In this document: piece after piece, positions 1-64,000 of the stretch
How positions within the stretch are numbered: the first letter of the stretch is position 1
How the letters are laid out: the number at the start of each line of letters is the position of its first letter
Source: Mustelus asterias
Lineage: Eukaryota
Assembly (NCBI RefSeq): GCF_964213995.1
Contig: NC_135817.1
Coordinates: forward strand, 70,804,001-70,868,000
DNA: 64,000 nucleotides
Direction of reading: 5' to 3'
Notes under the pieces: model-generated
The model's input: only the letters and a program-made list of their open reading frames with translations
Database searches by the model: none
Told to the model about the DNA's origin: nothing
Translations under genes and position numbers: made by a program

Positions 1-842
1 GGCTGGGAATCCTGCAGTGACTAACTCACTTCCTGACTCCCCAAAATCTATCGACCATCTACAAAGCACAGGTCAGGAGTATAATGCAATGCTCTCCTTT
101 TGCCTTGATGAGTACAGCTCCAAGACTCAAGAAGCTCGACGCCTTCCAGGCCAAAGCAGCCCGCTTGACTGCTATCCTTTCCACAAACATTCAATCCCTC
201 CCCAGAAGGGAAAAAACAGTAGAACTGGGAAATAAGAATACTGGTCTCAACTAGTCCAAAGGTGTATGGGTTAGGTAGATTGGCCATGCTAAATTTTCCC
301 CCAGTGTACCCAAACAGGCACCAGAGTGTGGCGACTAGGGGATTTTCACAGTAACTTCATTGCAGTGTTAATGTAAGCATACTTGTGACTAATAAATAAA
401 CTTTACTTTACTTTACTTTAAGTAAAATGGAACAACAGTAACATGGGGAAATAAGAATATTGGTCCAGACCATTTTTTCCACACAGTGGCAACCATGTGT
501 ACCACCTACAAGATGCACCGCAGGGGCTCACCAAGATCCCTTAGACAGCACCTTCCAAATCTGCAACCACTACTATCTTGGAGGACAAGAGCAGCAGACA
601 CATGGGAACACCACCAGCTGCAACTTTCTTTCCAAGCCACTCACTATCCTGACTTGGAAATATATCTCTGTTCCTTCAGTGCTGCTGGGTCAACATTCTG
701 GAACTCCAACAACACTGTGGATGTAGCTACACCATAGAAACTGCAGTGAAACAAGAAGGAAGCTCACCACCACCTTCTCAAGGGTAATTCAGGATGGGCA
801 GTAAGTGCTGGCCAGCCAGTGATGCCCATGACTGAGTAAAAG
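1..842 (+). mobile_element. Degenerate 3' part of a CR1-group LINE (same family as 59690-62690), interrupted by a SINE tail
   Basis: Decayed RT C-terminus matching in type the minus-strand ORF 21080-21493 (IYKAEVRSVMEYSPL, CTTYKMH); ends in gggtaattcaggatgggcagtaagtgctggccagccagtgatgcccatg. Confidence 0.7.
252..421 (+). mobile_element. 3' part of HE1-like SINE, tail type B, ending in (CTTTA)n
   Basis: gtgtggcgactaggggattttcacagtaacttcattgcagtgttaatgtaagc...aataaataaactttactttac is shared with more than ten other copies in the window. Confidence 0.85.
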
Positions 843-1491
843 AAATGTACCATGTCAACCACATTGCCTCCCACTGTTACCCCCTCATCAAAGACTTGGT
901 GAATTTATTGAGATATAATTTTTCCTTCACAAATATGTGCTGGTCCTCCTTTTTTATCCATGCTTGCCCCAGTGGCTGTTAATTGTCTTCAATATTATTA
1001 ATATTTCCAAATGTTTCCATACCATCAGTGTTAATCAGATTGGTTGGAATTGCCAGGTTTACCCTCACTCCTTTTTGATCAAGGGTGTAACAGTTGCAGG
1101 CTTCAATATTTTTGACACCAATCTAACATCTGAGAAGAATTGGGAAGCTGTGGTCAGGGGCTCTATAATTTATATTCTTATTTCCCTTAGCAACCTAATG
1201 ATCAGGCTTAACTACTTTAACTAATGCAGCCTTTCTGGCCCCTCTTCTATATTTACTTTTCCCAACAACGTCCTCATTTATCAGAACGCTGGCAAACCCT
1301 CTTCCTTGGTTTACGCCCATTCAAAGTACTCATTTAAGTACCTAGGCCCTACTTTCCCCATTCACTAATAGAGTTTAATTTTAGTCCCTAATAAGGCCCA
1401 ACAATGGCAACCTTTACTCTTCATATGCCATCGAAAACCTTTGAACCTTTTTGCTAATCACCAAGTTATTTGCATCCATCTATTTGCCCCT

Positions 1492-1769
1492 TGTGGTGAA
1501 CCATAGATGGTTACCACTATGGGTACTTGTACATATGTTACTCTTGTTACTGTTGGGGTTAGGGTTTGGGTGTTCCACCTGTTATTATTGTTTATGTGGT
1601 ACACTCCGTTCGGCTCCGCCTTCTTACAGGAGTATAAAGGTCACTGCTACTTCCTAGTAGCCCTTAGTCTGGGATAATATTGTTAAGTAGCGTGCTCCTA
1701 TCTTGTTGTGAATAAAAGCCTTTATTCCCAGGTACGTCCTAGCCTTCCGTGTGAATCAATCGCGCATCA
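1492..1769 (+). mobile_element. Solo LTR of a Gypsy family related to the element at 38709
   Basis: TG...CA ends (tgtggtgaacc...cgcgcatca), 5-bp TSD CCCCT at 1487-1491 and 1770-1774, internal TATAAA and AATAAA; start identical to the 38709 LTR. Confidence 0.9.
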
Positions 1770-2330
1770 CCCCTCTTATTTCCTTTTCATTTCCATTTCA
1801 CCTTCAGTCTGACTCTCCCTTGTATTATTAAGTTGAAGTCTGTCACATGCTCCCCCTTTCTGCTTTTCCTATTCTCCCATGCCTTTGTTATCCAGGGAGC
1901 AATGGCTTTGGCTGTGGGAATAAGGTGGGAAAGTGGAGATAAGGATTATAGAATCAAGACATTTTATAGCACAAAAGGAGGCCATTCGGCCCATTGTATC
2001 TGCACCAGCTCCAGAAAGAGCTACCCGGCTTGTCCCATTCTCCAGCCCTATCTCTTCCGTCCCCCTCTAAATTCATCACTTTCTAAATATGTATCCAGCT
2101 CTCTTTTGAAATCTCCTATGGAATTCACTTCCACCACTCTCCCCAGTAGCGCATTCCAAATCCCAGCAACTCTCTGAGTAAAGAAGTTTCTCCTTATCTC
2201 ATTCCTAGCTCTCTTGCTGACCATCTTGAAATTGTAACCTCTCTAGTCACTGACATACCAACTAGTGGAAACAGAATATCCTCGTAACCTTGAACATCTT
2301 AATAATGTCACCTCTTAACCTTCTCTGCCT

Positions 2331-3490
2331 CATGGTAGACTGGTGCATCCTCATGGCAGACTGGTACAGAAGGGATTGGAGGTGAGCTGGCAAGGTGGAT
2401 ACAGAACTGGTTCAGTCATAGAAGACAGAGGGTAGCGGTGGAAGGATGCGTTTCTGAATGGAGGGCTGTGACAAGTGGTGTTCCTCAGGGATCAGTGCTG
2501 GGACCTTTGCTGTTTGTAATATATATAAATGATCTAGAGGAAAATGTAACTGGTTTGATTAGTATGTTTGTGGATAACACAAAGGTTGGTGGATATGCGG
2601 AAAGCCATGAAGACCATACAAGGATACAGCAGGATATAGATCGGTTGGAGACTTGGGTGGGGAGATGGCAGATGGCGTTTAATCCGGACAAATGTGAGGT
2701 AATGCATTTTGGAAGGTCTAATACAGATAGGAAATACACAGTAAATGGTAGAACCCTTAAGAGTATTGATAGACAGAGGGATCTGGGTGTACAGGTACAC
2801 AGGTCACTGAAAGTGGCAACACAGGTGGAGAAGGTAATCAAGAAGGCATACAGCATGCTTGCCTTCATTGGCTGGGCCATTGAGTTTAAAAATTGGCAAG
2901 TGATGTTGCAGCTTTATAGAACCTTAGTTAGGCTGCACCTGGAATATAGTGTTCAATTCTGATCTCCTCACTACCAGAAGGATGTGGAGGCTTTGGAGAG
3001 GGTACAGAAAAGATTTACCAGGATGTTGCCTGGTATGGAGGGCATTAGCTATGAGGAGAGGTTGCAGAAACTTGGTTTGTTCTCATTGGAATGACAGAGG
3101 TTGAGGGGCGACCTGATAGAAGTCTACAAGATTATGAGTGGCATGGACAGAGTGGATAGTCAGAAGCTTTTTCCCAAGGTGGAAGAGTCAATTACTGGGG
3201 GCATAGGTTTAAGGTGCGAGGGGCAAGGTTTAAAGGAGATGTACGAGGCAAGTTTTTTATACAGAGGGTGGTGGGTGCCTGGAACTCACTGCCAGGGGAG
3301 GTAGTGGAAACAGATACGATAGTAACTTTTAAGGGGTGTCTTGACAAATACATGAATAGGATGGGAATGGAGGGATATGGTCCCCAGAAGGGTGGGGGTT
3401 TTAGTTCAGTCGGGCAGCATGTTCGGTGCAGGCTTGGAGGGCCGAAGGGCCTGTTCCTCAGCTGTAATTTTCTTTACTCTTTTTGTTCTT
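2331..3490 (+). mobile_element. 5'-truncated CR1/HER1 LINE
   Basis: ORF 2438-2962 RT motifs (GVPQGSVLGPLLF, FNPDKC); broken C-terminal ORFs 3101-3552; 3' tail gggccgaagggcctgtt. Confidence 0.92.
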
Positions 3491-4039
3491 TGAGAGTAAG
3501 CCCAATTACTCCAATCTTTCCTTGTATCCAAAATTCCTCATTCCTTGTATAATTTTGGTAAATCTGCTTTGCACTCTAGGGTTTTAACATCGTATATAAC
3601 TTTATGTCAGATCATTCATGATATCTTTGAATGTCAGAGTAGACTTGATGGGCCGAATGGCCTACTTCTGCTCCCACATCTTGTGGTCCTATGGCTGTGC
3701 TCCCTTCCTCCTTTGGTAGAATGAGCCAAGAACGTACCCAAACCATCACTTCTTGAAAAGCCGTCCAGTGCCCCATTGCATTTCTGCCTGCCAATTTTTG
3801 ACTCCCAAGTTATTCAAGGCAGATCCTTCCTCAGCTCAATGAGAAATAATCCTCCTCTAGTTAAGTATTTTCATTTTTGATTGCTCTTATGTTATTGGCA
3901 TGTGGACTTTTGACGTTCACTTCTGATACAGCTTGCACTGATTTTCATATTGCTGTGGGTGATAAATGAGCATTACTTGCGAAGGATATATGGCGGGTGG
4001 GCCACTTTCCTATGAGAGACAGAGAGGGAGGCATGCCAG

Positions 4040-4770
4040 TGATTATGGTACAATGTGTTTGGGTGGCGTGCCTGCCATGGTTGAACAGCTGGTAGTATCG
4101 GGAAGCTGGGAGAGTATGGGAGCTGAAGAATATGAATGTGAGGTTTGAGTTGTGATTGACACTGACTGTTGATTAGTAGTGGAAAGGGTGTTATGAATGG
4201 AGTGCTGTGTGAGACTAGTGGTGCCGTTAGAAGGATATGTCACGTTTAAATGCATCCACTTGCATATGAGATCATGAAACCTCTTGTGGCACTGCATCCA
4301 GGGCCTATCTCCAGAATATTGGCATTGACCACCACAGTGACCTACTGCTCATCCCTTCCAGGCACTTGTCTGGACAGTCTCCTGGTCTCTAGATGGGTGA
4401 GAACCTCTCTCCTTTGGTCAGTCTCCTGCACCAGCAACTCCTGGACCATATCTGAAAACCTGGGGGCAAGCGTTATGCTTTTGGACTCCTTCCTAAAGGT
4501 CTTCAAATGTTACCTAAGTGTTGCTGCAGGCAGAATTCACCTCTGCTTTAAGTGGTGCAGGCAGACTTTTAAGTAGTGCAGGTTAGATTAGTGGTGCTGG
4601 CCTTATGCAAGCGTGGGTTCCTGCCATGATGTAGAGCCACTCAGCACCACCCTTACTGCTGGGCTGCATGCCACCGTCATGGAAACAGATAGGGGCATGA
4701 CCCTTGCGTTCTCCCTGTGTCTGCTTGAAACGGATGGGGTAATCACACAACATAATCCCAGGCCCTAATT
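4040..4770 (-). mobile_element. PIF/Harbinger remnant with Myb/SANT-like ORF fragment
   Basis: Minus-strand pieces read FSDMVQELLVQETDQRREVL...WMQCHKRFHDLI, typical of the Harbinger Myb/SANT-like protein. Confidence 0.6.
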
Positions 4771-4857
4771 TGGGGAAAATATTTAATTTAGCCCCATGGT
4801 TCATTCATTAGGATAAGTATGCATGAAATTTCACAATAAAAAATTCCTAAAACAATT

Positions 4858-5432
4858 TACTGCAATTGTATATGGCATTGGTGAGGCCACACCTGGAATA
4901 TTGCATGCAGTTTTATTTGAGATAGGATGTCCTTGCTATAGAGGGAGTGCAGTGAAGGTTTACCAGGCTGATTCCTGGAATGACAGGTCCGTCATATGAG
5001 GAGAGACTAAATCAGTTAGGATTGTATTCATTGGAATTTAGAAGATTGAGAGGGGATCTCATAGAAACATAAAATTCTAACAGGGTTAGACAGGGTAGAT
5101 TCAGAAAGAATGTCCCCATTGGTGAGGGAGCCCAGAACTAGGGGTCATTGTTTGAGGATAATTGATAAACATTTTAGAACTGAGATGAGAAGAAGTTTCT
5201 TCACCCAGAGGGTGGTGAATGTATGGAATTCACTACAACAGGATGTAGTTGAGGCCAAAGCATTGTGTGATTTCAAGAAGAAATTAGAAAGAAGCTCTTG
5301 GAGATAAAGATATCAGGGGATATGGGAGGAAGGGGGAGGTCAGGATATTGAATTTGATGATCAGCCATGACCATAATGAATGGCAGAGCAGGCTCAAAGG
5401 GCCCAATGGTTACCCCTGCCTCTTGTTTCTAT
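4858..5432 (+). mobile_element. CR1 LINE 3' fragment
   Basis: RTRGH...RSFFTQRVVNVWNSL C-terminal motif and CR1 3' UTR. Confidence 0.88.
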
Positions 5433-5621
5433 AAATTCATGAAAAATGAATCAATGAATTAACATCTCCACACTCAATTATTCTGAAGTAATGACATGAA
5501 ATTGTTTATTGTGATAGAAATGAAAAGCACATAAGATTTGCTGGGCCTTAGCAGAAAACATGTCATGAATTGTCACATGTGTTTTGCACCAATTCTTTTT
5601 AATAAGTTATCTAATTGTCGG

Positions 5622-5780
5622 TATATAATTAAGCACCGAAAGTTCATTTCAAACAGGAAGGCTGATGTCAAAGGAACCCACAAAACTGCGCTTCACGTTT
5701 TTAACAGAACATAACTGTCCGGCCCCACCTACAACATCAGAGCTATTGCTATCCCTGTTCCAGATCTGAACTTGCCAATT
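5622..5780 (+). promoter_or_regulatory. Putative proximal promoter of the IgSF gene
   Basis: Unique sequence just upstream of the leader exon containing ACAGGAAG (ETS-like, 5653-5660), TGATGTCA (CRE-like, 5663-5670), TCAAAG and CCAAT; motif inspection only. Confidence 0.3.
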
Positions 5781-5786
5781 CAATCG

Positions 5787-5853
5787 ATGCTGGGCAAAAT
5801 GTCTTTGTTCATTAATTGTTTTACCAAGTGGATTGTCCTCATGGTTTCACTAG
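5787..5853 (+). CDS. IgSF V-C1 receptor exon 1 (signal peptide MLGKMSLFINCFTKWIVLMVSLG)
   Basis: ATG 5787, hydrophobic leader, strong donor AG|gtaagg at 5854, phase 1, in frame with the V exon. Confidence 0.7.
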
Positions 5854-6262
5854 GTAAGGATACTTTCTCTATTTCTGACAATATGAGTGAAGTTGAGAGA
5901 ATATCTGTGCAATAGTTTTAAGTTGCTGCTGGCACTGATAGTTATCTTCCTATCATCAAAGTCGGTGGCTTGCAAAGATTTTTGTTTTTGGTCAAGTACT
6001 CAGGTGGCATAAATATCATATTCGTTTCACAGAGATCCAAGTGAGTTGAAAAGGAATCTGTCATGAGTTTGAAAGGAAATTGCACGTTGCATTTGGGTGC
6101 AGAAAATATATATTGTGCTGCAGCTAGTAAGGCAGCAGTATTAATTTTATCAATCTTACTTCCCACTATCTATGAGATTTTTCATGTCATTTTAACCAAA
6201 AATCAATTAAAATTCAGAAACCTTTGTTCTAAATCTTCCACATTGCTGCATAGTGAATGTAT

Positions 6263-8338
6263 TTTCAAGGAACAAATACTGGGTGTCGTTGATAGGTATG
6301 TCCCTGTCAGGCAGGGAGGAAATGGCCGAGTGAGGGAACCATGGTTCACGAAAGAGGTGGAATGTCTTGTGAAAAGGAAGAGGGAAGCTTATGTAGGGAT
6401 GAGGAAACAAGGTTCAGATGGCTCGATTGAGGGTTACAAGTTAGCAAGGAACGAGCTGAAAAATGGGCTTAGGAGAGCTAGGAGTGGACATGAGAAGTCC
6501 TTGGCGGGTCGGATCAAGGAAAACCCCAAGGCTTTTTACTCCTATGTGAGGAATAAAAGAATGACCAGGGTGAGGTTAGGGCCGGTCAAGGACAGTAGTG
6601 GGGACTTGTGTATGGAGTCAGTAGAGATAGGCGAGGTGATGAATGAATACTTTTCTTCAGTGTTCACCAAGGAGAGGGGCCATGTTTTTGAGGAAGAGAA
6701 GGTGTTACAGGCTAATAGGCTGGAGGAAATAGATGTTCAGAGGGAGGATGACCTGGCAGTTTTGAATAAACTGAAGGTCGATAAGTCCCCTGGGCCTGAT
6801 GAAATATATCCTAGGATTCTTTGGGAAGCAAGGGATGAGATTGCAGAGCCTTTGGCTTTGATCTTTGGGTCCTCACTGTCCACGGGGATGGTGCCAGAGG
6901 ACTGGAGAATGGCGAATGTTGTTCCTCTGTTTAAGAAAGGGAATAGAAATGACCCTGGTAATTATAGACCGGTTAGTCTTACTTCGGTGGTTGGTAAATT
7001 GATGGAAAAGGTCCTTAGGGATGGGATTTACGACCATTTAGGAAGATGCGGATTAATCCGGGATAGTCAGCACAGATTCATGAAGGGCAAGTCGTGCCTC
7101 ACAAATTTGATGGAATTTTTTTGAGGAGGTAACTAAGTGTGTTGATGAAGGTAGGGCAGTTGATGTCATATACATGGATTTTAGTAAGGCGTTTGATAAG
7201 GTCCCCCATGGTCGGCTTATGATGAAAGTGAGGAGGTGTGGGATAGAGGGAAAGTTGGCCGATTGGATAGGTAACTGGCTGTCTGATCGAAGACAGAGGG
7301 TGGTGGTGGATGGAAAATTTTCAGATTGGAGGCAGGTTGCTAGCGGAGTGCCGCAGGGATCAGTGCTTGGTCCTCTGCTCTTTGTGGTTTTTATTAATGA
7401 CTTAGAGGAGAGGGCTGAAGGGTGGATCAGTAAATTTGCTGATGACACCAAGATTGGTGGAGTAGTGGATGAGATGGAGGGCTGTTGTAGGCTGCAAAGA
7501 GACATAGATAGGATGCAAAGCTGGGCTGAAAAATGGCAAATGGAGTTTAACCCTGATAAATGTGAGGTGATTCATTTTGGTAGGACTAATTTAAATGTGG
7601 ATTACAGGGTCAAAGGTAGGGTTCTGAAGACTGTGGAGGAACAGAGAGATCTTGGGGTCCATATCCACAGATCTCTAAAGGTTGCCACTCAAGTGGATAG
7701 AGCTGTGAAGAAGGCCTATAGTGTGTTAGCTTTTATTAACAGGAGGTTGGAGTTTAAGAGCCGTGGGGTTATGCTGCAACTGTACAGGACCTTGGTGTGA
7801 CCACATTTGGAATATTGTGTGCAGTTCTGGTCACCTCACTATAAGAAGGATGTGGAAGCGCTGGAAAGAGTGCAGAGGAGATTAACCAGGATGCTGCCTG
7901 GTTTGGAGGGTAGGTCTTATGAGGAATGGTTGAGGGAGCTAGGACTGTTCTCTCTGGAGCGGAGGAGGCTGAGGGGAGACTTAATAGAGGTTTATAAAAT
8001 GATGAAGGGGATAGATAGAGTGAACGTTCAAAGACTATTTCCTCGGGTGGATGGAGCTATTACAAGGGGGCATAACTATAGGGTTCGTGGTGGGAGATAT
8101 AGGAAGGATATCAGAGGTAGGTTCTTTACGCAGAGAGTGGTTGGGGTGTGGAATGGACTGCCTGCAGTGATAGTGGAGTCAGACACTTTAGGAACATTTA
8201 AGCGGTTATTGGATAGGCACATGGAGCACACCAGGATGATAGGGAGTGGGATAGCTTGATCTTGGTTTCAGATAAAGCTCGGCACAACATCGTGTGCCGA
8301 GGGGCCTGTTCTGTGCTGTACTGTTCTATGTTCTATGT
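6263..8338 (+). mobile_element. 5'-truncated CR1/HER1 LINE in intron 1 (frameshift and stop)
   Basis: ORFs 6063-7124, 7174-7800 and 7807-8259 give KSPGPD, NYRPVSLTS, DFSKAFD, FADD; tail ttctatgttctatg. Confidence 0.95.
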
Positions 8339-8500
8339 ATCCTCACTGTTAGCAAGGTAATACATGCCTTTGAAGCAGGCACTTCCATCATTTTACATAC
8401 CTTAAAACTCTTCTATGCAAACAATGCATCATTACTGTTAGTAGGCTACCGAGGACAGTAAGAGACATAGGCCAACCAATAGACAATATGTTGGCATTTT

Positions 8501-9112
8501 AAAGTTTATTTATTAGTGTCACAGGTAGGCTTACATTAATGCTGCAATGAAGTTACGGTGAAAATCACCTAGTCACCACACTCCGACGCCTGTTCACGTA
8601 CTCTGAGGGAGAATTTAGCACGGCCAATGCACCTAACCAGCACATCTTTCAGACTATGTGAGGAAACCAAAGCACCCAGAGGAAACTCTTGGGTGGCACA
8701 GTGGTTAACGCTGCTGCCTCACAGCACCAGGGAACCAGGTTCGATTCCCATCTTGGGTCCCTGTCTATACAGAGTCTGCACGTTCTCCCCGTGTCTGCAT
8801 GGGTTTCCTCTGGGTGCTCCGGTTTCCTCCCACAGTTCAAAGACGTGCTGGTTTGGTGAATTGGCCATGCTCAATTCTCCCTCAGTGTGCCCCGAACAGG
8901 CGCCAGAGTGTGGCGACTAGGGGATTTTCACAGTAACTTCATTGAAGTGTGAACGTAAGCCTACTTGTGACTAATAAATAAACTTTTGCTTTTCTTTAAG
9001 GCAGGGAGTGAATGTGCAGACTCTGACAGACAGTGACCCAAGCCAGGAATCGAACTCAGGTCCCTGGCGCTGTGGGGCAGCAGTGTTAACCACCGTGCCA
9101 CCGTGCCACCCC
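8501..9112 (-). mobile_element. HE1-like SINE (tail B) with a second copy (about 8691-8998, + strand) nested in opposite orientation
   Basis: Minus-strand SINE split at about 8690/9000 by a plus-strand copy with A/B-box head. Confidence 0.85.
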
Positions 9113-9518
9113 AGGCATTTAAGCAGGACCATGAAGGTATTGGAACCTGAGAAATATCCTAATCTGTTGTTGTGCTGACAACGATCTCAGTGATGCACTC
9201 TCAATCTAGCCCATTTTATTGGAAAGACATTAAACTGTCACTGAACCAGACAAGGATATTATAAACATCTTGTGACAAAGCACATTGATATTACAAACCT
9301 CTTGGTCTTTCAAATGGCTATTTCAAATCCCACAATTAACTTGCATGATTAAAGTAAACAGCGATATGTTTTTCCATGACAGATTTTTAATTGATTGGCC
9401 AAGATTTCATACCTTGATTGCATTCTTCCCGGAATCAAATCTTGATTAAAAGTGGAAGAAAAATGAAGGCAACTTATGCTGACCTGCAGAACCCTTGCTC
9501 ATTAAGGATGATCATTTC

Positions 9519-9805
9519 AAAGTTTATTTATTAGTCACAAGTAGGCTTACATTAACACTGCAATGAAGTTACTGTGAAAATCCCCTAGTCGCCACAATCC
9601 GGCGCCTGTTCAGGTACACAGAGGGAGAATTTAGCATGACCAATTCACCTAACCTGCACACCTTTGGCCTGTGGGAGGAAACTGGAGCACCCGGAGGAAA
9701 CCCGCGCAGACACGGGGAGAATGTGCAAACTCCGCACAGACAGTGACCCAAGCCGGGAATCGAACCCAGGCCCCTGGCGTTGTGAGGTAGCAGTGCTAAT
9801 CACTG
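9519..9805 (-). mobile_element. HE1-like SINE (tail B)
   Basis: tRNA-derived head, V-SINE core and tail B. Confidence 0.9.
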
Positions 9806-9912
9806 TTCAATCATAATTTTAAAGCCCTGTCTTTGATGAATAGGTGGATTCACAGAGAGATATTTCAAATAGTTTTTAACTAACAGTGCTAATTTATTTT
9901 GATTTTTCACAG

Positions 9913-10290
9913 GAACAGTTTTGACACATGGTGAAGACCAAGTTTCCCAAACCCCAGCAGTACTCAGAGCATTCAAGGGAGAAAGCGCGACAATCACTTG
10001 TTCCTACTGGTACCATCACTTTCAGGTAGAATTAATGTCTGTCTCCTGGTGGCGGGATATGTGGAAAGTGCCTGTGTGTAGAGTATATTACATGAATGAT
10101 ACACTGATACAGAGTCCTGGGTGTGATAGACGAGCGAGCATTACTTTGGAGATCAACGCTGCGGTTACACACTTTACCATCCAAGATCTCCAACTGAATG
10201 ACACAGACCTTTATTACTGTATGATTCAATTTTCTGTACCACCACCTACCAAAGAATTACATGGAAACAAAACAAGCCTCACAGTAGAAG
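9913..10290 (+). CDS. IgSF V-C1 receptor exon 2: VJ-type V domain, CD28/CTLA-4-like
   Basis: Acceptor tttttcacag|, donor AG|gtatga, phase 1-1; ATITC, VSWWR, DTDLYYC, second Cys pair (PVC...SPGC), FG-loop SVPPPT, G-strand HGNKTSLTV. Confidence 0.92.
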
Positions 10291-10377
10291 GTATGAATTA
10301 AAATCTTAAGTATGCCTGTAAATATATAATATACAGTATATCAATATACTAATGCATTTGGTAACAAAAATCTGTTG

Positions 10378-10810
10378 TTTGATTTGATTTATTATTATCA
10401 CATGTATTAACATACAGTGAAAAGTATTGTTTCTTGCGTGCTATACAGACAAAGCATACCTTTCATAGAGAAGGAAACGAGAGAGTGCAGAATGTAGTGT
10501 TACAGTCATAGCTAGGGTGTAGAGAAAGATCAACTTTATGCAAGGTAAGTCTATTCAAAAGTCTGACAGCAGCAGTGAAGAAGCTGTTCTTGAGTTGTTG
10601 AGGGTACGTGACCTCAGACTTTTGTATCTTTTTCCCGACGGAAGAAGGTGGAAGAGAGAATGTCCGGGGTGTGTGGGGTCCTTAATTATGCTGGCTGCTT
10701 TTCCGAGGCAGCGGGAAGTGTAGACAGAAGCTGGTTTGCGTGGTGGATTGGGCTACATTCACGACGTTTTGTAATTTGTTGCGGTCTTGGACAGAGCAGG
10801 AGCCATACCA
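10378..10810 (-). mobile_element. Rex1/Babar-type LINE 3' fragment
   Basis: Minus strand encodes a decayed C-terminus (LKNSF...AAVRLLN; cf. RTNRLKNSFFPAAVRLLN in the 44848 copy); tail (ATCAA)n. Confidence 0.65.
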
Positions 10811-11029
10811 AATCAAATGTTGTACATCAACTGGACAGAAACTAGTTTGAATTATAAACATCTTTGTGTAGAATTTTTTTTTAGATTACCATCTCCATAA
10901 AAACCAACATGTATGCCTATGTGTTATTGAATCAATGTGGAGCATTTAATTGAGAGATCAGCATCACTATATACACAATTCTTTTAAAAATCAAAATTTA
11001 GTAAAGCTTGTTACATTTCCTTTCCCAAG

Positions 11030-11338
11030 CTCCTCCAACGGTGGAAGTTAAAATTCTTGCCTGGCCTGAAAGTGGGTGTTGCATACAACTTGTTTGCAGA
11101 GCAGAGAACTTCTACCCTGGCAACATCCAACTGAGGTGGGGTAAAGAAGGAAAAGAAGGTTCGGTATGGATTCAGTCCGGTATCACTGTTACCGCAAACT
11201 ACAGCAATCTCAGAACAAGTTATGTCAACCTCTCTCACTGGGAGAACGGGGATGTATATTCATGTCACGTGAATCACTCCATGTTGCAAACCCCTATCGT
11301 TAGGAATCTCACCATATCGTTTAATGAACAGCATGAAG
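11030..11338 (+). CDS. IgSF V-C1 receptor exon 3: C1-set domain
   Basis: Acceptor ctttcccaag|, donor AG|gtattt, phase 1-1; LVCRAENFYPGNIQLRW and YSCHVNHSML are C1-set signatures. Confidence 0.9.
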
Positions 11339-12343
11339 GTATTTACAGCTTTACAGTTTTCGTCCCTTTCTTCACTTTAAAACCACTCTTTGTTTCCTTT
11401 TAACTGGAAAATGAAATTGTCTCGGTACTTTCAAGGTTCATTCTACATTCCCACTCTTTGTTTGTACTTAGAAAAAAATTGCAGGTTTAATAAATAAACC
11501 TGATATCTCTTGTATTTAAAACTTACTGCTTTGATCGTTGTGGACATGAAAAGCTCAGACATAGCAGAAGACCTTTTCACTAAAATATTGATAACCTGCT
11601 GCTATTCCCTCTGATTGCTCAGGCTAAAACTGCAAGTTAAGTTTATTTTTTATGAATTACGCTTATCCACAATCACAAAAAAATTAAGAAACCAATATGG
11701 GAATCTCAACCTCCCATGCCTATCCGGCAATTAAATGCCATTGGAGAACTCTCCCATTCCCGTGACTCGGGTTGAGGTAAAATTACGTCACCTTAAACTG
11801 GAAGTTAGTGGGGAGCCTGCCCCAAGAACAAGAAACTGGGCTGAAGACTGGAAAGGGTTTTCCAGGTCCCACCAGGTAAGTGTGCAGACCTCACCTGCCT
11901 CAAATTACACTCTTCGCAAATCATTCACCGCTTTCTCCCCTCCGCACAAAGGGACACCTACCCTAAGCCTTGTTCTGCCTTATCCTTCACAAATTCCCAC
12001 GGACTTACGGGCAATATCCCATCAACCATGTTTATAAACCTCAGGCCTATTCCCAACCAGATTTCATGCAGTCTTTGGTTATCCAGCAGTTAACTGAAAT
12101 TGTACTAGCTGTTTTACTTGAAATATTCTGAATATATTCTGAAACCTTGCTTGATGCTTGATAGCTTTATGCTCAATTAATGCTTCTCCAACACAGTTAT
12201 TTTCATGTTCTTTTCCGGACTAATCTAAACAAGAACAGTAAAACTTATTTGATTTGGGGAGAAATGTATTATATCGGTTATCAGATGATCTGATATTGTT
12301 GAAGCCGTTAATTCAAAGGCCTTCTTGTTTTTTTTTGTTGTAG

Positions 12344-12433
12344 ACAGGATGTATATATGGGTGGTGCTCGTTTCGTTGTGTGTAATTCTAGTAACGGGGC
12401 TCATCTATTTACTATTGAAGTGTTCAAGAAAAG
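12344..12433 (+). CDS. IgSF V-C1 receptor exon 4: transmembrane (DRMYIWVVLVSLCVILVTGLIYLLLKCSRK)
   Basis: Poly-T acceptor ttttgttgtag|, donor AG|gtaaga, phase 1-1, 23-residue hydrophobic helix followed by basic residues. Confidence 0.85.
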
Positions 12434-12824
12434 GTAAGATCCAGATTATTTTAAAAGATCAAAGTTGAAGTTTGTAGATAGCTTTTAATTGATATATGTG
12501 GAAGTAGAGTCGGTATTACTGTTTGCGCAACTTAATCCAGGTTCCTGTAGGTGGATCCAACAAGGCACTGAATTGAGTAAGTGCACTTCCACAGCCAGCT
12601 TACAGGATAACTGTGTCACTTGTATAATTGATAGCATGGTGTAGTGGGTCACAACACTGTCTTTTCATGTTTTAAACCAATTTTGTCATCTCAGTTCCAA
12701 CTGGATATGACCCCACAGTATGAGACTGCCCTTTGACATTCAGAGAGAGAGTGGACAGAATGTCTGGTGTAGGAATTGGAAGATGTCACAATGGGGCAGT
12801 GGGCGTATTCATGTGACACTGGGT

Positions 12825-13598
12825 TAAGAACATAAGAAACATAAGAAATAGGAGCAGGAGTAGGCCATCTAGCCCCTCGAGCCTGCCCCGCCATTCAATA
12901 AGATCATGGCTGATCTGACGTGGATCAGTACCACTTACCCGCCTGATCCCCATAACCCTTAATTCCCTTACCGATCAGGAATCCATCCATCCGCGCTTTA
13001 AACATATTCAGCGAGGTAGCCTCCACCACCTCAGTGGGCAGAGAATTCCAGAGATTCACCACCCTCTGGGAGAAGAAGTTCCTCCTCAACTCTGTCTTAA
13101 ACCGACCCCCCTTTATTTTGAGGCTGTGTCCTCTAGTTTTAACTTCCTTACTAAGTGGAAAGAATCTCTCCACCTCCACCCTATCCAGCCCCCGCATTAT
13201 CTTATAAGTCTCCATAAGATCCCCCCTCATCCTTCTAAACTCCAACGAGTACAAACCCAATCTCCTCAGCCTCTCCTCATAATCCAAACCCCTCATCTCC
13301 GGTATCAACCTGGTGAACCTTCTCTGCACTCCCTCCAATGCCAATATATCCTTCCTCATATAAGGGGACCAATACTGCACACAGTATTCCAGCTGCGGCC
13401 TCACCAATGCCCTGTACAGGTGCATCAAGACATCCCTGCTTTTATATTCTATCCCCCTCGCGATATAGGCCAACATCCCATTTGCCTTCTTGATCACCTG
13501 TTGTACCTGCAGACTGGGCTTTTGCGTCTCATGCACAAGGACCCCCAGGTCCCTTTGCACGGTAGCATGTTTTAATTTGTTTCCATTGAGATAGTAAT
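12825..13598 (-). mobile_element. Young CR1 LINE 3' fragment in intron 4
   Basis: Open 226-aa RT C-terminus (ORF 12925-13605) plus intact 3' tail. Confidence 0.93.
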
Positions 13599-13743
13599 GG
13601 AACAAGCAGTGTAGAGCCTGACTTGTTCAGCGTATCCTAGCTTATAAACCTTTTAGGACTGAGGTGAGGAGAAATTTCTTCACCCAGAGGGTGGTGAATG
13701 TGTGGAATTCACTCCCACAGAATGTAGTTGAGGCCAAAACATA

Positions 13744-14272
13744 GGGGATATTTTACCATTTTGATTCTAAGTGCTGAATCTGGGCGCAATTCAGATCCGA
13801 CTTGGAAAACTGTTCTCAGGCGCCTCCATACGCACTTAGCCTGAAATAAAAATCGCGAGTCTGAATCGCGCTGTGGGCGGGGCTTATCGCCCGAAACGCT
13901 GTTGCTCCGATCGGAGCCTTCAACTGCGCATTTGAAAAACACTCCCCTGTCACACCGCTGCTGGGCTGCAAAAAGCAGATAAAGCGGCCCGGGAGCAAAA
14001 AGCAGGAGCGATGGCCCCCACAGATATCGCCCCACCCCCACAACATAACTGTCCACCTCCTGCTACCCAGACCGATCGCGACCCCCTGCCCCCCTTCCCC
14101 CCCTACCGATCGCCTGCAGAGTGGCAGCGGTCCCCCCTGCCCCTGCCCACTCACTCACCAGAGATCCATCTGACCGCCTCCCTTCCCCTCCTCCGCCCCC
14201 CACCAGAGAACCATCCGGCCTCGCTTCTCCCCTCCCCCCCAGAGAATGATCGGGCCTCCCTCCTCCTCCCCC
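13744..14272. mobile_element. Truncated non-autonomous Harbinger-type DNA element (family of 17911-18742)
   Basis: Begins with attttaccattttgattctaagtgctg, as the 17911 copy does. Confidence 0.7.
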
Positions 14273-14874
14273 ATAAAGCTGATATCTTTAAACACCATGA
14301 GGGACTGTGCCTTCAGCTGCCTTGGCCCTTAGGTCTGGATTTCCTTTTTATTTAAAAAATAGAAGCTGGAGTAGACCATTTGGCCCTTCATAAAGCTCCT
14401 GTGAAGTGCCTTGTGACATGTTATGTTATAGGCACTGTATAAGTACAAGTTGGAACTATTGTTGGTCTGATAGTGAGTATAGTACACATTGGATGGGGTT
14501 TTCCAGCTGCGCCTGCCCCCAGACTGGAAATTCCCACCCAAGGCCAATGGATCTTTAAATGGTCCATCAAATTTTCTGGCCCGCCCGTGCCAATTCCCAT
14601 GGCGGGCAGGACAGGAAAGTTCCACCCATACGCTGCAATTCTACTGCCCCGCTGGCCACGAAATCAGAGTGGGTGAGGGGCGGACAACGGAAATGTCCAT
14701 TGACTTTGGGAAGGATTTTCCAGTCTCGCTCGAGCAAGGTCATAAGATCCCACCCGTAGAATGTGCAAGAAAAAAACTTTATATTTGTTTCATTCCTGGT
14801 ATTAACAGAAATAATCTACTTGTAAATTTATTTGCATTTGCATTAAGTAAAAACAGAAAAGTATTGAGACTACG

Positions 14875-15939
14875 TGAGCGATTCTCCCAGCCCGCTGCAG
14901 TGCAACAGGCCAGGAGACTCAAGCGGAGGCCATGTAGCGGGCTCCCCACTGGGCGCCATGGCCTCCACGCATCTCCAGCCACTGGATTTCTGGTGCCGTC
15001 AGTTCCAAAACAGAAATTGGCGCGGAGCTGTATAAATTATTCTAATGCTGATTGTAATATCATTAGTGGGCCCGGGACTGAAATCTCCAGACCAGTGAGC
15101 GTCTCTCCATCGGCCAGGAGTGTTTCACTCCAGCAGGGTTTACAACAGCTCCCCACTGACCCTGCTGAAGTCAAAGGGGGCCATGGAGGCCCCCAGAGGG
15201 TTGGGGGTTAGGGGGTGCCGTTGGCCATTGCCAGTCTTGCAGTGCCAGGAGGCCAGGCTGGCACTGCCCACCGGGCATCGGGCATTGCTAAAGGGGTGGG
15301 GCCAAAGGAGGTGGGGCATAATGGGGGCGGGGTCTCTAGGGGAAGATCAGTGTGGGTAGAGGGGGGTCCCGTTGTCACACTGTGCTCGGCGGTGACCGAG
15401 GGAGGGAGGCCAGTGATCCGGGCTGACCATTGAGCTGGGAGTGGGGTCGGCCTGTCTTGGCGGATCGAGGCTGCGTGGTGGGGGTGGGAGGGTCAAGACT
15501 GCGGGGATCGGGGCTGCCAGTGATTGGGGGCAGGGTGGATTGGGAGATCGGGACTGCCGCGGGAGCCCGGGGTGGGGGGGGAGTTGGGGGTCGGGGCTGG
15601 CCCAGGAGACATGTCCAGAAGCTGAGCGATCGGGATGTGAAGGGTCGCACGGCCAGTTCTGCGGGGTCGCGGGAATGATGGGGAGACCGGCAGTGCGGGG
15701 CTACTGCACATGTGCTGATCTCTGGTATGACAGATTGGCGCATGTGCAGTGACCCGCTCAGCGTGATGCTGCCAGCCTCTCCAGCGGGAATAGGCCCCGC
15801 CCATTGATTTTTAATGAATGCACAGTAAAGTGCACGGAGTGTGGGAGATTCATTTTGAAAACCCTGCTGGAAAAAACAGGATTTACCCCAGTTTTTACGC
15901 GAATTCGACACTTAGAATTTTTCTGGGAGTATCCCAGCC
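14875..15939. mobile_element. Non-autonomous GC-rich TIR element (family of 22482-23593, opposite orientation)
   Basis: Imperfect TIRs gattctccca...tgggagtatc; aattctaagtgtc subterminal motif shared with 22482-23593. Confidence 0.6.
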
Positions 15940-16139
15940 AATAACCTAAATCCATAGGTTGTTAAGTAGCAGTGGATAACTTCTGTGACTTATCAATCAA
16001 TCACCCATTATGGAGTATTAATTTGTGAGTATTCTGACATTGTTACCCTCAGTGTAGTAATAATTGGATCATTCTTCTTAAAGCAATTAGTTGGCAGGCA
16101 GCTGCAAATTTAAAACTGAGTTTGCAAAATTTAAAAGTA

Positions 16140-16405
16140 AAAGTCTATTTATTAGTCACAAGTAAGGCTTACATTAACACTGCAGTGAAGTTACTGTGAA
16201 ATTCCCCTAGACACCACAGTCCGGTGCCTATTTGGGTCAATGCACCTAACCAGCGCGTCTTTCAGATTGTGGGAGGGAACCAGAGCACCCGGAGGAAACC
16301 CACGCAGACACAGGGAGAATGTGCAAATTCCACACAGATAGTGACCCAAGCTGCGAATCAAACCCGGGCCCCTGGTGCTGTGAAGCAGCAGTGCTAACCA
16401 CTGTC
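16140..16405 (-). mobile_element. HE1-like SINE (tail B)
   Basis: Sequence identity with the other copies. Confidence 0.88.
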
Positions 16406-16673
16406 CTGTGTTGTTCTTGATGTGGTGGATGCGTAGTTTCTCAAATCACCAAAATGACAGATTTGTGAGCACGCTAAAATGAGAATCTCACTCACAGAAG
16501 ACAAGCTTCACACACGAGTGCAAAATGATTGGAATCCACTCTGCGAATCAGTTTGGCGTGTGCTTTCCAGCATTGTGGAAATGATGCTGGTTTCTCTGTG
16601 ACTGTATTGTCCTATAAGACGGAATAAACTAAATTACACATTCTATTTTTTACTCATATTTCTTTCATTTCAG

Positions 16674-16900
16674 CAATTCCTGAAGTTAATGAGATCTATG
16701 TTAATGTTGGCACTGGACCAAGAAATCCAGAGATTGTCTCAACACATCCGAACTCGAATCGAAAGCCAAATCGAAATCAAGGGACCGCCTCAAAGTGTCA
16801 GAACACAAATCAAAATTTAAATCGAAGTTCTAATTCTAATTATAGTTTCATTGGGCACATTCCATTGGGGATATATGAAAATACTTCCTCTGTAAAATAA
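16674..16900 (+). CDS. IgSF V-C1 receptor exon 5: cytoplasmic tail with YVNV, SNYSFI and YENT motifs, stop TAA
   Basis: Long polypyrimidine acceptor tttctttcatttcag|, phase 1, open 75 codons; five exons total 1071 nt = 356 aa plus stop. Confidence 0.8.
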
Positions 16901-17370
16901 AATGACAATCAGGAGATTTGTTATTTTGTGATTCTGCTTCATCATTTGTCCCCTCAAATCTGAACTGCTGTCAAGGAGCTGGGCTGTGGCCCATCTCTGT
17001 GGCCACTTTGTGCACAATCTCGAAAAGCTGTGAAGAGTTGTGCATAACCAAAGCAGAGATAGTCCACCAATGTGTTGCACGGTGCAACATGCAGCTTCTT
17101 GGAATTTGTACTTCACTCATACCGAGTGACTTTGTCAGAGAGCTCAAAATATTTTACTTGTGTTCACTATACCGAACATTTCCTGTAAGTTACTGAATGT
17201 TATTGCTATAATGTTTTACTTATTAGCGAACTTTTGTTCTGTTTGGAATTGCTCAATACAATATCCTACATAGCAAAGGGCACAGTTCATGCCAAGTCAT
17301 AGAAATTCTCTTGGAAATGCAGTACAGTTAAAAAGCACTCAAATAATCCATTACTATAACAACATACAAA

Positions 17371-18790
17371 TGTCCCTGAAAGGGTTAATAATAACGCAAG
17401 TTTGAAAATCATACAAGCTGCAAGCTGCTAGACTGAGAGAACTTTAGGTCTTGATTAAAGCAGGCCCAGATGAGGGTCATGGACCATAAAATTACGCACA
17501 AGCCCTCCACTGAATAAAGCACAGCTGCAGTTTTAGCGTCAGATCAAATCAGAGACAATAGGACAGGGGAGTTGATGAACCATTGGTTAGAGAAATAACT
17601 TCATAATTGTGTGGAAAGAAATACATGCTTAGTGATATAATTAGGTAGACGTGCACAAGTTGTAATTGGACAATTGTATCCTTATGTTATGCATGATGTA
17701 ACCCTAATCAATAGTTGTGAGTGGATATAGATATAGCTTCTGTGCAAATATACATCCTTGATTGGTGTATGCAAATTTCTTAAAACTAGATCTTAACTAT
17801 AAAACACTGTTTAATTCCTGGATCGAGGTTCTCCCTTGTGAACCATTAGTTAGAGCACTGGGCCCAGCCTGTTCTATAGTTTGTAATAAAGATATTGGCT
17901 GAAATTCAAAGGGCCCTATTTTACCATTTTGATTCTAAGTGCTGGGTGGACTTGAAACTGGGAGTGTTTCAGATCTGACTTTTAGACCCGTTCTCTGGTG
18001 CCCCCATACGCAGTCTGCCTGAAAAAATATCAGTGAGTCCGAATCGCGCTGCACAAGCCTGTGGGCGGGGCTTAACGCGCCCGAAATCCTGCAGCTCCAA
18101 TCAGCGCCTCCTACTGCGCATGCGCAGAAAAAAAAAGATAGAATGCTGCTCCCCTGCCACATTGCTCCCGGGCTGGATAATGCCTCTCCATGGCCCCCAC
18201 AGACATTGGCCCATTCCCCCAACGTTACTAACCCCCTTATCCTCTCACCCCCGCCACACAGACCGATCACGGGCCCCTCCCCCCACTGATCTCAGGCAGA
18301 GTGGCAACAGACCCCCCCTTCCTTCCCCACACCGATCACAAGCAGAGAGCCGTTGGACCCACCTCCCGCCACCCCCCCTCTCACCACCGATCTCAACCAG
18401 AGAGCTGTCGGACGCTCAGCACCTACCTCCTCGCTAGCTGGAGCGCCCGAATCGGACTTTTGTGGATCATGTCTGTTTCGCGCTGAATCTGGATGGGCGA
18501 ACGCAGTGGTAAAAGGGGGAAGTGCTGGTAAAGTTGGGCGTGCAGCCCATTAAATCAATTTAAATGCATGCATTCGGGCGATCAGCTGTCGTGCCCATTT
18601 CAGGCTCGGGCCCGATTGGGTCCATTTTCAGGCCCTTGGGTAAAGGGGGGAGGGGCGTGGATTACGCTACTCGCCTCATGCCCGACTTTACCAAGTTTCC
18701 GCGCCCAAAAACGGGCATAACTTTGATGGTAAAATCGGGCCTAAAGAGCCTGTCTAGTTTTCTCGAGAGTGAGAGAGTGAAGTACGCTAC
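17371..18790 (+). mobile_element. Possible ERV solo LTR interrupted by a MITE
   Basis: Starts tgt, ends taca; ordered ATTGG (17761), ATGCAAAT (17769), TATAAAA (17798), AATAAA (17885); no TSD identified. Confidence 0.4.
17911..18742. mobile_element. PIF/Harbinger-type non-autonomous element
   Basis: TIRs gggccctattttaccat / atggtaaaatcgggcct, 3-bp TSD AAA. Confidence 0.8.
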
Positions 18791-19147
18791 AGCCGAATAG
18801 CTGTATTTTTCTCCCCAGCATCTCCAGTTAATCTTCAGCCAGAAAAGGACAGCCTTCAGCACAAGCAGCTTCTCCAGTTCCAGTGATAATGGTGCTCCGA
18901 GATTAGGGGAATATGTGAGCATGTGAAAACGCCACATGGCCTCCTGAACACATACTCCTTAAACAGCATTGCACAATCTGCCATCAAATGATTCATATCC
19001 CACAATTTAAAAAAAAACTTTTGAAGAAAACAACTAACAAACAGAAACATCACGAACCTTTGTTCTAACTTTTAAATAAAAACACAGTAATTGATTACTT
19101 AGTTATTAGGCTAATTTTTCAATTTGTGCTCCCTATCCGGTACTTGT

Positions 19148-19452
19148 AAGTTTATTTATTTATTAGTCACAGCTAGGCTTACATTAACACTGCAATGAAG
19201 TTACTGTAAAATTCCCCTAGTCATCACATTCTGGTGCCTGTTCGGGTGCACTGAGGGAGAATTTAGCATGGCCAATGCACCTAACCAGCACATCTTTGGA
19301 CTGTGGGAGGAAACCGGAGCACCCGGAGGAAACCCACGCAGAGAATGTGTAGACTCCGCACAGACAGTGACCCAAGCTGGGAGTCGAACCCCGGGTCCCT
19401 GGCACTGTGAGGCAGCAGTGCTAACCACTGTGCCAACCACTGTGCCACCCCC
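19148..19452 (-). mobile_element. HE1-like SINE (tail B)
   Basis: Sequence identity with the other copies. Confidence 0.9.
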
Positions 19453-19979
19453 TTGGAGTGTATTTGGGGAAAATACAATGCATAAGATTCCAAACTTGAA
19501 GCTTAAGTTGAATTGAGTGAGCTACACTTAACGGACAGGAAATGATGAGAAAGATATGTGCAGTTTGCTATTATCAGCAAATAAAAACATAAAATGTGTG
19601 ACCATTCAGCTAATCTATGGTTTGCTTACCATTCCTAAAGCTGTCACTATTCTGATTGTGTGTCAAAGTATGTACCATCAATTCCATTTGTAAGACTGTA
19701 AGACATAGGAGCAGAATTAGGCCACTCGGCCCATCGAGTCTGCTCCGCCATTCAATCATGGCTGATATTTTTCTCATCCCCATTCTCCTGCCTTTTCCCC
19801 ATAACCCCTGATCCCCTTATTAATCAAGAACCTATCTATCTCTGTCTTAAAGACACTCAGTGACCTGTTGTCATTTGATTAATCATTTATTGGTGAGTAA
19901 AGCTGAAAGGGATGCCTAAATGTGTACTTGATTTCAAGGCCAAGATTGTAATTGTTTCTTCATTACAGAAAGGAAGAGA

Positions 19980-20130
19980 GAACTGGCATTTTTATTGCCC
20001 CTTTCACTATCTCAGGACATCCCAAAGTGTGTCAGAACTAATGAAGCATTTTTTGAAATGTAGTCCTTTAGTAATGTAACAAGACATGATCGGCAATTTG
20101 CACCCAACAAGGTCCCACTAACAAGTATGT
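19980..20130 (-). mobile_element. Deu-SINE (AmnSINE1/SacSINE1-like) 3' fragment
   Basis: Minus strand ctttgggatgtcctgagatagtgaaagggg...aaatgccagt resembles the AmnSINE1-type tail as recalled. Confidence 0.55.
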
Positions 20131-20794
20131 GCTAAATGACAAAATAGGTAGGAAGAAAGGAGAGAACTAGTATAAAATATAGGGTATAATTTGAAAGGGA
20201 GTTCATGAATGAATGGATCTGTGGGGGCATATGTGCGCAAATCATTGATGGTGATGGGACAGGTTGAGAGCAAGTCAATAAAGTCTGCCAGCTCTGTGGG
20301 GGTATATGTGCATAAGTCATTGATGGCGATGGTTGAGAGTAGGTTAATACAGTCTACCAGATCCTGGGCTTTCTAAATAGCAGCATAGAGCATAAAAGCA
20401 AGGCAGTTACGGTATGTATAAAATGCTGGTTTGGCCCCAACTGAAGTAGTGTGGCCAGTCCTGGGCATCGCACTGGGATGTGAAGGCATTCGAGAGATTG
20501 CAGAAAATATTCACGAGAATCTTCATGAGGAACTTCAGTTACTCAGATTGGAGACGCTGGGGTATTCTTCCTGGAAAAGAAAAAGTTCAAAGGAGATTTG
20601 ATAGAAAGTAGAAATTCACAAGGGGGTCTGGATGGTGTAGAGAGGGAACAATTCTTCCAGTTGGTGGAAGGGTTGAGAATGGAGGGGGGCATATACTGAT
20701 TAACACCTCATCCAAAAAGGTTTAGCCTCTATATTAGCATCTTTCTGGATAGGATGTTCAAGATGGGCTGAATGGTGTTGCTCATCTCATTTTT

Positions 20795-21620
20795 TAAACA
20801 TTAATTTACAGGATGTGGGTGTCACTGGTTAGGCCAGCATTTATTACCCATTCCTAGTTGCCCTTCAGCAAGTGGTGGTGAGCTGTCTTCTTGAACCGCT
20901 GCAGATCCTGAAGTGTAGGTACACCCACAGTCCTGTTAGGGAGGTAATTCCAGGATACTGACCCAACGACAGTGAAGGTACGACGATATAGTTCCAAGTC
21001 AGGATGGTGAGTCAGTTGGCAGGGAACTTCCAGGTGATGGTGATCCCAGGTATCTGTTGTCTCCTTCTAGATGTAATGGTCATGGGTTTAGAGGGTGCTG
21101 CCTAAGGAGCCTTGGTGAGTTCCTACAGTGCATCTTGTAGGTGGTACAGACTGCTCCCACTGTGTGTTGATGGTGCAGGGATTGAATGTTTGTGGAAGGG
21201 GTTCCAATCAAGCAGACTGCTTTGTCGTGGATGGCGTTAAGTTTCTTGAGTCCTGTTGGAGCTGCACCCAACCAGGCAAGTGGAGAGTATTCCATCACAC
21301 TCCTGACTTCTGCCTTGTAGATGGTGACAAGCTTTGGGAAGTTAGGAGATGCGTTACCTGCCTGCTGCAGGATGCAAAGCTTTTGACCTGCTCTTGTAGC
21401 CACATTATTTATATAGCTGGTCCAGTTCAGTTTCTGGTCAATGGTAAACCCCCCAAATGTTGATAGTAGGGGATTCAATGATGACACTGCCATTGATTGT
21501 CAAGGGTGATGGTTAGATTCTCTCTTGTTGCAGATGATCATTGCCTGGCACTTGTGTGGTGCAAATGTTATTTGCCATTTGTCAGCCCAAGCCTGGATAT
21601 TGTCCAGGCCTTGCTGCATT
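20795..21620 (-). mobile_element. CR1-group LINE 3' fragment (family of 59690-62690)
   Basis: ORF 21080-21493 RT C-terminus; family-specific 3' tail. Confidence 0.85.
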
Positions 21621-21920
21621 TAATTTACCATGTGATCCCTGCAATATTAACCAGGCAAACTTGAAAACTCGAGGAAAACAGGTAACGGGAATTTTTAGCA
21701 AAAACTCAAGGACACCAGGAACAAAGCCTTGTGAGCAGATTCCGAGCCTGTCCGTGGCTGATATCCCGAGATGTGATCCATTACATATTCATTGTGAGTC
21801 CCTGATCCAGGGTTGAGCCTGACATTGAGAAGTTGGTGGTGGGAGGGAATTAGTAGAAACCAGCTGCAGCTGCTGTTTGAGGGTTTTAATTCATTTAGGA
21901 TGGACACAGGAGAGGACACA

Positions 21921-22253
21921 GGGGCGGCACGGTAGCACAGTGGTTAGCACTGCTGCTTCACAGCTCCAGGGTCCCGGGTTCGATTCCCGGCTCGGGTCAC
22001 TGTCTGTGTGGAGTTTGTACATTCTCCTCGTGTCTGCGTGGGTTTCCTCCGGGTGCTCCGGTTTCCTCCCACAGTCCAAAGATGTGCGGGTTAGGTTGAT
22101 TGGCCAGGTAAAAAAAATTGCCCCTTAGAGTCCTGGGATGCGTAGGTTAGAGGGATTAGCGGGTAAATATGTGGGGTGGGATTGTGGTCGGTGCAGACTC
22201 GATGGGCCAAATGGCCTCCTTCTGCACTGTAGGGTTTCTATGATGATTTCTAT
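21921..22253 (+). mobile_element. Full-length HE1 SINE (tail A, HER1/CR1-derived)
   Basis: A box cagtggttagc, B box ggttcgattcc, V-domain core, tail gatgggccaaatggcctccttctgcactgtaggg...ttctatg. Confidence 0.92.
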
Positions 22254-22481
22254 ACAGGAAATGGTGCAGCTGGAAGCAGGACAGTTCTGTTTTTTCATGG
22301 AAATGTAGTGGGAATGTGCAAGCAACAGGAGTTTCCCGCTTTGGACACCTGGAGCACCCACTCCAGCAAAGAACATATGGATACAGCTGTAGGAGGGCAG
22401 AAACTGAGGGCTGGTCATCTATGTGTTAATACCCCCTGGGGCAACTCACATAGGCTGTCATTTATAAACGTGATAACAACA

Positions 22482-23593
22482 GGGTCGCTTCTCCCAACAA
22501 AATTCTAAGTGTCAAATTTGCGTGAAAACTGGAGTAAATGACGCTTTATTTTTTCAGCGGGAGTTTAAAAATGAATCTCCTACCTTCCGTGCATTGCAGA
22601 GTGCCCGAGCGTGAATCATGTTAAAATTCAGTGGACGGGGCCTATTCCCGCTGGCGAGACCGGCAGCCGAGCGCTGAACGGACCAATGCGCATGCGCTGA
22701 TCTGTCAGCACTGAGATCGGCGCATGCGCAGTGACCCCTGTCTGCAGGCCTCCCGATTGCTAGCCAGCCCTGCGATTGTGCAACGTTGGCCCTTTCTTCC
22801 CCCCCATGGCCTGATCGCTGGTTCCATGGACATGTCCAGGCCAGCCTCAATCCCCCCTCCCGGCCCGTCTTGATCTCCAGCTCCCCGTGATCCCCCTCCC
22901 CCTGCAGGCCCGACGCCCCCCCCCCCACCCCACCACCACCAGCCCCCCCCCCCCATCAAGCAGGCTGTTCCCCCCACACAATCTGATGGCCAGACCTGAT
23001 CACTGGCCTCCCTCTCTCTCTCCCACCAATCTCGACTGCAGTGTGGCAGCCGGTCTCCCCACTCTCATCTCCACCAATGGTCCTCCCAGAGACCCACCCC
23101 CTTTAGGCCCCACCCCCATTAAACCCTGCTCCTTGGCGCTGCCCCATGCCTGGTGGGCGGTGCTAAGTTGTCTCTTGGGCATTGCCACTTTGCCCCATGG
23201 GCAGTGTCGGGGGCCTAGGCTGGCACTACCAAGGTGCCAATGCCAAGGGGGAACCCCCCAAAGGCCTGATCCTCTGGGGGGCCTTAATTGCCCCCCTTCA
23301 CTCCAGCGGGGTCGGGTTGCCAGTTCCCCGCAAGTAGGGAGCTATAGTAAACCCCGCTGGAGTGAAACACTCCCGGCAGGGAGAGAGGCTTGTGGGCCCG
23401 GAGACTTCAGTCCCGGGGCCTGTTAATAATATTCAAAATAGATGATAATGGGAGGCTGCATACATTTGGCAGCTCCACACCGATTTCCGGTGCGGAGTTG
23501 ACGATGCTGGAAATCCAACGTTGGGAGACGCACGGAGGCCCTCACATCCAGCACGGATCGCCCGCTGCACAGCAGGATGGGAGAACCACCCCC
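22482..23593. mobile_element. Non-autonomous GC-rich TIR element (Harbinger-like)
   Basis: Imperfect TIRs gggtcgcttctccca / tgggagaaccacccc. Confidence 0.6.
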
Positions 23594-24328
23594 AAGGCAG
23601 ATTTGGAAATTGGATTGGAGGGATTCAAACACTGTTCCAGGAAAGATGGACACAAATTTGGGAGGGGGAATGGGAAGGTTTTTTTTATTGATGAGGGAAT
23701 GATAATGGCAGGTTTGAAGGAGAGGTGGGCAGTACTAAGGAGAGAGAAGCTTTGACCGTAACAGCTAAAAGAAAGGCAAGAAGGGAAGGTGGACCTCATG
23801 GACAAGGCGCGTTCAGAGAGGGCAGGAGGGGTATTAGAGAAAGATACTAGTTCAGGGCAAGAGCAGAGAAAACATTTGAGGTGGTTAGTCCTGATGGAGG
23901 TAAGTGACTGAGGCAGCTAAATAAATAGTCTCAAACTTTGAGAGCCCCTCACGTTAGTTGAAGATGAGGGTGGAGGAGAGAGGGGAGCGGGCTGAGGAAG
24001 ACAAATTGAAGTAGAAATGGGAAGTGACTATCTTTGTATTTCAGCATAATGCTGCAATAATGAACAATTCTGGCAGACATGAGCAGGAGCACATAATACA
24101 GGATTCATTCAAATCTGTGGCAGATAGTGAAAGATCCAACATGAGGAGAAATGTTCCTCGACCTTCTCCTCACTTCTTGCAGATTGTAGCAAACCTCTAT
24201 TATTTTGGGTACCCTCACTGGTGAGTTTTGAAGCGCACTTAATTCTAGACCCTATCACAGCACATCTTTAACATTCCAGTGGCTTGCTCTTTGATACAAC
24301 TGGTGGTCATATGACTCGTGTAGACAAC

Positions 24329-24503
24329 TTAAATACCATTTGTAATGACCATTTTGGAATGTCTGTAACATTTCTTGACTGTATTGAAGGACCTTGGAGT
24401 GTATGTAGAGAACCCGATATTATTGTACTTTATGTGATGACCATTTTGAAATGTTTGTAATTTTTTTTCAGATATTTTATGAATAAAATATATTTTTGCA
24501 AAA
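24329..24503 (+). mobile_element. Probable Tx1/L1 LINE 3' UTR fragment
   Basis: AT-rich UTR ending ttttatgaataaaatatatttttgcaaaaa. Confidence 0.5.
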
Positions 24504-24645
24504 AGAGAACGGGCCATCATGTGACTCTGATTGGAGCATTCCTGTGAGGTGTTCCTCACGGGTATCCTGAGCTAAGTTTGAGGAATGTATAGCTTGGGTC
24601 CTATCACTCAGTCCTCTAAGTCTAGGATTAAAAGCAGAGAATACT

Positions 24646-24956
24646 GCTTCTCGGCCTTTTGGCTAAGATCAAGTGTAGTTATGCGGATGCTGCACTTGGT
24701 TGAGGTCATTGGGTTACATTTAAGCTCCATTTTCATATGAAGCAATTTTTAAAAGCGGCATCTCGGCCTTTTGGCTAAGATGCAAATGAGATCAAGCTTT
24801 GGAGGAGGAAGACCTGCGTCTACTCCAATCAGCTTGGCTCATGTAGATCAGGCCCAAGACAGGGGTTGCGGATCCTGTCTTGTCAGCTTGGATTGGAAAT
24901 GTCTCAACTTGTTGAGACTCTGAATTGGACTTGATTTGATTAAATTGGAATTTTAA
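24646..24956 (+). mobile_element. U2 snRNA-headed retroposed element (SINEU/Keno-like)
   Basis: 24646-24679 identical to U2 snRNA nt 4-37; second U2-like segment at 24758-24781; A-rich end; TSD aaaagcagagaatact(g) at 24630-24646 and 24957-24973. Confidence 0.88.
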
Positions 24957-25294
24957 AAAAGCAGAGAATACTGGAACTACTCAACAGGTCAGGCAGCATC
25001 TGTCGAGAGAGAAACAAAGTTGACGTGAAAAATCTCACCAAAAATGGCAGTGTTGGTTCTGGCATATTTTGGGGCCATATCTTCTGCTTCATTAGTGATT
25101 ATTTTTACGCCCAGGAGTTTCACACCGCCCCAACAGTGCATTCCCTCTGATTTGTCTGCTTCATAACGACTTAACTGATAAAAGTACGGCGGGGGGGGGC
25201 GGGGGGGGGGCTGGCGGGTGGTAAAGGGGAGACATTTATATGGGCGTTCCATATAAACAGCTCCCCAGCACTTGTTCCACAAAGTCTGAAGGAG

Positions 25295-25460
25295 ATGGCA
25301 GGCAGGAAGGCAGCAGCACACTTTTCAGAGGGGGCCCTCACCAGGATGCAGTGCAGCAGAGACAGGACACACTCTACCCCCACTCCAGGAGACAGCCTTC
25401 TCCAGGAGATGGCATTCCAGCAAGGTCACCACCCCCACCTGGGATGCAGTGACAGGGTGA
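25295..25460 (+). mobile_element. Harbinger Myb/SANT-like remnant followed by a partial HE1 SINE (25460-25630)
   Basis: AAAHFSEGAL / DAVQQRQDTLYP fragments. Confidence 0.5.
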
Positions 25461-25879
25461 CACAGCTGCCTCACAGCTCCAGGGACCCGGGTTCGATTCT
25501 CGGCTTGAGTCACTGTCGGTGCAGAGTCTGCACGTTCTCTCCGTGTCTGCGTGCCTCCGGGTGCTCCGGTTTCCTCCCACAGTCCAAAGATATGCAGGTT
25601 AGGTTGACTGGCCATGCTAAATTGCCCCCTTGTGTATTCATGCAGTAACCCAGTGTTCGCACTCATTAGAAAGAGAGAGAGAGCCTGTACATTCTTAAAA
25701 GAGAACCATTACTCCAAATAAAAACAGGAATTACAAATGAAGCCTTCTTGTTTAGGAACTGTGATTGCCTAACAAGACGTAGTTTGAAAAAAATTATTCC
25801 AACTAAAACAAAACAAATAGTACAAATTCAGAAAGAAGAGGGGAGGAAAAGTTAAAGAAAGTACCCGGATTTAATAACT

Positions 25880-27020
25880 GGTAATGGCAAAGGCGATGCA
25901 TAGAGGCATTCAAAGAAAATGTGGAAATATGGGATGCTTACAAAAGGAGATTTCAATGTTATCTGCCCACGAACAACAGACCGGATAAACCTAAAGTAGT
26001 CACTTTCCGATATGTAATAGGGCGTGAAATCTTTACATTGCTACAGAGCCGTGTCTACCCTGAGAAGCCGAGTAAAAAAACCTACGAGGAACTGACCAAG
26101 ATTCTTGAAAGTTAATTTCTCCCCAAGACCACTAGTAATTGCTGAGAAATTCTGATTTCATTGACAGAGCCAAGAAGAGGGCGAAAATATGTTGCAATTT
26201 GTTGCGCCGCTAAGAAGGTTAGCGAAGAACTGTGAGTTTGGATCAACCCTCAAAGACACTCTGCTAGACAGACTGGTTTGTGGAGTTCAAAATGAAACAA
26301 TTCAAAGAGGATCGCTGACCTAAAGTGCTTTAACACTAAAGCTTGCTGTAGAGATCACATGGAGTTGGCAGCGAAAGAAGCTTCCCAAATTGGAGCTGGA
26401 GCCAAAATACACAAGATGGGAATGGACGGGAAGAAATCTCTTAAAACTCAATCATGCCATAGGTGTGCTCAGGTAGGGCATTTTTCACATGAATGGTGGA
26501 GTAGAGAAAATAAATTTCAAAGCTGTGGCAAGAAAGGCTGAATAACTATGGTGTGTTGGACTCGATAGATTTCTCAAACCCTGAAGGTGTGCAAATACAA
26601 GAGTACATCAAGACGTAAACATTGGATCTACAAAATATCTGATGCAGGTGAAAATTTCCAAGATGATATCGGACTAGGAAAGATCCAAGAACTTAAACTA
26701 GGTGTCCTATCCATGAAAGGGGATACACAAAAGTTCTGGTTTATCCAAAGTTAGACGGACAAGAAGTAAAGATGGAAATAGTTATGGGAGCTGCTGTATC
26801 GCTTCTCCCGGAAGATGCATAAATCTGAAGCTTTCACATTTACCATGAAAACCTTCAATAGTAATCCTGTGAATTTATACTGAGGAGGTTGTTCCACTGA
26901 AGGGATATTTCATGCTTCAGGTAGAAGCTAATGGTCAGTCAGCAGAATTGCCTTTGCACAGAGTAAGAGGTAACTTTCCTGCACTCTTTGGAAGAGCAGG
27001 ATTGCACAAAATCAAGCGAC
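25880..27020 (+). pseudogene. Degenerate Gypsy (Mag-like) gag-protease fragment
   Basis: WDAYKRRF...TYEELTKIL gag piece, decayed zinc knuckles CHRC...GH and CGKKG, many stops and frameshifts. Confidence 0.75.
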
Positions 27021-27110
27021 AGTAAGAAGCCTCACAACACCAGGGTTAAAGTCCAACAGGTTTATTTGGTATCACAAGCTTTCAGAGCGCTGCTCCTTCA
27101 TCAGGTGAGT
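27020..27110 (-). mobile_element. Penelope-like terminal repeat fragment with minimal hammerhead motif (27072-27108)
   Basis: Minus strand tcac-CTGATGA-aggagcagcgctct-GAAA-gcttgtga; same repeat at about 46309-46396. Confidence 0.7.
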
Positions 27111-27225
27111 GGCATTTGTGTGAATTTGAGTGGAATTGACATCTCCATATGATTAACGGGCCCAGGACGGTATTCTCCGGGCCTGCTAGCGTCTCCTTCC
27201 CCCCCCAACCCCGCTGGGAGTGGTT

Positions 27226-27482
27226 GAACAAAGAGAACAAAGAAAATTACAGCACAGGAACAGGCCCTTCGGCCCTCCAAGCCTGCAGCGACCATGCTGC
27301 CCGACTTAACTAAAACCCCCTACCCTTCTGAGGACCTTCTATTCCCATCCTATTCATGTATTTGTCAAGACGCCCCTTAAAAGTCACTACTTTATCCACT
27401 TCCACTACCTCCCCCGGCAACGAGTTCCAGGCACCCACTACTCTCTGTGTAAAAAATCTGCCTCGTACATCTCCTTTAAACC
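27226..27482 (-). mobile_element. CR1/HER1 3' end
   Basis: RFFTQRVVGAWNSLP and 3' tail. Confidence 0.88.
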
Positions 27483-27699
27483 TGCTTGTTCTCCCGTTTT
27501 CCCGCCTGTTGGGCATTTAGTTTTGTTTTAGGAGAATCCCAGCCCAGACTTCTCCCGTGTGAGTCACGGTGCTGCCCCTTTCTCCGAATGGGGAAAATGG
27601 AATCTGTCTGAAATGGGGGTGCGTCTTCAAGAGTCAAGATCCACCCGCCATTTTTTAAAGTGCCAAGAAACTGACTACATGAATCCACAAAAATCTAAG

Positions 27700-28310
27700 T
27701 CCATGCCACAATTGATAAAGCCTAAGATGCTGTATGCTTAATTCACTGTGTTTCTCATCCTGCCCTGCCATACTCATTGAATTATGCACAAACCTATGGA
27801 AGTCCTCTGCTCCTCTATCCCTTTAGATTTAATTTTATATTATCTCCCTGCATTCTTCCTACCAGAATGAATCACTTCAAATTTCTCTGCATGAAATTTA
27901 ATCTGCCACTTGTCCGTCCATTCCTCCAACCTGTCTACATCCTTTTGAAGTTTTGCACTATCTTCCTCATAGTTCACAATATTTCCAAGCTTTGGATCAT
28001 CCACAAGTTTTGAAATTACGTGCTGTACACCAAGGTCAAAGTCATTAATATACATCAGGAAGAGCAGCGATCCTAACACCATTCCCAAGGGAACTCCACT
28101 ACAAACCTTCCTTCAGTCTGAAAAATAACCACTCACCATTATCTTTTGTTTCCAATCTTTCAAAAACTGTGTACTCATGTTGCTACTGCCCCTTTTATTC
28201 CATGAGCTATAACTTTGCTCACAAGTCTACTGTGTGGCACTTTATCCAATGCCTTTTGGAAGTCCATGTATATCACATCAATAGCATTGCGCTCATCAAT
28301 CCTCCCTGTG
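27700..28310 (-). mobile_element. Degenerate CR1 RT fragment
   Basis: ORF 27840-28088 VLGSLLFLMYIND...WQIKF. Confidence 0.8.
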
Positions 28311-28469
28311 TTGTGACATCACTTTAAGAGAACACATGAATGGTCAAGCGACCAGGAGGTAAAGCAGTTGACAAGCAGACAGTTAGTGGTGTGAGTGGGT
28401 TGTTATCAACCACAGTGGCAGTGGCGGTGCTTGAGGGAGTGGGAGGGGGAAGGATATCCTCAGTTGAAG

Positions 28470-28592
28470 ATGTATCAGACGTGCTGGTGTGGAAAGTTAT
28501 ATCATCAAAACAAATAGGACAGAGATGGAGAAACTTGGAAGATGGATTGGAGGATTGGAGTCAACAAGAAGCAGGATGCGAGGAAGTGTAAC
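28470..28592 (-). mobile_element. Penelope-like ORF fragment
   Basis: Minus strand resembles the YTSSHP...PFSQFLR...IC region of Penelope-like RTs. Confidence 0.5.
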
Positions 28593-29604
28593 CAAGTTCC
28601 ACCTCTCCCCTGAGCATCTCTACCCTATCCATCCCTACCCTCCACACCTCTGTCCTGTGTACCCACTGCTCCCACTGCAGAACCTTGCCAGTGCCATGAA
28701 CCGTGATGCCCTTCCACTGCTGTCAATCACATCCAGTCTACCTTCCATCCTGATACTGTCAGTTTGAAAGCCTCCAAGCTGGAAAAAAGCTGTATCCGCG
28801 CACACGCTCTCTGCCAAATGTTTGCTAGAGGGAACTGATACACCAACTGTAGTAAGCAGCCTCCTGTTCAGATGGTGAAATGTTTAATTGCTCAACTGAA
28901 CTCTGGCCCAAACCCATCTCCATTTTGCTGCTCAGTTTTCTAAATCCAGTCAAACCCGTACTATGCATGGCAAACCGTATTTAAAACAACTTACTGACCT
29001 CTCCTCGGGTAACCAATTGTACAAGTAAGCAGCACAACAAACTCCTCACTCCTGCCCTCTGCAAAAATCAAAACTCTGACTCTGGGGAGTACCATGTTCT
29101 AAACATGCCTGCTGAACCCAGAGGCGACAGCAGTCACGATCAATAAAACCTTAACCTACCCATTTCAACCCACTCATTTGTGGGGGGGTTAAAATGTGTA
29201 ATCTTTTAATCTCGTGACGTGGAACAACAGTAGACAGCATAAGAGCAGGATGTGGTGGTGTTAAATGGTTCGCAGTGGAACACCTTACACAGGAAGCAAG
29301 GTTAATGCAACATGGGTCAGTTCTTCCCTTGAGCCCTCCAAATATGAATGTAAAGTTATGAACACAAACTTTGCTTAAAAAACCATGTATTTTTTTTGTT
29401 TCCCTAGTTAAGTTATACAGTTCGTCTAAAACTTGCTGCTGGCTTCATTAAAGCAAAGTTTGACTTTATGAAGATTGATTCTATAAGGCTGTGTGTGTAC
29501 GTCATCAGGTCTGTATGATGCTCCCCCATCCTTTCCCAGTACACTTGGGATATTCTGCAGCCAAATGTCTTCTCAACCATCCCTACTTCTAAATATCACA
29601 GATC

Positions 29605-31635
29605 TTTTTCATTCATTCGTGGGACATGGGCGTCGCTGGCTGGGCCAGCATTTATTGCCCATCCCTAGTTGCCCTTGAACTGAGTGGCTTGCTAGGCCAC
29701 TTCAGAGGGCGGTTGAGAGTCAACAGCATTGCTGTGGATCTGGAGTCACATGTAGGCCAGACCAGGTAAGGACGGCAGATTTCCTTCCCTAAAGGACATT
29801 AGTGAACCAGATGGGTTTTCCTGATAATCAACAATAGTTTCATAGTCATCAGCAGGTTCATAATTCCAGTTTTTTTATTGAATTCAATTCCACCAGCTGC
29901 CATGGCAGGAATCGAACCCGGGTCCCCAGAACCATAGAACCATAGAAAATTACAGCTCAGAAACAGGCCTTTTGGCCCTTCTTGTCTGTGCCGAACCATT
30001 TTATGCCTAGTCCCACTGACCTGCACTTGGACCATATCCCTCCACACCCCTCTCATCCATGAACCTGTCCAAGTTTTTCTTAAATGTTAAAAGTGACCCC
30101 GCATTTACCACTTTATCTGGCAGCTCATTCCACACTCCCACCACTCTCTGCGTGAAGAAGCCCCCCCTAATATTCCCTTTAAACTTTTCTCCTTTCACCC
30201 TTAACCCATGCCCTCTGGTTTTTTTCTCCCCTAGCTTCAGCGGAAAAAGCCTGCTTGCATTCACTCTATCTATACCCATCAAAATCTTATACACCTCTAT
30301 CAAATCTCCCCTCAATCTTCTACGCTCCAGGGAATAAAGTCCCAACCTATTCAATCTCTCTCTGTAACTCAGCTTCTCAAGTCCCGGCAACATCCTTGTG
30401 AACCTTCTCTGCACTCTTTCAATCTTATTTACATCCTTCCTGTAACTAGGTGACCAAAACTGTACACAATACTCCAAATTCGGCCTCACCAATGCCTTAT
30501 ATAACCTTACCATAACACTCCAACTTTTATACTCGATACTCCGATTTATAAAGGCCAATGTACCAAAGGCACTCTTTACGACCCTATCCACCTGTGACGT
30601 CACTGTTAGGGAATTCTGTACCTGTATTCCCAGATCCCTCTGTTCAACTGCACTCTTCAGAGTCCTACCATTTACCCTGTACGTTCTTCTTTGGTTTGTC
30701 CTTCCAAAGTGCAATATCTCACACTTGTCTGCGTTAAATTGCATTTGCCATTTTTCAGCCCATTTTTCTAGTTGGTCCAAATCCCTCTGCAAGCTTTGAA
30801 AACCTTCCTCACTGTCCACTACACCTCCAATCTTTGTATCATCAGCAAACTTGCTGATCCAATTTACCACATTATCATCCAGATCATTGATATAGATGAC
30901 AAACAACAATGGACCCAACACCGATCCCTGCGGCACACCACTAGTCACAGGCCTCCACTCAGAGAAGCAATCCTCCACAACCACTCTCTGGCTTCTTCCA
31001 TTGAGCCAGTGTCTTATCCAATTTACTACCTCCCCATGTATACCTAGCGACTGAACCTTCCTAACTAACCTCCCATGAGGGACCTTGTCAAAGGCCTTGC
31101 TGAAATCCAGGTAGACAACATCCACCGCCTTCCCTTCATCCACTTTCCTGGAAATTCCTCGAAAAACTCTCATAGATTGGTCAAACATGACCTACCACGC
31201 ACAAAGCCATGTTGACTCTCCCTAATAAGTCCCTGTCTATCCAAATATTTGTAGATCCTATCCCTTATCACACCTTCCAATAACTTGCCCACCACCGACG
31301 TCAAACTTACAGGCCGATAATTTCCCGGATTTCTTTTGGAACCTTTTTTAAACAACGGAACAACATGAGCCACCCTCCAATCATCCGGCACCTCCCCCGT
31401 GAATACTGACATTTTAAATATGTCTGCCAGGGCCCCTGCAAGTTCAACACTAGCTTCCCTCAAGGTCCGTGGGAATACCCTGTCCGGTCCTGGGGATTTA
31501 TCCACTCTGATTTGCCTCAAGACAGCGAGCACCTCCTCCCCTTTAATTGAGCACCTCCTCCCCTTTAATAGAACATTAGCTGAGTTTCTTGATTAATAGT
31601 CAAGCAATAATACCACTAGGCCATCACTTCCCCTT
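29605..31635 (-). mobile_element. tRNA-headed SINE-like element (family of 33843) split by a CR1 insertion
   Basis: Host halves 29605-29930 and 31570-31635 rejoin at ccccagaac|attagctgag. Confidence 0.75.
29930..31569 (-). mobile_element. Young 5'-truncated CR1/HER1 LINE
   Basis: ORFs 30007-31188 and 31170-31532 (one frameshift), FADD; 21-bp tandem duplication at the 5' junction. Confidence 0.95.
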
Positions 31636-31690
31636 TGGAAGAGCTTGTTTTTTTTTTGTACTGAGCACCTTCTTCTGATCCTATTTTCTC

Positions 31691-32010
31691 ATAGAATCCC
31701 TACAGTGCAGAAGGGGGCCATTCGGCCCATCAAGTCTGCGTCGACCACAATCCCACCTAGGCCCTATTCCCATAACCCCACATATTTACCCTGCTAATCC
31801 ACTGACACTCGGGTCGATTTAGCATGGTCAATCAAGCTAACCCTCACATCTTTGGAGTGTGGGAGGAAACCAGAGCACCTGGAGGAAACCCACGCAGACA
31901 CGGGAAGAATGTGCAAACTCCACACAGACAGTGACTCAAGGCCGGAATTGAACCCGGATACGTGGCGCTGTGAGGCAGCAGTGTTAACCACTGTGCCACC
32001 GTGCCACCCC
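31691..32010 (-). mobile_element. Full-length HE1 SINE (tail A)
   Basis: Head, V core and HER1-type tail. Confidence 0.9.
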
Positions 32011-32093
32011 AATATCATATGCTCTGTTTACAACGTGCTAAATAATATTTGTCACAAAAGACAAGAAAACATTTTCGGTGGCGATTCAAAATG

Positions 32094-32165
32094 AGAGGGC
32101 ACCCAGATTTGAACCAGGGACCTCTTAACCTACAGTGAAATGCTCTGCTAGCGAGCTATACTGCT
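32094..32165 (-). pseudogene. tRNA-Cys-derived pseudogene (anticodon mutated GCA to GTA)
   Basis: Minus strand agcagtatagctcgctagcagagcatttcactgtaggttaagaggtccctggttcaaatctgggtgccctct aligns without gaps to vertebrate tRNA-Cys; acceptor and anticodon stems broken; TTTT follows. Confidence 0.8.
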
Positions 32166-33842
32166 AGTGTGCTAAAGCCTCGCTGACTACACATTAGCTG
32201 TGTATTTCTGTGTATTAGCAGCTCAGATTGTCCAGCCGTACTGAAAATCCCTATGTTCAGACTGTGCTAATCTTTATGTTTTCAAATGCCACTCAGACCA
32301 AATGCGCAATATGATATTGCCAACTTCAGCCATTGTGGCCCATTGAAAAATTATTGCATGTAGTGGAAGTCCTAATGTCAGTCACCGTACGAGCTTGGAC
32401 CTTTACACTTCTAACACGTATCAGGATCTCTCAAGGATGTTGCTGCGAATTCGTTAACCGTGAATCCAACACGCAGCCATCTTTTCCACTGTATTTTTGC
32501 AAGAAAGTAAGTGACTGATTTGAATATGCCTCTTTGCCAAACATTCTCCATCTGAAAATTAGATCTCTGATTTCAAAGTTTTGAATCCCTTTAACAAGAT
32601 CCGTTGATATGCTGCATGCTTCATATACATAATATGAATTCCTGCCTGTCCTTGGAAAACTTCGCATATAATCATCAGGATTGGGGTCACGTGACCTGCA
32701 AAGGTGACTTCTGCAACCTGATTCTGTAAATATTTTTCAGTGGTAGTTGGACAGATTTTTAAGAATGAGGAACTTGCAGGGTTACCAGCAGAAAGTAGGG
32801 GTGTGGGAATGAGGACAACTGCTCTTTCAAGAAATTAGAAGTGCTCTAAGTTTCTATGACTCTATGATGGGGTAAGTGACCTATCTGCTCAGGGGAAAAT
32901 GATTGGTTATTTAAATATTATAATCAGGCATTCTACGCTTAACTACAGGCCTCAAGGCTTCTTAGGTGTCAGGAAAACTGACAGCTGAGTGAAGGTGTGA
33001 AGTGCTGAATTCATGAGGGCAGATCTTTTATAGCACTGCTTGTGGGCCTGGAGGAGCAGAGATATTTCCGAATAAGCTACTGAGTAAACACACCCCAACT
33101 GCAATCTGTCTCCTCCCCCACCCCGACCACCGTTGGACTCCCTGATATTTCCACCCCCAAATGACCAATTTCTTCCTCACCTCAATTGGCCAACCGCCAA
33201 TCCCCCTCCATCTGCTATGCCACACCACTCCCAGAGCCTGACTTGTTCCACCACCATTGGAATCACCCAGACCATCTTCTAATCCTCCCAGTCAACACGG
33301 GAACTCCCACACACTCCCTACATGCTCACCCACCCCAGTGTAATCTTGTTGCTCAGCCACTACCTTCTCAGTAATGGGAACCCCCACACTCTGTCCCACC
33401 ATTGGATCGCTCCCCATGATCAGGCTACAGGCTGTCAGACCCTGTCAGGACCCACCCACACACTGCCCCTCCTCACCACAATCTCTCTTACTCTCCCACC
33501 TACATGCTGTGGTTGGCCTTGGCCCTGAGAATCTGCCAATCCCTCTCCATATGGCTGTCTGCAGGTGGGAACCCTGCAGTTAAACTCTGCAGGACATTTG
33601 GGAAACCCATTCTTCCAGACTCCTGACCCCACACCAGCCTCTCTGCGAACTAAGTAACACTTCTGAGACGCATCATTCTTGGGAGTTGATATTCAAGATT
33701 ACAGAGGGTCACTGATCTCTTCTGTTAATCACCCTTGCAGGGTTTTTGCAAGTTGAATCATTTTCTCAGCCTTATTAATTTAAAGTTTGTACCTTACTGT
33801 TGATAAAGGAGCAGAATGCAGACAAATGGCTAATAATGGAAC

Positions 33843-34216
33843 GGGGAGGCGCTGGCCTATGGTATTATCGCTAGACTATTAATCCAGAAGCTCAGCTAAT
33901 GTTCTGGGGACCTGAGTTCAAATCCTGACAACAGCACATGGTGAATTTGAATTCAATTGCAAAGATCTGGAATTAAGAATCTACTGATAACCATGAAACC
34001 ATTGTCAATTTTCAGAGAAAACCCATCTAGGTCACTAATGCCCTTTAGGGAGGGAAATCTGCCGTCCTTACCCAGACTGGCCTCCATGTGACACCAGAGC
34101 CACAGCAATGTGGTTGACTCTCAACTGCTCCTGGAATTGGCCGAGCGAGACATGAGGTTCAAGGGCAACTATGGATGGGCAATAAATAATAGCCATGTCC
34201 CACAAATGAATTTTAA
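33843..34216 (+). mobile_element. tRNA-headed SINE-like element sharing both ends with the CR1-group LINE family at 59690
   Basis: A box tggcctatgg, B box gagttcaaatcc, core agggaaatctgccgtccttac, tail gggcaactatggatgggcaataaat. Confidence 0.8.
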
Positions 34217-34831
34217 AAACACCCTCAGTCGTATGCTTTCTTCCCTACAAAGCTCCTTGTTCGATATATTTCTCGCTTCCCCTTTTTGAAAAGAAATGGA
34301 TGTTTTTACACTTGTCACATGTTACAATGCCGGCTCTAAGGGGAATAACAACAACAACTTGTACTGGTGTAGTGCCTTTAATATAGTAAAACCTTTAATA
34401 TACCAGGTGCAAGGCAATTCACAGGAATGTTATCAAACTAAATTTAACAACAGCCACATGAGAAGGATAGGAAATTAGGAATGGCCCCAAAACCAAAACT
34501 TTGGTCAAAGAGGAGGTAAGCAGGGGCGGTGTCAGGTGAAGGAGGTGTAAGAATGTGGTTTTGCAGTTTTAAATGTTTTCTCAAAGAAAAGCTATTTTCA
34601 ATAGAGGCAAGGTGCGCAGCACAGAAAACATCAGAGATTTAAAGAAGATAAGGATGGCAATACACTGACGCAAATATTGAACTTAAAAGGTTGAAGACTG
34701 TAGGTGGAAGGAAAGACTAAATAAAGTGTCTGTTCTCGGACTTTGCAGTCATAGAGCATAACTGGCTTTTATTTGGGGAGATAGTGTGAGGTTTTATGCT
34801 AGAAGCAGTGTAGGCCTCATTACAGCTTTCA

Positions 34832-35145
34832 GGGGGCGGCACGATGGCACAGTGGTTAGCACTGCAGGCTCTCAGCACCAGGGACCCGGGTTCCATTCCC
34901 GGCTTGGGTCACAGTCTGTGTGGAGTCTGCACGTTCTCCCTGTGTCTGTATGGGTTTCCTCCGGGTGCTCCGGTTTCCTTCCACATTCCAAAGGTGTGCA
35001 GGTTGGGTGAATTGGCCATGCTAAATTCTCCCTCAGTGTACCTGAACAGGCGCCAGTGTAAGGCAACTAGGGGATTTTCACAGTAACGTCATTGCAGTGT
35101 TAATGTAAGCCTTACTTGCAACTTATAAACAAATACACTTAAATA
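34832..35145 (+). mobile_element. Full-length HE1-like SINE (tail B)
   Basis: Sequence identity with the other copies. Confidence 0.9.
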
Positions 35146-36023
35146 AACAGCTCAGGAGGAACAAGACTCAGGCAGCCAAAGGAATACTGGAGGTGGTAAT
35201 ATTGATAAATGGAGAAGGAAATGTTTTGATAGAGTTAGTGATGGCTACAGACAACAGATAGGAAGGAAAGTCAGGTGGGACTCTGGATAAGTGGTCGAAC
35301 AGTTATCATTCATTTGCTGCCGTTGTCAAATTTAAAATTGGCTCCATTATTTTGTCCAGCTATTCAGCTGCCAGAGGGTTCAAGGGCAAAACTGCATTTT
35401 TAGCCTCTCTCTCATCTGCTGGAATAATGCTGTACACAGAAGGACTGAGAACCAAATTGGAAGAACGTAAGAATATTATAACTAGGAGCAGGAGTAGGCC
35501 ATCTGGCCCCTTGAGCCTCTTCTGCCATTCAATAAGATCATGGCTGATCTTTTTGTGGACTCAGCTCCACTCACCCACCAGCTCACCATAGCCTTCAATT
35601 CCTTTATTGTTCAAAAATGTATCTGTCCTTGCCTTAAAAAGATTCAGTGAGGTAGCCTCAACTGCTTCACTGGGCAGAGTTCCATAGATTCACAACCCTT
35701 TGGGTGAAGAAGTTCCTCCTCAACTCAGTCCTAAATCTGCTCCCCCTTATTTTGAGGCTATGCCCCCTAGTTCCAGTTTTACCTGCGAGTGGAAACAACC
35801 TCCCTGGTTCTATTTTACCTATTCCCTTCATAATCTTATATGTTCCTATAAGGTCTCCCCTCATTCTTCTGAATTCCAGTGAGTATAACCCCAGTCTACT
35901 CAGTCTCTCCTCATAAGCCAAACCTCTCAACTCCGGAATCAACCTAGTGAATCTCCTCTGCACCCCCTCCAGTGCCAGTATATCCTTTCACAAGTAAGGA
36001 GACCAAAACTGTACATAGTACTC

Positions 36024-37258
36024 AAAGAACAAAGAACAATACAGCACAGGAACAGGCCCTTCGGCCCTCCAAGCCCGCGCCGCTCCCTGGTCCAGGATTG
36101 AATCCTGAATCCAGGATCCCCGCCCAATTTTCCAGCCTATCTACATACCAATATCCTATCCACCGAGCTGTCCCTCACAGCTACGATGCTTTGTTCATTA
36201 CAACCTATTAACTCACCCCCGCCCCCCCATTCCAGACCATGTGATCTCCAGGGAGAGGCGAAAACCCAGAGTGAAAAACCCCAGGGCCAATATGGGGAAA
36301 AAAAAATCTGGGAAATTCCTCTCCGACCCCCTGAGGCGATCGAAACGAGTCCAGGAGATCACAATGGCCCTGATCGGAAAATGCTTCCCAACCCTAGTCA
36401 TTTCCACTTCCATGAGAAACAAGGAACAATTAGCCCGCGCCGCTCCCTGGTCCAAACTAGACCACTCTTTTGTATCCCTCCATTCCCACTCCGTTCATAT
36501 AGCTGTCTAGATAAGTCTTAAACGTTCCCAGTGTGTCCGCCTCCACCACCTTGCCCGGCAACACATTCCAGGCCCCCACGACCCTCTGTGTGAAATATGT
36601 CCTTCTGATATCTGTGTTAAACCTCCCCCCCTTCACCTTGAACCTATGACCCCTCGTGAACGTCACCACCGACCCGGGGAAAAGCTTCCCACCGTTCACC
36701 CTATCTATGCCTTTCATAATTTTATACACCTCTATTAAGTCTCCCCTCATCCTCCGTCTTTCCAAGGAGAACAACCCCAGTTTACCCAATCTCTCCTCAT
36801 AACCAAGCCCCTCCATACCAGGCAACATCCTGGTAAACCTCCTCTGTACTCTCTCCAAAGCCTCCACGTCCTTCTGGTAGTGTGGCGACCAGAACTGGAC
36901 GCAGTATTCCAAATGCGGCCGAACCAACGTTCTATACATCTGCAACATCAGACCCCAACTTTTATACTCTATGCCCCGTCCTATAAAGGCAAGCATGCCA
37001 TATGCCTTCTTCACCACCTTCTCCACCTGTGACGTCACCTTCAAAGATCTGTGGACTTGCACACCCAGGTCCCTCTGCGTCTCTACACCCTTTATGGTTC
37101 TTCCATTTATCGTGTAGCTCCTCCTTACATTATTCCCACCAAAATGCATCACTTCGCATTTATCAGGATTGAACTCCATCTGCCATTTCCTTGCCCAAAT
37201 TTCCAGCCTATCTATATCCTTCTGTAGCCTCTGACAATGTTCCTCACTATCTGCAAGT
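36024..37258 (-). mobile_element. Young CR1/HER1 with extended structured 3' UTR
   Basis: Open 240-aa RT C-terminus (36457-37179); 23-bp direct repeats at 36072-36094 and 36432-36454. Confidence 0.92.
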
Positions 37259-37668
37259 CAGATAGTGAGGTGAGGCCACTCCAGGTGTGGCCTCACCAGC
37301 ACCTTATACAGCTGCAACATAACCTCCTTGTTTTTAAACTTCATCCCTCGGGCAATGAAGGACAAAATTCCATTTGCCTTCTTAATTACCTGCTGCATCT
37401 GCAAACCAACTCCTTGAGATTCCTGCACAAGGACACCCAGGTCCCTCTGCACAGCAGCATGCTGCAATTTTTTACCATTTATATAATAGTCCATTTTGCT
37501 GCCAAAATGGATGACCTCACATTTCCTAACATTGTATTCCAGCTGCCAGACCCTTGCCCAATCACTCAAAACTATCTATATCCCTTTGCAGACTTTGTGT
37601 CCTCTGCACACTTTGCTCTACCTTTGCTCATCTTAGTGTCATCTGCGAATTTTGACACACTACACTTG

Positions 37669-37795
37669 GGCCGGAATTTTACCGGCACGCCCGCCCTGAT
37701 TCCGGGAGCGGGCGAGGCTCGGAGAACGGCATCCTCTGTTGGCCTCGGGTGGGATTGTACAAAGCTCGGGCGGACATGCCGGTAAAATTCCGTCC
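37669..37795. mobile_element. 127-bp PIF/Harbinger-type MITE
   Basis: TIR ggaattttaccggca / tgccggtaaaattcc, 3-bp TSD TTG; removal restores CR1 sequence. Confidence 0.85.
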
Positions 37796-38222
37796 TTGGT
37801 CCCCAACTCCAAATCATCTATGTAAATAGGAAGCAAATAATTCCAAAATAACCCAAAAAAACCCTAAAATAACCTCGATACAGAAATTCCCCAGAAAGCC
37901 TGTTGTGCGATGGTTATAGAACTGGAACATTAACCCCAAACACGCATTCAAATCTAGCACGACTAGCGAGGAAATTTACTTCAATAGAAGTTGGGAGGTT
38001 GTTGCCTAGGATGAGAGAAATTTACAAATACAGCTGCCATAAGTGTGGAAATCCAACCAGTTCACCACTGTCCCTCAGGAAGGAGCCTGTCACCATCAGC
38101 CAATCGAGCTACATGTGACTCCAACCTCACATAATGTCATCGATTTGAAGGAAACTGTGGATGGACAATAAATGTTGCCCTTTGTAGCGTCCACCTCTCA
38201 GCAGCAAATCAAAAGCACACAA

Positions 38223-38567
38223 GGGTGGCATGGTGGCACAGTGGTTAGCACTGCTGCCTCAGCTCCAGGGACCTGAGTTCGATTCCCGGCTTGGGTCACT
38301 GTCTGTGTGGAATTTGCACATTCTCCCCGTGTCTGCGTGGGTTTCCTCCGGGTGCTCCGGTTTCCTCCCACAGTCCAAAGATGTGCTGGTTAGATGAATT
38401 GGCCATGCTAAATTGCCCCTTTGTGTCCTGAGATGCGTAGGTTAGAGGGATTAGCGGGATAAATATGTGGGGTTATGGGGATAGGGCCTGAGTGGGATTG
38501 TTGTCGGTGCAGGCTCGATGGGCTGAATGGCCTCCTTCTGCACTGTAGGGATTCTATGATTCTGTGA
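38223..38567 (+). mobile_element. Full-length HE1 SINE (tail A)
   Basis: Head, V core and HER1-type tail. Confidence 0.92.
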
Positions 38568-38708
38568 ATTGAATAAGGCGTGTGTTAATGTCATCCAATC
38601 TCTGAAATGTCCTGGCAGTTGCATGGGCATCCAGCAGAGGGAGCCTCATCTGGAAGCCATTTCTCTGTCATTCCTGGGTAAAGTTCTGCTTGAATATCTC
38701 TGCATTCA

Positions 38709-41700
38709 TGTGGTGAACCATCGTTGGTTCACCACTGGGGTTTGTTACTATGTTACTGTTGGGCTAGGGTGTTGTTACTGTGGGGGTTGTACTATGTTGT
38801 TGGGTTAGGGTGTTTACCTGTTATAAGAGTTATCATGGCACATTCCAGTGGGGTCCCGCCTCCGGTGGCGAGGTATAAGACCCCCTGCTCCGGCAGGACT
38901 CCTTCAGTCTGAACTGGTGTATTCGTGTTAGTAGTTCCATTGTTACTTTATTAAAGCCTTCAATACCGAAGCCTTGGTTCCATGTGCTTATTGACGCGCG
39001 TCAATTTAATAAAGTAAACAGAAAACTCACAACTGTGCAACAAGAAGAAAAAAACAGAGAGTATGGAACAGATTCTAAAACCGGATCGTCTGACACTGGA
39101 CCCACGTGCGGTCGGTGCAGCTAACACATTCGACCATTGGTGGAAGTGCTTTGAGGACTACCTGGCAGCCTCGGTAGCTATCACTACGGACAGTGATAGA
39201 CTCCAGGTCCTCCACGCAAGGGTAAGCGACACGATTTACCTAGCCATTCGTGCAGCTCCCACTTACCAGGGTGCCGTCGAGCTCCTACAGAAAAGATACA
39301 CTATGCCACTCAACGAGATACACGCTCGTTACCTCCTCGCTACACGACGTCGGCAGTCGGGCGAAACCATGGAGGATTATGCCAATGAGCTCCTGCAGCT
39401 TGCCAGGGGTTGCGACTGTAAGGACGTCTCCGCCGAACAGTATATGTACGACCTCGCCCGAGACGCGTTCGTAGCAGGGGTAGGGTCCTCGTACATCAGG
39501 CTTAAATTGCTAGAAAAGGGGAAACTCAACTTAACCCAGGCAATGGAGATGGCCGTGAGGTTGGAGGCGGCGTCGAAGAGCTTGGCGCTGTACCCCGAGG
39601 ACCACGTGCAGTCAACGTGGTTGGAGCAAGCTCAGCTCCCTCCTCGCCCCGCGAACCCGCGCTCCCAGATCGATTCGACGACGGTGGCAGCTCCAGGTGG
39701 CCAGCGATGCTATTTTTGTGGAGGGGCCAAGCATCCACGGCAACAGTGTCCGGCAAGAACGGCAATCTGCAGCCAGTGCGGTAAAAAAGGCCACTACGGC
39801 AAAGTCTGCAGGTCCAAACCTAAAAACGGCAGTGCAGCTTGTAACCCTCCAGAACGGAGACCATCTCTTTCGGCGTTGCAGTACCCACGAGGTCCGACCA
39901 CGTGCGATCTCAGGACGGCGCCATCGTGGCAGACAGAGGAGGAGGAAGACCACCAGGAGTCGCTGCGCTTGGCGCCCTCGCCCACGTGCGATTCATGGGG
40001 GCGGCCATCATGGTCCACGACGACTAGGAGCGACCAGCAGGGGTCTTCAGCATCCACATCGGCAGCATGCAGTGACGCCCAGGGGCCAACGGTGGCGTCG
40101 ATCTCCCTGGATCAGACCAAGCATTACAGACTGGAACATTCTATGATGGAGGTAAAGGTTAGTGGCAGAACTGTGAATTGTCTGTTTGACAGCGGAAGCA
40201 CCGAAAGTTTCATACACCCTGAAACTGCTAAAAGGTGTGGACTCCGGATTCTCCCTGCCAAACAGACAATTTCCATGGCATCACGGTCCCGGTCTGTACC
40301 GATCCAAGGACGATGTATGGTAACTCTTGAGGTACAGGGCACAATTTACGAGCAATACAGGCTCCTTGTGCTACCTCACCTTTGCGCGCCAATTCTCCTC
40401 GGACTAAACTTTATGGTCCACATGAAGAGTGTGATCCTACAGTACGGTGGGCCACTCCCTTCACTGGCAGTAGGGAATCCGCCGCAGCCTCCAAATTGCC
40501 CAAAGCGCCCCGCGTGCAATTTATCCACCCTGAAGATCACGACACCATCCCTTTTTAAAAATCTGGTTCCTGGCTGCAAGCCCATCGCTACTAAAAGTAG
40601 GCGTTACAGCGCTGAGGACCGGATCTTTATTAGATCTGAGGTTCAGCGGCTCCTCAAGGAAGGGATCATACAGGCCAGTGCTAGTCCGTGGAGAGCGCAG
40701 GTCGTGGTAGTCAAAAGCGGGAACAAACCTCGGATGGTCATCGACTATAGTCAGACCATTAATAGATACACGCAGCTGGATGCGTATCCTCTCCCGCGCA
40801 TTTCTGATATGGTCAATCAGATTGCGCAGTACCGAGTGTTTTCTACCATAGACCTTAAGTCCGCCTACCATCAACTCCCCATCCACCCAGAGTACCGACA
40901 ATATACGGCTTTTGAGGCGGATGGTCGTCTATACCAATTCCTCAGGGTTCCATTTGGTGTCACCAATGGGGTCTCGGTCTTCCAGCGTGCTATGGACCGA
41001 ATGGTGGACCAGAACGGGTTGCGGGCTACCTTCCCGTACCTGGATAACGTCACCATCTGCGGCCATGACCAGCAGGACCACGACACGAATCTCCAACACT
41101 TTCTGCGCACTGCATCTCGCCTGAATCTGACCTATAACAGGGAGAAGTGCGTATTCCGTACGCGTAGGTTAGCCATCCTCGGATACGTGGTGGAAAACGG
41201 GGTCATTGGCCCTGATCCAGACCGTATGCGCCCACTCACTGAACTTCCCTTGCCCGCTAGCACGAAAGCACTGAGGAGATGCCTCGGGTTTTTTTCATAT
41301 TATGCACAGTGGGTCCCCAACTACGCGGACAAAGCCCGTCCGCTCATTAAGTCCACGACCTTTCCACTTACGCCGGAGGCCCAATTGGCCTTCAAGGTTT
41401 TGAAGAGCGACATCTCGAAAGCCACGATGCACGCGGTGGATGAATCCATCCCTTTCCAGGTGGAGAGTGATGCATCTGACTTCGCCCTAGCCGCCACACT
41501 AAACCAGGCAGGCAGGCCCGTCGCGTTCTTTTCCCGCACCCTTCAAGGCCCAGAAATTCGGCACTCAGCGGTGGAAAAGGAGGCTCAGGCCATTGTGGAG
41601 GCAGTCAGACACTGGCGCCATTACCTGGCAGGTAAGCGGTTCACCCTGATCACGGATCAACGATCCATGGCGTTTATGTTCAGTAACACGCAGAGGGGCA

Positions 41701-43480
41701 AGATCAAGAACGATAAGATCTTGCGGTGGAGAATTGAGCTCTCCACCTATAATTACGATATTATGTATCGTCCAGGGAAGCTCAATGAGCCCTCGGATGC
41801 CCTCTCGCGCGGAACATGCGCCATCATGCAGGAGGACCGCTTGAAGGCTCTCCACAATGATCTGTGTCATCCTGGAGTCACCAGACTCTACCACTTCATC
41901 AAAGCCCGCAACCTGCCTTACTCGGTGGAGGATGTCAGGTCAGTGACGAGAAGCTGTCGGATTTGCGCAGAATGCAAACCACACTTTTATCGACCAGACC
42001 GGGCACAATTGGTCAAGGCCACTCGCCCTTTTGAGAGGCTGAGTGTGGATTTTAAGGGCCCCCTTCCCTCAACGGACCGGAATGTCTATTTTCTCAACAT
42101 AATAGACGAGTATTCCCGGTTTCCGTTTGTTTTCCCCTGTGCGGACACGTCAACTGCCACCGTCATTAAGGTTTTCAGTGAACTTTTTACCCTGTTCGGG
42201 TACCCCTGCTACATTCATAGCGACAGGGGCTCGTCGTTCATGAGCAACGACTTGAGGCAATTCCTGCTCTCATTCGGGATTGCCTCTAGTAGAACCACGA
42301 GCTACAACCCTAGGGGTAACGGACAGGTGGAAAGGGAGAATGCTACAGTCTGGAAGGCTGTCCTACTGGCACTGAAATCCAGGGGCCTTCCAGTCTCCCG
42401 TTGGCAGGAGGTCCTTCCAAATGCGCTCCATTCTATCCGCTCCCTCCTGTGTACGGCAACCAATGCTACTCCCCACGAGAGGATGTTCTCATTCCCTCGG
42501 AAGTCGTCCTCGGGGACCTCATTGCCAGCCTGGTTGACGTACCCAGGACCCGTCCTTCTGCGGCGCCATGTGAGGGCTCGCAAGTCCGACCCCTTGGTCG
42601 AACCAGTCCAACTCCTCCACGCCAACCCTCAGTATGCCTATGTGGCATATCCTGACGGGCGAGAGGACACTGTCTCCATTAGAGACCTGGCGCCCGCAGG
42701 GGACGTAGCAACTCCTGTCGCTCCTATTCCCCCAGTCACGAATCCACTACTCCTCATTACTTCCCCAGACGTGGCGCGGTCAGCACCGGGACCAGTGCAT
42801 AACACCTTTACTCCCATGTACAGCTTGCCTGAGACTCGGAGATCGGCGCCACCATCATCATCACCACCACCACTACCACCAAACGTTCCAGGATCCCCTG
42901 CACCATCGCCTCACCAGGGCCGGCCGGCCCGGGAGTCCTTGAGGGGACAGCCAGACGTTGCTTTGGAAAGAGCGCCACCACAAGCACCTGCTCCGGTTTC
43001 GCAACTGGTGTTGAGGAGATCGGCACCTGCTCCGGTTTCGCAACCGGTGTTGAGGAGATCGCAGCGTCGGTGCGGTCCTCCAGACCGTCTGGACTTGTGA
43101 ATCCTGTGATTTTTCTGTTATTGTCTGTTTATATGACCTGTTTTTCGTCCACCCCGCCACCTTTTGTTCTTAAAGGAGGGGTGAATGTGGTGAACCATCG
43201 TTGGTTCACCACTGGGGTTTGTTACTATGTTACTGTTGGGCTAGGGTGTTGTTACTGTGGGGGTTGTACTATGTTGTTGGGTTAGGGTGTTTACCTGTTA
43301 TAAGAGTTATCATGGCACATTCCAGTGGGGTCCCGCTTCCGGTGGCGAGGTATAAGACCCCCTGCTCCGGCAGGACCCCTTCAGTCTGAACTGGTGTATT
43401 CGTGTTAGTAGTTCCATTGTTACTTTATTAAAGCCTTCAATACCGAAGCCTTGGTTCCATGTGCTTATTGACGCGCGTCA
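38709..43480 (+). mobile_element. Intact, recently inserted Ty3/Gypsy LTR retrotransposon (Mag-like)
   Basis: 295-bp LTRs 38709-39003 and 43186-43480 (2 differences seen), TG...CA, 5-bp TSD ATTCA, PPT aaaggaggggtgaa 43172-43185. Confidence 0.97.
39063..43100 (+). CDS. Gag-Pol polyprotein (1345 aa): Gag with two CCHC knuckles, protease, RT, RNase H, integrase
   Basis: CYFCGGAKHPRQQC, CSQCGKKGHYGKVC, LFDSGS, YLDN, DASD, HHCC and D-D-E (VDFKG, HSDRG, QVER). Confidence 0.96.
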   Translation: MEQILKPDRLTLDPRAVGAANTFDHWWKCFEDYLAASVAITTDSDRLQVLHARVSDTIYLAIRAAPTYQGAVELLQKRYTMPLNEIHARYLLATRRRQSGETMEDYANELLQLARGCDCKDVSAEQYMYDLARDAFVAGVGSSYIRLKLLEKGKLNLTQAMEMAVRLEAASKSLALYPEDHVQSTWLEQAQLPPRPANPRSQIDSTTVAAPGGQRCYFCGGAKHPRQQCPARTAICSQCGKKGHYGKVCRSKPKNGSAACNPPERRPSLSALQYPRGPTTCDLRTAPSWQTEEEEDHQESLRLAPSPTCDSWGRPSWSTTTRSDQQGSSASTSAACSDAQGPTVASISLDQTKHYRLEHSMMEVKVSGRTVNCLFDSGSTESFIHPETAKRCGLRILPAKQTISMASRSRSVPIQGRCMVTLEVQGTIYEQYRLLVLPHLCAPILLGLNFMVHMKSVILQYGGPLPSLAVGNPPQPPNCPKRPACNLSTLKITTPSLFKNLVPGCKPIATKSRRYSAEDRIFIRSEVQRLLKEGIIQASASPWRAQVVVVKSGNKPRMVIDYSQTINRYTQLDAYPLPRISDMVNQIAQYRVFSTIDLKSAYHQLPIHPEYRQYTAFEADGRLYQFLRVPFGVTNGVSVFQRAMDRMVDQNGLRATFPYLDNVTICGHDQQDHDTNLQHFLRTASRLNLTYNREKCVFRTRRLAILGYVVENGVIGPDPDRMRPLTELPLPASTKALRRCLGFFSYYAQWVPNYADKARPLIKSTTFPLTPEAQLAFKVLKSDISKATMHAVDESIPFQVESDASDFALAATLNQAGRPVAFFSRTLQGPEIRHSAVEKEAQAIVEAVRHWRHYLAGKRFTLITDQRSMAFMFSNTQRGKIKNDKILRWRIELSTYNYDIMYRPGKLNEPSDALSRGTCAIMQEDRLKALHNDLCHPGVTRLYHFIKARNLPYSVEDVRSVTRSCRICAECKPHFYRPDRAQLVKATRPFERLSVDFKGPLPSTDRNVYFLNIIDEYSRFPFVFPCADTSTATVIKVFSELFTLFGYPCYIHSDRGSSFMSNDLRQFLLSFGIASSRTTSYNPRGNGQVERENATVWKAVLLALKSRGLPVSRWQEVLPNALHSIRSLLCTATNATPHERMFSFPRKSSSGTSLPAWLTYPGPVLLRRHVRARKSDPLVEPVQLLHANPQYAYVAYPDGREDTVSIRDLAPAGDVATPVAPIPPVTNPLLLITSPDVARSAPGPVHNTFTPMYSLPETRRSAPPSSSPPPLPPNVPGSPAPSPHQGRPARESLRGQPDVALERAPPQAPAPVSQLVLRRSAPAPVSQPVLRRSQRRCGPPDRLDL

Positions 43481-43606
43481 ATTCAACACTTATAAAATAC
43501 AAGAATAAACATGGTGACAGCAAACATATTGAATTGAGACTGAGTTCTGCATGCATGATTGTTCGGAAGGTTTCTTCAATTTAAATGCATGCAAGGTGCT
43601 GTTGTT

Positions 43607-43765
43607 GTCCAAAAATGTGCTGGTTAGGTGCATTGGCCGTGCTAAATTCTCCCTCAATGTACCCAAACAGGCGCCGGACTGTGACGACTTGGGGATTTTC
43701 ACAGTAACTTCATTGCAGTGTGAATGTAAGCCTACTTCTGACTAATAAATAAACTTTAATAAACT
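43607..43765 (+). mobile_element. Partial HE1-like SINE (tail B)
   Basis: Tail B sequence. Confidence 0.8.
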
Positions 43766-44469
43766 TTTACTCTTCAACAGCACAGGAACAGGCCCTTTGG
43801 CCCACCAAGCCTGCGCCGATACCCGGACAGAATCAGTTTGCTGAAGGTTCTTTTCTTAAAGACGGCGTTCTTGCACTGACAGCTGCTTAATGTGACATTG
43901 CAATACTGAAACAAAGATTGTAGCCTGGAGTTTCTGCCCCCATTTCGGTGCACTTCCCTCAATATTAGCTTAACCAGCACAACAGATTGCGGAATTTTAA
44001 GCTCGAATGATTGTCAGGCACAATTTGAGTTTCCATGATTTTTTACATTAGTTTAAAAGATGTTACAATAGAAGCAGCTCCAGTGGCGGCGGCAGGGTAA
44101 ATGAATAATCATTGCGAGTTTCCATTCATTGTACTAACCTGCAGGCTTCAGCAGGGTGGTTCTAAACACTAAGCTGCAACTGTGTGCAAAGGTATGAGCA
44201 GGCACATTCTGAAAGATTTTGAGTGATTGTTTACTAATTTACAAAGGAATTGACTTTTGTACCCCCACCTCACTGGAAAATGTGTTTGTATATTTATTAT
44301 AGGTCATATTCAGTCATTCAGAAATTGAGGGATTAACCTTGGAAATTCTAATGCTTAGGCATGTCAGTCAGGCCTGTCAATGGGATAGGGAGTAAGACGC
44401 TCTTTCGGAGAGCCGGAGCAGACTTAATGGGCCGAATGGCCTCCTTCTGCACTGTAAGGATTCCTCTGT

Positions 44470-45610
44470 GGTTCTATGTCTCACCCTGGGTTAGTGGTCT
44501 CCAGAAGCTTGCACCGTGACTGCGTGTGTTGCGGGTTCTCACTTGTGCCTGCCGCCCCCACCTCGCCCTCTGCACATGTGCGGTCCTGCTCATCGCTGAC
44601 CAGCTCAAGGCTCTCAGCTTGGGCATGACCCCGGCTGGCTGTGCCCACCCATGCCAGCTGTACTCGTGTTTGACCTGCAGTGAGACAGTCAGGGAGAGTG
44701 TGGTGGGGAGTCCTGCCAGTTCAGATGGTGATGAAGTCTGGTATGCGTGGGAGGTGAATGGGAGCAGGGATGTGAGGAGCAAATGATCTACTGGGAGACC
44801 ATTGGGAGTTGGGGGAGGGGGTTTGGCATGGGAGGGATGGGCCACATTTGATTTTGACTTGATTTGATTTATTATTGTCACATGTATTAGCATAGAGTGA
44901 AAAGTATTGTTTCTTGTGCGCTATACAGACAGAGCACGTCGTTCACAGAGAAGGAGAGGAGAGAGTGCAGAATGTAGTGTTACAGTCATAGCTGGGGTCT
45001 AGAGAAAGATCAACTTAATGCAAGGTAGGTCCATTCAAAAGTCTGACAGCAGCAGGGAAGAAGCTGTTCTTGAGTCGGTTGGTACGTGACCTCAGACTTT
45101 TGTATCTTCTTCCCGACGGAAGAAGGCGGAAGAGAGAATGTCCGGGATGAGAAGTGCTGGGAATCGTGAGGCGTCTGGGTGAGAGATCACTTTGGAAGTG
45201 TGAAGGGCATGTGCAAAGGTGGAGTGAGAGACATCAGGAGGCGGACTGACCCTGGCTGTGTGAAGAAGCTCCCACAGTCTGAAAGACGTGCTGGTTAGCT
45301 GCATTGACTTAAACAGGCGCCGGAGTGTGGCGACTCGGGGAATTTCACAGTGACTTCATTGCAGTGTTAATGTAAGCCTTACTTGTGACTAATAAATAAG
45401 CTTTAAACTTTAAGCTCATTCATCTTCTTCCGGCACAGTTGCCCCGTCCTCTAATGGAGCGAGCTGGCATTCACTAACACGTCCACAGCCTCCTGGGTGG
45501 GGGTGGTGACCTTGCTTGCTGGACGCCTGGCCAATCACAGATACAGGGTGTCACGCCTCTGCTCCACGCTATCCGGAGTTTTAGTGAGGTCACCCTCCAG
45601 GAAACATGGA
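44470..45610 (-). mobile_element. Harbinger Myb/SANT-like remnant with nested Rex1 (44848-45150) and SINE tail (45268-45412) insertions
   Basis: Minus strand DSVEQRRDTLY...RTGQLCRKKMN fragments. Confidence 0.55.
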
Positions 45611-46269
45611 GCTGTTTTCCTGGTCGGCATTCCCCCCCCCCCCCCCCCCCCCCCCGTGGATTTGTAACAAGTGCTGAGGCAGACGTTTACAAGGAGCACC
45701 CTGCTTATTACAGAGATTAGGTTTTACCGGAGTGAGCGAATCAGAGGCAAGCCGCCATGAGTGTGGGTGTGAAACACATGGAAAAAGTTTTTTTGTTAAA
45801 GTAACTGAACGTACGGCAACTTTTCCCGCCATTGTCCATGGCAGGATTGTCACTGGGACCGACACTTTGAAAATAATATCAGAAACTTCTACTCTTTGAT
45901 CTTAAATCTAAACAAAGGAAACTATGAGGGTGTGAATGGGGGGATTGGGAAGCAGCGGTAAGGGAATGGGCATCGGGGATTTGGGCTGCGGCAGCACAGG
46001 GGCGACAGGGTGAGACCCCAACTCGAGAACGGGCATTGTGAATAGACCCTTGATGCCACTGGACGGACAATCTCAAGGATGTAGACATTAGTGGCATGAC
46101 CATTATTAGTGCTGAGAGGGGTATAACCTTGGCATATTGAGGTGGCAGATCCTCACAATTATTGGTGAGCCTGCCACATGTGGCAGGAAACTCGGAAATG
46201 TGACTGGCACGCAGGAGTGCGCACAAGCTCTGAGGAGTGACCCATAACTTGGAACCCTTGCCGCAATGC

Positions 46270-46975
46270 AGATGATGTGGAGATGCCGGCGTTGGACTGG
46301 GGTGGGCACAGTAAGAAGTCTCACAACACCAGGTTAAAGTACAACAGGTTTATTTGGTATCACGAGCTTTCAGAGCGCTACTCCTTCATCAGGTGAATGG
46401 AAAGTTGGGTTCACAAACACGGCATATATAGACACAGACTCAATTAAAGTTGAAAAGTTTATTTATTAGTCACAAGTAGGCTTACACTAACACTGCAATA
46501 AAGTTACTGTGAAAATCCCTAGTCGCCACACTCCAGCGCCTGTTCGGGTCAATGCACCTCACCAACATGTCTTTCAGACTGTGGGAGGAAACCAGAGCAC
46601 CCGGAGAAAACCCACACAGACACGGGGAGAACGTGCAAACTCCACACAGACAGTGACCCAAGCCGGGAATCGAACCCAGGTCCCTGGTACTGTGAAGCAG
46701 CAGTGCTAACCACTGTGCCACCATGCCGCCCATTGCAAGATAATGGTTGGAATGTGAGTCTTAATAGGTAATCAAGTCTTTACAGGTGCAGACAATGCAA
46801 GTGGAGAGAGGGTTAATCACAGGTTAAAGAGGTGTGAATTGTCTGGAGTAAGATTTTTCGCCTGATGAATTCCTCTGTGTCCGCTGCGAGACTGCACTGC
46901 AGAGAGTACAGGGAATTCCAGTATACATAACCCTTCTCCATCCCTTTTAACATCTCTCCTTCTACACTAGACCTT
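46270..46975 (-). mobile_element. Penelope-like 3' fragment with minimal hammerhead (46360-46396), split by HE1-like SINE 46455-46731
   Basis: tcac-CTGATGA-aggagtagcgctct-GAAA-gctcgtga on the minus strand. Confidence 0.7.
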
Positions 46976-47830
46976 GACCTTTGCTGAAAGCAGGCGAGCT
47001 GGGAATGCACTGAGCCACAATCTTAGACAGGCAAGAATTAGCAATGCATGATCGGTAAAGAATGTGAACCAAGTTCTCCCACGAGGAAACCTGACATGAA
47101 GGATGATGCTTCACACTTGTTGGGAATGATGGATGAATGAGCACACACTGTTCTGCGGTGGAAGCAGAACACAAGATGTGAGGCGCCAGATAGTGAAATC
47201 TGTGATAAGTGAGGGGAGGGACCATGGTGACACATCCTGTTTTACAGAGACAAGGTTCATCATAAAGGGGAGGAATGCACAAAAGTAGATGTGAAGTGTG
47301 TTGCATTGCACGTACACTGATGAACATTAGAAACATATGGTTAATACCTGTGTCACCATAGTGCTCCTAATATTTTATAGATTTCCTAACCCTACTGCTA
47401 CATCTTGCTGCTTACCCAACATCCACGGATGGAGGCACATCACCGGGCAGGGAACCAGCAGAGTCCTGGCCTCCAGCATCCCTCTGAGACCCGTTTCCCT
47501 GGGACATCCCTGCCTCCACCTCTTGTGGATCTTCAGCTGTGAGGTGCTCACCAGTGAGTGATCCAGAAGCCCCACCTGCTTAGTGAACCCACCGTGGTGT
47601 GAGTATCTGCACTGGTGCTGGGTGTAGGTAACGGCTGTGACGCATCTTCAGCGGTGGGGTCTGAAAAGTCTCCCTCGGAGCTGCTCGTGTCCAGAGGGTC
47701 CAGGGGGAAGAGGATGGTCCGGGCTGCTTGGCCGTTTTGCCTACAAGAGAAGGGAGATACAAAGGATAAATGAGGGAACATTAATTACTCATTGGGGAAT
47801 GACAGCGTATCTTGAGGATTCTCATGTTTG

Positions 47831-48220
47831 CCCACTGCAGCACTGCCAGACTCCCACTGCAGCACTGCAAGACTCCCCTGCAGCACTGCAAGACTCCCCT
47901 GCAGCACTGTTCCCACTGCAGCACTGTCAGACTCCCATTACAGCACTGCAAGACTCCCCTGCAGCACTGTTCCCACTGCAGCACTGCCAGACTCCCACTG
48001 CAGCACTGTTCCTACTGCAGCACTGCCAGACTCCCACTGCAGCACTGCCAGACTCCCACTGCAGCACTGCCAGACTCCCACTGCAGCACTGCCAGACTCC
48101 CACTGCAGCACCTGCAAGACTTCCGCTGTAGCATTGCAAGACTCCTATTGCAGTACTGTTCCTGCTGTAGAACTGCAAGACTCCAGCTGTAGCACTGTTC
48201 CTGCTGCAGCACTGCAAGGC
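47831..48220. repeat. Composite minisatellite of 22-bp (cccactgcagcactgccagact) and 17-bp (cccactgcagcactgtt) units
   Basis: Directly visible tandem array that degenerates toward the 3' end. Confidence 0.9.
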
Positions 48221-50070
48221 TCCCTTGCAGTGAGAATCCTGTCGGAAGCCCACCCCATATCCTTTTGTCCACCCATTCAGCAAAACAGGTTAGTAATAGG
48301 GCAGAATTTCTACTCTTCTGCCGGTATATCACTTATATAATTTAGTTATGTCTGTCTCATTGCCTCTGTGGATGGTTATCCGCTTCCCACTCTGTGCTGT
48401 CTCTGTGTCCTGAATTATCCAGCACTGCCTCTATCTATGACACCATTTTGGATCATAGAATCCAGAAACCTCTCCTTATCTCTGATGCGACGATGCTACA
48501 GCTAATTGCTGCTCCCGACTCTCACCAAAGCCTCACACACAGCAAAATCCACTGACTCATTTCAGGGAAGGTATTAAACGTGTCTAATTTGCCCAGCATG
48601 GCTGAAAAGCACAAAGATTTATTGCACAGAAGGAAGCCATTCAGCCCATCATGTATGTGCTAGCCAACTAAGAGATATTCCGTTCCAATACCCAGTGCTG
48701 GCTCTCAGTTCGAAGCCAAGCTGTGCATGTCCAAGTGTTTTTAAGGTCTGGTTAAGTTTCCTACCCTTACCACTTGATTCATGGAGAGAGTTCCAAACCA
48801 CACCACCTCTAAGCAAAAACAAACTCCTCAATCTGCCTCCACCAAAGACTTTAAAGCCTATGCCCACAGATTATTGATCTTTGTGCTAGCAGAACTAGCT
48901 CCTTCATCTTGATTCCATCTAGGCCCCTCCTAAATTTTATTTTAATCAATTAAATCTCTGAGCTACCCTTGTTCCAAAGAAAACAAAGCCACCCTATCCA
49001 ATCTTTCCTTAGAGCTAAAATTCTCCATTCCTGAAAACATGTTATGAATCCCTTCTGTACCCTCTCTGATATAGAATGCATAAAATCCCTAGAGTGCAGA
49101 AGAAGACCATTTCGCCCATCGAGTCTATACCGATTCTCCAAAAGCGAACTGTCGAAAGAACTGTCAAGAGGATTGCAAAAAGGAGCTTTCAGACTGAGCT
49201 GTCAAACTGTCATGAGTTTAAATCGCTTTCATTTTTAAATAATTTTAAAAAGTCAGCATTGTTTTTAAAAATCAGTGCTTGCTATTTCACTCTGTTTATT
49301 TAAATTTGAGCGTTATCATTAGAGGATTAGTGCTGCATGACTGATTTCATAAATTATCATAGTTGGGTGCTTATCAGTTCACAGGCTAATTGACGGCTCC
49401 AAATGCTCACATAGCCTTTGAAGTGGGCCTATGAATACAAATGCTTGTTTTTATAAGGGATTAAAATAAGTTAAATGCATTGAATGGGTATTTAATCAAT
49501 GAGGTTTTTTGGCTTGCAATAGTGAATTCATCATTAGATGCTTAAAGTCTTTATATAATCACAGCATGTGTCCTGAGGGCTGCCCATGATGGATACCGGA
49601 TGAGTTGGTATAGAGGGTGTAAGGGAAAAGGCTGGTGAGTGGAGGCATAGGTTGGCATGAGCGGGCATAGGAGTTATAAAGGGCCATTGGGATGAGTAAG
49701 AAGCTTGGATCAGCATGGAGGATATGAGGGGCCATTGGGATGGGTAGAGGGAATGAAGTGCCAATGGTTGGCATGGGTGGGGTATGAGGAGTATGTAGGT
49801 GGGTGAAGAGGGATGAGGAATATAATTGGAGGGCTGCTTTTGTTTTTTTCCTTTTTCATATCTTCGACAAAGTTCCATGGCAGCACTTTTCACCCAATCA
49901 GGCTCTGTACCTGGCAGCCTCTGGACTATTTCTGGGGGTGGTAGCTCACACATCTAACAACCAAGGGTAAAGTTGAAAACTGAGCAACTAATTGCACCTT
50001 TTTTAAAAACAATTAATCAGCAATTATTGCGTGAAACCCATTCACAGCTAAGGTACAAAATAAACAATTT

Positions 50071-51749
50071 TGGAAACAGTATCACGAATGTGTATATGCA
50101 GTAAAATAGCATATGAATTGGCTACAGTGCTAATTATTTCTTTACAGTAGAATTCTGCTTTTTATGCCCAAGTCCTTGCTCCATTTAGATATACGCTTCC
50201 TCTATATCATCTCAGATTACTGCAATTCAATATTTTCACGCTAGGTCTCATTTTTTCCATTAAAAAAAAGGTTATTTATTAGTCACAAGTAAGGCTTACA
50301 TTTAACACTGCAATGAAGTTACTGTGAAATTCCCCTAGTCACCACACTACAGCACCCGTTCGGGTCAATGCACCTAACCAGCAGGTCTTTCAGAATGTGG
50401 GAGGAAACTGGCGCACCCGGAGGAAACCCACGCAGACACGGGGAGAACGTACAGACTCCACACAGACAGTGACTGCTCTTAACATTGCACAACTGAAATG
50501 TAAAAGCTTCACATAAATCCAAGCTGAAAATAAGTAAAATACACAAAGGAAAATGTCNNNNNNNNNNNNNNNNNNNNNNNNNNNNNNNNNNNNNNNNNNN
50601 NNNNNNNNNNNNNNNNNNNNNNNNNNNNNNNNNNNNNNNNNNNNNNNNNNNNNNNNNNNNNNNNNNNNNNNNNNNNNNNNNNNNNNNNNNNNNNNNNNNN
50701 NNNNNNNNNNNNNNNNNNNNNNNNNNNNNNNNNNNNNNNNNNNNNNNNNNNNNNNNNAACATTGCACAGTGGTTATCACCGCCAGGAACGCTTTTCATTG
50801 CAATTACCATTTCAGTCCATGTAAAGACGCTATAGAAAAGGAAGATTCATCTACTAAATTGCATTGCAACATAACTGATCTGATTGAAAGAGTGCAAAGA
50901 TTTCATTAGATACACAATGGTATTGGACAAGACCACAGTTGACTTTCTGGTAATTAACAAGAAGCAAGTGACCAAAGTCTGAAAAATAGTCTTAAATAAG
51001 TGAGGTATATGTTCTGATAGAATCAACTGTACCTGATTCAACATCTGAAATAAGAACAGTAAAATCCAAACTCAACATCTGCTCCTGTGTAAGTTATAAC
51101 TGTTTAAATTCTATGCCAACACACCAATTCTAGCCCTTTAAAATCAGAATTTAGGGGACTTTTCCGATGTCCCTTGATGTTTGCAGCACTATGCAACCCC
51201 ATCCATCTCTCATTATGTTCAGAAAATAATGCAGTGATGGTGGTGTATGTGGGGGGGGGGGGGGGGGGGGGGGGTGAAGATGACACGGTGGCACAGTGGT
51301 TAGAACTGCTGTCTCACAGCACCAAGAACCCGGGTTTGATTCCTGGCTTGGGTCACTGCCTGTGTGGAGTCTGCACATTCTCCCAGTGTCTGCGTGGGTT
51401 TCCTCCGGGTGCTCCGGTTTCCTCCCACATTCTGAAAGACCTGCTGGTTAGATGCATTGACCCGATTGGGCACTGTAGTGTGGTGACTAGGGGAATTTCG
51501 CAGTAATTTCATTGCAGTGTTAAATGTAAGCCTTACTTGTGACTAATAAATAACCTCTTTTTTAATGGAAAAAATGAGACCTAGCGTGAAAATATTGCAG
51601 TAATCTGAGATGATATGGAGGAAGCGTATATCTAAATGGAGCAAGGACTTGGGCATAAAAAGCAGAATTCTACTGTAAAGAAATAATTAGCACTGTAGCC
51701 AATTCAGATGCTATTTTACTGCATATACACATTCGTGATACTGTTTCCA
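50071..51749. repeat. About 400-bp inverted duplication (50071-50473 / 51352-51749) containing SINE plus unique flank, spanning the gap
   Basis: tggaaacagtatcacgaatg... is the reverse complement of ...cattcgtgatactgtttcca; a few substitutions and a small indel. Confidence 0.9.
50558..50757. other. Assembly gap (200 N)
   Basis: Exactly 200 N, a fixed-size scaffolding gap. Confidence 0.99.
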
Positions 51750-52466
51750 CTTTAACGTGAACATTAACTGGTTATATCTAAGCACTAAGATATTAAGATA
51801 AAGAGAACAGATAACTGCGTACTGGTGGCACTTTGGAACAATCCTTATCTCTGAAGTTTATTTGTGAAACTCTGATTGCAGTGCTGGAGGAGGAAGGAAG
51901 TAATCACAGCCATATTACATCACTTATGCTCTAGTTTTGCTGCAACCCTTAACAAATGTAGTTTTAAAGGAAAATTTGAGCCCAACACATCTTGTGCATT
52001 TCTGCTACGTGTATGCTACGTTCAACGTCAGAACTTCAAAGAGATTCCAGCAGTTTGCAGGAGAATCGAACTGAATTAACGGACAGCCAATTGCTCCTGG
52101 TGCCTTTTTCTTCCTTGGTGAAGATAAAACACCTGGCACTGGAATTCAAAAGTGTAAGTAGCATTTACGTTGTGAATGATTTTTGTGCTTGTCTACTTGA
52201 GAGCTAGGAATATGTTGCCACTAGTCTATCTTGGTTGTGGCCCCTGCCAGTTTCAGAGTAAATATCAAAGAAATGAGTTATTCCCACCTTTTGCTGGTCA
52301 TTGGAATGTCACATTTTGTACAGCAAGTCAGATTTTCTGACCATTGATTGTGGATGGTCCATTATTCACAATTTAGCAAGACGTGTTTTAACTTCGAAAT
52401 CAGTATATGTGCTTGATAACTCTTCAAAGAAAGACGATGAGGATGATTCCAGGCCTCCCACGGAGT

Positions 52467-52756
52467 GCACGGTAGGACAGTGGTTAGCACTGCTGCTTCA
52501 GAGCACCAGGGACTGGGGTTCGATTCCTGGCTTAGGTCACTGTCTGTGTAGAGTTTGCACATTCTCCTTGTGTCTGCGTGGATTTCTTCTGGGTAAGACA
52601 AACCTCTAATAGATCCGGTGCTCCGGTTTCCACCCAAGTGCTGGTTAGGTGCATTGACCCGAACAGACATCGGACTGTGGCGACTAGGGGATTTTCACAG
52701 TAACTTCATTGCAGTGTTAATATAAGCCTTACTTGTGACTAATGAATAAACTTTAC
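52467..52756 (+). mobile_element. HE1-like SINE (tail B)
   Basis: Sequence identity with the other copies. Confidence 0.88.
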
Positions 52757-54704
52757 TCAAAAATTTTCAGTTATTAGAGGTAACTTGCGCAGTTGAATTT
52801 TATTGAAAGTTTTCGTCTTTTTCATTCACTGAGAATGAAGTTGGAGCAGATTCAGTTGTGGCTATCAAACAGGGAAATGGATAAGCACCCGAATAGCCAG
52901 CGCAGGGGAGTGGAACAAGCTAAGTTCTTCTTGCAGCGGCTGGCGCTAGCTCAATGGACAGGCAGGAGATTGATGCAGCCAGAACCACAGATGTGGAAAC
53001 AAAAACAAAACAAGATGATCTCTGTTGCTAGGATGCTAACTGGTAGGAAACTTTGGCTCATCTACATTTACCTTTGGACAAGAAAATGAACCAAGAACAT
53101 GCAAATGATAGAAAGTACAAGAGCGAGACAAAACCATGTATGTGAAAGGGACAAAGGTGTTACCTTCGGACACCCGCTATGCTATCAGAGAAAGTTTTGC
53201 TAATTCCACAGAACAGTATTACACACCACTTTCAAACAAATGAAGAAGTCTGTAACTTGATATTGTGAGTACAGTATGAATCTGATTAATGCAACCTAGT
53301 TACAATCTGCCAGTGTGTGTCTATCTGTTCTGTAACCATAACATATCAAGGTTTATTTGGTGAAAGGTCACAAGTTGTCTTGCGTTTCTCTGCTGCATGG
53401 GCAATGAAATAACAACTCTGGTACACCTTATCCTATGTTCTATTCAGATTTATTAACAGCAAAAATCAACTCGTAGCAAGATGTCAAAGCAGCAAGTTCT
53501 GTAAAACTACAAAAGAAAGTTCACAACTCCCAGTTGCAAAGTATTAAAATGTCATGTTCTAGCAACCGTCTTGAGAACCTGAACTAGCATTAGTAATATG
53601 GTTATAACTTTGCTGACCCAGTGATCTCTGAGTTTCATAGGGCGATTGAGAGATAAAATATTGAGTTAAATAGATGGTTTCCAGACCTCACAATAGATGT
53701 TAGAGATTAATCCATTTGGACCTAAACCTGTGCTGCTTATTTTCGGAACAAAGCCAGCAGTCTATCTACACAGCCTCACGGAGGAAATTCCCCACAGAGT
53801 ATCTTCCCAGAATATTCTGTCCATACATAGAGGTCCATGGGCGACATTTAACCCTGGGATAAACGTGCATTTTGTCGCAGCAAATAAACTGAAGCAACTT
53901 AAACATCATGAGTACCTCCAAAGCTTTTACATCTGAAGACATAAATGACTACCACCTTGCAGAGGGCAGATTTCTAATCCACCATAGCGAGAATGACTAT
54001 CTTTTGGAATCAGTAAAGTGAAATCCCCTCGTGAAGGTGAAGTGGCTGAGCAGAACCCAGGATAGAATCTGATGTACATGATCTTTGGAAATAATATTAA
54101 TAAATGTTATTAATTAATAAATATTAGTTAATAATAAACAATAAATGTCTTTTTCTTATCCCATGTTTCCTTATGTTCTGATCATGAGCTATCAATTACA
54201 ACTGCAGAAGAGTTGCTGCTGTGTGATGTTCAAAGTTTTTAACTTTCTGCATTGCGGCCTTAATACTTATTATGGGATGTTTGGTGCCCCAATTTCTCAC
54301 CTATAAGAAAGTGTGCTGAGATGGCTCCCAACTCATCTTCCACTCAACACCAACAATTCATATTAATATAGCATCTTTACTATAATATAGCATCCCAAGG
54401 TGCTTCATTCACAGGAATATAAATATCTCTAGAGCCAGCAGAGAGAGTGTCATTATCTCATTAGACTAGGCAGCTTGTTTTAAGGAAAATAACAGTAATG
54501 TAATGTACGGATGCAAGCTGTTTCTTTACATTTCTTGCAGGCTAGGAAATCTCACTGTGATCCTTTGCAAATGCCTAATTTGGTACCTTTGGCAGTTATC
54601 ATGCTTTTATTCTCGTGTTACTTTGTACCCTAATGCACTATGAATGATAAGGTTACAATACCTTTGCAAGATATTATTTAGTCATTTATAGTGTCTTGAA
54701 TTGT

Positions 54705-55055
54705 GGGGAGGCAAAGATGGCTTAGTTGTATAACACTGCTGGGGAGCTGGGATTCGAACCCAGCTCCCCAGAATATGATTATAGTTACTTCGCTAGACTA
54801 TTAATCCAGAAACTCAGCTAATAATCTGGGGAGCTGGGTTCGAATCCCGCCATGGTTGATGGTGGAATTTGAATTCAATAGAAAAAAAATCTGGAATTAA
54901 GAATCTACTAATGACCATGAAGCCACCGTTGATTGTTGGAAAAACCCATCTCATTCACGAATGTCCTTTAGGGAAGGAAATCTGCCATCCTTACCTGGTC
55001 TGGTCAAATGTGAATCCAGACCCAAAGCAATGTCTTAAATGCCCTCAGAATTCAT
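54705..55055 (+). mobile_element. tRNA-headed SINE-like element with local inverted duplication
   Basis: Family of 33843; 13-bp perfect hairpin at 54739-54771. Confidence 0.75.
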
Positions 55056-55921
55056 GAACCAGATAGATTTTTACAACAATGGTCCCTGAATTACTTGTCC
55101 AGTGACATTATCACTAGGCCACCGTATCTCAGTATGGTATGTGCACAAATTACGTTAATAAATTCACGCATATAATTTTTACTCATAATTTCCTCAAAAT
55201 CATGCTTTTAGAGATGGATCCCGACAACATTGGCTCTACATTTGTATATCTATCTGATGACTTTGTTGTGGGAAAAATGCCACTTTGTGAGTCAGGCTTG
55301 AAGGTTTCAACAATACAGTTTTATTTAACGAAGCTTCGTGGAAAAAAGGCACTCGCACTCTGCAATGCTTCTAGACACCTTCTCTCAATGAGACAATAGG
55401 AGCGGTCCATCTTTATAACCTTTACACAATAGATGGACCGGACATCTAGCCATTATCACATCATTGTAATCAAGTAGGTGATCGATCGTTAAACACATCG
55501 TTATAGACAAATACAGACAGATACAGACATAAGCATGTTAACATCGTATTGTTCTATGAATGGATACATTCCCTACGTCAGTGACTATCAATGACTTTAG
55601 TTTCAGTCTATTCATACAGTAGTTTACAGTAATTGGTTTCCCTGCAGTTATGTATTCCCGATCCCACCTGTAGTTAATCTCATTATCTATCCCTATTGTC
55701 CTTATCTTTAAGCCCTGGCTAGCTTCCTGTAGGATTTGATTCCTGCATGTTTAACTTTGGATAGCTGTCTGTCCTTTATGTTTTAATCTCAGGTGGCTGT
55801 TTGTACTGAAAGTCAGTGTCTGTTTAATGTCTCTTTCCCAGGTGACTGTTTGTGTGCCCATCTGTATATTTTTCCTCCTTCAGGTCCCCACTTTTGGTCG
55901 GATTATGAGTTTCACTAATCC

Positions 55922-57540
55922 TTAGACCAACAATACAATTTTTAGATGTATAATTCTTTGTTCTTCTTCTTTCCTTCTTCGTTTCTTCTGATGTCTTTGG
56001 GGCTCTTCATCAGGGTTTCTTCTTCGATGTATACACTGGCTCCTGGCACAATTCATGTCACCATCACCTTGCAACAGACTTTTAGGCATCCAACAATGAG
56101 ACAACAGACAATTACAATTGAAATGAGTATGACCAATCCATGTAATAAGTAAGATTCCCAGGACCCCCCCACTAGCCATTCCAGCCAGTTACTTCCTTTC
56201 TTGGGTCCCTGTCTGAAGCTATCAAGTTGTTCTCTGATGCTATTGATGACCTGTGTAATGTTATAGGACTCGTCTGTGACATGGGTTATGCATTTATTGC
56301 CTATAATTGTACACACTCCCCTTGTTGTGCTAACTGATAGTCCACTGCGTATTGTGTCTGTTATGCATATAATCTCAGTTCAGCCATTTCTTGGTTGACA
56401 GCCTCCAGTGCTTTTGAAGTGCTGTTTCCCAGGACTGTTAGTCCACAAACAATATGATTCCTATTCTTTGCACTAATCACTCCTGCTGCCCCCTCCAGAG
56501 ATAAGGCTCCAAGGAACCCATATCCCAGTGAGGATCCCATTGTGCCCGGGGCTTCCCAGTCAGCGCAGAATTCTTTGCTGATAGCCTGAGTTACTATTCT
56601 CCTCCGAATATGCCCCTTTTGAGGGCACGGAACAGTCAGTGGTCTGATTGTTCCTACTGCAAAACGGTTTGGGAGGTTTGGTGTTTCTGTCATGTAAGTA
56701 CCATTGAAGAGGAATACATATCCCTTCTTAGCCCAGTAACATTTAGTGTCCCGATTATGAGTTTGTTTATATTGCCAATTGTTTGGTTTACTTGACACCC
56801 CGTTTGATCCCACCACCTGGTAAATATCAAATGGGTATGTCCATTTGTCTGAGCTTACGTGAGTTCCATTGCATTGTCCACAAATAAGCTGTCTTCCCGC
56901 AGATATATTCAGACATTTCTGTTCATCACAAGTGCAAGTAAACTGTCCCTTATTAACCCGACAATGTTGACAGACACACTGCGTCTGTACGCAGGAATCA
57001 TTCTTAGGGACCAAGGCATAGGCACATCCCCATCCCTGCCCCGTAAAACGAAGCGGATAGCTTGCATTATCTGAACAAGCTTTTCCTCCCACCTGTTGGA
57101 ACCCCCTGCACACAGGATCTGTGGGGTTTACAAGTCCCACACATCTCCCCTGTATATCTCTTTTATATTTGCCAATTTGTCCCTTACAGGGTGCATCTGA
57201 TGTATCTACTGATTATAAGTCATGAGGGGTCCACCCAGGGGTGGCGACAAATAGGGCTTCTACCGATTGTGCTAACAGGTAACATACAGTTCGATTCCTG
57301 TGTAAATGTATGTGAGCTTTGTAAAACAAGTTATCCTCCAATCCAGTCAAATTTACAGTCACGACAACGCAAAGTAGTACAGTTACATACGCGATTACAT
57401 ACATATTCGCAACAATCAAATATCAAACCTAACACTATAATTCTTATAATCTTTACAAGTTATATTATCTATCAACCCACGCGCGCCAGCCGTTCTTGCT
57501 TGCAGTCTTTGCCTGCGTTGAGGAAAGCATTTTCGTTAGT
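55922..57540 (-). pseudogene. env: Retroviral env (SU-TM), disrupted by stop and frameshifts
   Basis: Basic cleavage site HIRRR, fusion peptide GFLGALSLEGAAG, ISD-like QTQYAVDYQLAQQG, CX6C, TM LLHGLVILISIVIVCCLIV. Confidence 0.88.
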
Positions 57541-57552
57541 TCATCAATTTAA

Positions 57553-58046
57553 TTACTTATTTGTCCCCTTGTATATTTTTAGCTGTGTCCAATGCTTCCA
57601 GACCCCTTTCCCTCTTATGTCTAGACAGGCACAGGTGTCTCCACTAATTATAACCTCATATGGCCCATTCCATTTTGGTGCAAACCCTTGTTTTTCAGGT
57701 AATGTTTTTACTAGGACGCGACTTCCCGCTGTTGGAATGTCAGGGAGCACTTCAAGCTCTCTCTCTGCGTCTTTTATTTCCTGATTGTCCTTTACCAATT
57801 TGCGCATCCTTTTTAGTTGGGTGCTTAGTTCCAGAACATATCTCCTGATTTTATCTTTTAGTGGACCTACATCGGTCCAACCTGTTATGATGCTTTCGGG
57901 TAATTGCATCACCCGTCCTGTCATTAGCTCATAAGGGGTTAATCCGGTTGTCCGGTTTGTGGTAGCCCTTAATCTCATTAGTATAGTGGGCAATACCTCT
58001 GTCCACATTTTTCCCGATGTTTGTATGGCTTTAGCTAATGCATTTT
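57553..58046 (-). pseudogene. pol: Retroviral integrase C-terminal fragment
   Basis: WTEVLPTILMRLRATTNRTTGLTPYELMTGR and PKWNGPYEV motifs. Confidence 0.88.
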
Positions 58047-58776
58047 ACATTTAACTACATATCCCCCTTCCATAGAAAGCGTAGTGTGAATTAAATAACA
58101 CTTTGTACTGGCCTTTTTTAGCTGCAGCTGGACATCCATTCATTTGTATGTAATCTTATCAAAAGACATCGCTTTCCTCATTAAAATCACATGCCATACA
58201 GTTCCGATCTTTATATGATGTACTCTTACATTATCTCTAATTTGATCATTTGTTTGCGTGCAAGCGCCGCACCACAGTACTTCACAAAATAATTATGTCT
58301 TTATCAATACACAATATATAGTCTATAAATATATCATACAAAGTTGGTTAAGGCTTTTCAGGATTTGATTTTATGCTCGGGTCTATCTGGCAATGCTATA
58401 CTGTATAATAAAAATAATCAAGCGGCAGTTGTATCATACCACTTTACACATCGTAACCGTGATATCCAAACCCCTTTAATTCAAGCCGTTTCCATTTTTA
58501 AACTGAGCTCCAGATCAAAACCCCCGCAGTGCTTCTAGACAGCTACCTTCTCTCAATGAGACAATAGGAGCGGTCCATCTATTGTGTAAAGGGTATAAAG
58601 ATGGACCGCTCCTATTGTCTCATTGAGAGAAGGTAGCTGCCTAGAAGCACTGCGGAGTGCCAGTGCTTTTTCTCCACGAAGCTTCGTTAAATAAAACTGT
58701 ATTGTTGAAACCTTCAAGCCTGACTCACAAAGTGGCATTTTTCCCACAACAACTTGACCATTTAATTTCTTGAAGA

Positions 58777-58903
58777 CAAACAAAGAACAAAGAACAAAGA
58801 ACAATACAGCACAGGAACAGGCCCTTCGGCCCTCCAAGCCCGCGCCGCTCCCCGGTCCAGGATTGAATCCTGAATCCAGGATCCCCGCCCAATTTTCCAG
58901 CCT
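58777..58903 (-). mobile_element. Short 3' end of the CR1 subfamily seen at 36024
   Basis: Near-identical to 36024-36139. Confidence 0.85.
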
Positions 58904-59689
58904 AGACATTTAAACATTTTTGCTGTCACACAAATGGAATCAATAGTCTCTTCAGAATTCAGTAGGATCTTCAGAATTGGACACAATAAAATGTAGAGTA
59001 CTGCACTGGGCACGTGACAAACTTTTTACTGGCAATTGTTTGATTTTCTTACTATATAATCTATTTATCAGTTGTAAATCATGTGTTGATTAGAGATGTC
59101 TTTAGCAGAGTACAAGAAGGGTATGTCAAACTTGGTCTGACGTGTGGGACTCGAGACCCACAGCAATGTGGTTAACACTTAAATGCTCTCAGAATTGGCC
59201 TCGCAAGCTACTCAGTTGCGGCAATGAGGGATGGGTGACAAGTTCTGGCTTTGCCTGTTACACCCACAGCCCATGAGGGAATACATTTAAAAACAACACA
59301 GACTGGTTTCAAACAGATGTGAGACAAGGCATTTGTGTTAAATTATACCAGTGGATTAAATCCACTGGATTTTAACAGAAATGTTAAACATTTAAAATAG
59401 CTTAATCTTTTCCATCTCCATGTATTTAACTGGTTTCCTGTACTTAAGTGTTAAATAGATCACATCTTAGTATGTGTTATTTATTTCACTGTATCGTCAT
59501 GCCTGATTGCCGTGTATTCCCATAAATGACATATTTATCCAAATCAATCCAAATCTTGGCAAAAAGGTAATACAGAAGACAAAAACAGATGTACCCTCAC
59601 AGTCCACAGCAATTATGTTAGAAACCATTGCAGCATTATTCCATAAACAGACCCTTTCATTAGAGAAGGAATCCACAGGCCCAGGTTCA

Positions 59690-62600
59690 TGATCTGGGGA
59701 CATTGGGTTCGAATCCCACCGTGGCAGCCAGTGGAATTGAAAAACATCTGGAACCATCCACCTATTTCACTCATGTGGGGAAATTTTCCCACCGTAGGAA
59801 TCTTAGCGAACGGGAGGGCGGGGGTGGGGGGAGGGGGGGGAGGTTGTGGCGGGTGGACCATGAAAAGATCTGTTGATCTCAGACGGGATTTTCCAGTTTT
59901 TGGTCGAACGAGGCCAGAAAATCCCTGCCCATGTCTCTTCAGGAAAATAAATCTGCCATCCTTACTTGGTCTGGCCTACATGTGAATCCAGACTCAGAGT
60001 AATGTAACTCTTAAATGCCCTTTGAAATGGCCTAGCAAGCCACTCGGCTACAAAGTCTGAAAGGAATGAATCCAAACAGGCACTGGAAATGACAAACGGC
60101 AAACCCAGCCCTGTTGACCCTGAAAAGTCCTTACTATCATCTGGGGCTTATGTCAAAATTGGGAATGCTGTCATGCAGCAGCTTGACATAGTCATGCACG
60201 CAGAATCATACCCTTGAGGCAATGGCCCAGACACCATCACCATCCCCGGGTATGTACTGTCCTGCTGACAGGACATCCCATGTTAACCCCCCCCTCCTCC
60301 CCAAGCTCCTCTGCCCCACCTTTTTAACTGATGAACCAATGCTCTTCCAGGTTGAACACCTTTGGAGAAAGCACTGAGAGTGACAAGGACTCAGAATGTA
60401 CTTTGGGTGGGAGACTTCAATGACCATCGCTGAGAGTAGCTGACCAAACACCAAAGGATATAGCTGCTAGGTGGTGAGGGAGCGAAAAGTGGGAAAAACC
60501 TATTTGACTTTGTTCCTACTAATGTCAAGATGCATCTGTCCATGACGGCATTGGTAAGAATGACCGTCCTTGTGGAGACAAAGTCCTGTCTTCACATTGA
60601 GGATTCCCTCCATCGTGTCGCGTGGCACGATCACCATGCTAAATGAGATAGATTGTGATCAGATTTGGCAAATCAAGACTGGGCATTCTTAAAGTTTATT
60701 TATTAGTGTCACATGTATCTTACATTAACACTGCAATGAAGTTACTGTGAAAATCCCCTAGTCGCCACACTCTAGTGTCTATTCAGATACACTAAGGGAG
60801 AATTTAGCATGGCAAATGCACCTAACCAACATGTCTTTTGGACTGTGGAAGGAAACCAGAGCACCCGGAGGAAATCTACTTAGACACGAGGAGAACGTGC
60901 AGACTCCGCACAGTGATTCAAGCCAGGAATCGAACCTGGGTCCCTGGCGCTGTGAGGCAGCAGTGCTAACCATTGTGTCACCGTGCTGCCCATGAGGCGC
61001 TGTGAACAATCAGCAGCTGCAGAATTGTACTCAACCACAATCTGTAACCATATGACCCGGCATATCCCCCACTCTACCGTTACCACAAAGCCAGGGAATC
61101 AACCCTGGTTCAATGAAGTGTACAGGAGGACATGCCAGGAGCAATACCAGGCTCACCTAAAAATAAGGTGCTAACCTGGTGATGCTACAACACGGGACTA
61201 CCTGTGTGCCAAGAAACATAAACAGCAAGTGATAGACAGAGCTAAGCAATTCCACAACCAACGGTTCAGATCTACGTTCTGCGCTTCTGCCAGATCCAGT
61301 CAAGAATAATAGTGGACAATTAAACAACTAACAGGAAGAGGAAGCTCCCAATGATCCCATCCTCAATGATGGGGCAACCCATGTGACATAGAAGAAGCAT
61401 TTGCAACCATCTTCAGCCAGAAGTGCCGAGTGGATCATCCACTTCAGCCTCTGCCGTAGGTCCTTATTATCACACATCCAGCCAATTTTATTCACTCTAC
61501 ATGATATCAGAAAATGACTGAAGGCATTGGCTCTGACAACATGCTGGCAATGGCATTAAAGACATGTGCTCCAAAATTACCCATGTTCCTGGCATGATCT
61601 TCCAGTACAGTTACAACACTGACATCTACCCAACAATGTGGAATAGTGCCCAAGTATGTCCTGTCCACAAAAAGCGGGACAAATCCAACCTGACCAATTA
61701 CCGCCCCATCAGTCTGTTCTCAATCATCAGTAAAGTGATGGAAAGGGTCATCGGTTGTGCTATCAAGCGGCACTTACTCAGCAATAACCTGCTCATGGCG
61801 CTCAGTTTCCGGCAGGGCCACTCGGCTCCTGACCTCATTACAGACTCGATCCAAACATTGTCAAAAGAGCTGAATGCCAGAGGTGAGGTGAGAGTGTCTG
61901 CCCTCGATATCAAGGCAGCATTTAACTGGATGTAGCATCAAGCAGCCCGTGCAAAACTGGAGTCAATGGAAATCAGGAGAAAAACCCTCCACTGGTTGGA
62001 GTCATAACTAACATAAAGGAAGATGGTTGTGGTTGTTAAATGTCAGTCATCTTAGTCCCAGGACATCACTGTATGAATTCCTCAGGGTAGTGTCCTAGGT
62101 TCAACCATCTTCAGCAGCTTCATCAATGACCTTCCATCCATCATAAGGTCAGAAGTGGGAATGTTTGCTGATGATGGCACAATGTTCAACACCATTCAAA
62201 ATTCCTCAGATACGGAAATAGTTCTTGTTCACATGTAGCAAGATCTGGACAATATCCAGGCTTGGGCTGACAAGTGACAAGTGACATTCACACCACACAT
62301 GTGTCAGGCAATGACCATCACCAATAAGAAAATCCAAACATCTTTCTTTGACATTCAAGAGCATTGCCATTGCTGAATCCCCACCACCATTGCCCAGGAA
62401 CTGAACTGGGCTAGCCATATAAATATTGTGGCCACAAGGGCAGGTCAGAGGTTAGGAATCCAATGGCATAAAATCTTTTCTCCTGACACCCCAAAGTCTG
62501 TCCACCATCTACAAGGCAAGAGTCAGGAGTATGATAGACTATAATCCACTTGTCAGAATGAGTGCAGCTCTAACCATACTCAAGGAACTTAATACAAACC

Positions 62601-62690
62601 AGGGCAAAGCTTAACTGGCACTGCATTCACCCGTTCAACATTAATTCCATTCATCTCCGACCCACAGTGGCAGCAGTGGGTGCCAGGCTG
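59690..62690 (+). mobile_element. Degenerate near-full-length CR1-group LINE with tRNA-like 5' head; contains a MITE (about 59777-59930) and an HE1-like SINE (60691-60991, -)
   Basis: B-box head and core as at 33843, then decayed endonuclease, QPWFN, NYRPISL, DIKAAF, PQGSVLG and FADD. Confidence 0.8.
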
Positions 62691-62879
62691 ATTGGGAACT
62701 AGTTCTCAGTTGACCATGGCATATGCGCTATGTGTGCTTTCTGCAAACTGCGGAATTGGCATATACATGGTGCGTGCTTTCTGCATATACTTTTTTTGTG
62801 GAAAAGGTAAGCGAAAACTTTATGTGATGATATATTAGAAACTAAATTATATACTTACTGTTCTGTGTTTTTGGTGAAG

Positions 62880-64000
62880 ACAGGGTTAAGGAGAATCCCA
62901 AGGCTTTTTATGCGTATATAAGGAGGAAGAAGCAGCTAGGGAAAGATCCACTCAAGGTCAGTGGAGGGAATTTGTGTGTGGAGGCAGATGAGGTGGGTCA
63001 GGTCCTTAATGAGTACTTTGCATCAGTATTCACAAAGGAGAAGGATGTGGTGGATGGTGAGTGTGGAAAGGAATATGTTGACATTCTAGGACATGTTGAG
63101 ATAAAAAGGGAGGAAGTATTGGAGGTTTTGAGAAACATGAATGTGGACAAGTCCCCAGGGCCTGTTAGTCTATCCCAGAATACTGAGAGAGGTGAGTAAA
63201 GAAATTGCTGAGGCCTTGGCCAAAATCTTGGTATCCTCTTTAGCCATGGGTGAGGTACCAGCGGATTGTAGCTAACATTGTTCCTCTGCTTAAGAAGGGC
63301 AGAAGAGACAATCCGGGAAATTACTGTGAGCCTTACATCAATAGTGGGGAAATTATTGGAGAAGATTCTTAGGATCAGGATATACTCACACCTGGAAGAG
63401 AATAAGCTTATTAGCGATAGGCAGCATGGTTTTGTGAAGGGGAGGTCGTGTCTCACAAAATTGATTGAGTTCTTTAAGGAAGTGATAAGAAAAATTGACC
63501 AGGGCAGGGCAGTGGATGTTATATACATGGACTTTAGTAAAGCCTTCAATAAGGTTCCTCATGGCAGGCTGATGCAGAAGGTGAAGTCATATGGGATCCG
63601 AGGTGAGCTGGTAAGATGGACACAAAACTGGCTTGGGCATAGAAAGCAGAGAGTAGCAGTGGAAGGGTACTTTTCTAACTGGAGGCCTGTGACAAGCAGT
63701 GCTCCACAAGGATCAGTGCTGGGACCTCTGTTGTTTGTAATATATATAAATGGTTTGAAGGAAAATGTATGTTGTCTGATTTGTAAATATGTAGATGGTA
63801 CAAAATTTGGGAGGGTAGCAGATAGTGAGGAGAGTTGTCAGAGGATACAGCAGGATATAAATCAGCTGGAGACTGAAAGATGGCAGATGGAATTTAACCC
63901 CGACAAATGTGAGGTGATGCGATTTGGAAGGCTTATTGCAGAAGGAAAGTATGCAGTAAATGGTAGAGCCCTTAGAAATATTAGCTACAGAGGGATCTAG
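62880..64000 (+). mobile_element. CR1/HER1 LINE running off the window end
   Basis: ORFs 62972-63199 and 63278-64000 (KSPGP, DFSKAF, PQGSVLGPLLF). Confidence 0.92.

Follow-up and report, generated by a model that had tools for sequence, protein, structure and literature searches.

Organisation of the gene

A gene of five exons lies on the + strand of the window, which is the whole 64-kb stretch of Mustelus asterias DNA that was analysed. Exon 1 (5787..5853, 67 nt) carries the ATG at 5787 and most of the signal peptide in a split-leader arrangement; its 3' border is a phase-1 GT donor (5854), and the leader closely resembles the one in P0120, the ortholog from Scyliorhinus canicula. Exon 2 (9913..10290, 378 nt) supplies the end of the leader and a V-set domain whose J-like G strand is already joined in the germline, exon 3 (11030..11338, 309 nt) a C1-set domain, and exon 4 (12344..12433, 90 nt) a short stalk, an uncharged transmembrane (TM) helix and a basic stop-transfer stretch, each of these three exons being bordered by AG and GT. 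Exon 5 (16674..16900) encodes the cytoplasmic tail and ends in a TAA stop codon (16898-16900), which is overlapped by an AATAAA hexamer at 16896..16901 on the + strand, a possible poly(A) signal. We took the exon borders straight from the sequence and then checked them with a script: all four junctions are phase 1 with GT-AG borders, and the open frame comprises 356 codons. Together with the Pfam assignments of the V-set and C1-set domains, this confirms the layout of five phase-1-linked exons (leader-V-C1-TM-CYT) put forward in the original prediction.

Exon 2 has an alternative acceptor, a second AG located 6 nt downstream, which would move its start to 9919, shorten the leader by two residues and give 354 codons; both starts are in frame and the difference is confined to the signal peptide. 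The start at 9919 is the better fit to the ortholog models, because it agrees with the annotated leaders of all five orthologs that have complete N-termini (P0001, P0116, P0118, P0119 and P0120). At the remaining three junctions the residues are the same as in the annotated orthologs P0118, P0120 and P0122.

It had also been claimed that the V and J-like strands share one exon lacking an RSS, and this was upheld. The exon is open throughout, and both strands of 9700-10500 proved free of RSS in a scan for an exact heptamer, or for a heptamer with at most one mismatch together with a nonamer with at most two mismatches, at a spacing of 12 or 23 (+/-1). Rearranging Ig and TCR genes have separate V and J segments with RSS, and identity as an Ig or TCR chain was rejected on these grounds. 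The other ORFs in the 64-kb window are transposon ORFs only, and tblastn detected no further C1 domain in it, leaving the V and TM exons separated by a single C1 exon. Sequencing contigs of four DNA runs cover the introns as well as the exons, with no joint at any exon border. As read from the sequence, the gene is intact and joined in the germline (non-rearranging), and its predicted product is a type I membrane receptor.

Domains of the encoded protein

In what follows, group A denotes this gene and its unnamed ‘LOC’ orthologs, one per species, and group B denotes the linked paralogs. Exon 2 matches the Pfam V-set domain (E 3.2e-11, 43.8 bits, cut-off 26), and the AF2 model of the domain has a pLDDT of 85.6. 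The CD28-type motifs singled out in the original prediction, namely a second Cys pair, DLQLNDTDLYYC, a PPP loop and an NKT sequon, are all present in the exon 2 translation, alongside a C-strand Trp. The extra cysteine pair (10077..10124, + strand; codons 10077-10079 and 10122-10124, exon-peptide positions 55 and 70) is located in the C'-to-D region, as in CD28/CTLA-4; in alignment A1 conservation of its columns is 90% or higher, and of the sequences aligned there solely the chimaera group-B member is without the pair. The PPP triplet of the FG loop (10239..10247, + strand) lies six residues past the F-strand Cys in the pattern YxCx6PPPx5Gx, such that the V domain of the window reads YYC, six residues, PPP, five residues and G-N-K, and P109-P111 are invariant in the 12 V domains of alignment A1. 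The G strand is GxK/T in group A, where the second G is replaced, and full GxG in group B. A B-strand Cys that has been lost from most orthologs is present in the Mustelus asterias protein.

Exon 3 matches the Pfam C1-set domain (E 6.6e-11, 42.8 bits, cut-off 21), with a pLDDT of 85.1 for its AF2 model, and carries an extra Cys-Cys pair (11077-11082, + strand) just ahead of the B strand. The best single-domain PDB match of the C1 domain is the UrIg2 C1 (26.7 bits), the alignment with SIRP gamma spans the entire C1 exon (43.6 bits summed over two stretches), and the top 50 Foldseek matches of the predicted structure are to membrane-proximal domains of MHC class II and to the C domain of B7-H6. 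The exon 4 peptide contains a hydrophobic run without Asp, Glu, Lys or Arg. The YxxxxT dimerisation motif seen in the TM segment of CD28, CTLA-4 and some CD28X is absent both from the window, where the TM segment ends Y-L-L-L-K-C, and from the orthologs, which have K, R, C or Y at the sixth place and never T. The cytoplasmic tail of roughly 75 residues, encoded by exon 5 on the + strand, contains the tyrosine motifs YVNV (16697-16708), SNYSFI (16835-16852) and IYEN (16871-16882). Among the six complete shark ortholog tails, YxN and SNY[SC][FL]I are found in all six and the third motif, [IV]Y[EQ]N, in five.

Orthologs, paralogs and distribution

Group A orthologs, unnamed or misnamed, are found one each in eight other shark species and a chimaera. 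When 1.84 billion representatives were searched, the top match among 104 was Chiloscyllium LOC122555561 (V identity 61%), which shares the architecture and the tail motifs, and a search with the LOC122555561 protein returned nine proteins from Chiloscyllium, Rhincodon, Stegostoma, Carcharodon, Heterodontus, two Scyliorhinus species and Heptranchias. Identity to the orthologs is 59-71% in the V domain; in the C1 domain it is 67-78% to the shark orthologs and 50% to the chimaera protein P0002, which falls inside the A clade of the V tree (support 95/91). The V-set and C1-set domains lie on consecutive exons, in the orthologs likewise. The gene belongs to an unnamed family conserved among sharks, rays and chimaeras; similar V(PPP)-C1 genes are also carried by paddlefish and axolotl. 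The new lineage suggested originally is not newly seen, as the orthologs are already in GenBank as uncharacterised or misnamed models.

Group B is present in sharks, rays and a chimaera and includes forms with VIYSLL-type ITIMs and forms with an Arg in the TM segment, the C1 domains of these partner forms being identical in two species. Group A and group B records are on contigs of equal size in all seven species where both were returned, and the C. punctatum locus tags of A and B are 2799 and 2801. Because A and B share a chromosome, and because B occurs in both ITIM-tailed and TM-Arg forms, the two groups look like a conserved cluster of paired receptors.

Affinity of the V domain

Against single-V PDB chains, the V domain scored 29.6-30.0 bits with CD28, ~23.5 with CTLA-4, ~24 with TCR V and at most 22.7 per domain with antibody V. 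The best single-domain match outside the family, among the 1.84 billion representatives, was a sturgeon protein with a CD28HL1-type tail (43.9), followed by CD28X (43.1 and 41.8) and CD28HL1 (41.0 and 40.3), with true CD28 (38.8 and 36.1) and a TCR-alpha-like V (35.8) scoring lower. Profile comparison by hhalign gave, for group A, 168.7 with group B, 114.5 with CD28HL1 (120 columns), 96.9 with the TCR-like set (89 columns, ending before the FG loop and G strand) and 93.6 with CD28X, and for group B, 137.4 with CD28HL1, 129.9 with CD28X and 98.0 with the TCR-like set; the score against CD28, represented by two sequences only, was 76.4. The top 60 matches of a PDB search with the family profile comprised multi-V constructs, pIgR, JAML and a TCR alpha chain (46.4 bits), and CD28 was not among them. 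By pairwise and profile scores, the V domain resembles the CD28 family more than other named families. The proposed resemblance to CD28/CTLA-4 stands at the level of the family, but the nearest members by profile comparison are CD28HL1 and CD28X and not CD28/CTLA-4 proper. On the favoured reading the domain is of an extended CD28-family type.

Structure prediction, one of the checks proposed originally, gave a divided answer. CTLA-4 occupies Foldseek ranks 1-4 for the V model at 26-29% identity, and CTLA-4 and CD28 have the highest sequence identity among the structural matches (26-29% vs 15-23%), but the VIA-align Z-scores of the model are tied across V-set families (Siglec-15 15.9, TCR 15.4, PD-1 15.1, CD28 14.0). 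ESM Atlas neighbours of the V domain are generic V-set only, including PD-1 and CTLA-4 clusters. The V tree of 70 domains, another proposed check, joins the family to CD28+CD28X in the best tree with a node support of 31/60; its deep nodes have bootstrap values of 31-44%. The AU test did not reject a grouping of the family with TCR-like V domains (p 0.551), the constrained tree being 1.5 log-likelihood units better. Because the deep nodes are weak, the AU test permits a TCR-like affinity and the fold Z-scores are tied, kinship of the V domain with the CD28 family is not robust and is not proven, and the weak nodes and the AU result likewise fail to bear out the idea of a structural intermediate between costimulatory and antigen receptors.

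Proposed function and alternative explanations

We favour, with a probability of about 0.6, a type I membrane glycoprotein in the order signal peptide-V-C1-uncharged TM helix-tail, which belongs to group A of the paired-receptor cluster, has an extended CD28-type V domain and would signal on ligand binding. The PPP-bearing face of the V domain would bind a cell-surface ligand, plausibly of the B7 family, whilst the C1 domain would act as a stalk and perhaps, through its extra Cys-Cys, as a dimerisation module. Ligand binding would lead to phosphorylation of the tail tyrosines, upon which the two YxN motifs may recruit Grb2/GADS-type SH2 adaptors, by analogy with CD28 and CD28H, and the ITIM-like SxYxxI could recruit SHP phosphatases. 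Through ligand binding, tail phosphorylation and SH2 recruitment, the protein would modulate the activation of leukocytes, either against or together with the neighbouring TM-Arg forms.

We consider it unlikely, though the idea has something to commend it, that the family stands apart from the CD28 family as a VJ-C1 lineage of antigen-receptor-like (TCR/IgL-like) kind. The PPP loop and extra cysteines would then have arisen by convergence, and this would be just one among numerous germline VJ-C1 paired receptors in shark genomes. The AU test leaves a grouping with TCR-like V domains unrejected, a TCR alpha chain is matched by the family profile and group B has been automatically named ‘Ig kappa/lambda light chain-like’ by NCBI; the TCR-like set also scores slightly above CD28X with group A in hhalign, but that alignment omits the FG loop and G strand, and CD28HL1 aligns over more columns with a higher score. 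The top outside-family single-domain matches are all CD28-family proteins, the identity among structural matches is highest for CTLA-4/CD28, and the exact PPP spacing is invariant in the aligned V domains, all of which argue against such a lineage. A SIRP-type paired receptor, member or sister of the SIRP family and recognising a CD47-like ‘self’ ligand, is very improbable. The V-C1 ectodomain, the Tyr-motif tail and the linked TM-charged partners mirror SIRP alpha/beta logic, three relatives bear the automatic name ‘tyrosine-protein phosphatase non-receptor type substrate 1-like’ and SIRP gamma matches across the C1 exon, but there is one C1 domain and not two, and no SIRP chain is among the 60 best PDB matches of the V exon or the 50 best matches each from Foldseek and VIA; the PPP loop and extra Cys pair are not known as SIRP features.

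We find it scarcely credible that the gene has fallen silent or is decaying into a pseudogene, with its open frames as leftovers, even though many transposons surround it and none of the 23 listed sequencing runs is recorded as RNA. Exons have diverged from a related species to a similar degree as introns (about 7-10%), and an incomplete list of 23 changed codons includes 13 non-synonymous ones, which would suit decay. However, each of the five exons is open and has canonical splice sites, no stop arises from any of the 24 exon substitutions listed, and the sole exon indel in the relative, 9 nt in the C1 exon, is in frame, whereas the introns adjoining that exon have five indels of 1, 4, 2, 1 and 1 nt. 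The domain hallmarks are all intact, including the B-strand Cys lost from most orthologs, and the tail motifs are kept across shark orders.

The gene, read as a group A receptor with an extended CD28-type V domain, may bear on the relationship between immune co-receptors and antigen receptors. A more far-reaching scenario, which we regard as quite improbable, is that the V-C1 form is ancestral, that losing the C1 exon gave rise to the single-V co-receptors of CD28 type, and that the cluster is a relic in cartilaginous fishes, paddlefish and perhaps salamanders that was lost in teleosts and amniotes. The axolotl relative is made by splicing in both V-C1 and single-V forms. If the scenario were true, the cluster (A, B-ITIM and B-TM-Arg) would be a relic of co-stimulatory receptors and VJ-C1 antigen-receptor precursors as one family.

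Comparison with known systems

UrIg and UrIg2 resemble the gene in their single-exon VJ, split leader, C1-type domains and cartilaginous-fish distribution. As described in the text of PMC12227049, the C domains number 9-11 in UrIg2 and several in UrIg, and both have V domains of Ig/TCR-like type; the genes are placed there in the MHC and in the Ig/TCR complex and are confined to elasmobranchs. In contrast, this family has one C1 domain and a chimaera member. Identity with these known non-rearranging shark genes was rejected because there is one C1 exon here, the UrIg V domain is Ig/TCR-like and 9dmx_A is outside the 60 best PDB matches of the V domain. SIRP and other paired receptors share the V-C1 ectodomain and the presence of inhibitory-type and TM-charged partners in one cluster, and here the partner C1 domains are identical in two species; SIRP proteins differ in being V-C1-C1 with a SIRP-type V, and SIRP identity was rejected on the single C1 domain and the lack of V-level similarity to SIRP among the sequence and fold matches listed. 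Likeness to BTLA, included here as general background, is limited to the layout of the tail, in which a membrane-proximal Grb2-type YxN is followed by ITIM/ITSM-type tyrosines; its lone Ig domain is of a different type.

In the catalogue of nine CD28-family members (Quiniou et al. 2024, PMC11599192), membership is defined by a single V domain and no V-C1 protein is mentioned in the main text, whereas V and C1 domains are joined here. The CD28X/CTLA-4 FG-loop signature given in that text, YxCx6PPPx4/5GxG (PMC11599192), is found here with the second G replaced in group A, and the YxNx / YxxM type of Tyr motif in CD28-family tails is represented in the window by YVNV and IYEN. CD28 and CTLA-4 share with this protein a PPP loop equally far from the F-strand Cys and an extra C'-D cysteine pair, CD28 a YxN tail motif (YMNM), and they provide the best single-V PDB sequence matches and the top Foldseek matches; they have no C1 domain, CD28 lacks the C-strand Trp retained here (P0089, P0067), and their stalk cysteine and YxxxxT TM motif are missing here. 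CD28HL1 and CD28X differ in having a single V domain on a stalk in place of V and an added C1, no extra Cys pair, and other tail motifs (EYEDM in CD28X and Y[E/D]SF in CD28HL1 vs YVNV, SNYSFI and IYEN), and they are on different contigs from group A in all four species comparisons, in which the contig sizes are unequal. They are the top outside-family matches in both phmmer and hhalign. Shared features are a V-set domain in which YxC and six residues lead into an FG loop rich in P (PPP in CD28X, EIPP in chondrichthyan CD28HL1), a J-like G strand of the GxG type, a retained C-strand Trp and tail Tyr motifs.

An intact V-C1 gene in a transposon-rich window

The gene at 5787-16900 comprises five plus-strand exons. 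Exon 1 (5787-5853) starts with the ATG at 5787, encodes the leader and ends at a GT donor (sequence reading and script); exon 2 (9913-10290) encodes a V domain (Pfam V-set, E 3.2e-11) together with a J-like strand; exon 3 (11030-11338) encodes a C1 domain (Pfam C1-set, E 6.6e-11); exon 4 (12344-12433) encodes a short stalk, an uncharged hydrophobic transmembrane (TM) helix and a basic stop-transfer stretch; and exon 5 (16674-16900), which ends in the TAA at 16898-16900, encodes a cytoplasmic tail with three tyrosine motifs (YVNV, SNYSFI and IYEN). All internal borders are AG/GT, all junctions are in phase 1 and the exons sum to 356 codons by sequence reading and script; the exons were analysed singly and not as one joined model, and neither exon 4 nor exon 5 matched a Pfam family. 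Both the five-exon leader-V-C1-TM-tail model of the original prediction and its VJ-C1 architecture were therefore borne out, the FG loop and the J-like G strand being encoded in one open frame of the V exon, and no RSS-like heptamer or nonamer was found in or beside that exon. The gene is real and intact, and it does not rearrange. The exon 2 acceptor is followed 6 nt downstream by another AG (the pair falls within 9910-9919), and starting the exon at 9919 gives two leader residues fewer and reproduces the leaders of all five orthologs with complete N-termini. If the donor of the TM exon were left unused (12434-12468), 11 more codons would be read before a stop, yielding a nearly tail-less form; a similar read-through end past the TM exon is seen in P0122, a Scyliorhinus torazame gene model.

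None of the 23 sequencing runs listed is recorded as RNA. Two of them (word shares 0.23-0.24) were considered as possible exon-only sources and rejected, as their low-depth DNA contigs cover introns too. The four runs aligned to the window are DNA contigs with no joint at any exon border: one is identical to the window and probably represents the source animal, two are of low depth and from the same organism, and one comes from a related species with roughly 92% identity over 10986-12480 (its V exon is uncovered at 90% likeness). In this species the sole indel of the C1 exon is 9 nt long and in frame, the five indels of the neighbouring introns measuring 1, 4, 2, 1 and 1 nt. Among the best supported differences listed, at least 24 exon substitutions in 23 codons (10 synonymous, 13 non-synonymous) introduce no stop. 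These differences provide indirect evidence of constraint.

The 64 kb revealed no further host gene, and tblastn returned no second copy of the gene in the window. Transposon-type ORFs (6063-8259, 12925-13605, 2438-2962, 30007-31188, 39063-43100 and 56361-57140) include reverse transcriptase, an ORF of 1345 aa and an envelope-like one; the reverse-transcriptase ORFs are found in introns 1 and 4 as well as throughout the remaining window, and a Pfam search of 10 other long ORFs of the window gave reverse transcriptase, one envelope-like match and nothing else. A repeat in intron 2 (10380-10840), whose depth is enormous in each of the four DNA runs, that of the related species included, is a very high-copy SINE-like element.

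Orthologs and paralogs in cartilaginous fishes

A search with the V exon against 1.84 billion representative proteins gave 104 matches at E<=1e-3. The top match, the 'uncharacterized' Chiloscyllium plagiosum LOC122555561 (61% identity), shares the V-C1-TM architecture and all three tail motifs of the window gene, and a search with this protein returned nine proteins, which are labelled 'uncharacterized' or 'hypothetical' or are misnamed (class I antigen-like, SIRP-alpha-like, DM-beta-like). The orthologs, termed group A together with the window gene, come from Chiloscyllium, Rhincodon, Stegostoma, Carcharodon (two isoforms), Heterodontus, Scyliorhinus canicula, S. torazame and Heptranchias. 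The closest is that of S. canicula, with a V identity of 71% in alignment A1 (12 V domains) or 72% over 123 tree columns, a C1 identity of 78% and a leader that is nearly the same; the window thus belongs to a different, though related, shark. The Callorhinchus protein P0002 is nested in the group (clade support 95/91). The suggestion of a new lineage was thus not sustained, the gene being an ortholog of unnamed models that have already been deposited. The tail of the S. canicula ortholog P0120 repeats a Q/N/R-rich unit of roughly 17 residues several times in tandem between YVNV and SNYSFI, compared with a single unit in the window.

A paralogous set, group B, is 29-32% identical to the window gene in V and 31-34% in C1. 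Its 22 proteins come from sharks, sawfish, rays, skates and Callorhinchus and include the cDNA-derived RefSeq entry NP_001279395; NCBI labels these proteins light-chain-like, SIRP-like or tapasin-related-like. Group B occurs in two forms. Six proteins combine an uncharged TM with a [VA][IV]YxLL tail, which is the canonical ITIM VIYSLL in four (P0145, P0146, P0148 and P0143) and non-canonical in P0140 (AIYSLL) and P0144 (AVYHLL), where Ala occupies position -2; P0149, P0151 and P0147 have an Arg in the TM and no [VA][IV]YxLL tail. The two groups are linked, since their proteins lie on contigs of equal size in 7/7 species for which both were returned, and the C. punctatum A and B proteins carry the locus tags chiPu_0002801 and chiPu_0002799. 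Between the ITIM and TM-Arg forms of S. canicula (P0146 and P0149) and of Mustelus asterias (P0148 and P0151) the V domains differ and the C1 domains are identical, which could reflect gene conversion from one paired receptor to the other, the use of one C1 exon by two V exons, or an artefact of the gene models.

Features of the V and C1 domains

The V peptide contains three N-glycosylation sequons and four cysteines, namely one in the B strand, one in the F strand and an extra pair whose position matches that in CD28 (P0089, P0067). PPP is invariant in all 12 V domains of A1, the G strand of group A reads GxK/T in place of GxG, and no YxxxxT motif is present in the TM. The canonical B-strand Cys (9999-10001) is kept in the window, and each of the seven other group-A sequences covering the position (P0001, P0116-P0120 and P0122) has F, Y or S instead; the F-strand Cys (10218-10220 in the window) is also gone in both Scyliorhinus proteins. 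To judge from these replacements, the classical Ig disulfide seems dispensable in this family. The extra C'-D Cys pair is retained in all group-A orthologs compared. The C1 peptide has a canonical Cys pair, four sequons and an extra Cys-Cys that is specific to group A. Its best single-domain PDB sequence matches were UrIg2 C1 (26.7 bits), IgG CH3 (23.5) and Ig lambda C (20.4), and its structural model (pLDDT 85.1) lay nearest to the C domain of B7-H6 and the membrane-proximal domains of MHC class II. The domain is thus of generic C1-set type, and no specific donor can be named for it.

Affinity of the V domain

The V domain had been likened to CD28 and CTLA-4. Its likeness to the CD28 family was upheld by scores, motifs and Foldseek, but CD28HL1 and CD28X, extended members of that family, were found to be nearer than CD28 or CTLA-4 themselves. 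Among PDB single-V chains the best sequence matches were to CD28 (29.6-30.0 bits), with TCR V at about 24 and CTLA-4 at about 23.5; the PDB rows ranking higher are multi-V constructs with at most 22.7 bits per printed domain. Outside groups A and B the best single-domain score, 43.9, was that of a sturgeon protein whose tail is of CD28HL1 type, followed by CD28X of paddlefish (43.1) and zebra shark (41.8), CD28HL1 of elephant shark (41.0) and white shark (40.3), true CD28 (38.8 and 36.1) and the first TCR-like V (35.8), CD28X and CD28HL1 being assigned by the motifs EYEDM and Y[E/D]SF from the CD28-family catalogue (PMC11599192) to proteins that NCBI labels CD28-like or CTLA-4-like. The V domain carries the motif YxC-x6-PPP-x5-G, by which CD28X and CTLA-4 are characterised in the same catalogue (PMC11599192). 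Two CD28HL1-type V proteins, P0066 (white shark) and P0075 (sawshark), have an alternative TM with Lys and a short tail, which suggests that activating variants may occur in the CD28HL1 family too.

The rival placement, on the side of the TCR-like V domains, was weighed against these scores. In profile-profile comparisons group A scored 114.5 with CD28HL1 (120 columns), 93.6 with CD28X and 76.4 with CD28, and its score of 96.9 with the TCR-like set covers just 89 columns and stops before the FG loop; group B scored 137.4, 129.9 and 98.0 with CD28HL1, CD28X and the TCR-like set, respectively. Foldseek on the V model (pLDDT 85.6) ranked CTLA-4 in places 1-4 (E 7e-10, 26-29% identity), with Fab V domains next, from 1.3e-9. 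Other searches were neutral: a wide VIA-align search gave Z-scores tied across V-set families (CD28 14.0, top 15.9), both it and ESM Atlas returned generic V-set neighbours with no discrimination, and the 60 rows listed by a family-profile PDB search are multi-V chains from which the rank of CD28 is unreadable. Pfam V-set_2 ('ICOS V-set') reached its cut-off in 3/3 group-B proteins tested, in 0/2 group-A proteins and in none of the window V, paddlefish, axolotl, CD28X or CD28HL1 examples, so that, being confined to group B among the proteins tested, it is unusable as a family marker.

The V tree (70 domains) excluded isoforms and near-duplicates (P0099, P0105-P0112, P0114, P0115, P0121, P0124-P0126 and P0128) as well as matches with a best-domain score <20 bits or covering <90 query positions. 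Because a search for named CD28, CTLA-4, ICOS and PD-1 references gave just 11 proteins, mostly CD28X, it was built without V domains of CTLA-4, ICOS, CD28H proper, PD-1, NKp30, SIRP and UrIg. Support for its deep nodes was weak, groups A and B forming a node at 43/76 and joining CD28 and CD28X at 31/60, and constraining A, B and the paddlefish protein to the TCR-like side was not rejected (AU test, p 0.551); with such values the 'structural intermediate' of the original prediction is unproven. Our reading is that the V domain is probably of extended CD28-family type, nearest to CD28H-like proteins and CD28X and not to CD28/CTLA-4, as judged by similarity and motifs and not by a resolved phylogeny.

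V-C1 look-alikes were also found outside cartilaginous fishes. Paddlefish LOC121302660 (P0074) is a V(PPP)-C1-TM protein with YxN motifs that joins group A at 85/69 on a long branch. An axolotl (Ambystoma mexicanum) gene encodes V(PPP)-C1-TM with ITIMs and has a second annotated isoform lacking exactly the C1 domain, that is, a CD28-like single-V receptor (P0102/P0099); its V falls outside groups A and B.

Proposed function and relation to known receptors

The protein would be a type I glycoprotein that uses the V face carrying PPP to bind a ligand on a cell surface, the obvious candidate being a member of the B7 family. The C1 domain would raise the V domain off the membrane, and the group-A-specific Cys-Cys may form a covalent dimer. 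As the TM is uncharged, signalling would proceed via the protein's own tail, through two YxN motifs of the Grb2/GADS type, as found in CD28 and CD28H (PMC11599192), and an ITIM-like SxYxxI motif. Together with the linked ITIM and TM-Arg paralogs, the gene may form a paired-receptor cluster.

Known receptors of similar layout were considered. In UrIg and UrIg2 an Ig/TCR-like V is combined with several to eleven C domains (PMC12227049), and identity with them was rejected on C-domain number and V type. SIRPs have two C1 domains, whereas the window gene has one, and no SIRP V was among the matches listed by PDB sequence search, Foldseek or VIA-align; SIRP identity was likewise rejected. The CD28-family catalogue, the most recent of its kind, describes nine members, 'each with a single extracellular V domain', and its authors regard the origin of the family as unknown (PMC11599192). 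Its main text mentions no V-C1 member, and its supplementary sheets could list such genes (PMC11599192); searches of the literature, supplements aside, turned up no account of a CD28-like V-C1 family, and those under six accession/LOC names gave 0 papers. The present finding is best classed as a CD28-type V joined to a C1 domain, a combination that cartilaginous fishes have conserved, in gene models that are already deposited but unnamed.

Were the CD28 likeness convergent, this would still be a conserved cluster of paired receptors that lacks a name and that databases carry under mistaken labels (light chain, SIRP, tapasin-related or MHC). The family is roughly 400 million years old in cartilaginous fishes, has inhibitory, YxN-bearing and TM-charged forms as well as look-alikes in paddlefish and axolotl, and offers a concrete candidate, now opened to testing, for what links co-receptors to the VJ-C1 layout seen in antigen receptors.

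Follow-up and report, generated by a model that had tools for sequence, protein, structure and literature searches.

A U2 snRNA-headed SINE family in the shark Mustelus asterias and its likely Tx1 partner LINE

Layout of the insert in the window

The window analysed here is a 64,000-nucleotide stretch of the Mustelus asterias genome, and it holds a short insert whose features are collected in Table 1. A first-pass annotation had placed an insert with a long target-site duplication (TSD) at this locus, and the insert, its coordinates and the duplication all hold, with the two flanks forming an exact 17-bp direct repeat. The same annotation read the head as nt 4-37 of U2 snRNA, which comparison with the genome's own U2 gene bears out at every position. 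A second U2 copy had been proposed at 24758-24781; this stretch is identical to U2 at 23 of 24 positions, and the alignment can be extended as far as about U2 nt 33. One 20-mer taken from the head has two occurrences in the window, where 0.02 would be expected. Searching the insert against Rfam returned U2 with an E value of 2.6e-7, just below the gathering score, and no other family below E 2. Pieces of U1 and U4 were absent around the window copy at E ≤ 10 and in four loci at E ≤ 1.

Some of the finer claims required adjustment. All three hairpins described earlier are present, but the one at 24901-24918 folds into 7 bp with a 4-nt loop rather than an 8-bp stem. Likewise, the Sm-like T run exists but is non-canonical, lacking the G that follows the genuine U2 Sm site. 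We also found an inverted arm, a degenerate reverse copy of U2 nt 11-37, which had been overlooked. The insert contains five T runs and no match to the A or B box patterns. With U2 alone found by Rfam and the boxes absent, a classical pol III SINE with a tRNA, 7SL or 5S head was rejected.

Table 1. Features of the U2-headed insert, in window positions
Feature	Positions	Strand	Evidence
Left TSD, 17 bp; its last G is also U2 nt 4	24630-24646	+	
Head, U2 snRNA nt 4-37; stops at the Keno/Tx1 insertion site	24646-24679	+	34/34 against the genome's U2
Subfamily-diagnostic loop	24680-24688	+	253 exact head-junction matches
Degenerate inverted U2 nt 11-37; predicted pairing masks the head, including the branch-site sequence	24689-24715	+	
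Small hairpin, loop variable; the window copy has one changed base in the stem	24724-24743	+	
T run resembling an Sm site, but non-canonical; would terminate pol III	24744-24750	+	
Inner U2 piece (about nt 4-33); extended stem I; contains the octamer-like 24780-24787	24758-24788	+	
Long predicted hairpin, taking in 24799-24828	24786-24842	+	
Predicted hairpin including the stem 24855-24882; loop differs between subfamilies	24846-24893	+	
Near-invariant 3' hairpin, inside the 30-mer counted 4,535 times	24901-24918	+	
Tail: short repeats, then an A-rich tract at the end	24919-24956	+	
Right TSD	24957-24973	+	

Other mobile elements share the window. By its motifs, a 1,360-aa open frame at 39018-43100 (forward strand) resembles the gag-pol of an LTR retrotransposon, and 56361-58044 (reverse strand) holds retroviral-looking fragments of integrase-like and env-like character. 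Copies of an abundant tRNA-type SINE, putatively HE1/V-SINE-like, lie at 21920-22230 and 25460-25640.

Copy number, target sites and predicted structure of the family

The insert belongs to a large family. A 30-mer from its 3' part has 4,535 exact matches in the genome (control, 0), and because this 30-mer was present in only 48 of 61 copies chosen independently of it, the count points to a total of roughly 5,700 copies or more. A DNA search returned 3,361 candidates; 40 of the 40 that were scored proved near full length, with 93-100% identity, and they lay on many contigs. The first-pass annotation had held that the insert is not an ordinary U2 pseudogene. This was correct, as its body is multi-copy and neither U2-only nor the product of a single event, and the single-copy outcome that would have spoken against the annotation fails before a family of thousands. 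The 40 near-full-length matches and the 4,535 copies of the 30-mer together rule out a one-off chimera or a U2 retropseudogene.

When 142 near-full copies were clustered, 127 of them fell into nine groups of at least five members and 15 were left over. Copies of the 300-330 nt unit are 96-98% identical to the majority sequence of their own subfamily, and the window copy departs from its own majority sequence at 8 of 302 positions. All nine majorities carry a head of U2 nt 1-37/40, and the inner U2 piece is wholly missing in just one of the 142 copies. The family is young and comprises about nine subfamilies and no fewer than 4,535 copies.

We examined 5' ends in a positional sample of 112 copies from 90 loci on contig C1. 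Of these, 72 begin at U2 nt 1-9, including 20 at nt 1. Among 31 full-head copies starting at nt 1 there is no common base at -1 or -2. Twenty of 109 assessable copies directly abut the tail of a preceding copy. Of the 89 solo copies, 38 are flanked by TSDs of 10-23 bp; for the other 51 our script detected no TSD of at least 10 bp. In four loci (L066, L106, L138 and L153) the head starts at about U2 nt 29-30, straight after another copy's tail, and these starts perhaps mark a second cut site in the head.

The TSD-defined sites also bear on how the family chooses its targets. The TT/AAAA site and its L1-type reading, which the annotation had put forward, stand for the window copy but not for the family: TT|AAAA occurs at just 1 of 38 sites, which rules it out as a family-wide target. 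Instead, GY precedes the A at 12 of 30 sites compared with a 10% background (p 1.7e-5), in a test confined to the upstream GY, since TSD calling beside an A tail in part dictates an A at +1. In this, the target sites of the family resemble the U2 site, AGT|AT.

The RNA is predicted to be highly structured. Folding the whole insert gave -111.2 kcal/mol, compared to -86.8 ± 4.9 in 100 shuffles (z = -5.0). In the window's subfamily, the arm matches U2 nt 11-37 at 15 of 27 positions, with eight transitions and four transversions, and all eight transitions are of the kind that preserves G-U pairing. The other eight majorities are similar in the arm, with one pair-breaking transition in all. Head plus arm reaches -30.3, compared to -19.3 ± 2.5 when the arm is shuffled, and none of 500 shuffles was equally stable. 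Under the predicted fold, which would mask the head, U2 nt 29-36 are paired in eight of the nine subfamilies and nt 29-34 in the ninth. Substitutions (p 1e-4) and gaps (p 3e-10) are biased to loops, a bias that is partly circular because the structure was derived from the same alignment. Covariation in the stems, to which the first-pass annotation had looked, did not rise above shuffles by any measure: among 30 copies, a change in both partners is seen for 1 of 75 pairs, and 74 of 500 shuffles reach the score.

Two of the 142 copies have strand-specific clusters of A-to-G changes, L138:1009-1343 (reverse strand; 22 versus 6 other changes) and L090:940-1285 (reverse strand; 15 versus 5), in which paired and unpaired A are equally affected. 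These look like RNA hyper-editing copied back into DNA. Eight other organisms, with word shares of 0.21-0.64, offer a lead on how far the family may have spread; smaller shares were disregarded.

Insertions at U2 genes and a Tx1 LINE with a U2 head

Intact U2 genes of type A form arrays on contig C24, with periods of 1,833 and 8,035 bp. Type B genes (170-175 bits), about 90% identical to the main U2, lie on contig C21 at 28.05-28.08 Mb (L198-L201), in units of about 450 bp. The type-B cluster has four intact U2 copies amid Tx1 insertions, and its promoter is putative, which counts against any account based on promoter capture.

The family enters these genes. At nine places the SINE tail runs directly into U2 nt 38-52 (control, 0), so loci with a U2 remainder downstream, as the first-pass annotation had envisaged, do exist. 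Eight of the nine junctions keep the SINE body; the ninth, L058, is a tail alone. There, at 1500-1560 on the reverse strand, an old SINE-type tail without a body is followed by U2 nt 38 onward, and the whole lies downstream, by about 450 bp, of an exon of a cytokine receptor (IL10RB-like) for which 11 of 11 homologs come from sharks or rays. Where the 1,833-bp array ends (L050), a whole series of insertions can be read in order: 500 bp of U2 upstream DNA, U2 nt 1-39, the SINE body and tail, a TSD resembling U2 38-56, a 5'-truncated Tx1 element with its A tail, U2 38-55, a second SINE, and finally U2 38-191 with downstream DNA.

The element that shares this site is a 5.6-kb LINE. In the 8,035-bp unit it sits at U2 nt 37/38, and that copy is interrupted. 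It encodes a ZCCHC3-type RNA-binding domain, a CCHC motif, an AP endonuclease, a reverse transcriptase and a zf-RVT domain. A stop-free open frame of 1,144 aa occurs at four places, and the L203 copy has ORFs of 353 and 1,135 aa, where the 1,135-aa ORF2 is open and the 353-aa ORF1 is possibly partial. Among at least 120 homologs listed, one is named TX1 149 kDa protein (46% identity). Like the SINE, the LINE begins with U2 (nt 1-33/35), and its 5' end is likewise predicted to fold over its own head. Dispersed copies are not tied to U2 genes: none of 20 sampled LINE 3' ends lay at U2, and 3 of the 20 were closely followed by SINE or U2-headed sequence. The two elements also share TSDs in tandem: one TSD is common to a full-length LINE and three SINEs at L208 and to a truncated LINE and two SINEs at L202.

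Apart from the U2 pieces, SINE and LINE have no more in common than a short motif in the tail and, perhaps, some 10 nt that follow the inner piece. The Tx1 UTRs did not match the SINE body and were rejected as its source. We also rejected an internally deleted LINE of the SIDE type, as neither end of the SINE is LINE-homologous beyond the U2 pieces and the tail motif.

At L046 (C24:44.81-44.94 Mb), about 15 near-identical 8,035-bp units each pair one intact U2 gene with an interrupted Tx1; this is a broken Tx1 at the U2 site amplified together with the array. A tRNA-type SINE-like insert breaks ORF2 of the arrayed Tx1. At L172 on contig C7, U2 nt 1-39 lies flush to a Tx1 3' UTR alone, behind type-B upstream DNA, and this is possibly a newborn non-autonomous element and a picture of how such elements arise. 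In the window itself, the AT-rich stretch at 24440-24505, 125 bp upstream of the insert, looks by eye like a Tx1-type 3' end; it gave no BLAST match to the partner LINE.

Copies behind U2 promoter DNA, which had been proposed as candidate master loci, were found as well. At L050:4551, within the array, the SINE stands flush behind 500 bp of U2A upstream DNA, and six more copies stand flush behind type-B upstream DNA, one in the C21 cluster and five dispersed. L174 is a seventh type-B flush copy, and its small-hairpin loop is that of the window copy's lineage. In flush copies the gene's own nt 1-33/39 act as the head of the element, directly after the U2 upstream DNA. The LINE shows the same arrangement behind type-B upstream DNA at L199, L201, L175, L177 and L178. 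By eye, the upstream regions of the two gene types have a proximal-element-like stretch in common, to which we give no weight.

Some of this upstream DNA has been transduced. In L096, a retrocopy flanked by TSDs, type-B upstream DNA (about 93 nt) precedes the head, and L057 is a TSD-flanked unit of about 1.6 kb of type-B sequence holding three SINEs. Judging from these sequences, RNA from SINE loci behind U2 upstream DNA was likely retrotransposed. Copies that bring U2 upstream DNA with them show read-through, not initiation at +1. We discounted CCGGC before three dispersed copies as a promoter remnant, because it is too short, and set aside L054/L245 as ambiguous, since with U2 on either side it might have inserted into a U2 fragment.

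Proposed route of copying and relation to known elements

Taken together, we consider it probable that this U2-headed SINE family is copied by a U2-headed, Keno-like Tx1 LINE and transcribed from captured U2 promoters. Both elements are found inserted in U2 genes, their 3' ends lying at nt 37/38, and in some insertions nt 1-33/39 of the gene serve as the head right behind U2 upstream DNA. Such flush junctions could form if the U2 head of the cDNA anneals to the cut gene, as has been proposed for R2, which would leave the element at the +1 position of the promoter. Pol II would then make capped RNA from transient source loci, and in that RNA the functional U2 end would be hidden by the inverted arm. 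Tx1 ORF2 would prime internally, at the A-rich tract of the tail, and paste copies at loosely U2-like sites, generating TSDs of 10-23 bp and tandem stacks. With this, two readings that the first-pass annotation had kept apart, a shark snRNA-headed SINE and a non-autonomous U2-targeting element, merge into one. Weighing against this route are the missing common base at -1 or -2, the lack of body sequence common to SINE and LINE, the LINE 3' ends away from U2, the covariation result and the 51 solo copies that gave no TSD, besides the source-locus searches described below.

A SINE inside a U2 gene, flanked by its TSD, would have U2 from nt 1 to nt 37 plus the length of the TSD in front of it, and its offspring are predicted to bring along additional U2 sequence that stops near nt 47-60. 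A search for such pieces returned 23 matches, of which 22 were kept; L255 was left out because it had inserted, with a TSD of its own, into a site resembling U2. The 22 pieces end at nt 46-57, the range in which the in-array TSD junctions also end, and their lengths compare well with TSD lengths (medians 13.5 and 15; KS p 0.81). A control anchored at U2 nt 59-69 gave no matches, and over the range examined, up to about nt 90, no piece ends at nt 58 to about 65 or at nt 69 to about 90. By eye, none of the 22 copies has U2 upstream DNA, 20 have no U2 behind the tail, and about 12 have an outer TSD of at least 10 bp around the whole unit. Three have the junction of the window copy. The 22 junctions are mostly unlike one another, and many short-lived source loci are therefore needed.

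The same search bears on an alternative that we think unlikely but that deserves most attention. Here, the SINE is still mobilised by Tx1 but transcribed from flanking or host promoters or by read-through from LINEs and stacks; the extra U2 is added event by event through a template switch to U2 snRNA, and the copies inside U2 genes are dead ends. Mostly different junctions are what such switching would produce, and similar U1 extensions are read in this way in the relevant section of PMC4494074. The 20 of 109 copies lying directly behind another copy also fit read-through. Additionally, we did not find a source locus for the window's subfamily: exact-pattern searches for a locus that has this copy's own junction and stands flush behind a promoter gave 0 of 4 and 0 of 6 for the window copy, and in the former search three of the four matches had just 4-5 promoter-like bases. 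The main U2 array holds a single flush copy, and this one is missing the inner piece seen in 141 of 142 copies; it therefore is not the source of the others. Against template switching, extra pieces end solely within the TSD range, as do the in-array junctions, and some retrocopies bear U2 upstream DNA, which is absent from mature snRNA.

A promoter inside the element, either an octamer with a cryptic proximal element or a pol III promoter, might instead drive its own copy or the next one in a stack. Tandem stacks are common and the octamer is kept in most copies, yet we regard this as improbable. The octamer that the first-pass annotation identified at 24780-24787 is present, but it aligns to U2 nt 26-33 with one insertion and is better read as mutated U2; no octamer within one mismatch occurs in either U2 upstream region. 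These two results rule it out as a captured distal element, and the five T runs and missing A and B boxes speak against pol III. Mobilisation by an L1-clade element with a TT/AAAA preference, which would make the copies in U2 genes incidental, suits the window copy with its TT/AAAA site and 17-bp TSD; it is very improbable given the single such site among 38 and the U2 site and tandem TSDs common to the SINE and the Tx1 family. Finally, a domesticated U2-derived regulatory RNA with retrocopies as by-products is barely credible: the strong fold (z -5.0) and the placement of indels and substitutions in loops are set against at least nine young subfamilies, no sign of a single conserved source gene, a non-canonical Sm-like run and no covariation signal.

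The closest known family to the U2-headed SINE is crocodilian SINEU. As described in the relevant sections of Kojima 2015 (PMC4494074), SINEU-1, -2 and -3, which go with Tx1-Mar, were found solely in crocodilians and are tied to Mariner-N4_AMi, and the transcription of SINEU is left open there, with snRNA promoters lying outside the transcribed region. As far as that account extends, the two have much in common: a U2-derived head, repeated U2 pieces, a length under 500 bp, an A tail, internal T runs, absent pol III boxes, tandem copies around one TSD, 5' snRNA extensions and a Tx1 partner with an snRNA head, which in the shark is the candidate LINE. In both, a non-coding, A-tailed unit has been amplified with a fixed structure and is not a sum of chimeras. 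Unlike SINEU, our family lives in a shark, prefers U2 nt 37/38 over Mariner-N4_AMi, has an inverted arm predicted to mask the head, and includes flush copies behind U2 upstream DNA, which are not reported in the relevant sections of PMC4494074. In its proposed workings the family resembles SINEU and R2 SIDEs, but because the host differs and any homology between the bodies is putative, we did not file it under SINEU-1 to -3.

Similar comparisons can be drawn with retroelements that target multicopy genes. Keno (Tx1 clade) and Utopia are U2-targeting LINEs (excerpts of PMC4640811; Keno also in PMC4494074); PMC4640811, in the part concerned, counts downstream U2 from nt 39; A38 merges with the A tail. 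The partner LINE resembles Keno in having two ORFs with an AP-type endonuclease and a Tx1-like reverse transcriptase, and, going by these excerpts, resembles both Keno and Utopia in its 3' junction at U2 nt 37/38. Unlike Keno as described there, it carries a U2 head and its copies are largely dispersed (none of 20 sampled 3' ends at U2), and unlike the Keno and Utopia LINEs the insert itself encodes nothing. Features that the system would have in common with R2 and R2 SIDEs, as outlined in sections of PMC3774820 and PMC3414825, are transcription as part of the targeted gene and flush 5' junctions that result from target sequence carried upstream on the cDNA. By the same sources, the system differs from R2 in that the target is a pol II snRNA gene and the head reaches the transcription start, so that no ribozyme would be needed, and from R2 SIDEs in not being an internal LINE deletion and in having thousands of copies outside the target.

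A paper on shark SINEs (PMC5499810) makes no mention of snRNA, SINEU or Tx1, and the passages on snRNA-derived heads in PMC5786205 and PMC5381603 cite SINEU alone. Among the papers listed in literature searches, including the best 25 of 1,048 and the best 30 of 392, none concerns a shark snRNA-headed SINE. The present family extends snRNA-headed retroposons to sharks and places U2 arrays under continuing retroelement attack. With named loci that place the element at +1 after U2 upstream DNA, and with a likely partner LINE whose ORF2 is open, the question of how snRNA-headed SINEs are transcribed becomes testable. A Tx1 protein with a preference for the U2 site and a short, structured cargo RNA is also a candidate tool for targeted insertion.

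We are inclined, with some reservation, towards a broader view of this SINE-LINE pair, in which the head common to both is the target itself. With U2 nt 1-37 as its head and a cut at nt 37/38, each element would rebuild its source locus at the +1 position of a host snRNA promoter and hide the U2 end of its RNA, and U2 arrays would serve as short-lived breeding grounds. If true, this would be a general route to retroposons that have an snRNA head and no promoter of their own, possibly including crocodilian SINEU.

Follow-up and report, generated by a model that had tools for sequence, protein, structure and literature searches.

A retroviral remnant bounded by two inverted U5 ends in the genome of Mustelus asterias

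In standard provirus integration, the viral DNA is joined to the host by one U3 end and one U5 end. When only one end has been integrated and host enzymes complete the process, much larger duplications or deletions are usually left, at least in the cases set out in PMC5041404. Self-priming from a hairpin has been described in vitro for HIV-1 minus-strand DNA, and its products are presented there as dead ends, undetected in the endogenous HIV-1 reactions of that account (PMC6088434). For Ginger1, it has been proposed that the terminal inverted repeats (TIRs) arose from two oppositely oriented LTRs, belonging to separate insertions around an integrase gene (PMC2836005). A literature search of main texts on U5/U5 or inverted-LTR proviruses, in which older virology was thinly covered, returned nothing relevant; its sole match to “U5-U5” concerned RNA pairing.

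Here we describe a locus of Mustelus asterias at which both ends of a retroviral insertion are U5 ends. Coordinates are those of the window, the whole 64,000-nucleotide stretch that was analysed (NC_135817.1, positions 70,804,001 to 70,868,000). The provirus DNA was probably mis-made during reverse transcription, through foldback self-priming and a template jump that gave it two U5 ends, and then inserted by integrase.

Anatomy of the element

The retroviral remnant is 3,488 bp long (55264-58751) and has its viral sense on the minus strand. The same U5 terminus is found at both ends, with ACTT flanking each side. The initial annotation had described inverted U5 ends of about 180 bp between these flanks, and they do align over 177 bases (55264-55440 with 58571-58751), with 7 substitutions and one 4-nt gap. 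Both ends of the element stop exactly at the terminal CA of U5, that is, at the integrase attachment ends. A chance 4-bp match between the flanks has a probability of 1 in 217, computed from flank composition. From left to right, the features are:

55260-55263: left copy of the target-site duplication (TSD), ACTT, present only once at the empty site in relatives
55264-55882, minus strand: normal 3' LTR (U3-R-U5, 619 bp), with its U5 end toward the left flank
55403-55440: 10-bp palindrome around the TATA box, inside the 3' LTR
55886-55895, minus strand: polypurine tract (PPT), a motif that also precedes the 3' LTRs of family members
55922-57422 (approximate limits), minus strand: env remnant in several reading-frame pieces, with a homologous ORF in another copy
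57553-58044, minus strand: C-terminal part of integrase, weakly matching MLVIN_C and collinear with the end of pol in RT-bearing members
58046-58523, minus strand: segment specific to a pol-less subfamily, apparently non-coding
58524-58580, minus strand: inner arm of the hairpin, viral-sense U3-end/R of 57 nt, with a junction unique in the genome
58524-58528: 5-bp microhomology joining the inner arm to the internal segment
58571-58751, plus strand: inverted LTR piece (TATA palindrome, R, and U5 to its terminal CA), with U5 toward the right flank
58581-58598: 18-nt loop with a TATA box, the putative turning point of the foldback, with a junction unique in the genome
58599-58655: outer hairpin arm, within the inverted LTR piece
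58690: AATAAA, within the inverted LTR piece
58752-58755: right TSD copy, ACTT, for which the empty site has a single 4-mer

The interior had been read as a normal 3' LTR, a PPT, env and an integrase remnant. The LTR and the PPT are found as described. The env remnant matches Pfam Ebola-like_HR1-HR2 (E 5e-4, under the curated cut-off), and the integrase remnant weakly matches MLVIN_C (E 0.029). The parts reported missing are indeed missing. There is no direct-repeat 5' LTR at the element, and a search of the whole 64-kb window for the PBS, allowing up to 3 mismatches, gave 0 matches. The inner junction corresponds to a point 2.7-3.3 kb downstream of the 5' LTR in family members without extra insertions (one other member has 6.8 kb upstream of it, owing to a LINE insertion). 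Gag lies in this upstream stretch, which is lost from the inverted-end copy together with the PBS, about 3 kb in all. Rfam gave 0 matches across 54600-60200, and no tRNA genes were found in the 64-kb window. An assembly gap (a run of N) is present at about 50400-50750, some 4.5 kb to the left of the element, and there is no N inside it. Elsewhere in the window, 39018-43100 holds an uninterrupted 1,360-aa ORF which, judged by eye, resembles a Gypsy-type gag-pol polyprotein.

The right end contains a structure that the initial annotation did not mention, a 57-bp hairpin (58524-58580 paired with 58599-58655) with an 18-nt loop and 1 mismatch. The 237-nt right end folds at -80.7 kcal/mol (z -16). 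When the minus strand is read, the U5 tip is followed by R, then by the whole palindrome, and then by the complement of the sequence just read. This order and the orientation of the loop are what is expected from the foldback of a strand starting at the U5 end. Both internal junctions carry microhomology; at the inner one this is TGCGG, and patchy similarity continues just upstream. Against the outer arm, the inner arm has 1 difference in 57 sites; against the left LTR it has 2, plus a gap.

The palindrome that brackets the TATA box is a feature of the endogenous retrovirus (ERV) family. A perfect 10-bp stem is found in 32 of the 55 LTR segments scored and a stem of at least 8 bp in 43, although some loci may have been counted twice. 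As DNA, the LTR palindrome folds at -9.8 kcal/mol (z -3.4). It may have a role in transcription or in RNA structure.

The retroviral family and the number of copies

To judge from its sequence, the element derives from an endogenous retrovirus family with gag-pro-pol-env, a PBS, a PPT and direct LTRs. The family was sampled in the 3.68 Gb genome by exact matches to the terminal 21-mer of U5. These number 199, a lower bound for the family, with 75 in forward and 124 in reverse orientation, an imbalance perhaps due to chance or to the tool. The sampled members are ordinary LTR-internal-LTR elements, with the PBS two bases after U5 and the PPT two bases before U3; we take the PBS to be that of tRNA-Ser. 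At two loci (C23:13342314-13343794 and C5:134922238-134924676), direct U5 ends are separated by only 1.5 and 2.4 kb and appear to belong to heavily deleted or tandem copies. In RT-bearing members, ORFs match protease, RT, RNase H, the integrase core and a zinc knuckle, while the env ORF of another copy matches Ebola-like_HR1-HR2 and TLV_coat. The RT of a family member scores 130 bits against foamy RT, 120 against that of MLV, 69 against Ty3 and at most 62 against HIV. The scores for foamy and MLV RT are about equal, and they do not establish the gamma-like affinity implied in the initial annotation. The homologues of this RT are mostly vertebrate ERV proteins at 30-43% identity, the best being an unnamed protein at 88%.

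Sixteen members were examined, picked by similarity to the queries and therefore a biased sample and no census. RT is found in 4 of the 16, and the segment equivalent to 58046-58523 is absent from all 4; in the other 12 the segment is present and there is no RT. Pol-bearing members measure about 8 kb, and pol-less ones about 5.4-6.3 kb. A pol-less subfamily, made up of gag, its specific segment, the integrase tail and env, coexists with the pol-bearing copies and must be mobilised in trans. Since the inverted-end copy carries the subfamily segment, it derives from this pol-less group. The comparison with fuller members suggested in the initial annotation shows that the LTR, the PPT, env, the integrase tail and the subfamily segment are collinear with theirs and about 88-97% identical.

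The family's TSD is 4 bp long in 17 of the 22 resolved copies (12 exact, 5 with one mismatch) and 5 bp long in the other 5, with 2 further copies left unresolved. Solo LTRs (n=14) contribute 6 exact and 4 one-mismatch 4-bp duplications, plus 4 with a 5-bp match; two-LTR members (n=10) contribute 6 exact and 1 one-mismatch 4-bp duplications and 1 of 5 bp, and include the 2 unresolved copies.

The inverted-end element is a rare one-off accident, single-copy and dead. The foldback junction and the junction between the internal segment and R each match the genome once at up to 2 mismatches. Pairing within 20 kb gave 26 direct pairs and 1 inverted pair for 184 of the 199 U5 ends, and 3 direct pairs and no inverted pair for the remaining 15. 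Inverted ends are therefore seen in 1 of 30 paired elements, or 1 of 169 family loci, and the sole case is the element at 55264-58751; this count rests on exact U5 tips, so that copies with a mutated tip fall outside it. A copy with no PBS and with both TATA boxes facing outward should be incapable of retrotransposition, which would explain why it is single. The initial annotation had envisaged an unusual class of non-autonomous elements if the structure proved multicopy, and the genome search speaks against this. The element does have the outward form of Ginger elements, with terminal inverted repeats of about 180 bp, TG...CA ends and a 4-bp TSD (PMC2836005). However, the single match of each junction, the 29 direct pairs against 1 inverted pair within 20 kb among the 199 exact U5 ends, and the lack of both PBS and transposase largely refute the idea of a replicating TIR-bounded non-autonomous family, and it is very improbable that the element is a member or the founder of one.

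Insertion at a single site and the routes to it

Contigs from four runs of related animals, X1, X5, X7 and X13, were compared with the locus, X1 and X13 coming from one organism in two studies. Three of these four runs are informative on the empty site. In X5, the left flank continues through ACTT directly into the sequence from 58756 on, and X1 and X13 have the same structure with one base of the 4-mer changed. A single-copy X1 contig bridges the flanks (55087-55260 and 58904-59168) with 21 letters between them, as expected if ACTT is present once and a neighbouring insertion at 58778-58907 is also absent. In X7 nothing covers the left flank, which is not proof of absence, and in X10 a contig ends at 55262. 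Flank sequences show 8 differences from the window in 161 bases for X1 and 13 in 164 for X5, so the carriers of the empty site are relatives and not the same species.

The insertion removed no host DNA and duplicated exactly 4 bases, and one insertion event at one site is supported. The initial annotation had asked for this check, on the understanding that flanks not adjacent at the empty site would mean two independent opposite insertions. In the relatives' contigs the flanks are adjacent, with a single 4-mer. With at least 199 exact U5 ends the family is abundant, and a 4-bp match would arise by chance once in 217, but given adjacent flanks, one 4-mer and no host DNA lost, the fusion by deletion of two opposite insertions matching by chance is rejected as hardly credible, save if both struck the identical 4 bases.

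The neighbouring sequence has features of its own. The short insertion at 58778-58907, which we take to be LINE-tail-like, lies at a distance of 22 bp from the element, has what looks like an AGAC duplication, and is absent from the relatives' contigs too. The flanking SINE is presumably of the shark type. A 41-bp inverted pair of SINE-derived sequence, 83% complementary, is present at 54749-54848. When the left flank was used as an interrupted repeat for rebuilding the empty site, matches were found only to its SINE part.

According to the initial annotation, integrase had joined a U5/U5 substrate produced by foldback or recombination. The exact ends, the 4-bp TSD and the single empty site support one insertion at one site, and we infer foldback during reverse transcription followed by U5/U5 integration as the likeliest route. 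First, a tRNA-primed minus strand would copy U5-R, transfer to the 3' end of the RNA, and copy through the 10-bp palindrome bracketing the TATA box. Because the palindrome surrounds this box it is expected in U3, which would place the foldback after the first strand transfer. The minus strand would then fold on the palindrome and prime itself, extending over about 47 further bases of its U3-end/R. By means of the 5-bp microhomology, the folded strand's 3' end would next pair with another minus strand, or else at an internal position of a minus strand. Mutual extension would give a duplex without upstream U3, PBS or gag, and with a U5 end at each terminus. As each strand of this duplex would begin with a U5 end, integrase would be offered two valid attachment sites. 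Finally, integrase supplied in trans by a pol-bearing relative would process both CA ends and make the staggered cut. In a variant, one minus strand would make both jumps, with an identical and indistinguishable product. The order of events cannot be read from a fossil copy. This route is favoured by the single 4-mer at the empty site, by ends that stop exactly at CA, by the family-typical 4-bp duplication and by the foldback anatomy of the right end; against it stand the single case (n=1) and the account of self-primed HIV-1 products as dead ends (PMC6088434).

Microhomology at both internal junctions would also fit an origin of the right end in host repair. Here a provirus, integrated normally or by its U5 end only, would have suffered a break within or close to its 5' LTR; synthesis by a host polymerase would have turned back at the TATA palindrome or used the opposite strand of an LTR as template, and the flank would have been rejoined at an LTR tip, with the deletion at the 5-bp microhomology occurring in the same event or another. 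The LTR's own two tips form an imperfect 15-bp inverted repeat (11/15 bases shared), so rejoining at the attachment site by host repair is possible in principle, and host polymerases are described as extending an unintegrated end by copying either viral DNA strand, switching at short homologies (PMC5041404). However, a third switch would be needed, falling exactly on the CA of U5 with the exact 4-bp duplication kept. By our reasoning, joining through the longer shared run inside the tips would give a U3-type tip, but the actual one is of the U5 type. Events of this kind usually give truncated ends and large duplications or deletions in the cases of PMC5041404, and we consider host repair unlikely.

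The exact ends, the 4-bp duplication and both microhomologies are explained equally well if two viral DNAs each supplied a U5 end to one integrase complex, the break then being end-joined at an arm of the 10-bp palindrome. In the left molecule, a microhomology deletion would have spared only the inner 57 nt of the 5' LTR. Concerted integration in vitro does join two separate oligonucleotide ends to one target (PMC11054761). Yet a germ-line cell would have had to contain one complex with two complete DNAs, two deletions would be needed as well, and the inner arm is closer to the outer arm than to the left LTR, which slightly favours a copy of the outer arm, although the sites are too few. We regard this possibility as distinctly unlikely.

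Sequence divergence cannot separate the routes. The 7 substitutions over 177 bases between the element's two ends resemble those of ordinary LTR pairs (3-10, n=7) and of random family LTR pairs (median 6), and the full LTR pairs of two measured members differ by 1.9% and 3.6%. No lineage markers were found among the differences between the two ends, and no R-U5 column splits the two U3 types. LTR identity was also tried as a test of one insertion against two, and is uninformative for a family that expanded in one period.

For the closest run, the listed contig pieces include the left junction (54978-55292, 0 differences), reaching only 29 bases into the LTR; the right junction and the hairpin are not among these pieces. 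An assembly artefact is unlikely, given the private differences in the arms and a TSD that matches the empty site, with the right junction unseen in the contig pieces listed. No normal-provirus allele was seen at the locus in the few runs compared.

Comparison with known systems

Ordinary family members in the same genome are collinear with the element, about 88-97% identical to it, and have the same TSD length, but they possess direct LTRs, a PBS and gag, all of which the element has lost while gaining an inverted U5 end. Compared with a canonical provirus, it has neither direct LTRs with U3 and U5 ends nor a PBS, and it does have TG...CA ends with a TSD of family length (ACTT twice here, once at the empty site). 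DIRS-type elements have inverted terminal repeats, a tyrosine recombinase, an internal complementary region and no TSD. The element differs from these in its TSD, and its family in having a DDE integrase core.

Like the element, the aberrant HIV-1 and ASLV proviruses with one host-repaired end continue from truncated viral DNA into more viral sequence of either orientation, with short homologies where the switches occurred, and have one normal integrase junction (PMC5041404). In that account, one of their ends is usually truncated and large stretches of host DNA are duplicated or deleted, whereas the element has two exact ends and a 4-bp TSD, and is in the germ line. With its exact U5 ends, standard TSD and verified empty site, the element is good evidence, in fossil form, that U5/U5 DNA can serve as an integrase substrate in vivo.

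As proposed for the element, a hairpin at the nascent 3' end primes self-copying of HIV-1 minus-strand DNA at cTAR, in vitro, at R and before strand transfer, with a dead end as the result (PMC6088434). The element differs in its TATA-flanking palindrome, which would have acted in U3, and in a product that seems to have been completed and integrated. Self-primed reverse transcripts, though usually termed dead ends, can probably be completed. It is rather doubtful that the palindrome provides this ERV family with a recurrent foldback route to U5/U5 DNAs that integrase inserts in vivo. If it did, LTR elements would turn in one step into TIR-bounded elements ending in TG...CA and flanked by a 4-bp TSD, which is the intermediate that has been postulated for a Ginger1-type origin, and U5/U5 proviruses would be systematically overlooked by tools that seek only direct LTRs.

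Like a TIR transposon, a MITE or a Ginger element, the locus has inverted ends (177/181 bp) and a 4-bp TSD; multiple dispersed copies are lacking. Ginger1 and Ginger2, with TIRs of 40-270 bp, TG...CA ends and 4-bp TSDs, share this outward form, but are described as multicopy and as encoding a whole integrase-like transposase, whereas the element is single-copy with only an integrase tail (PMC2836005). Its inverted ends come from one insertion, in contrast to the two neighbouring insertions proposed for Ginger1 (PMC2836005). It illustrates, in nature, how one insertion can make a TIR-bounded element out of a retrovirus, and such inverted repeats bear on how LTR elements could yield Ginger1-like transposons. 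Its weight is limited, as one accident among about 169 loci that cannot spread and gives no indication of function. The element is an aberrant provirus, a known kind, and its U5/U5 ends with a clean TSD are its new aspect.
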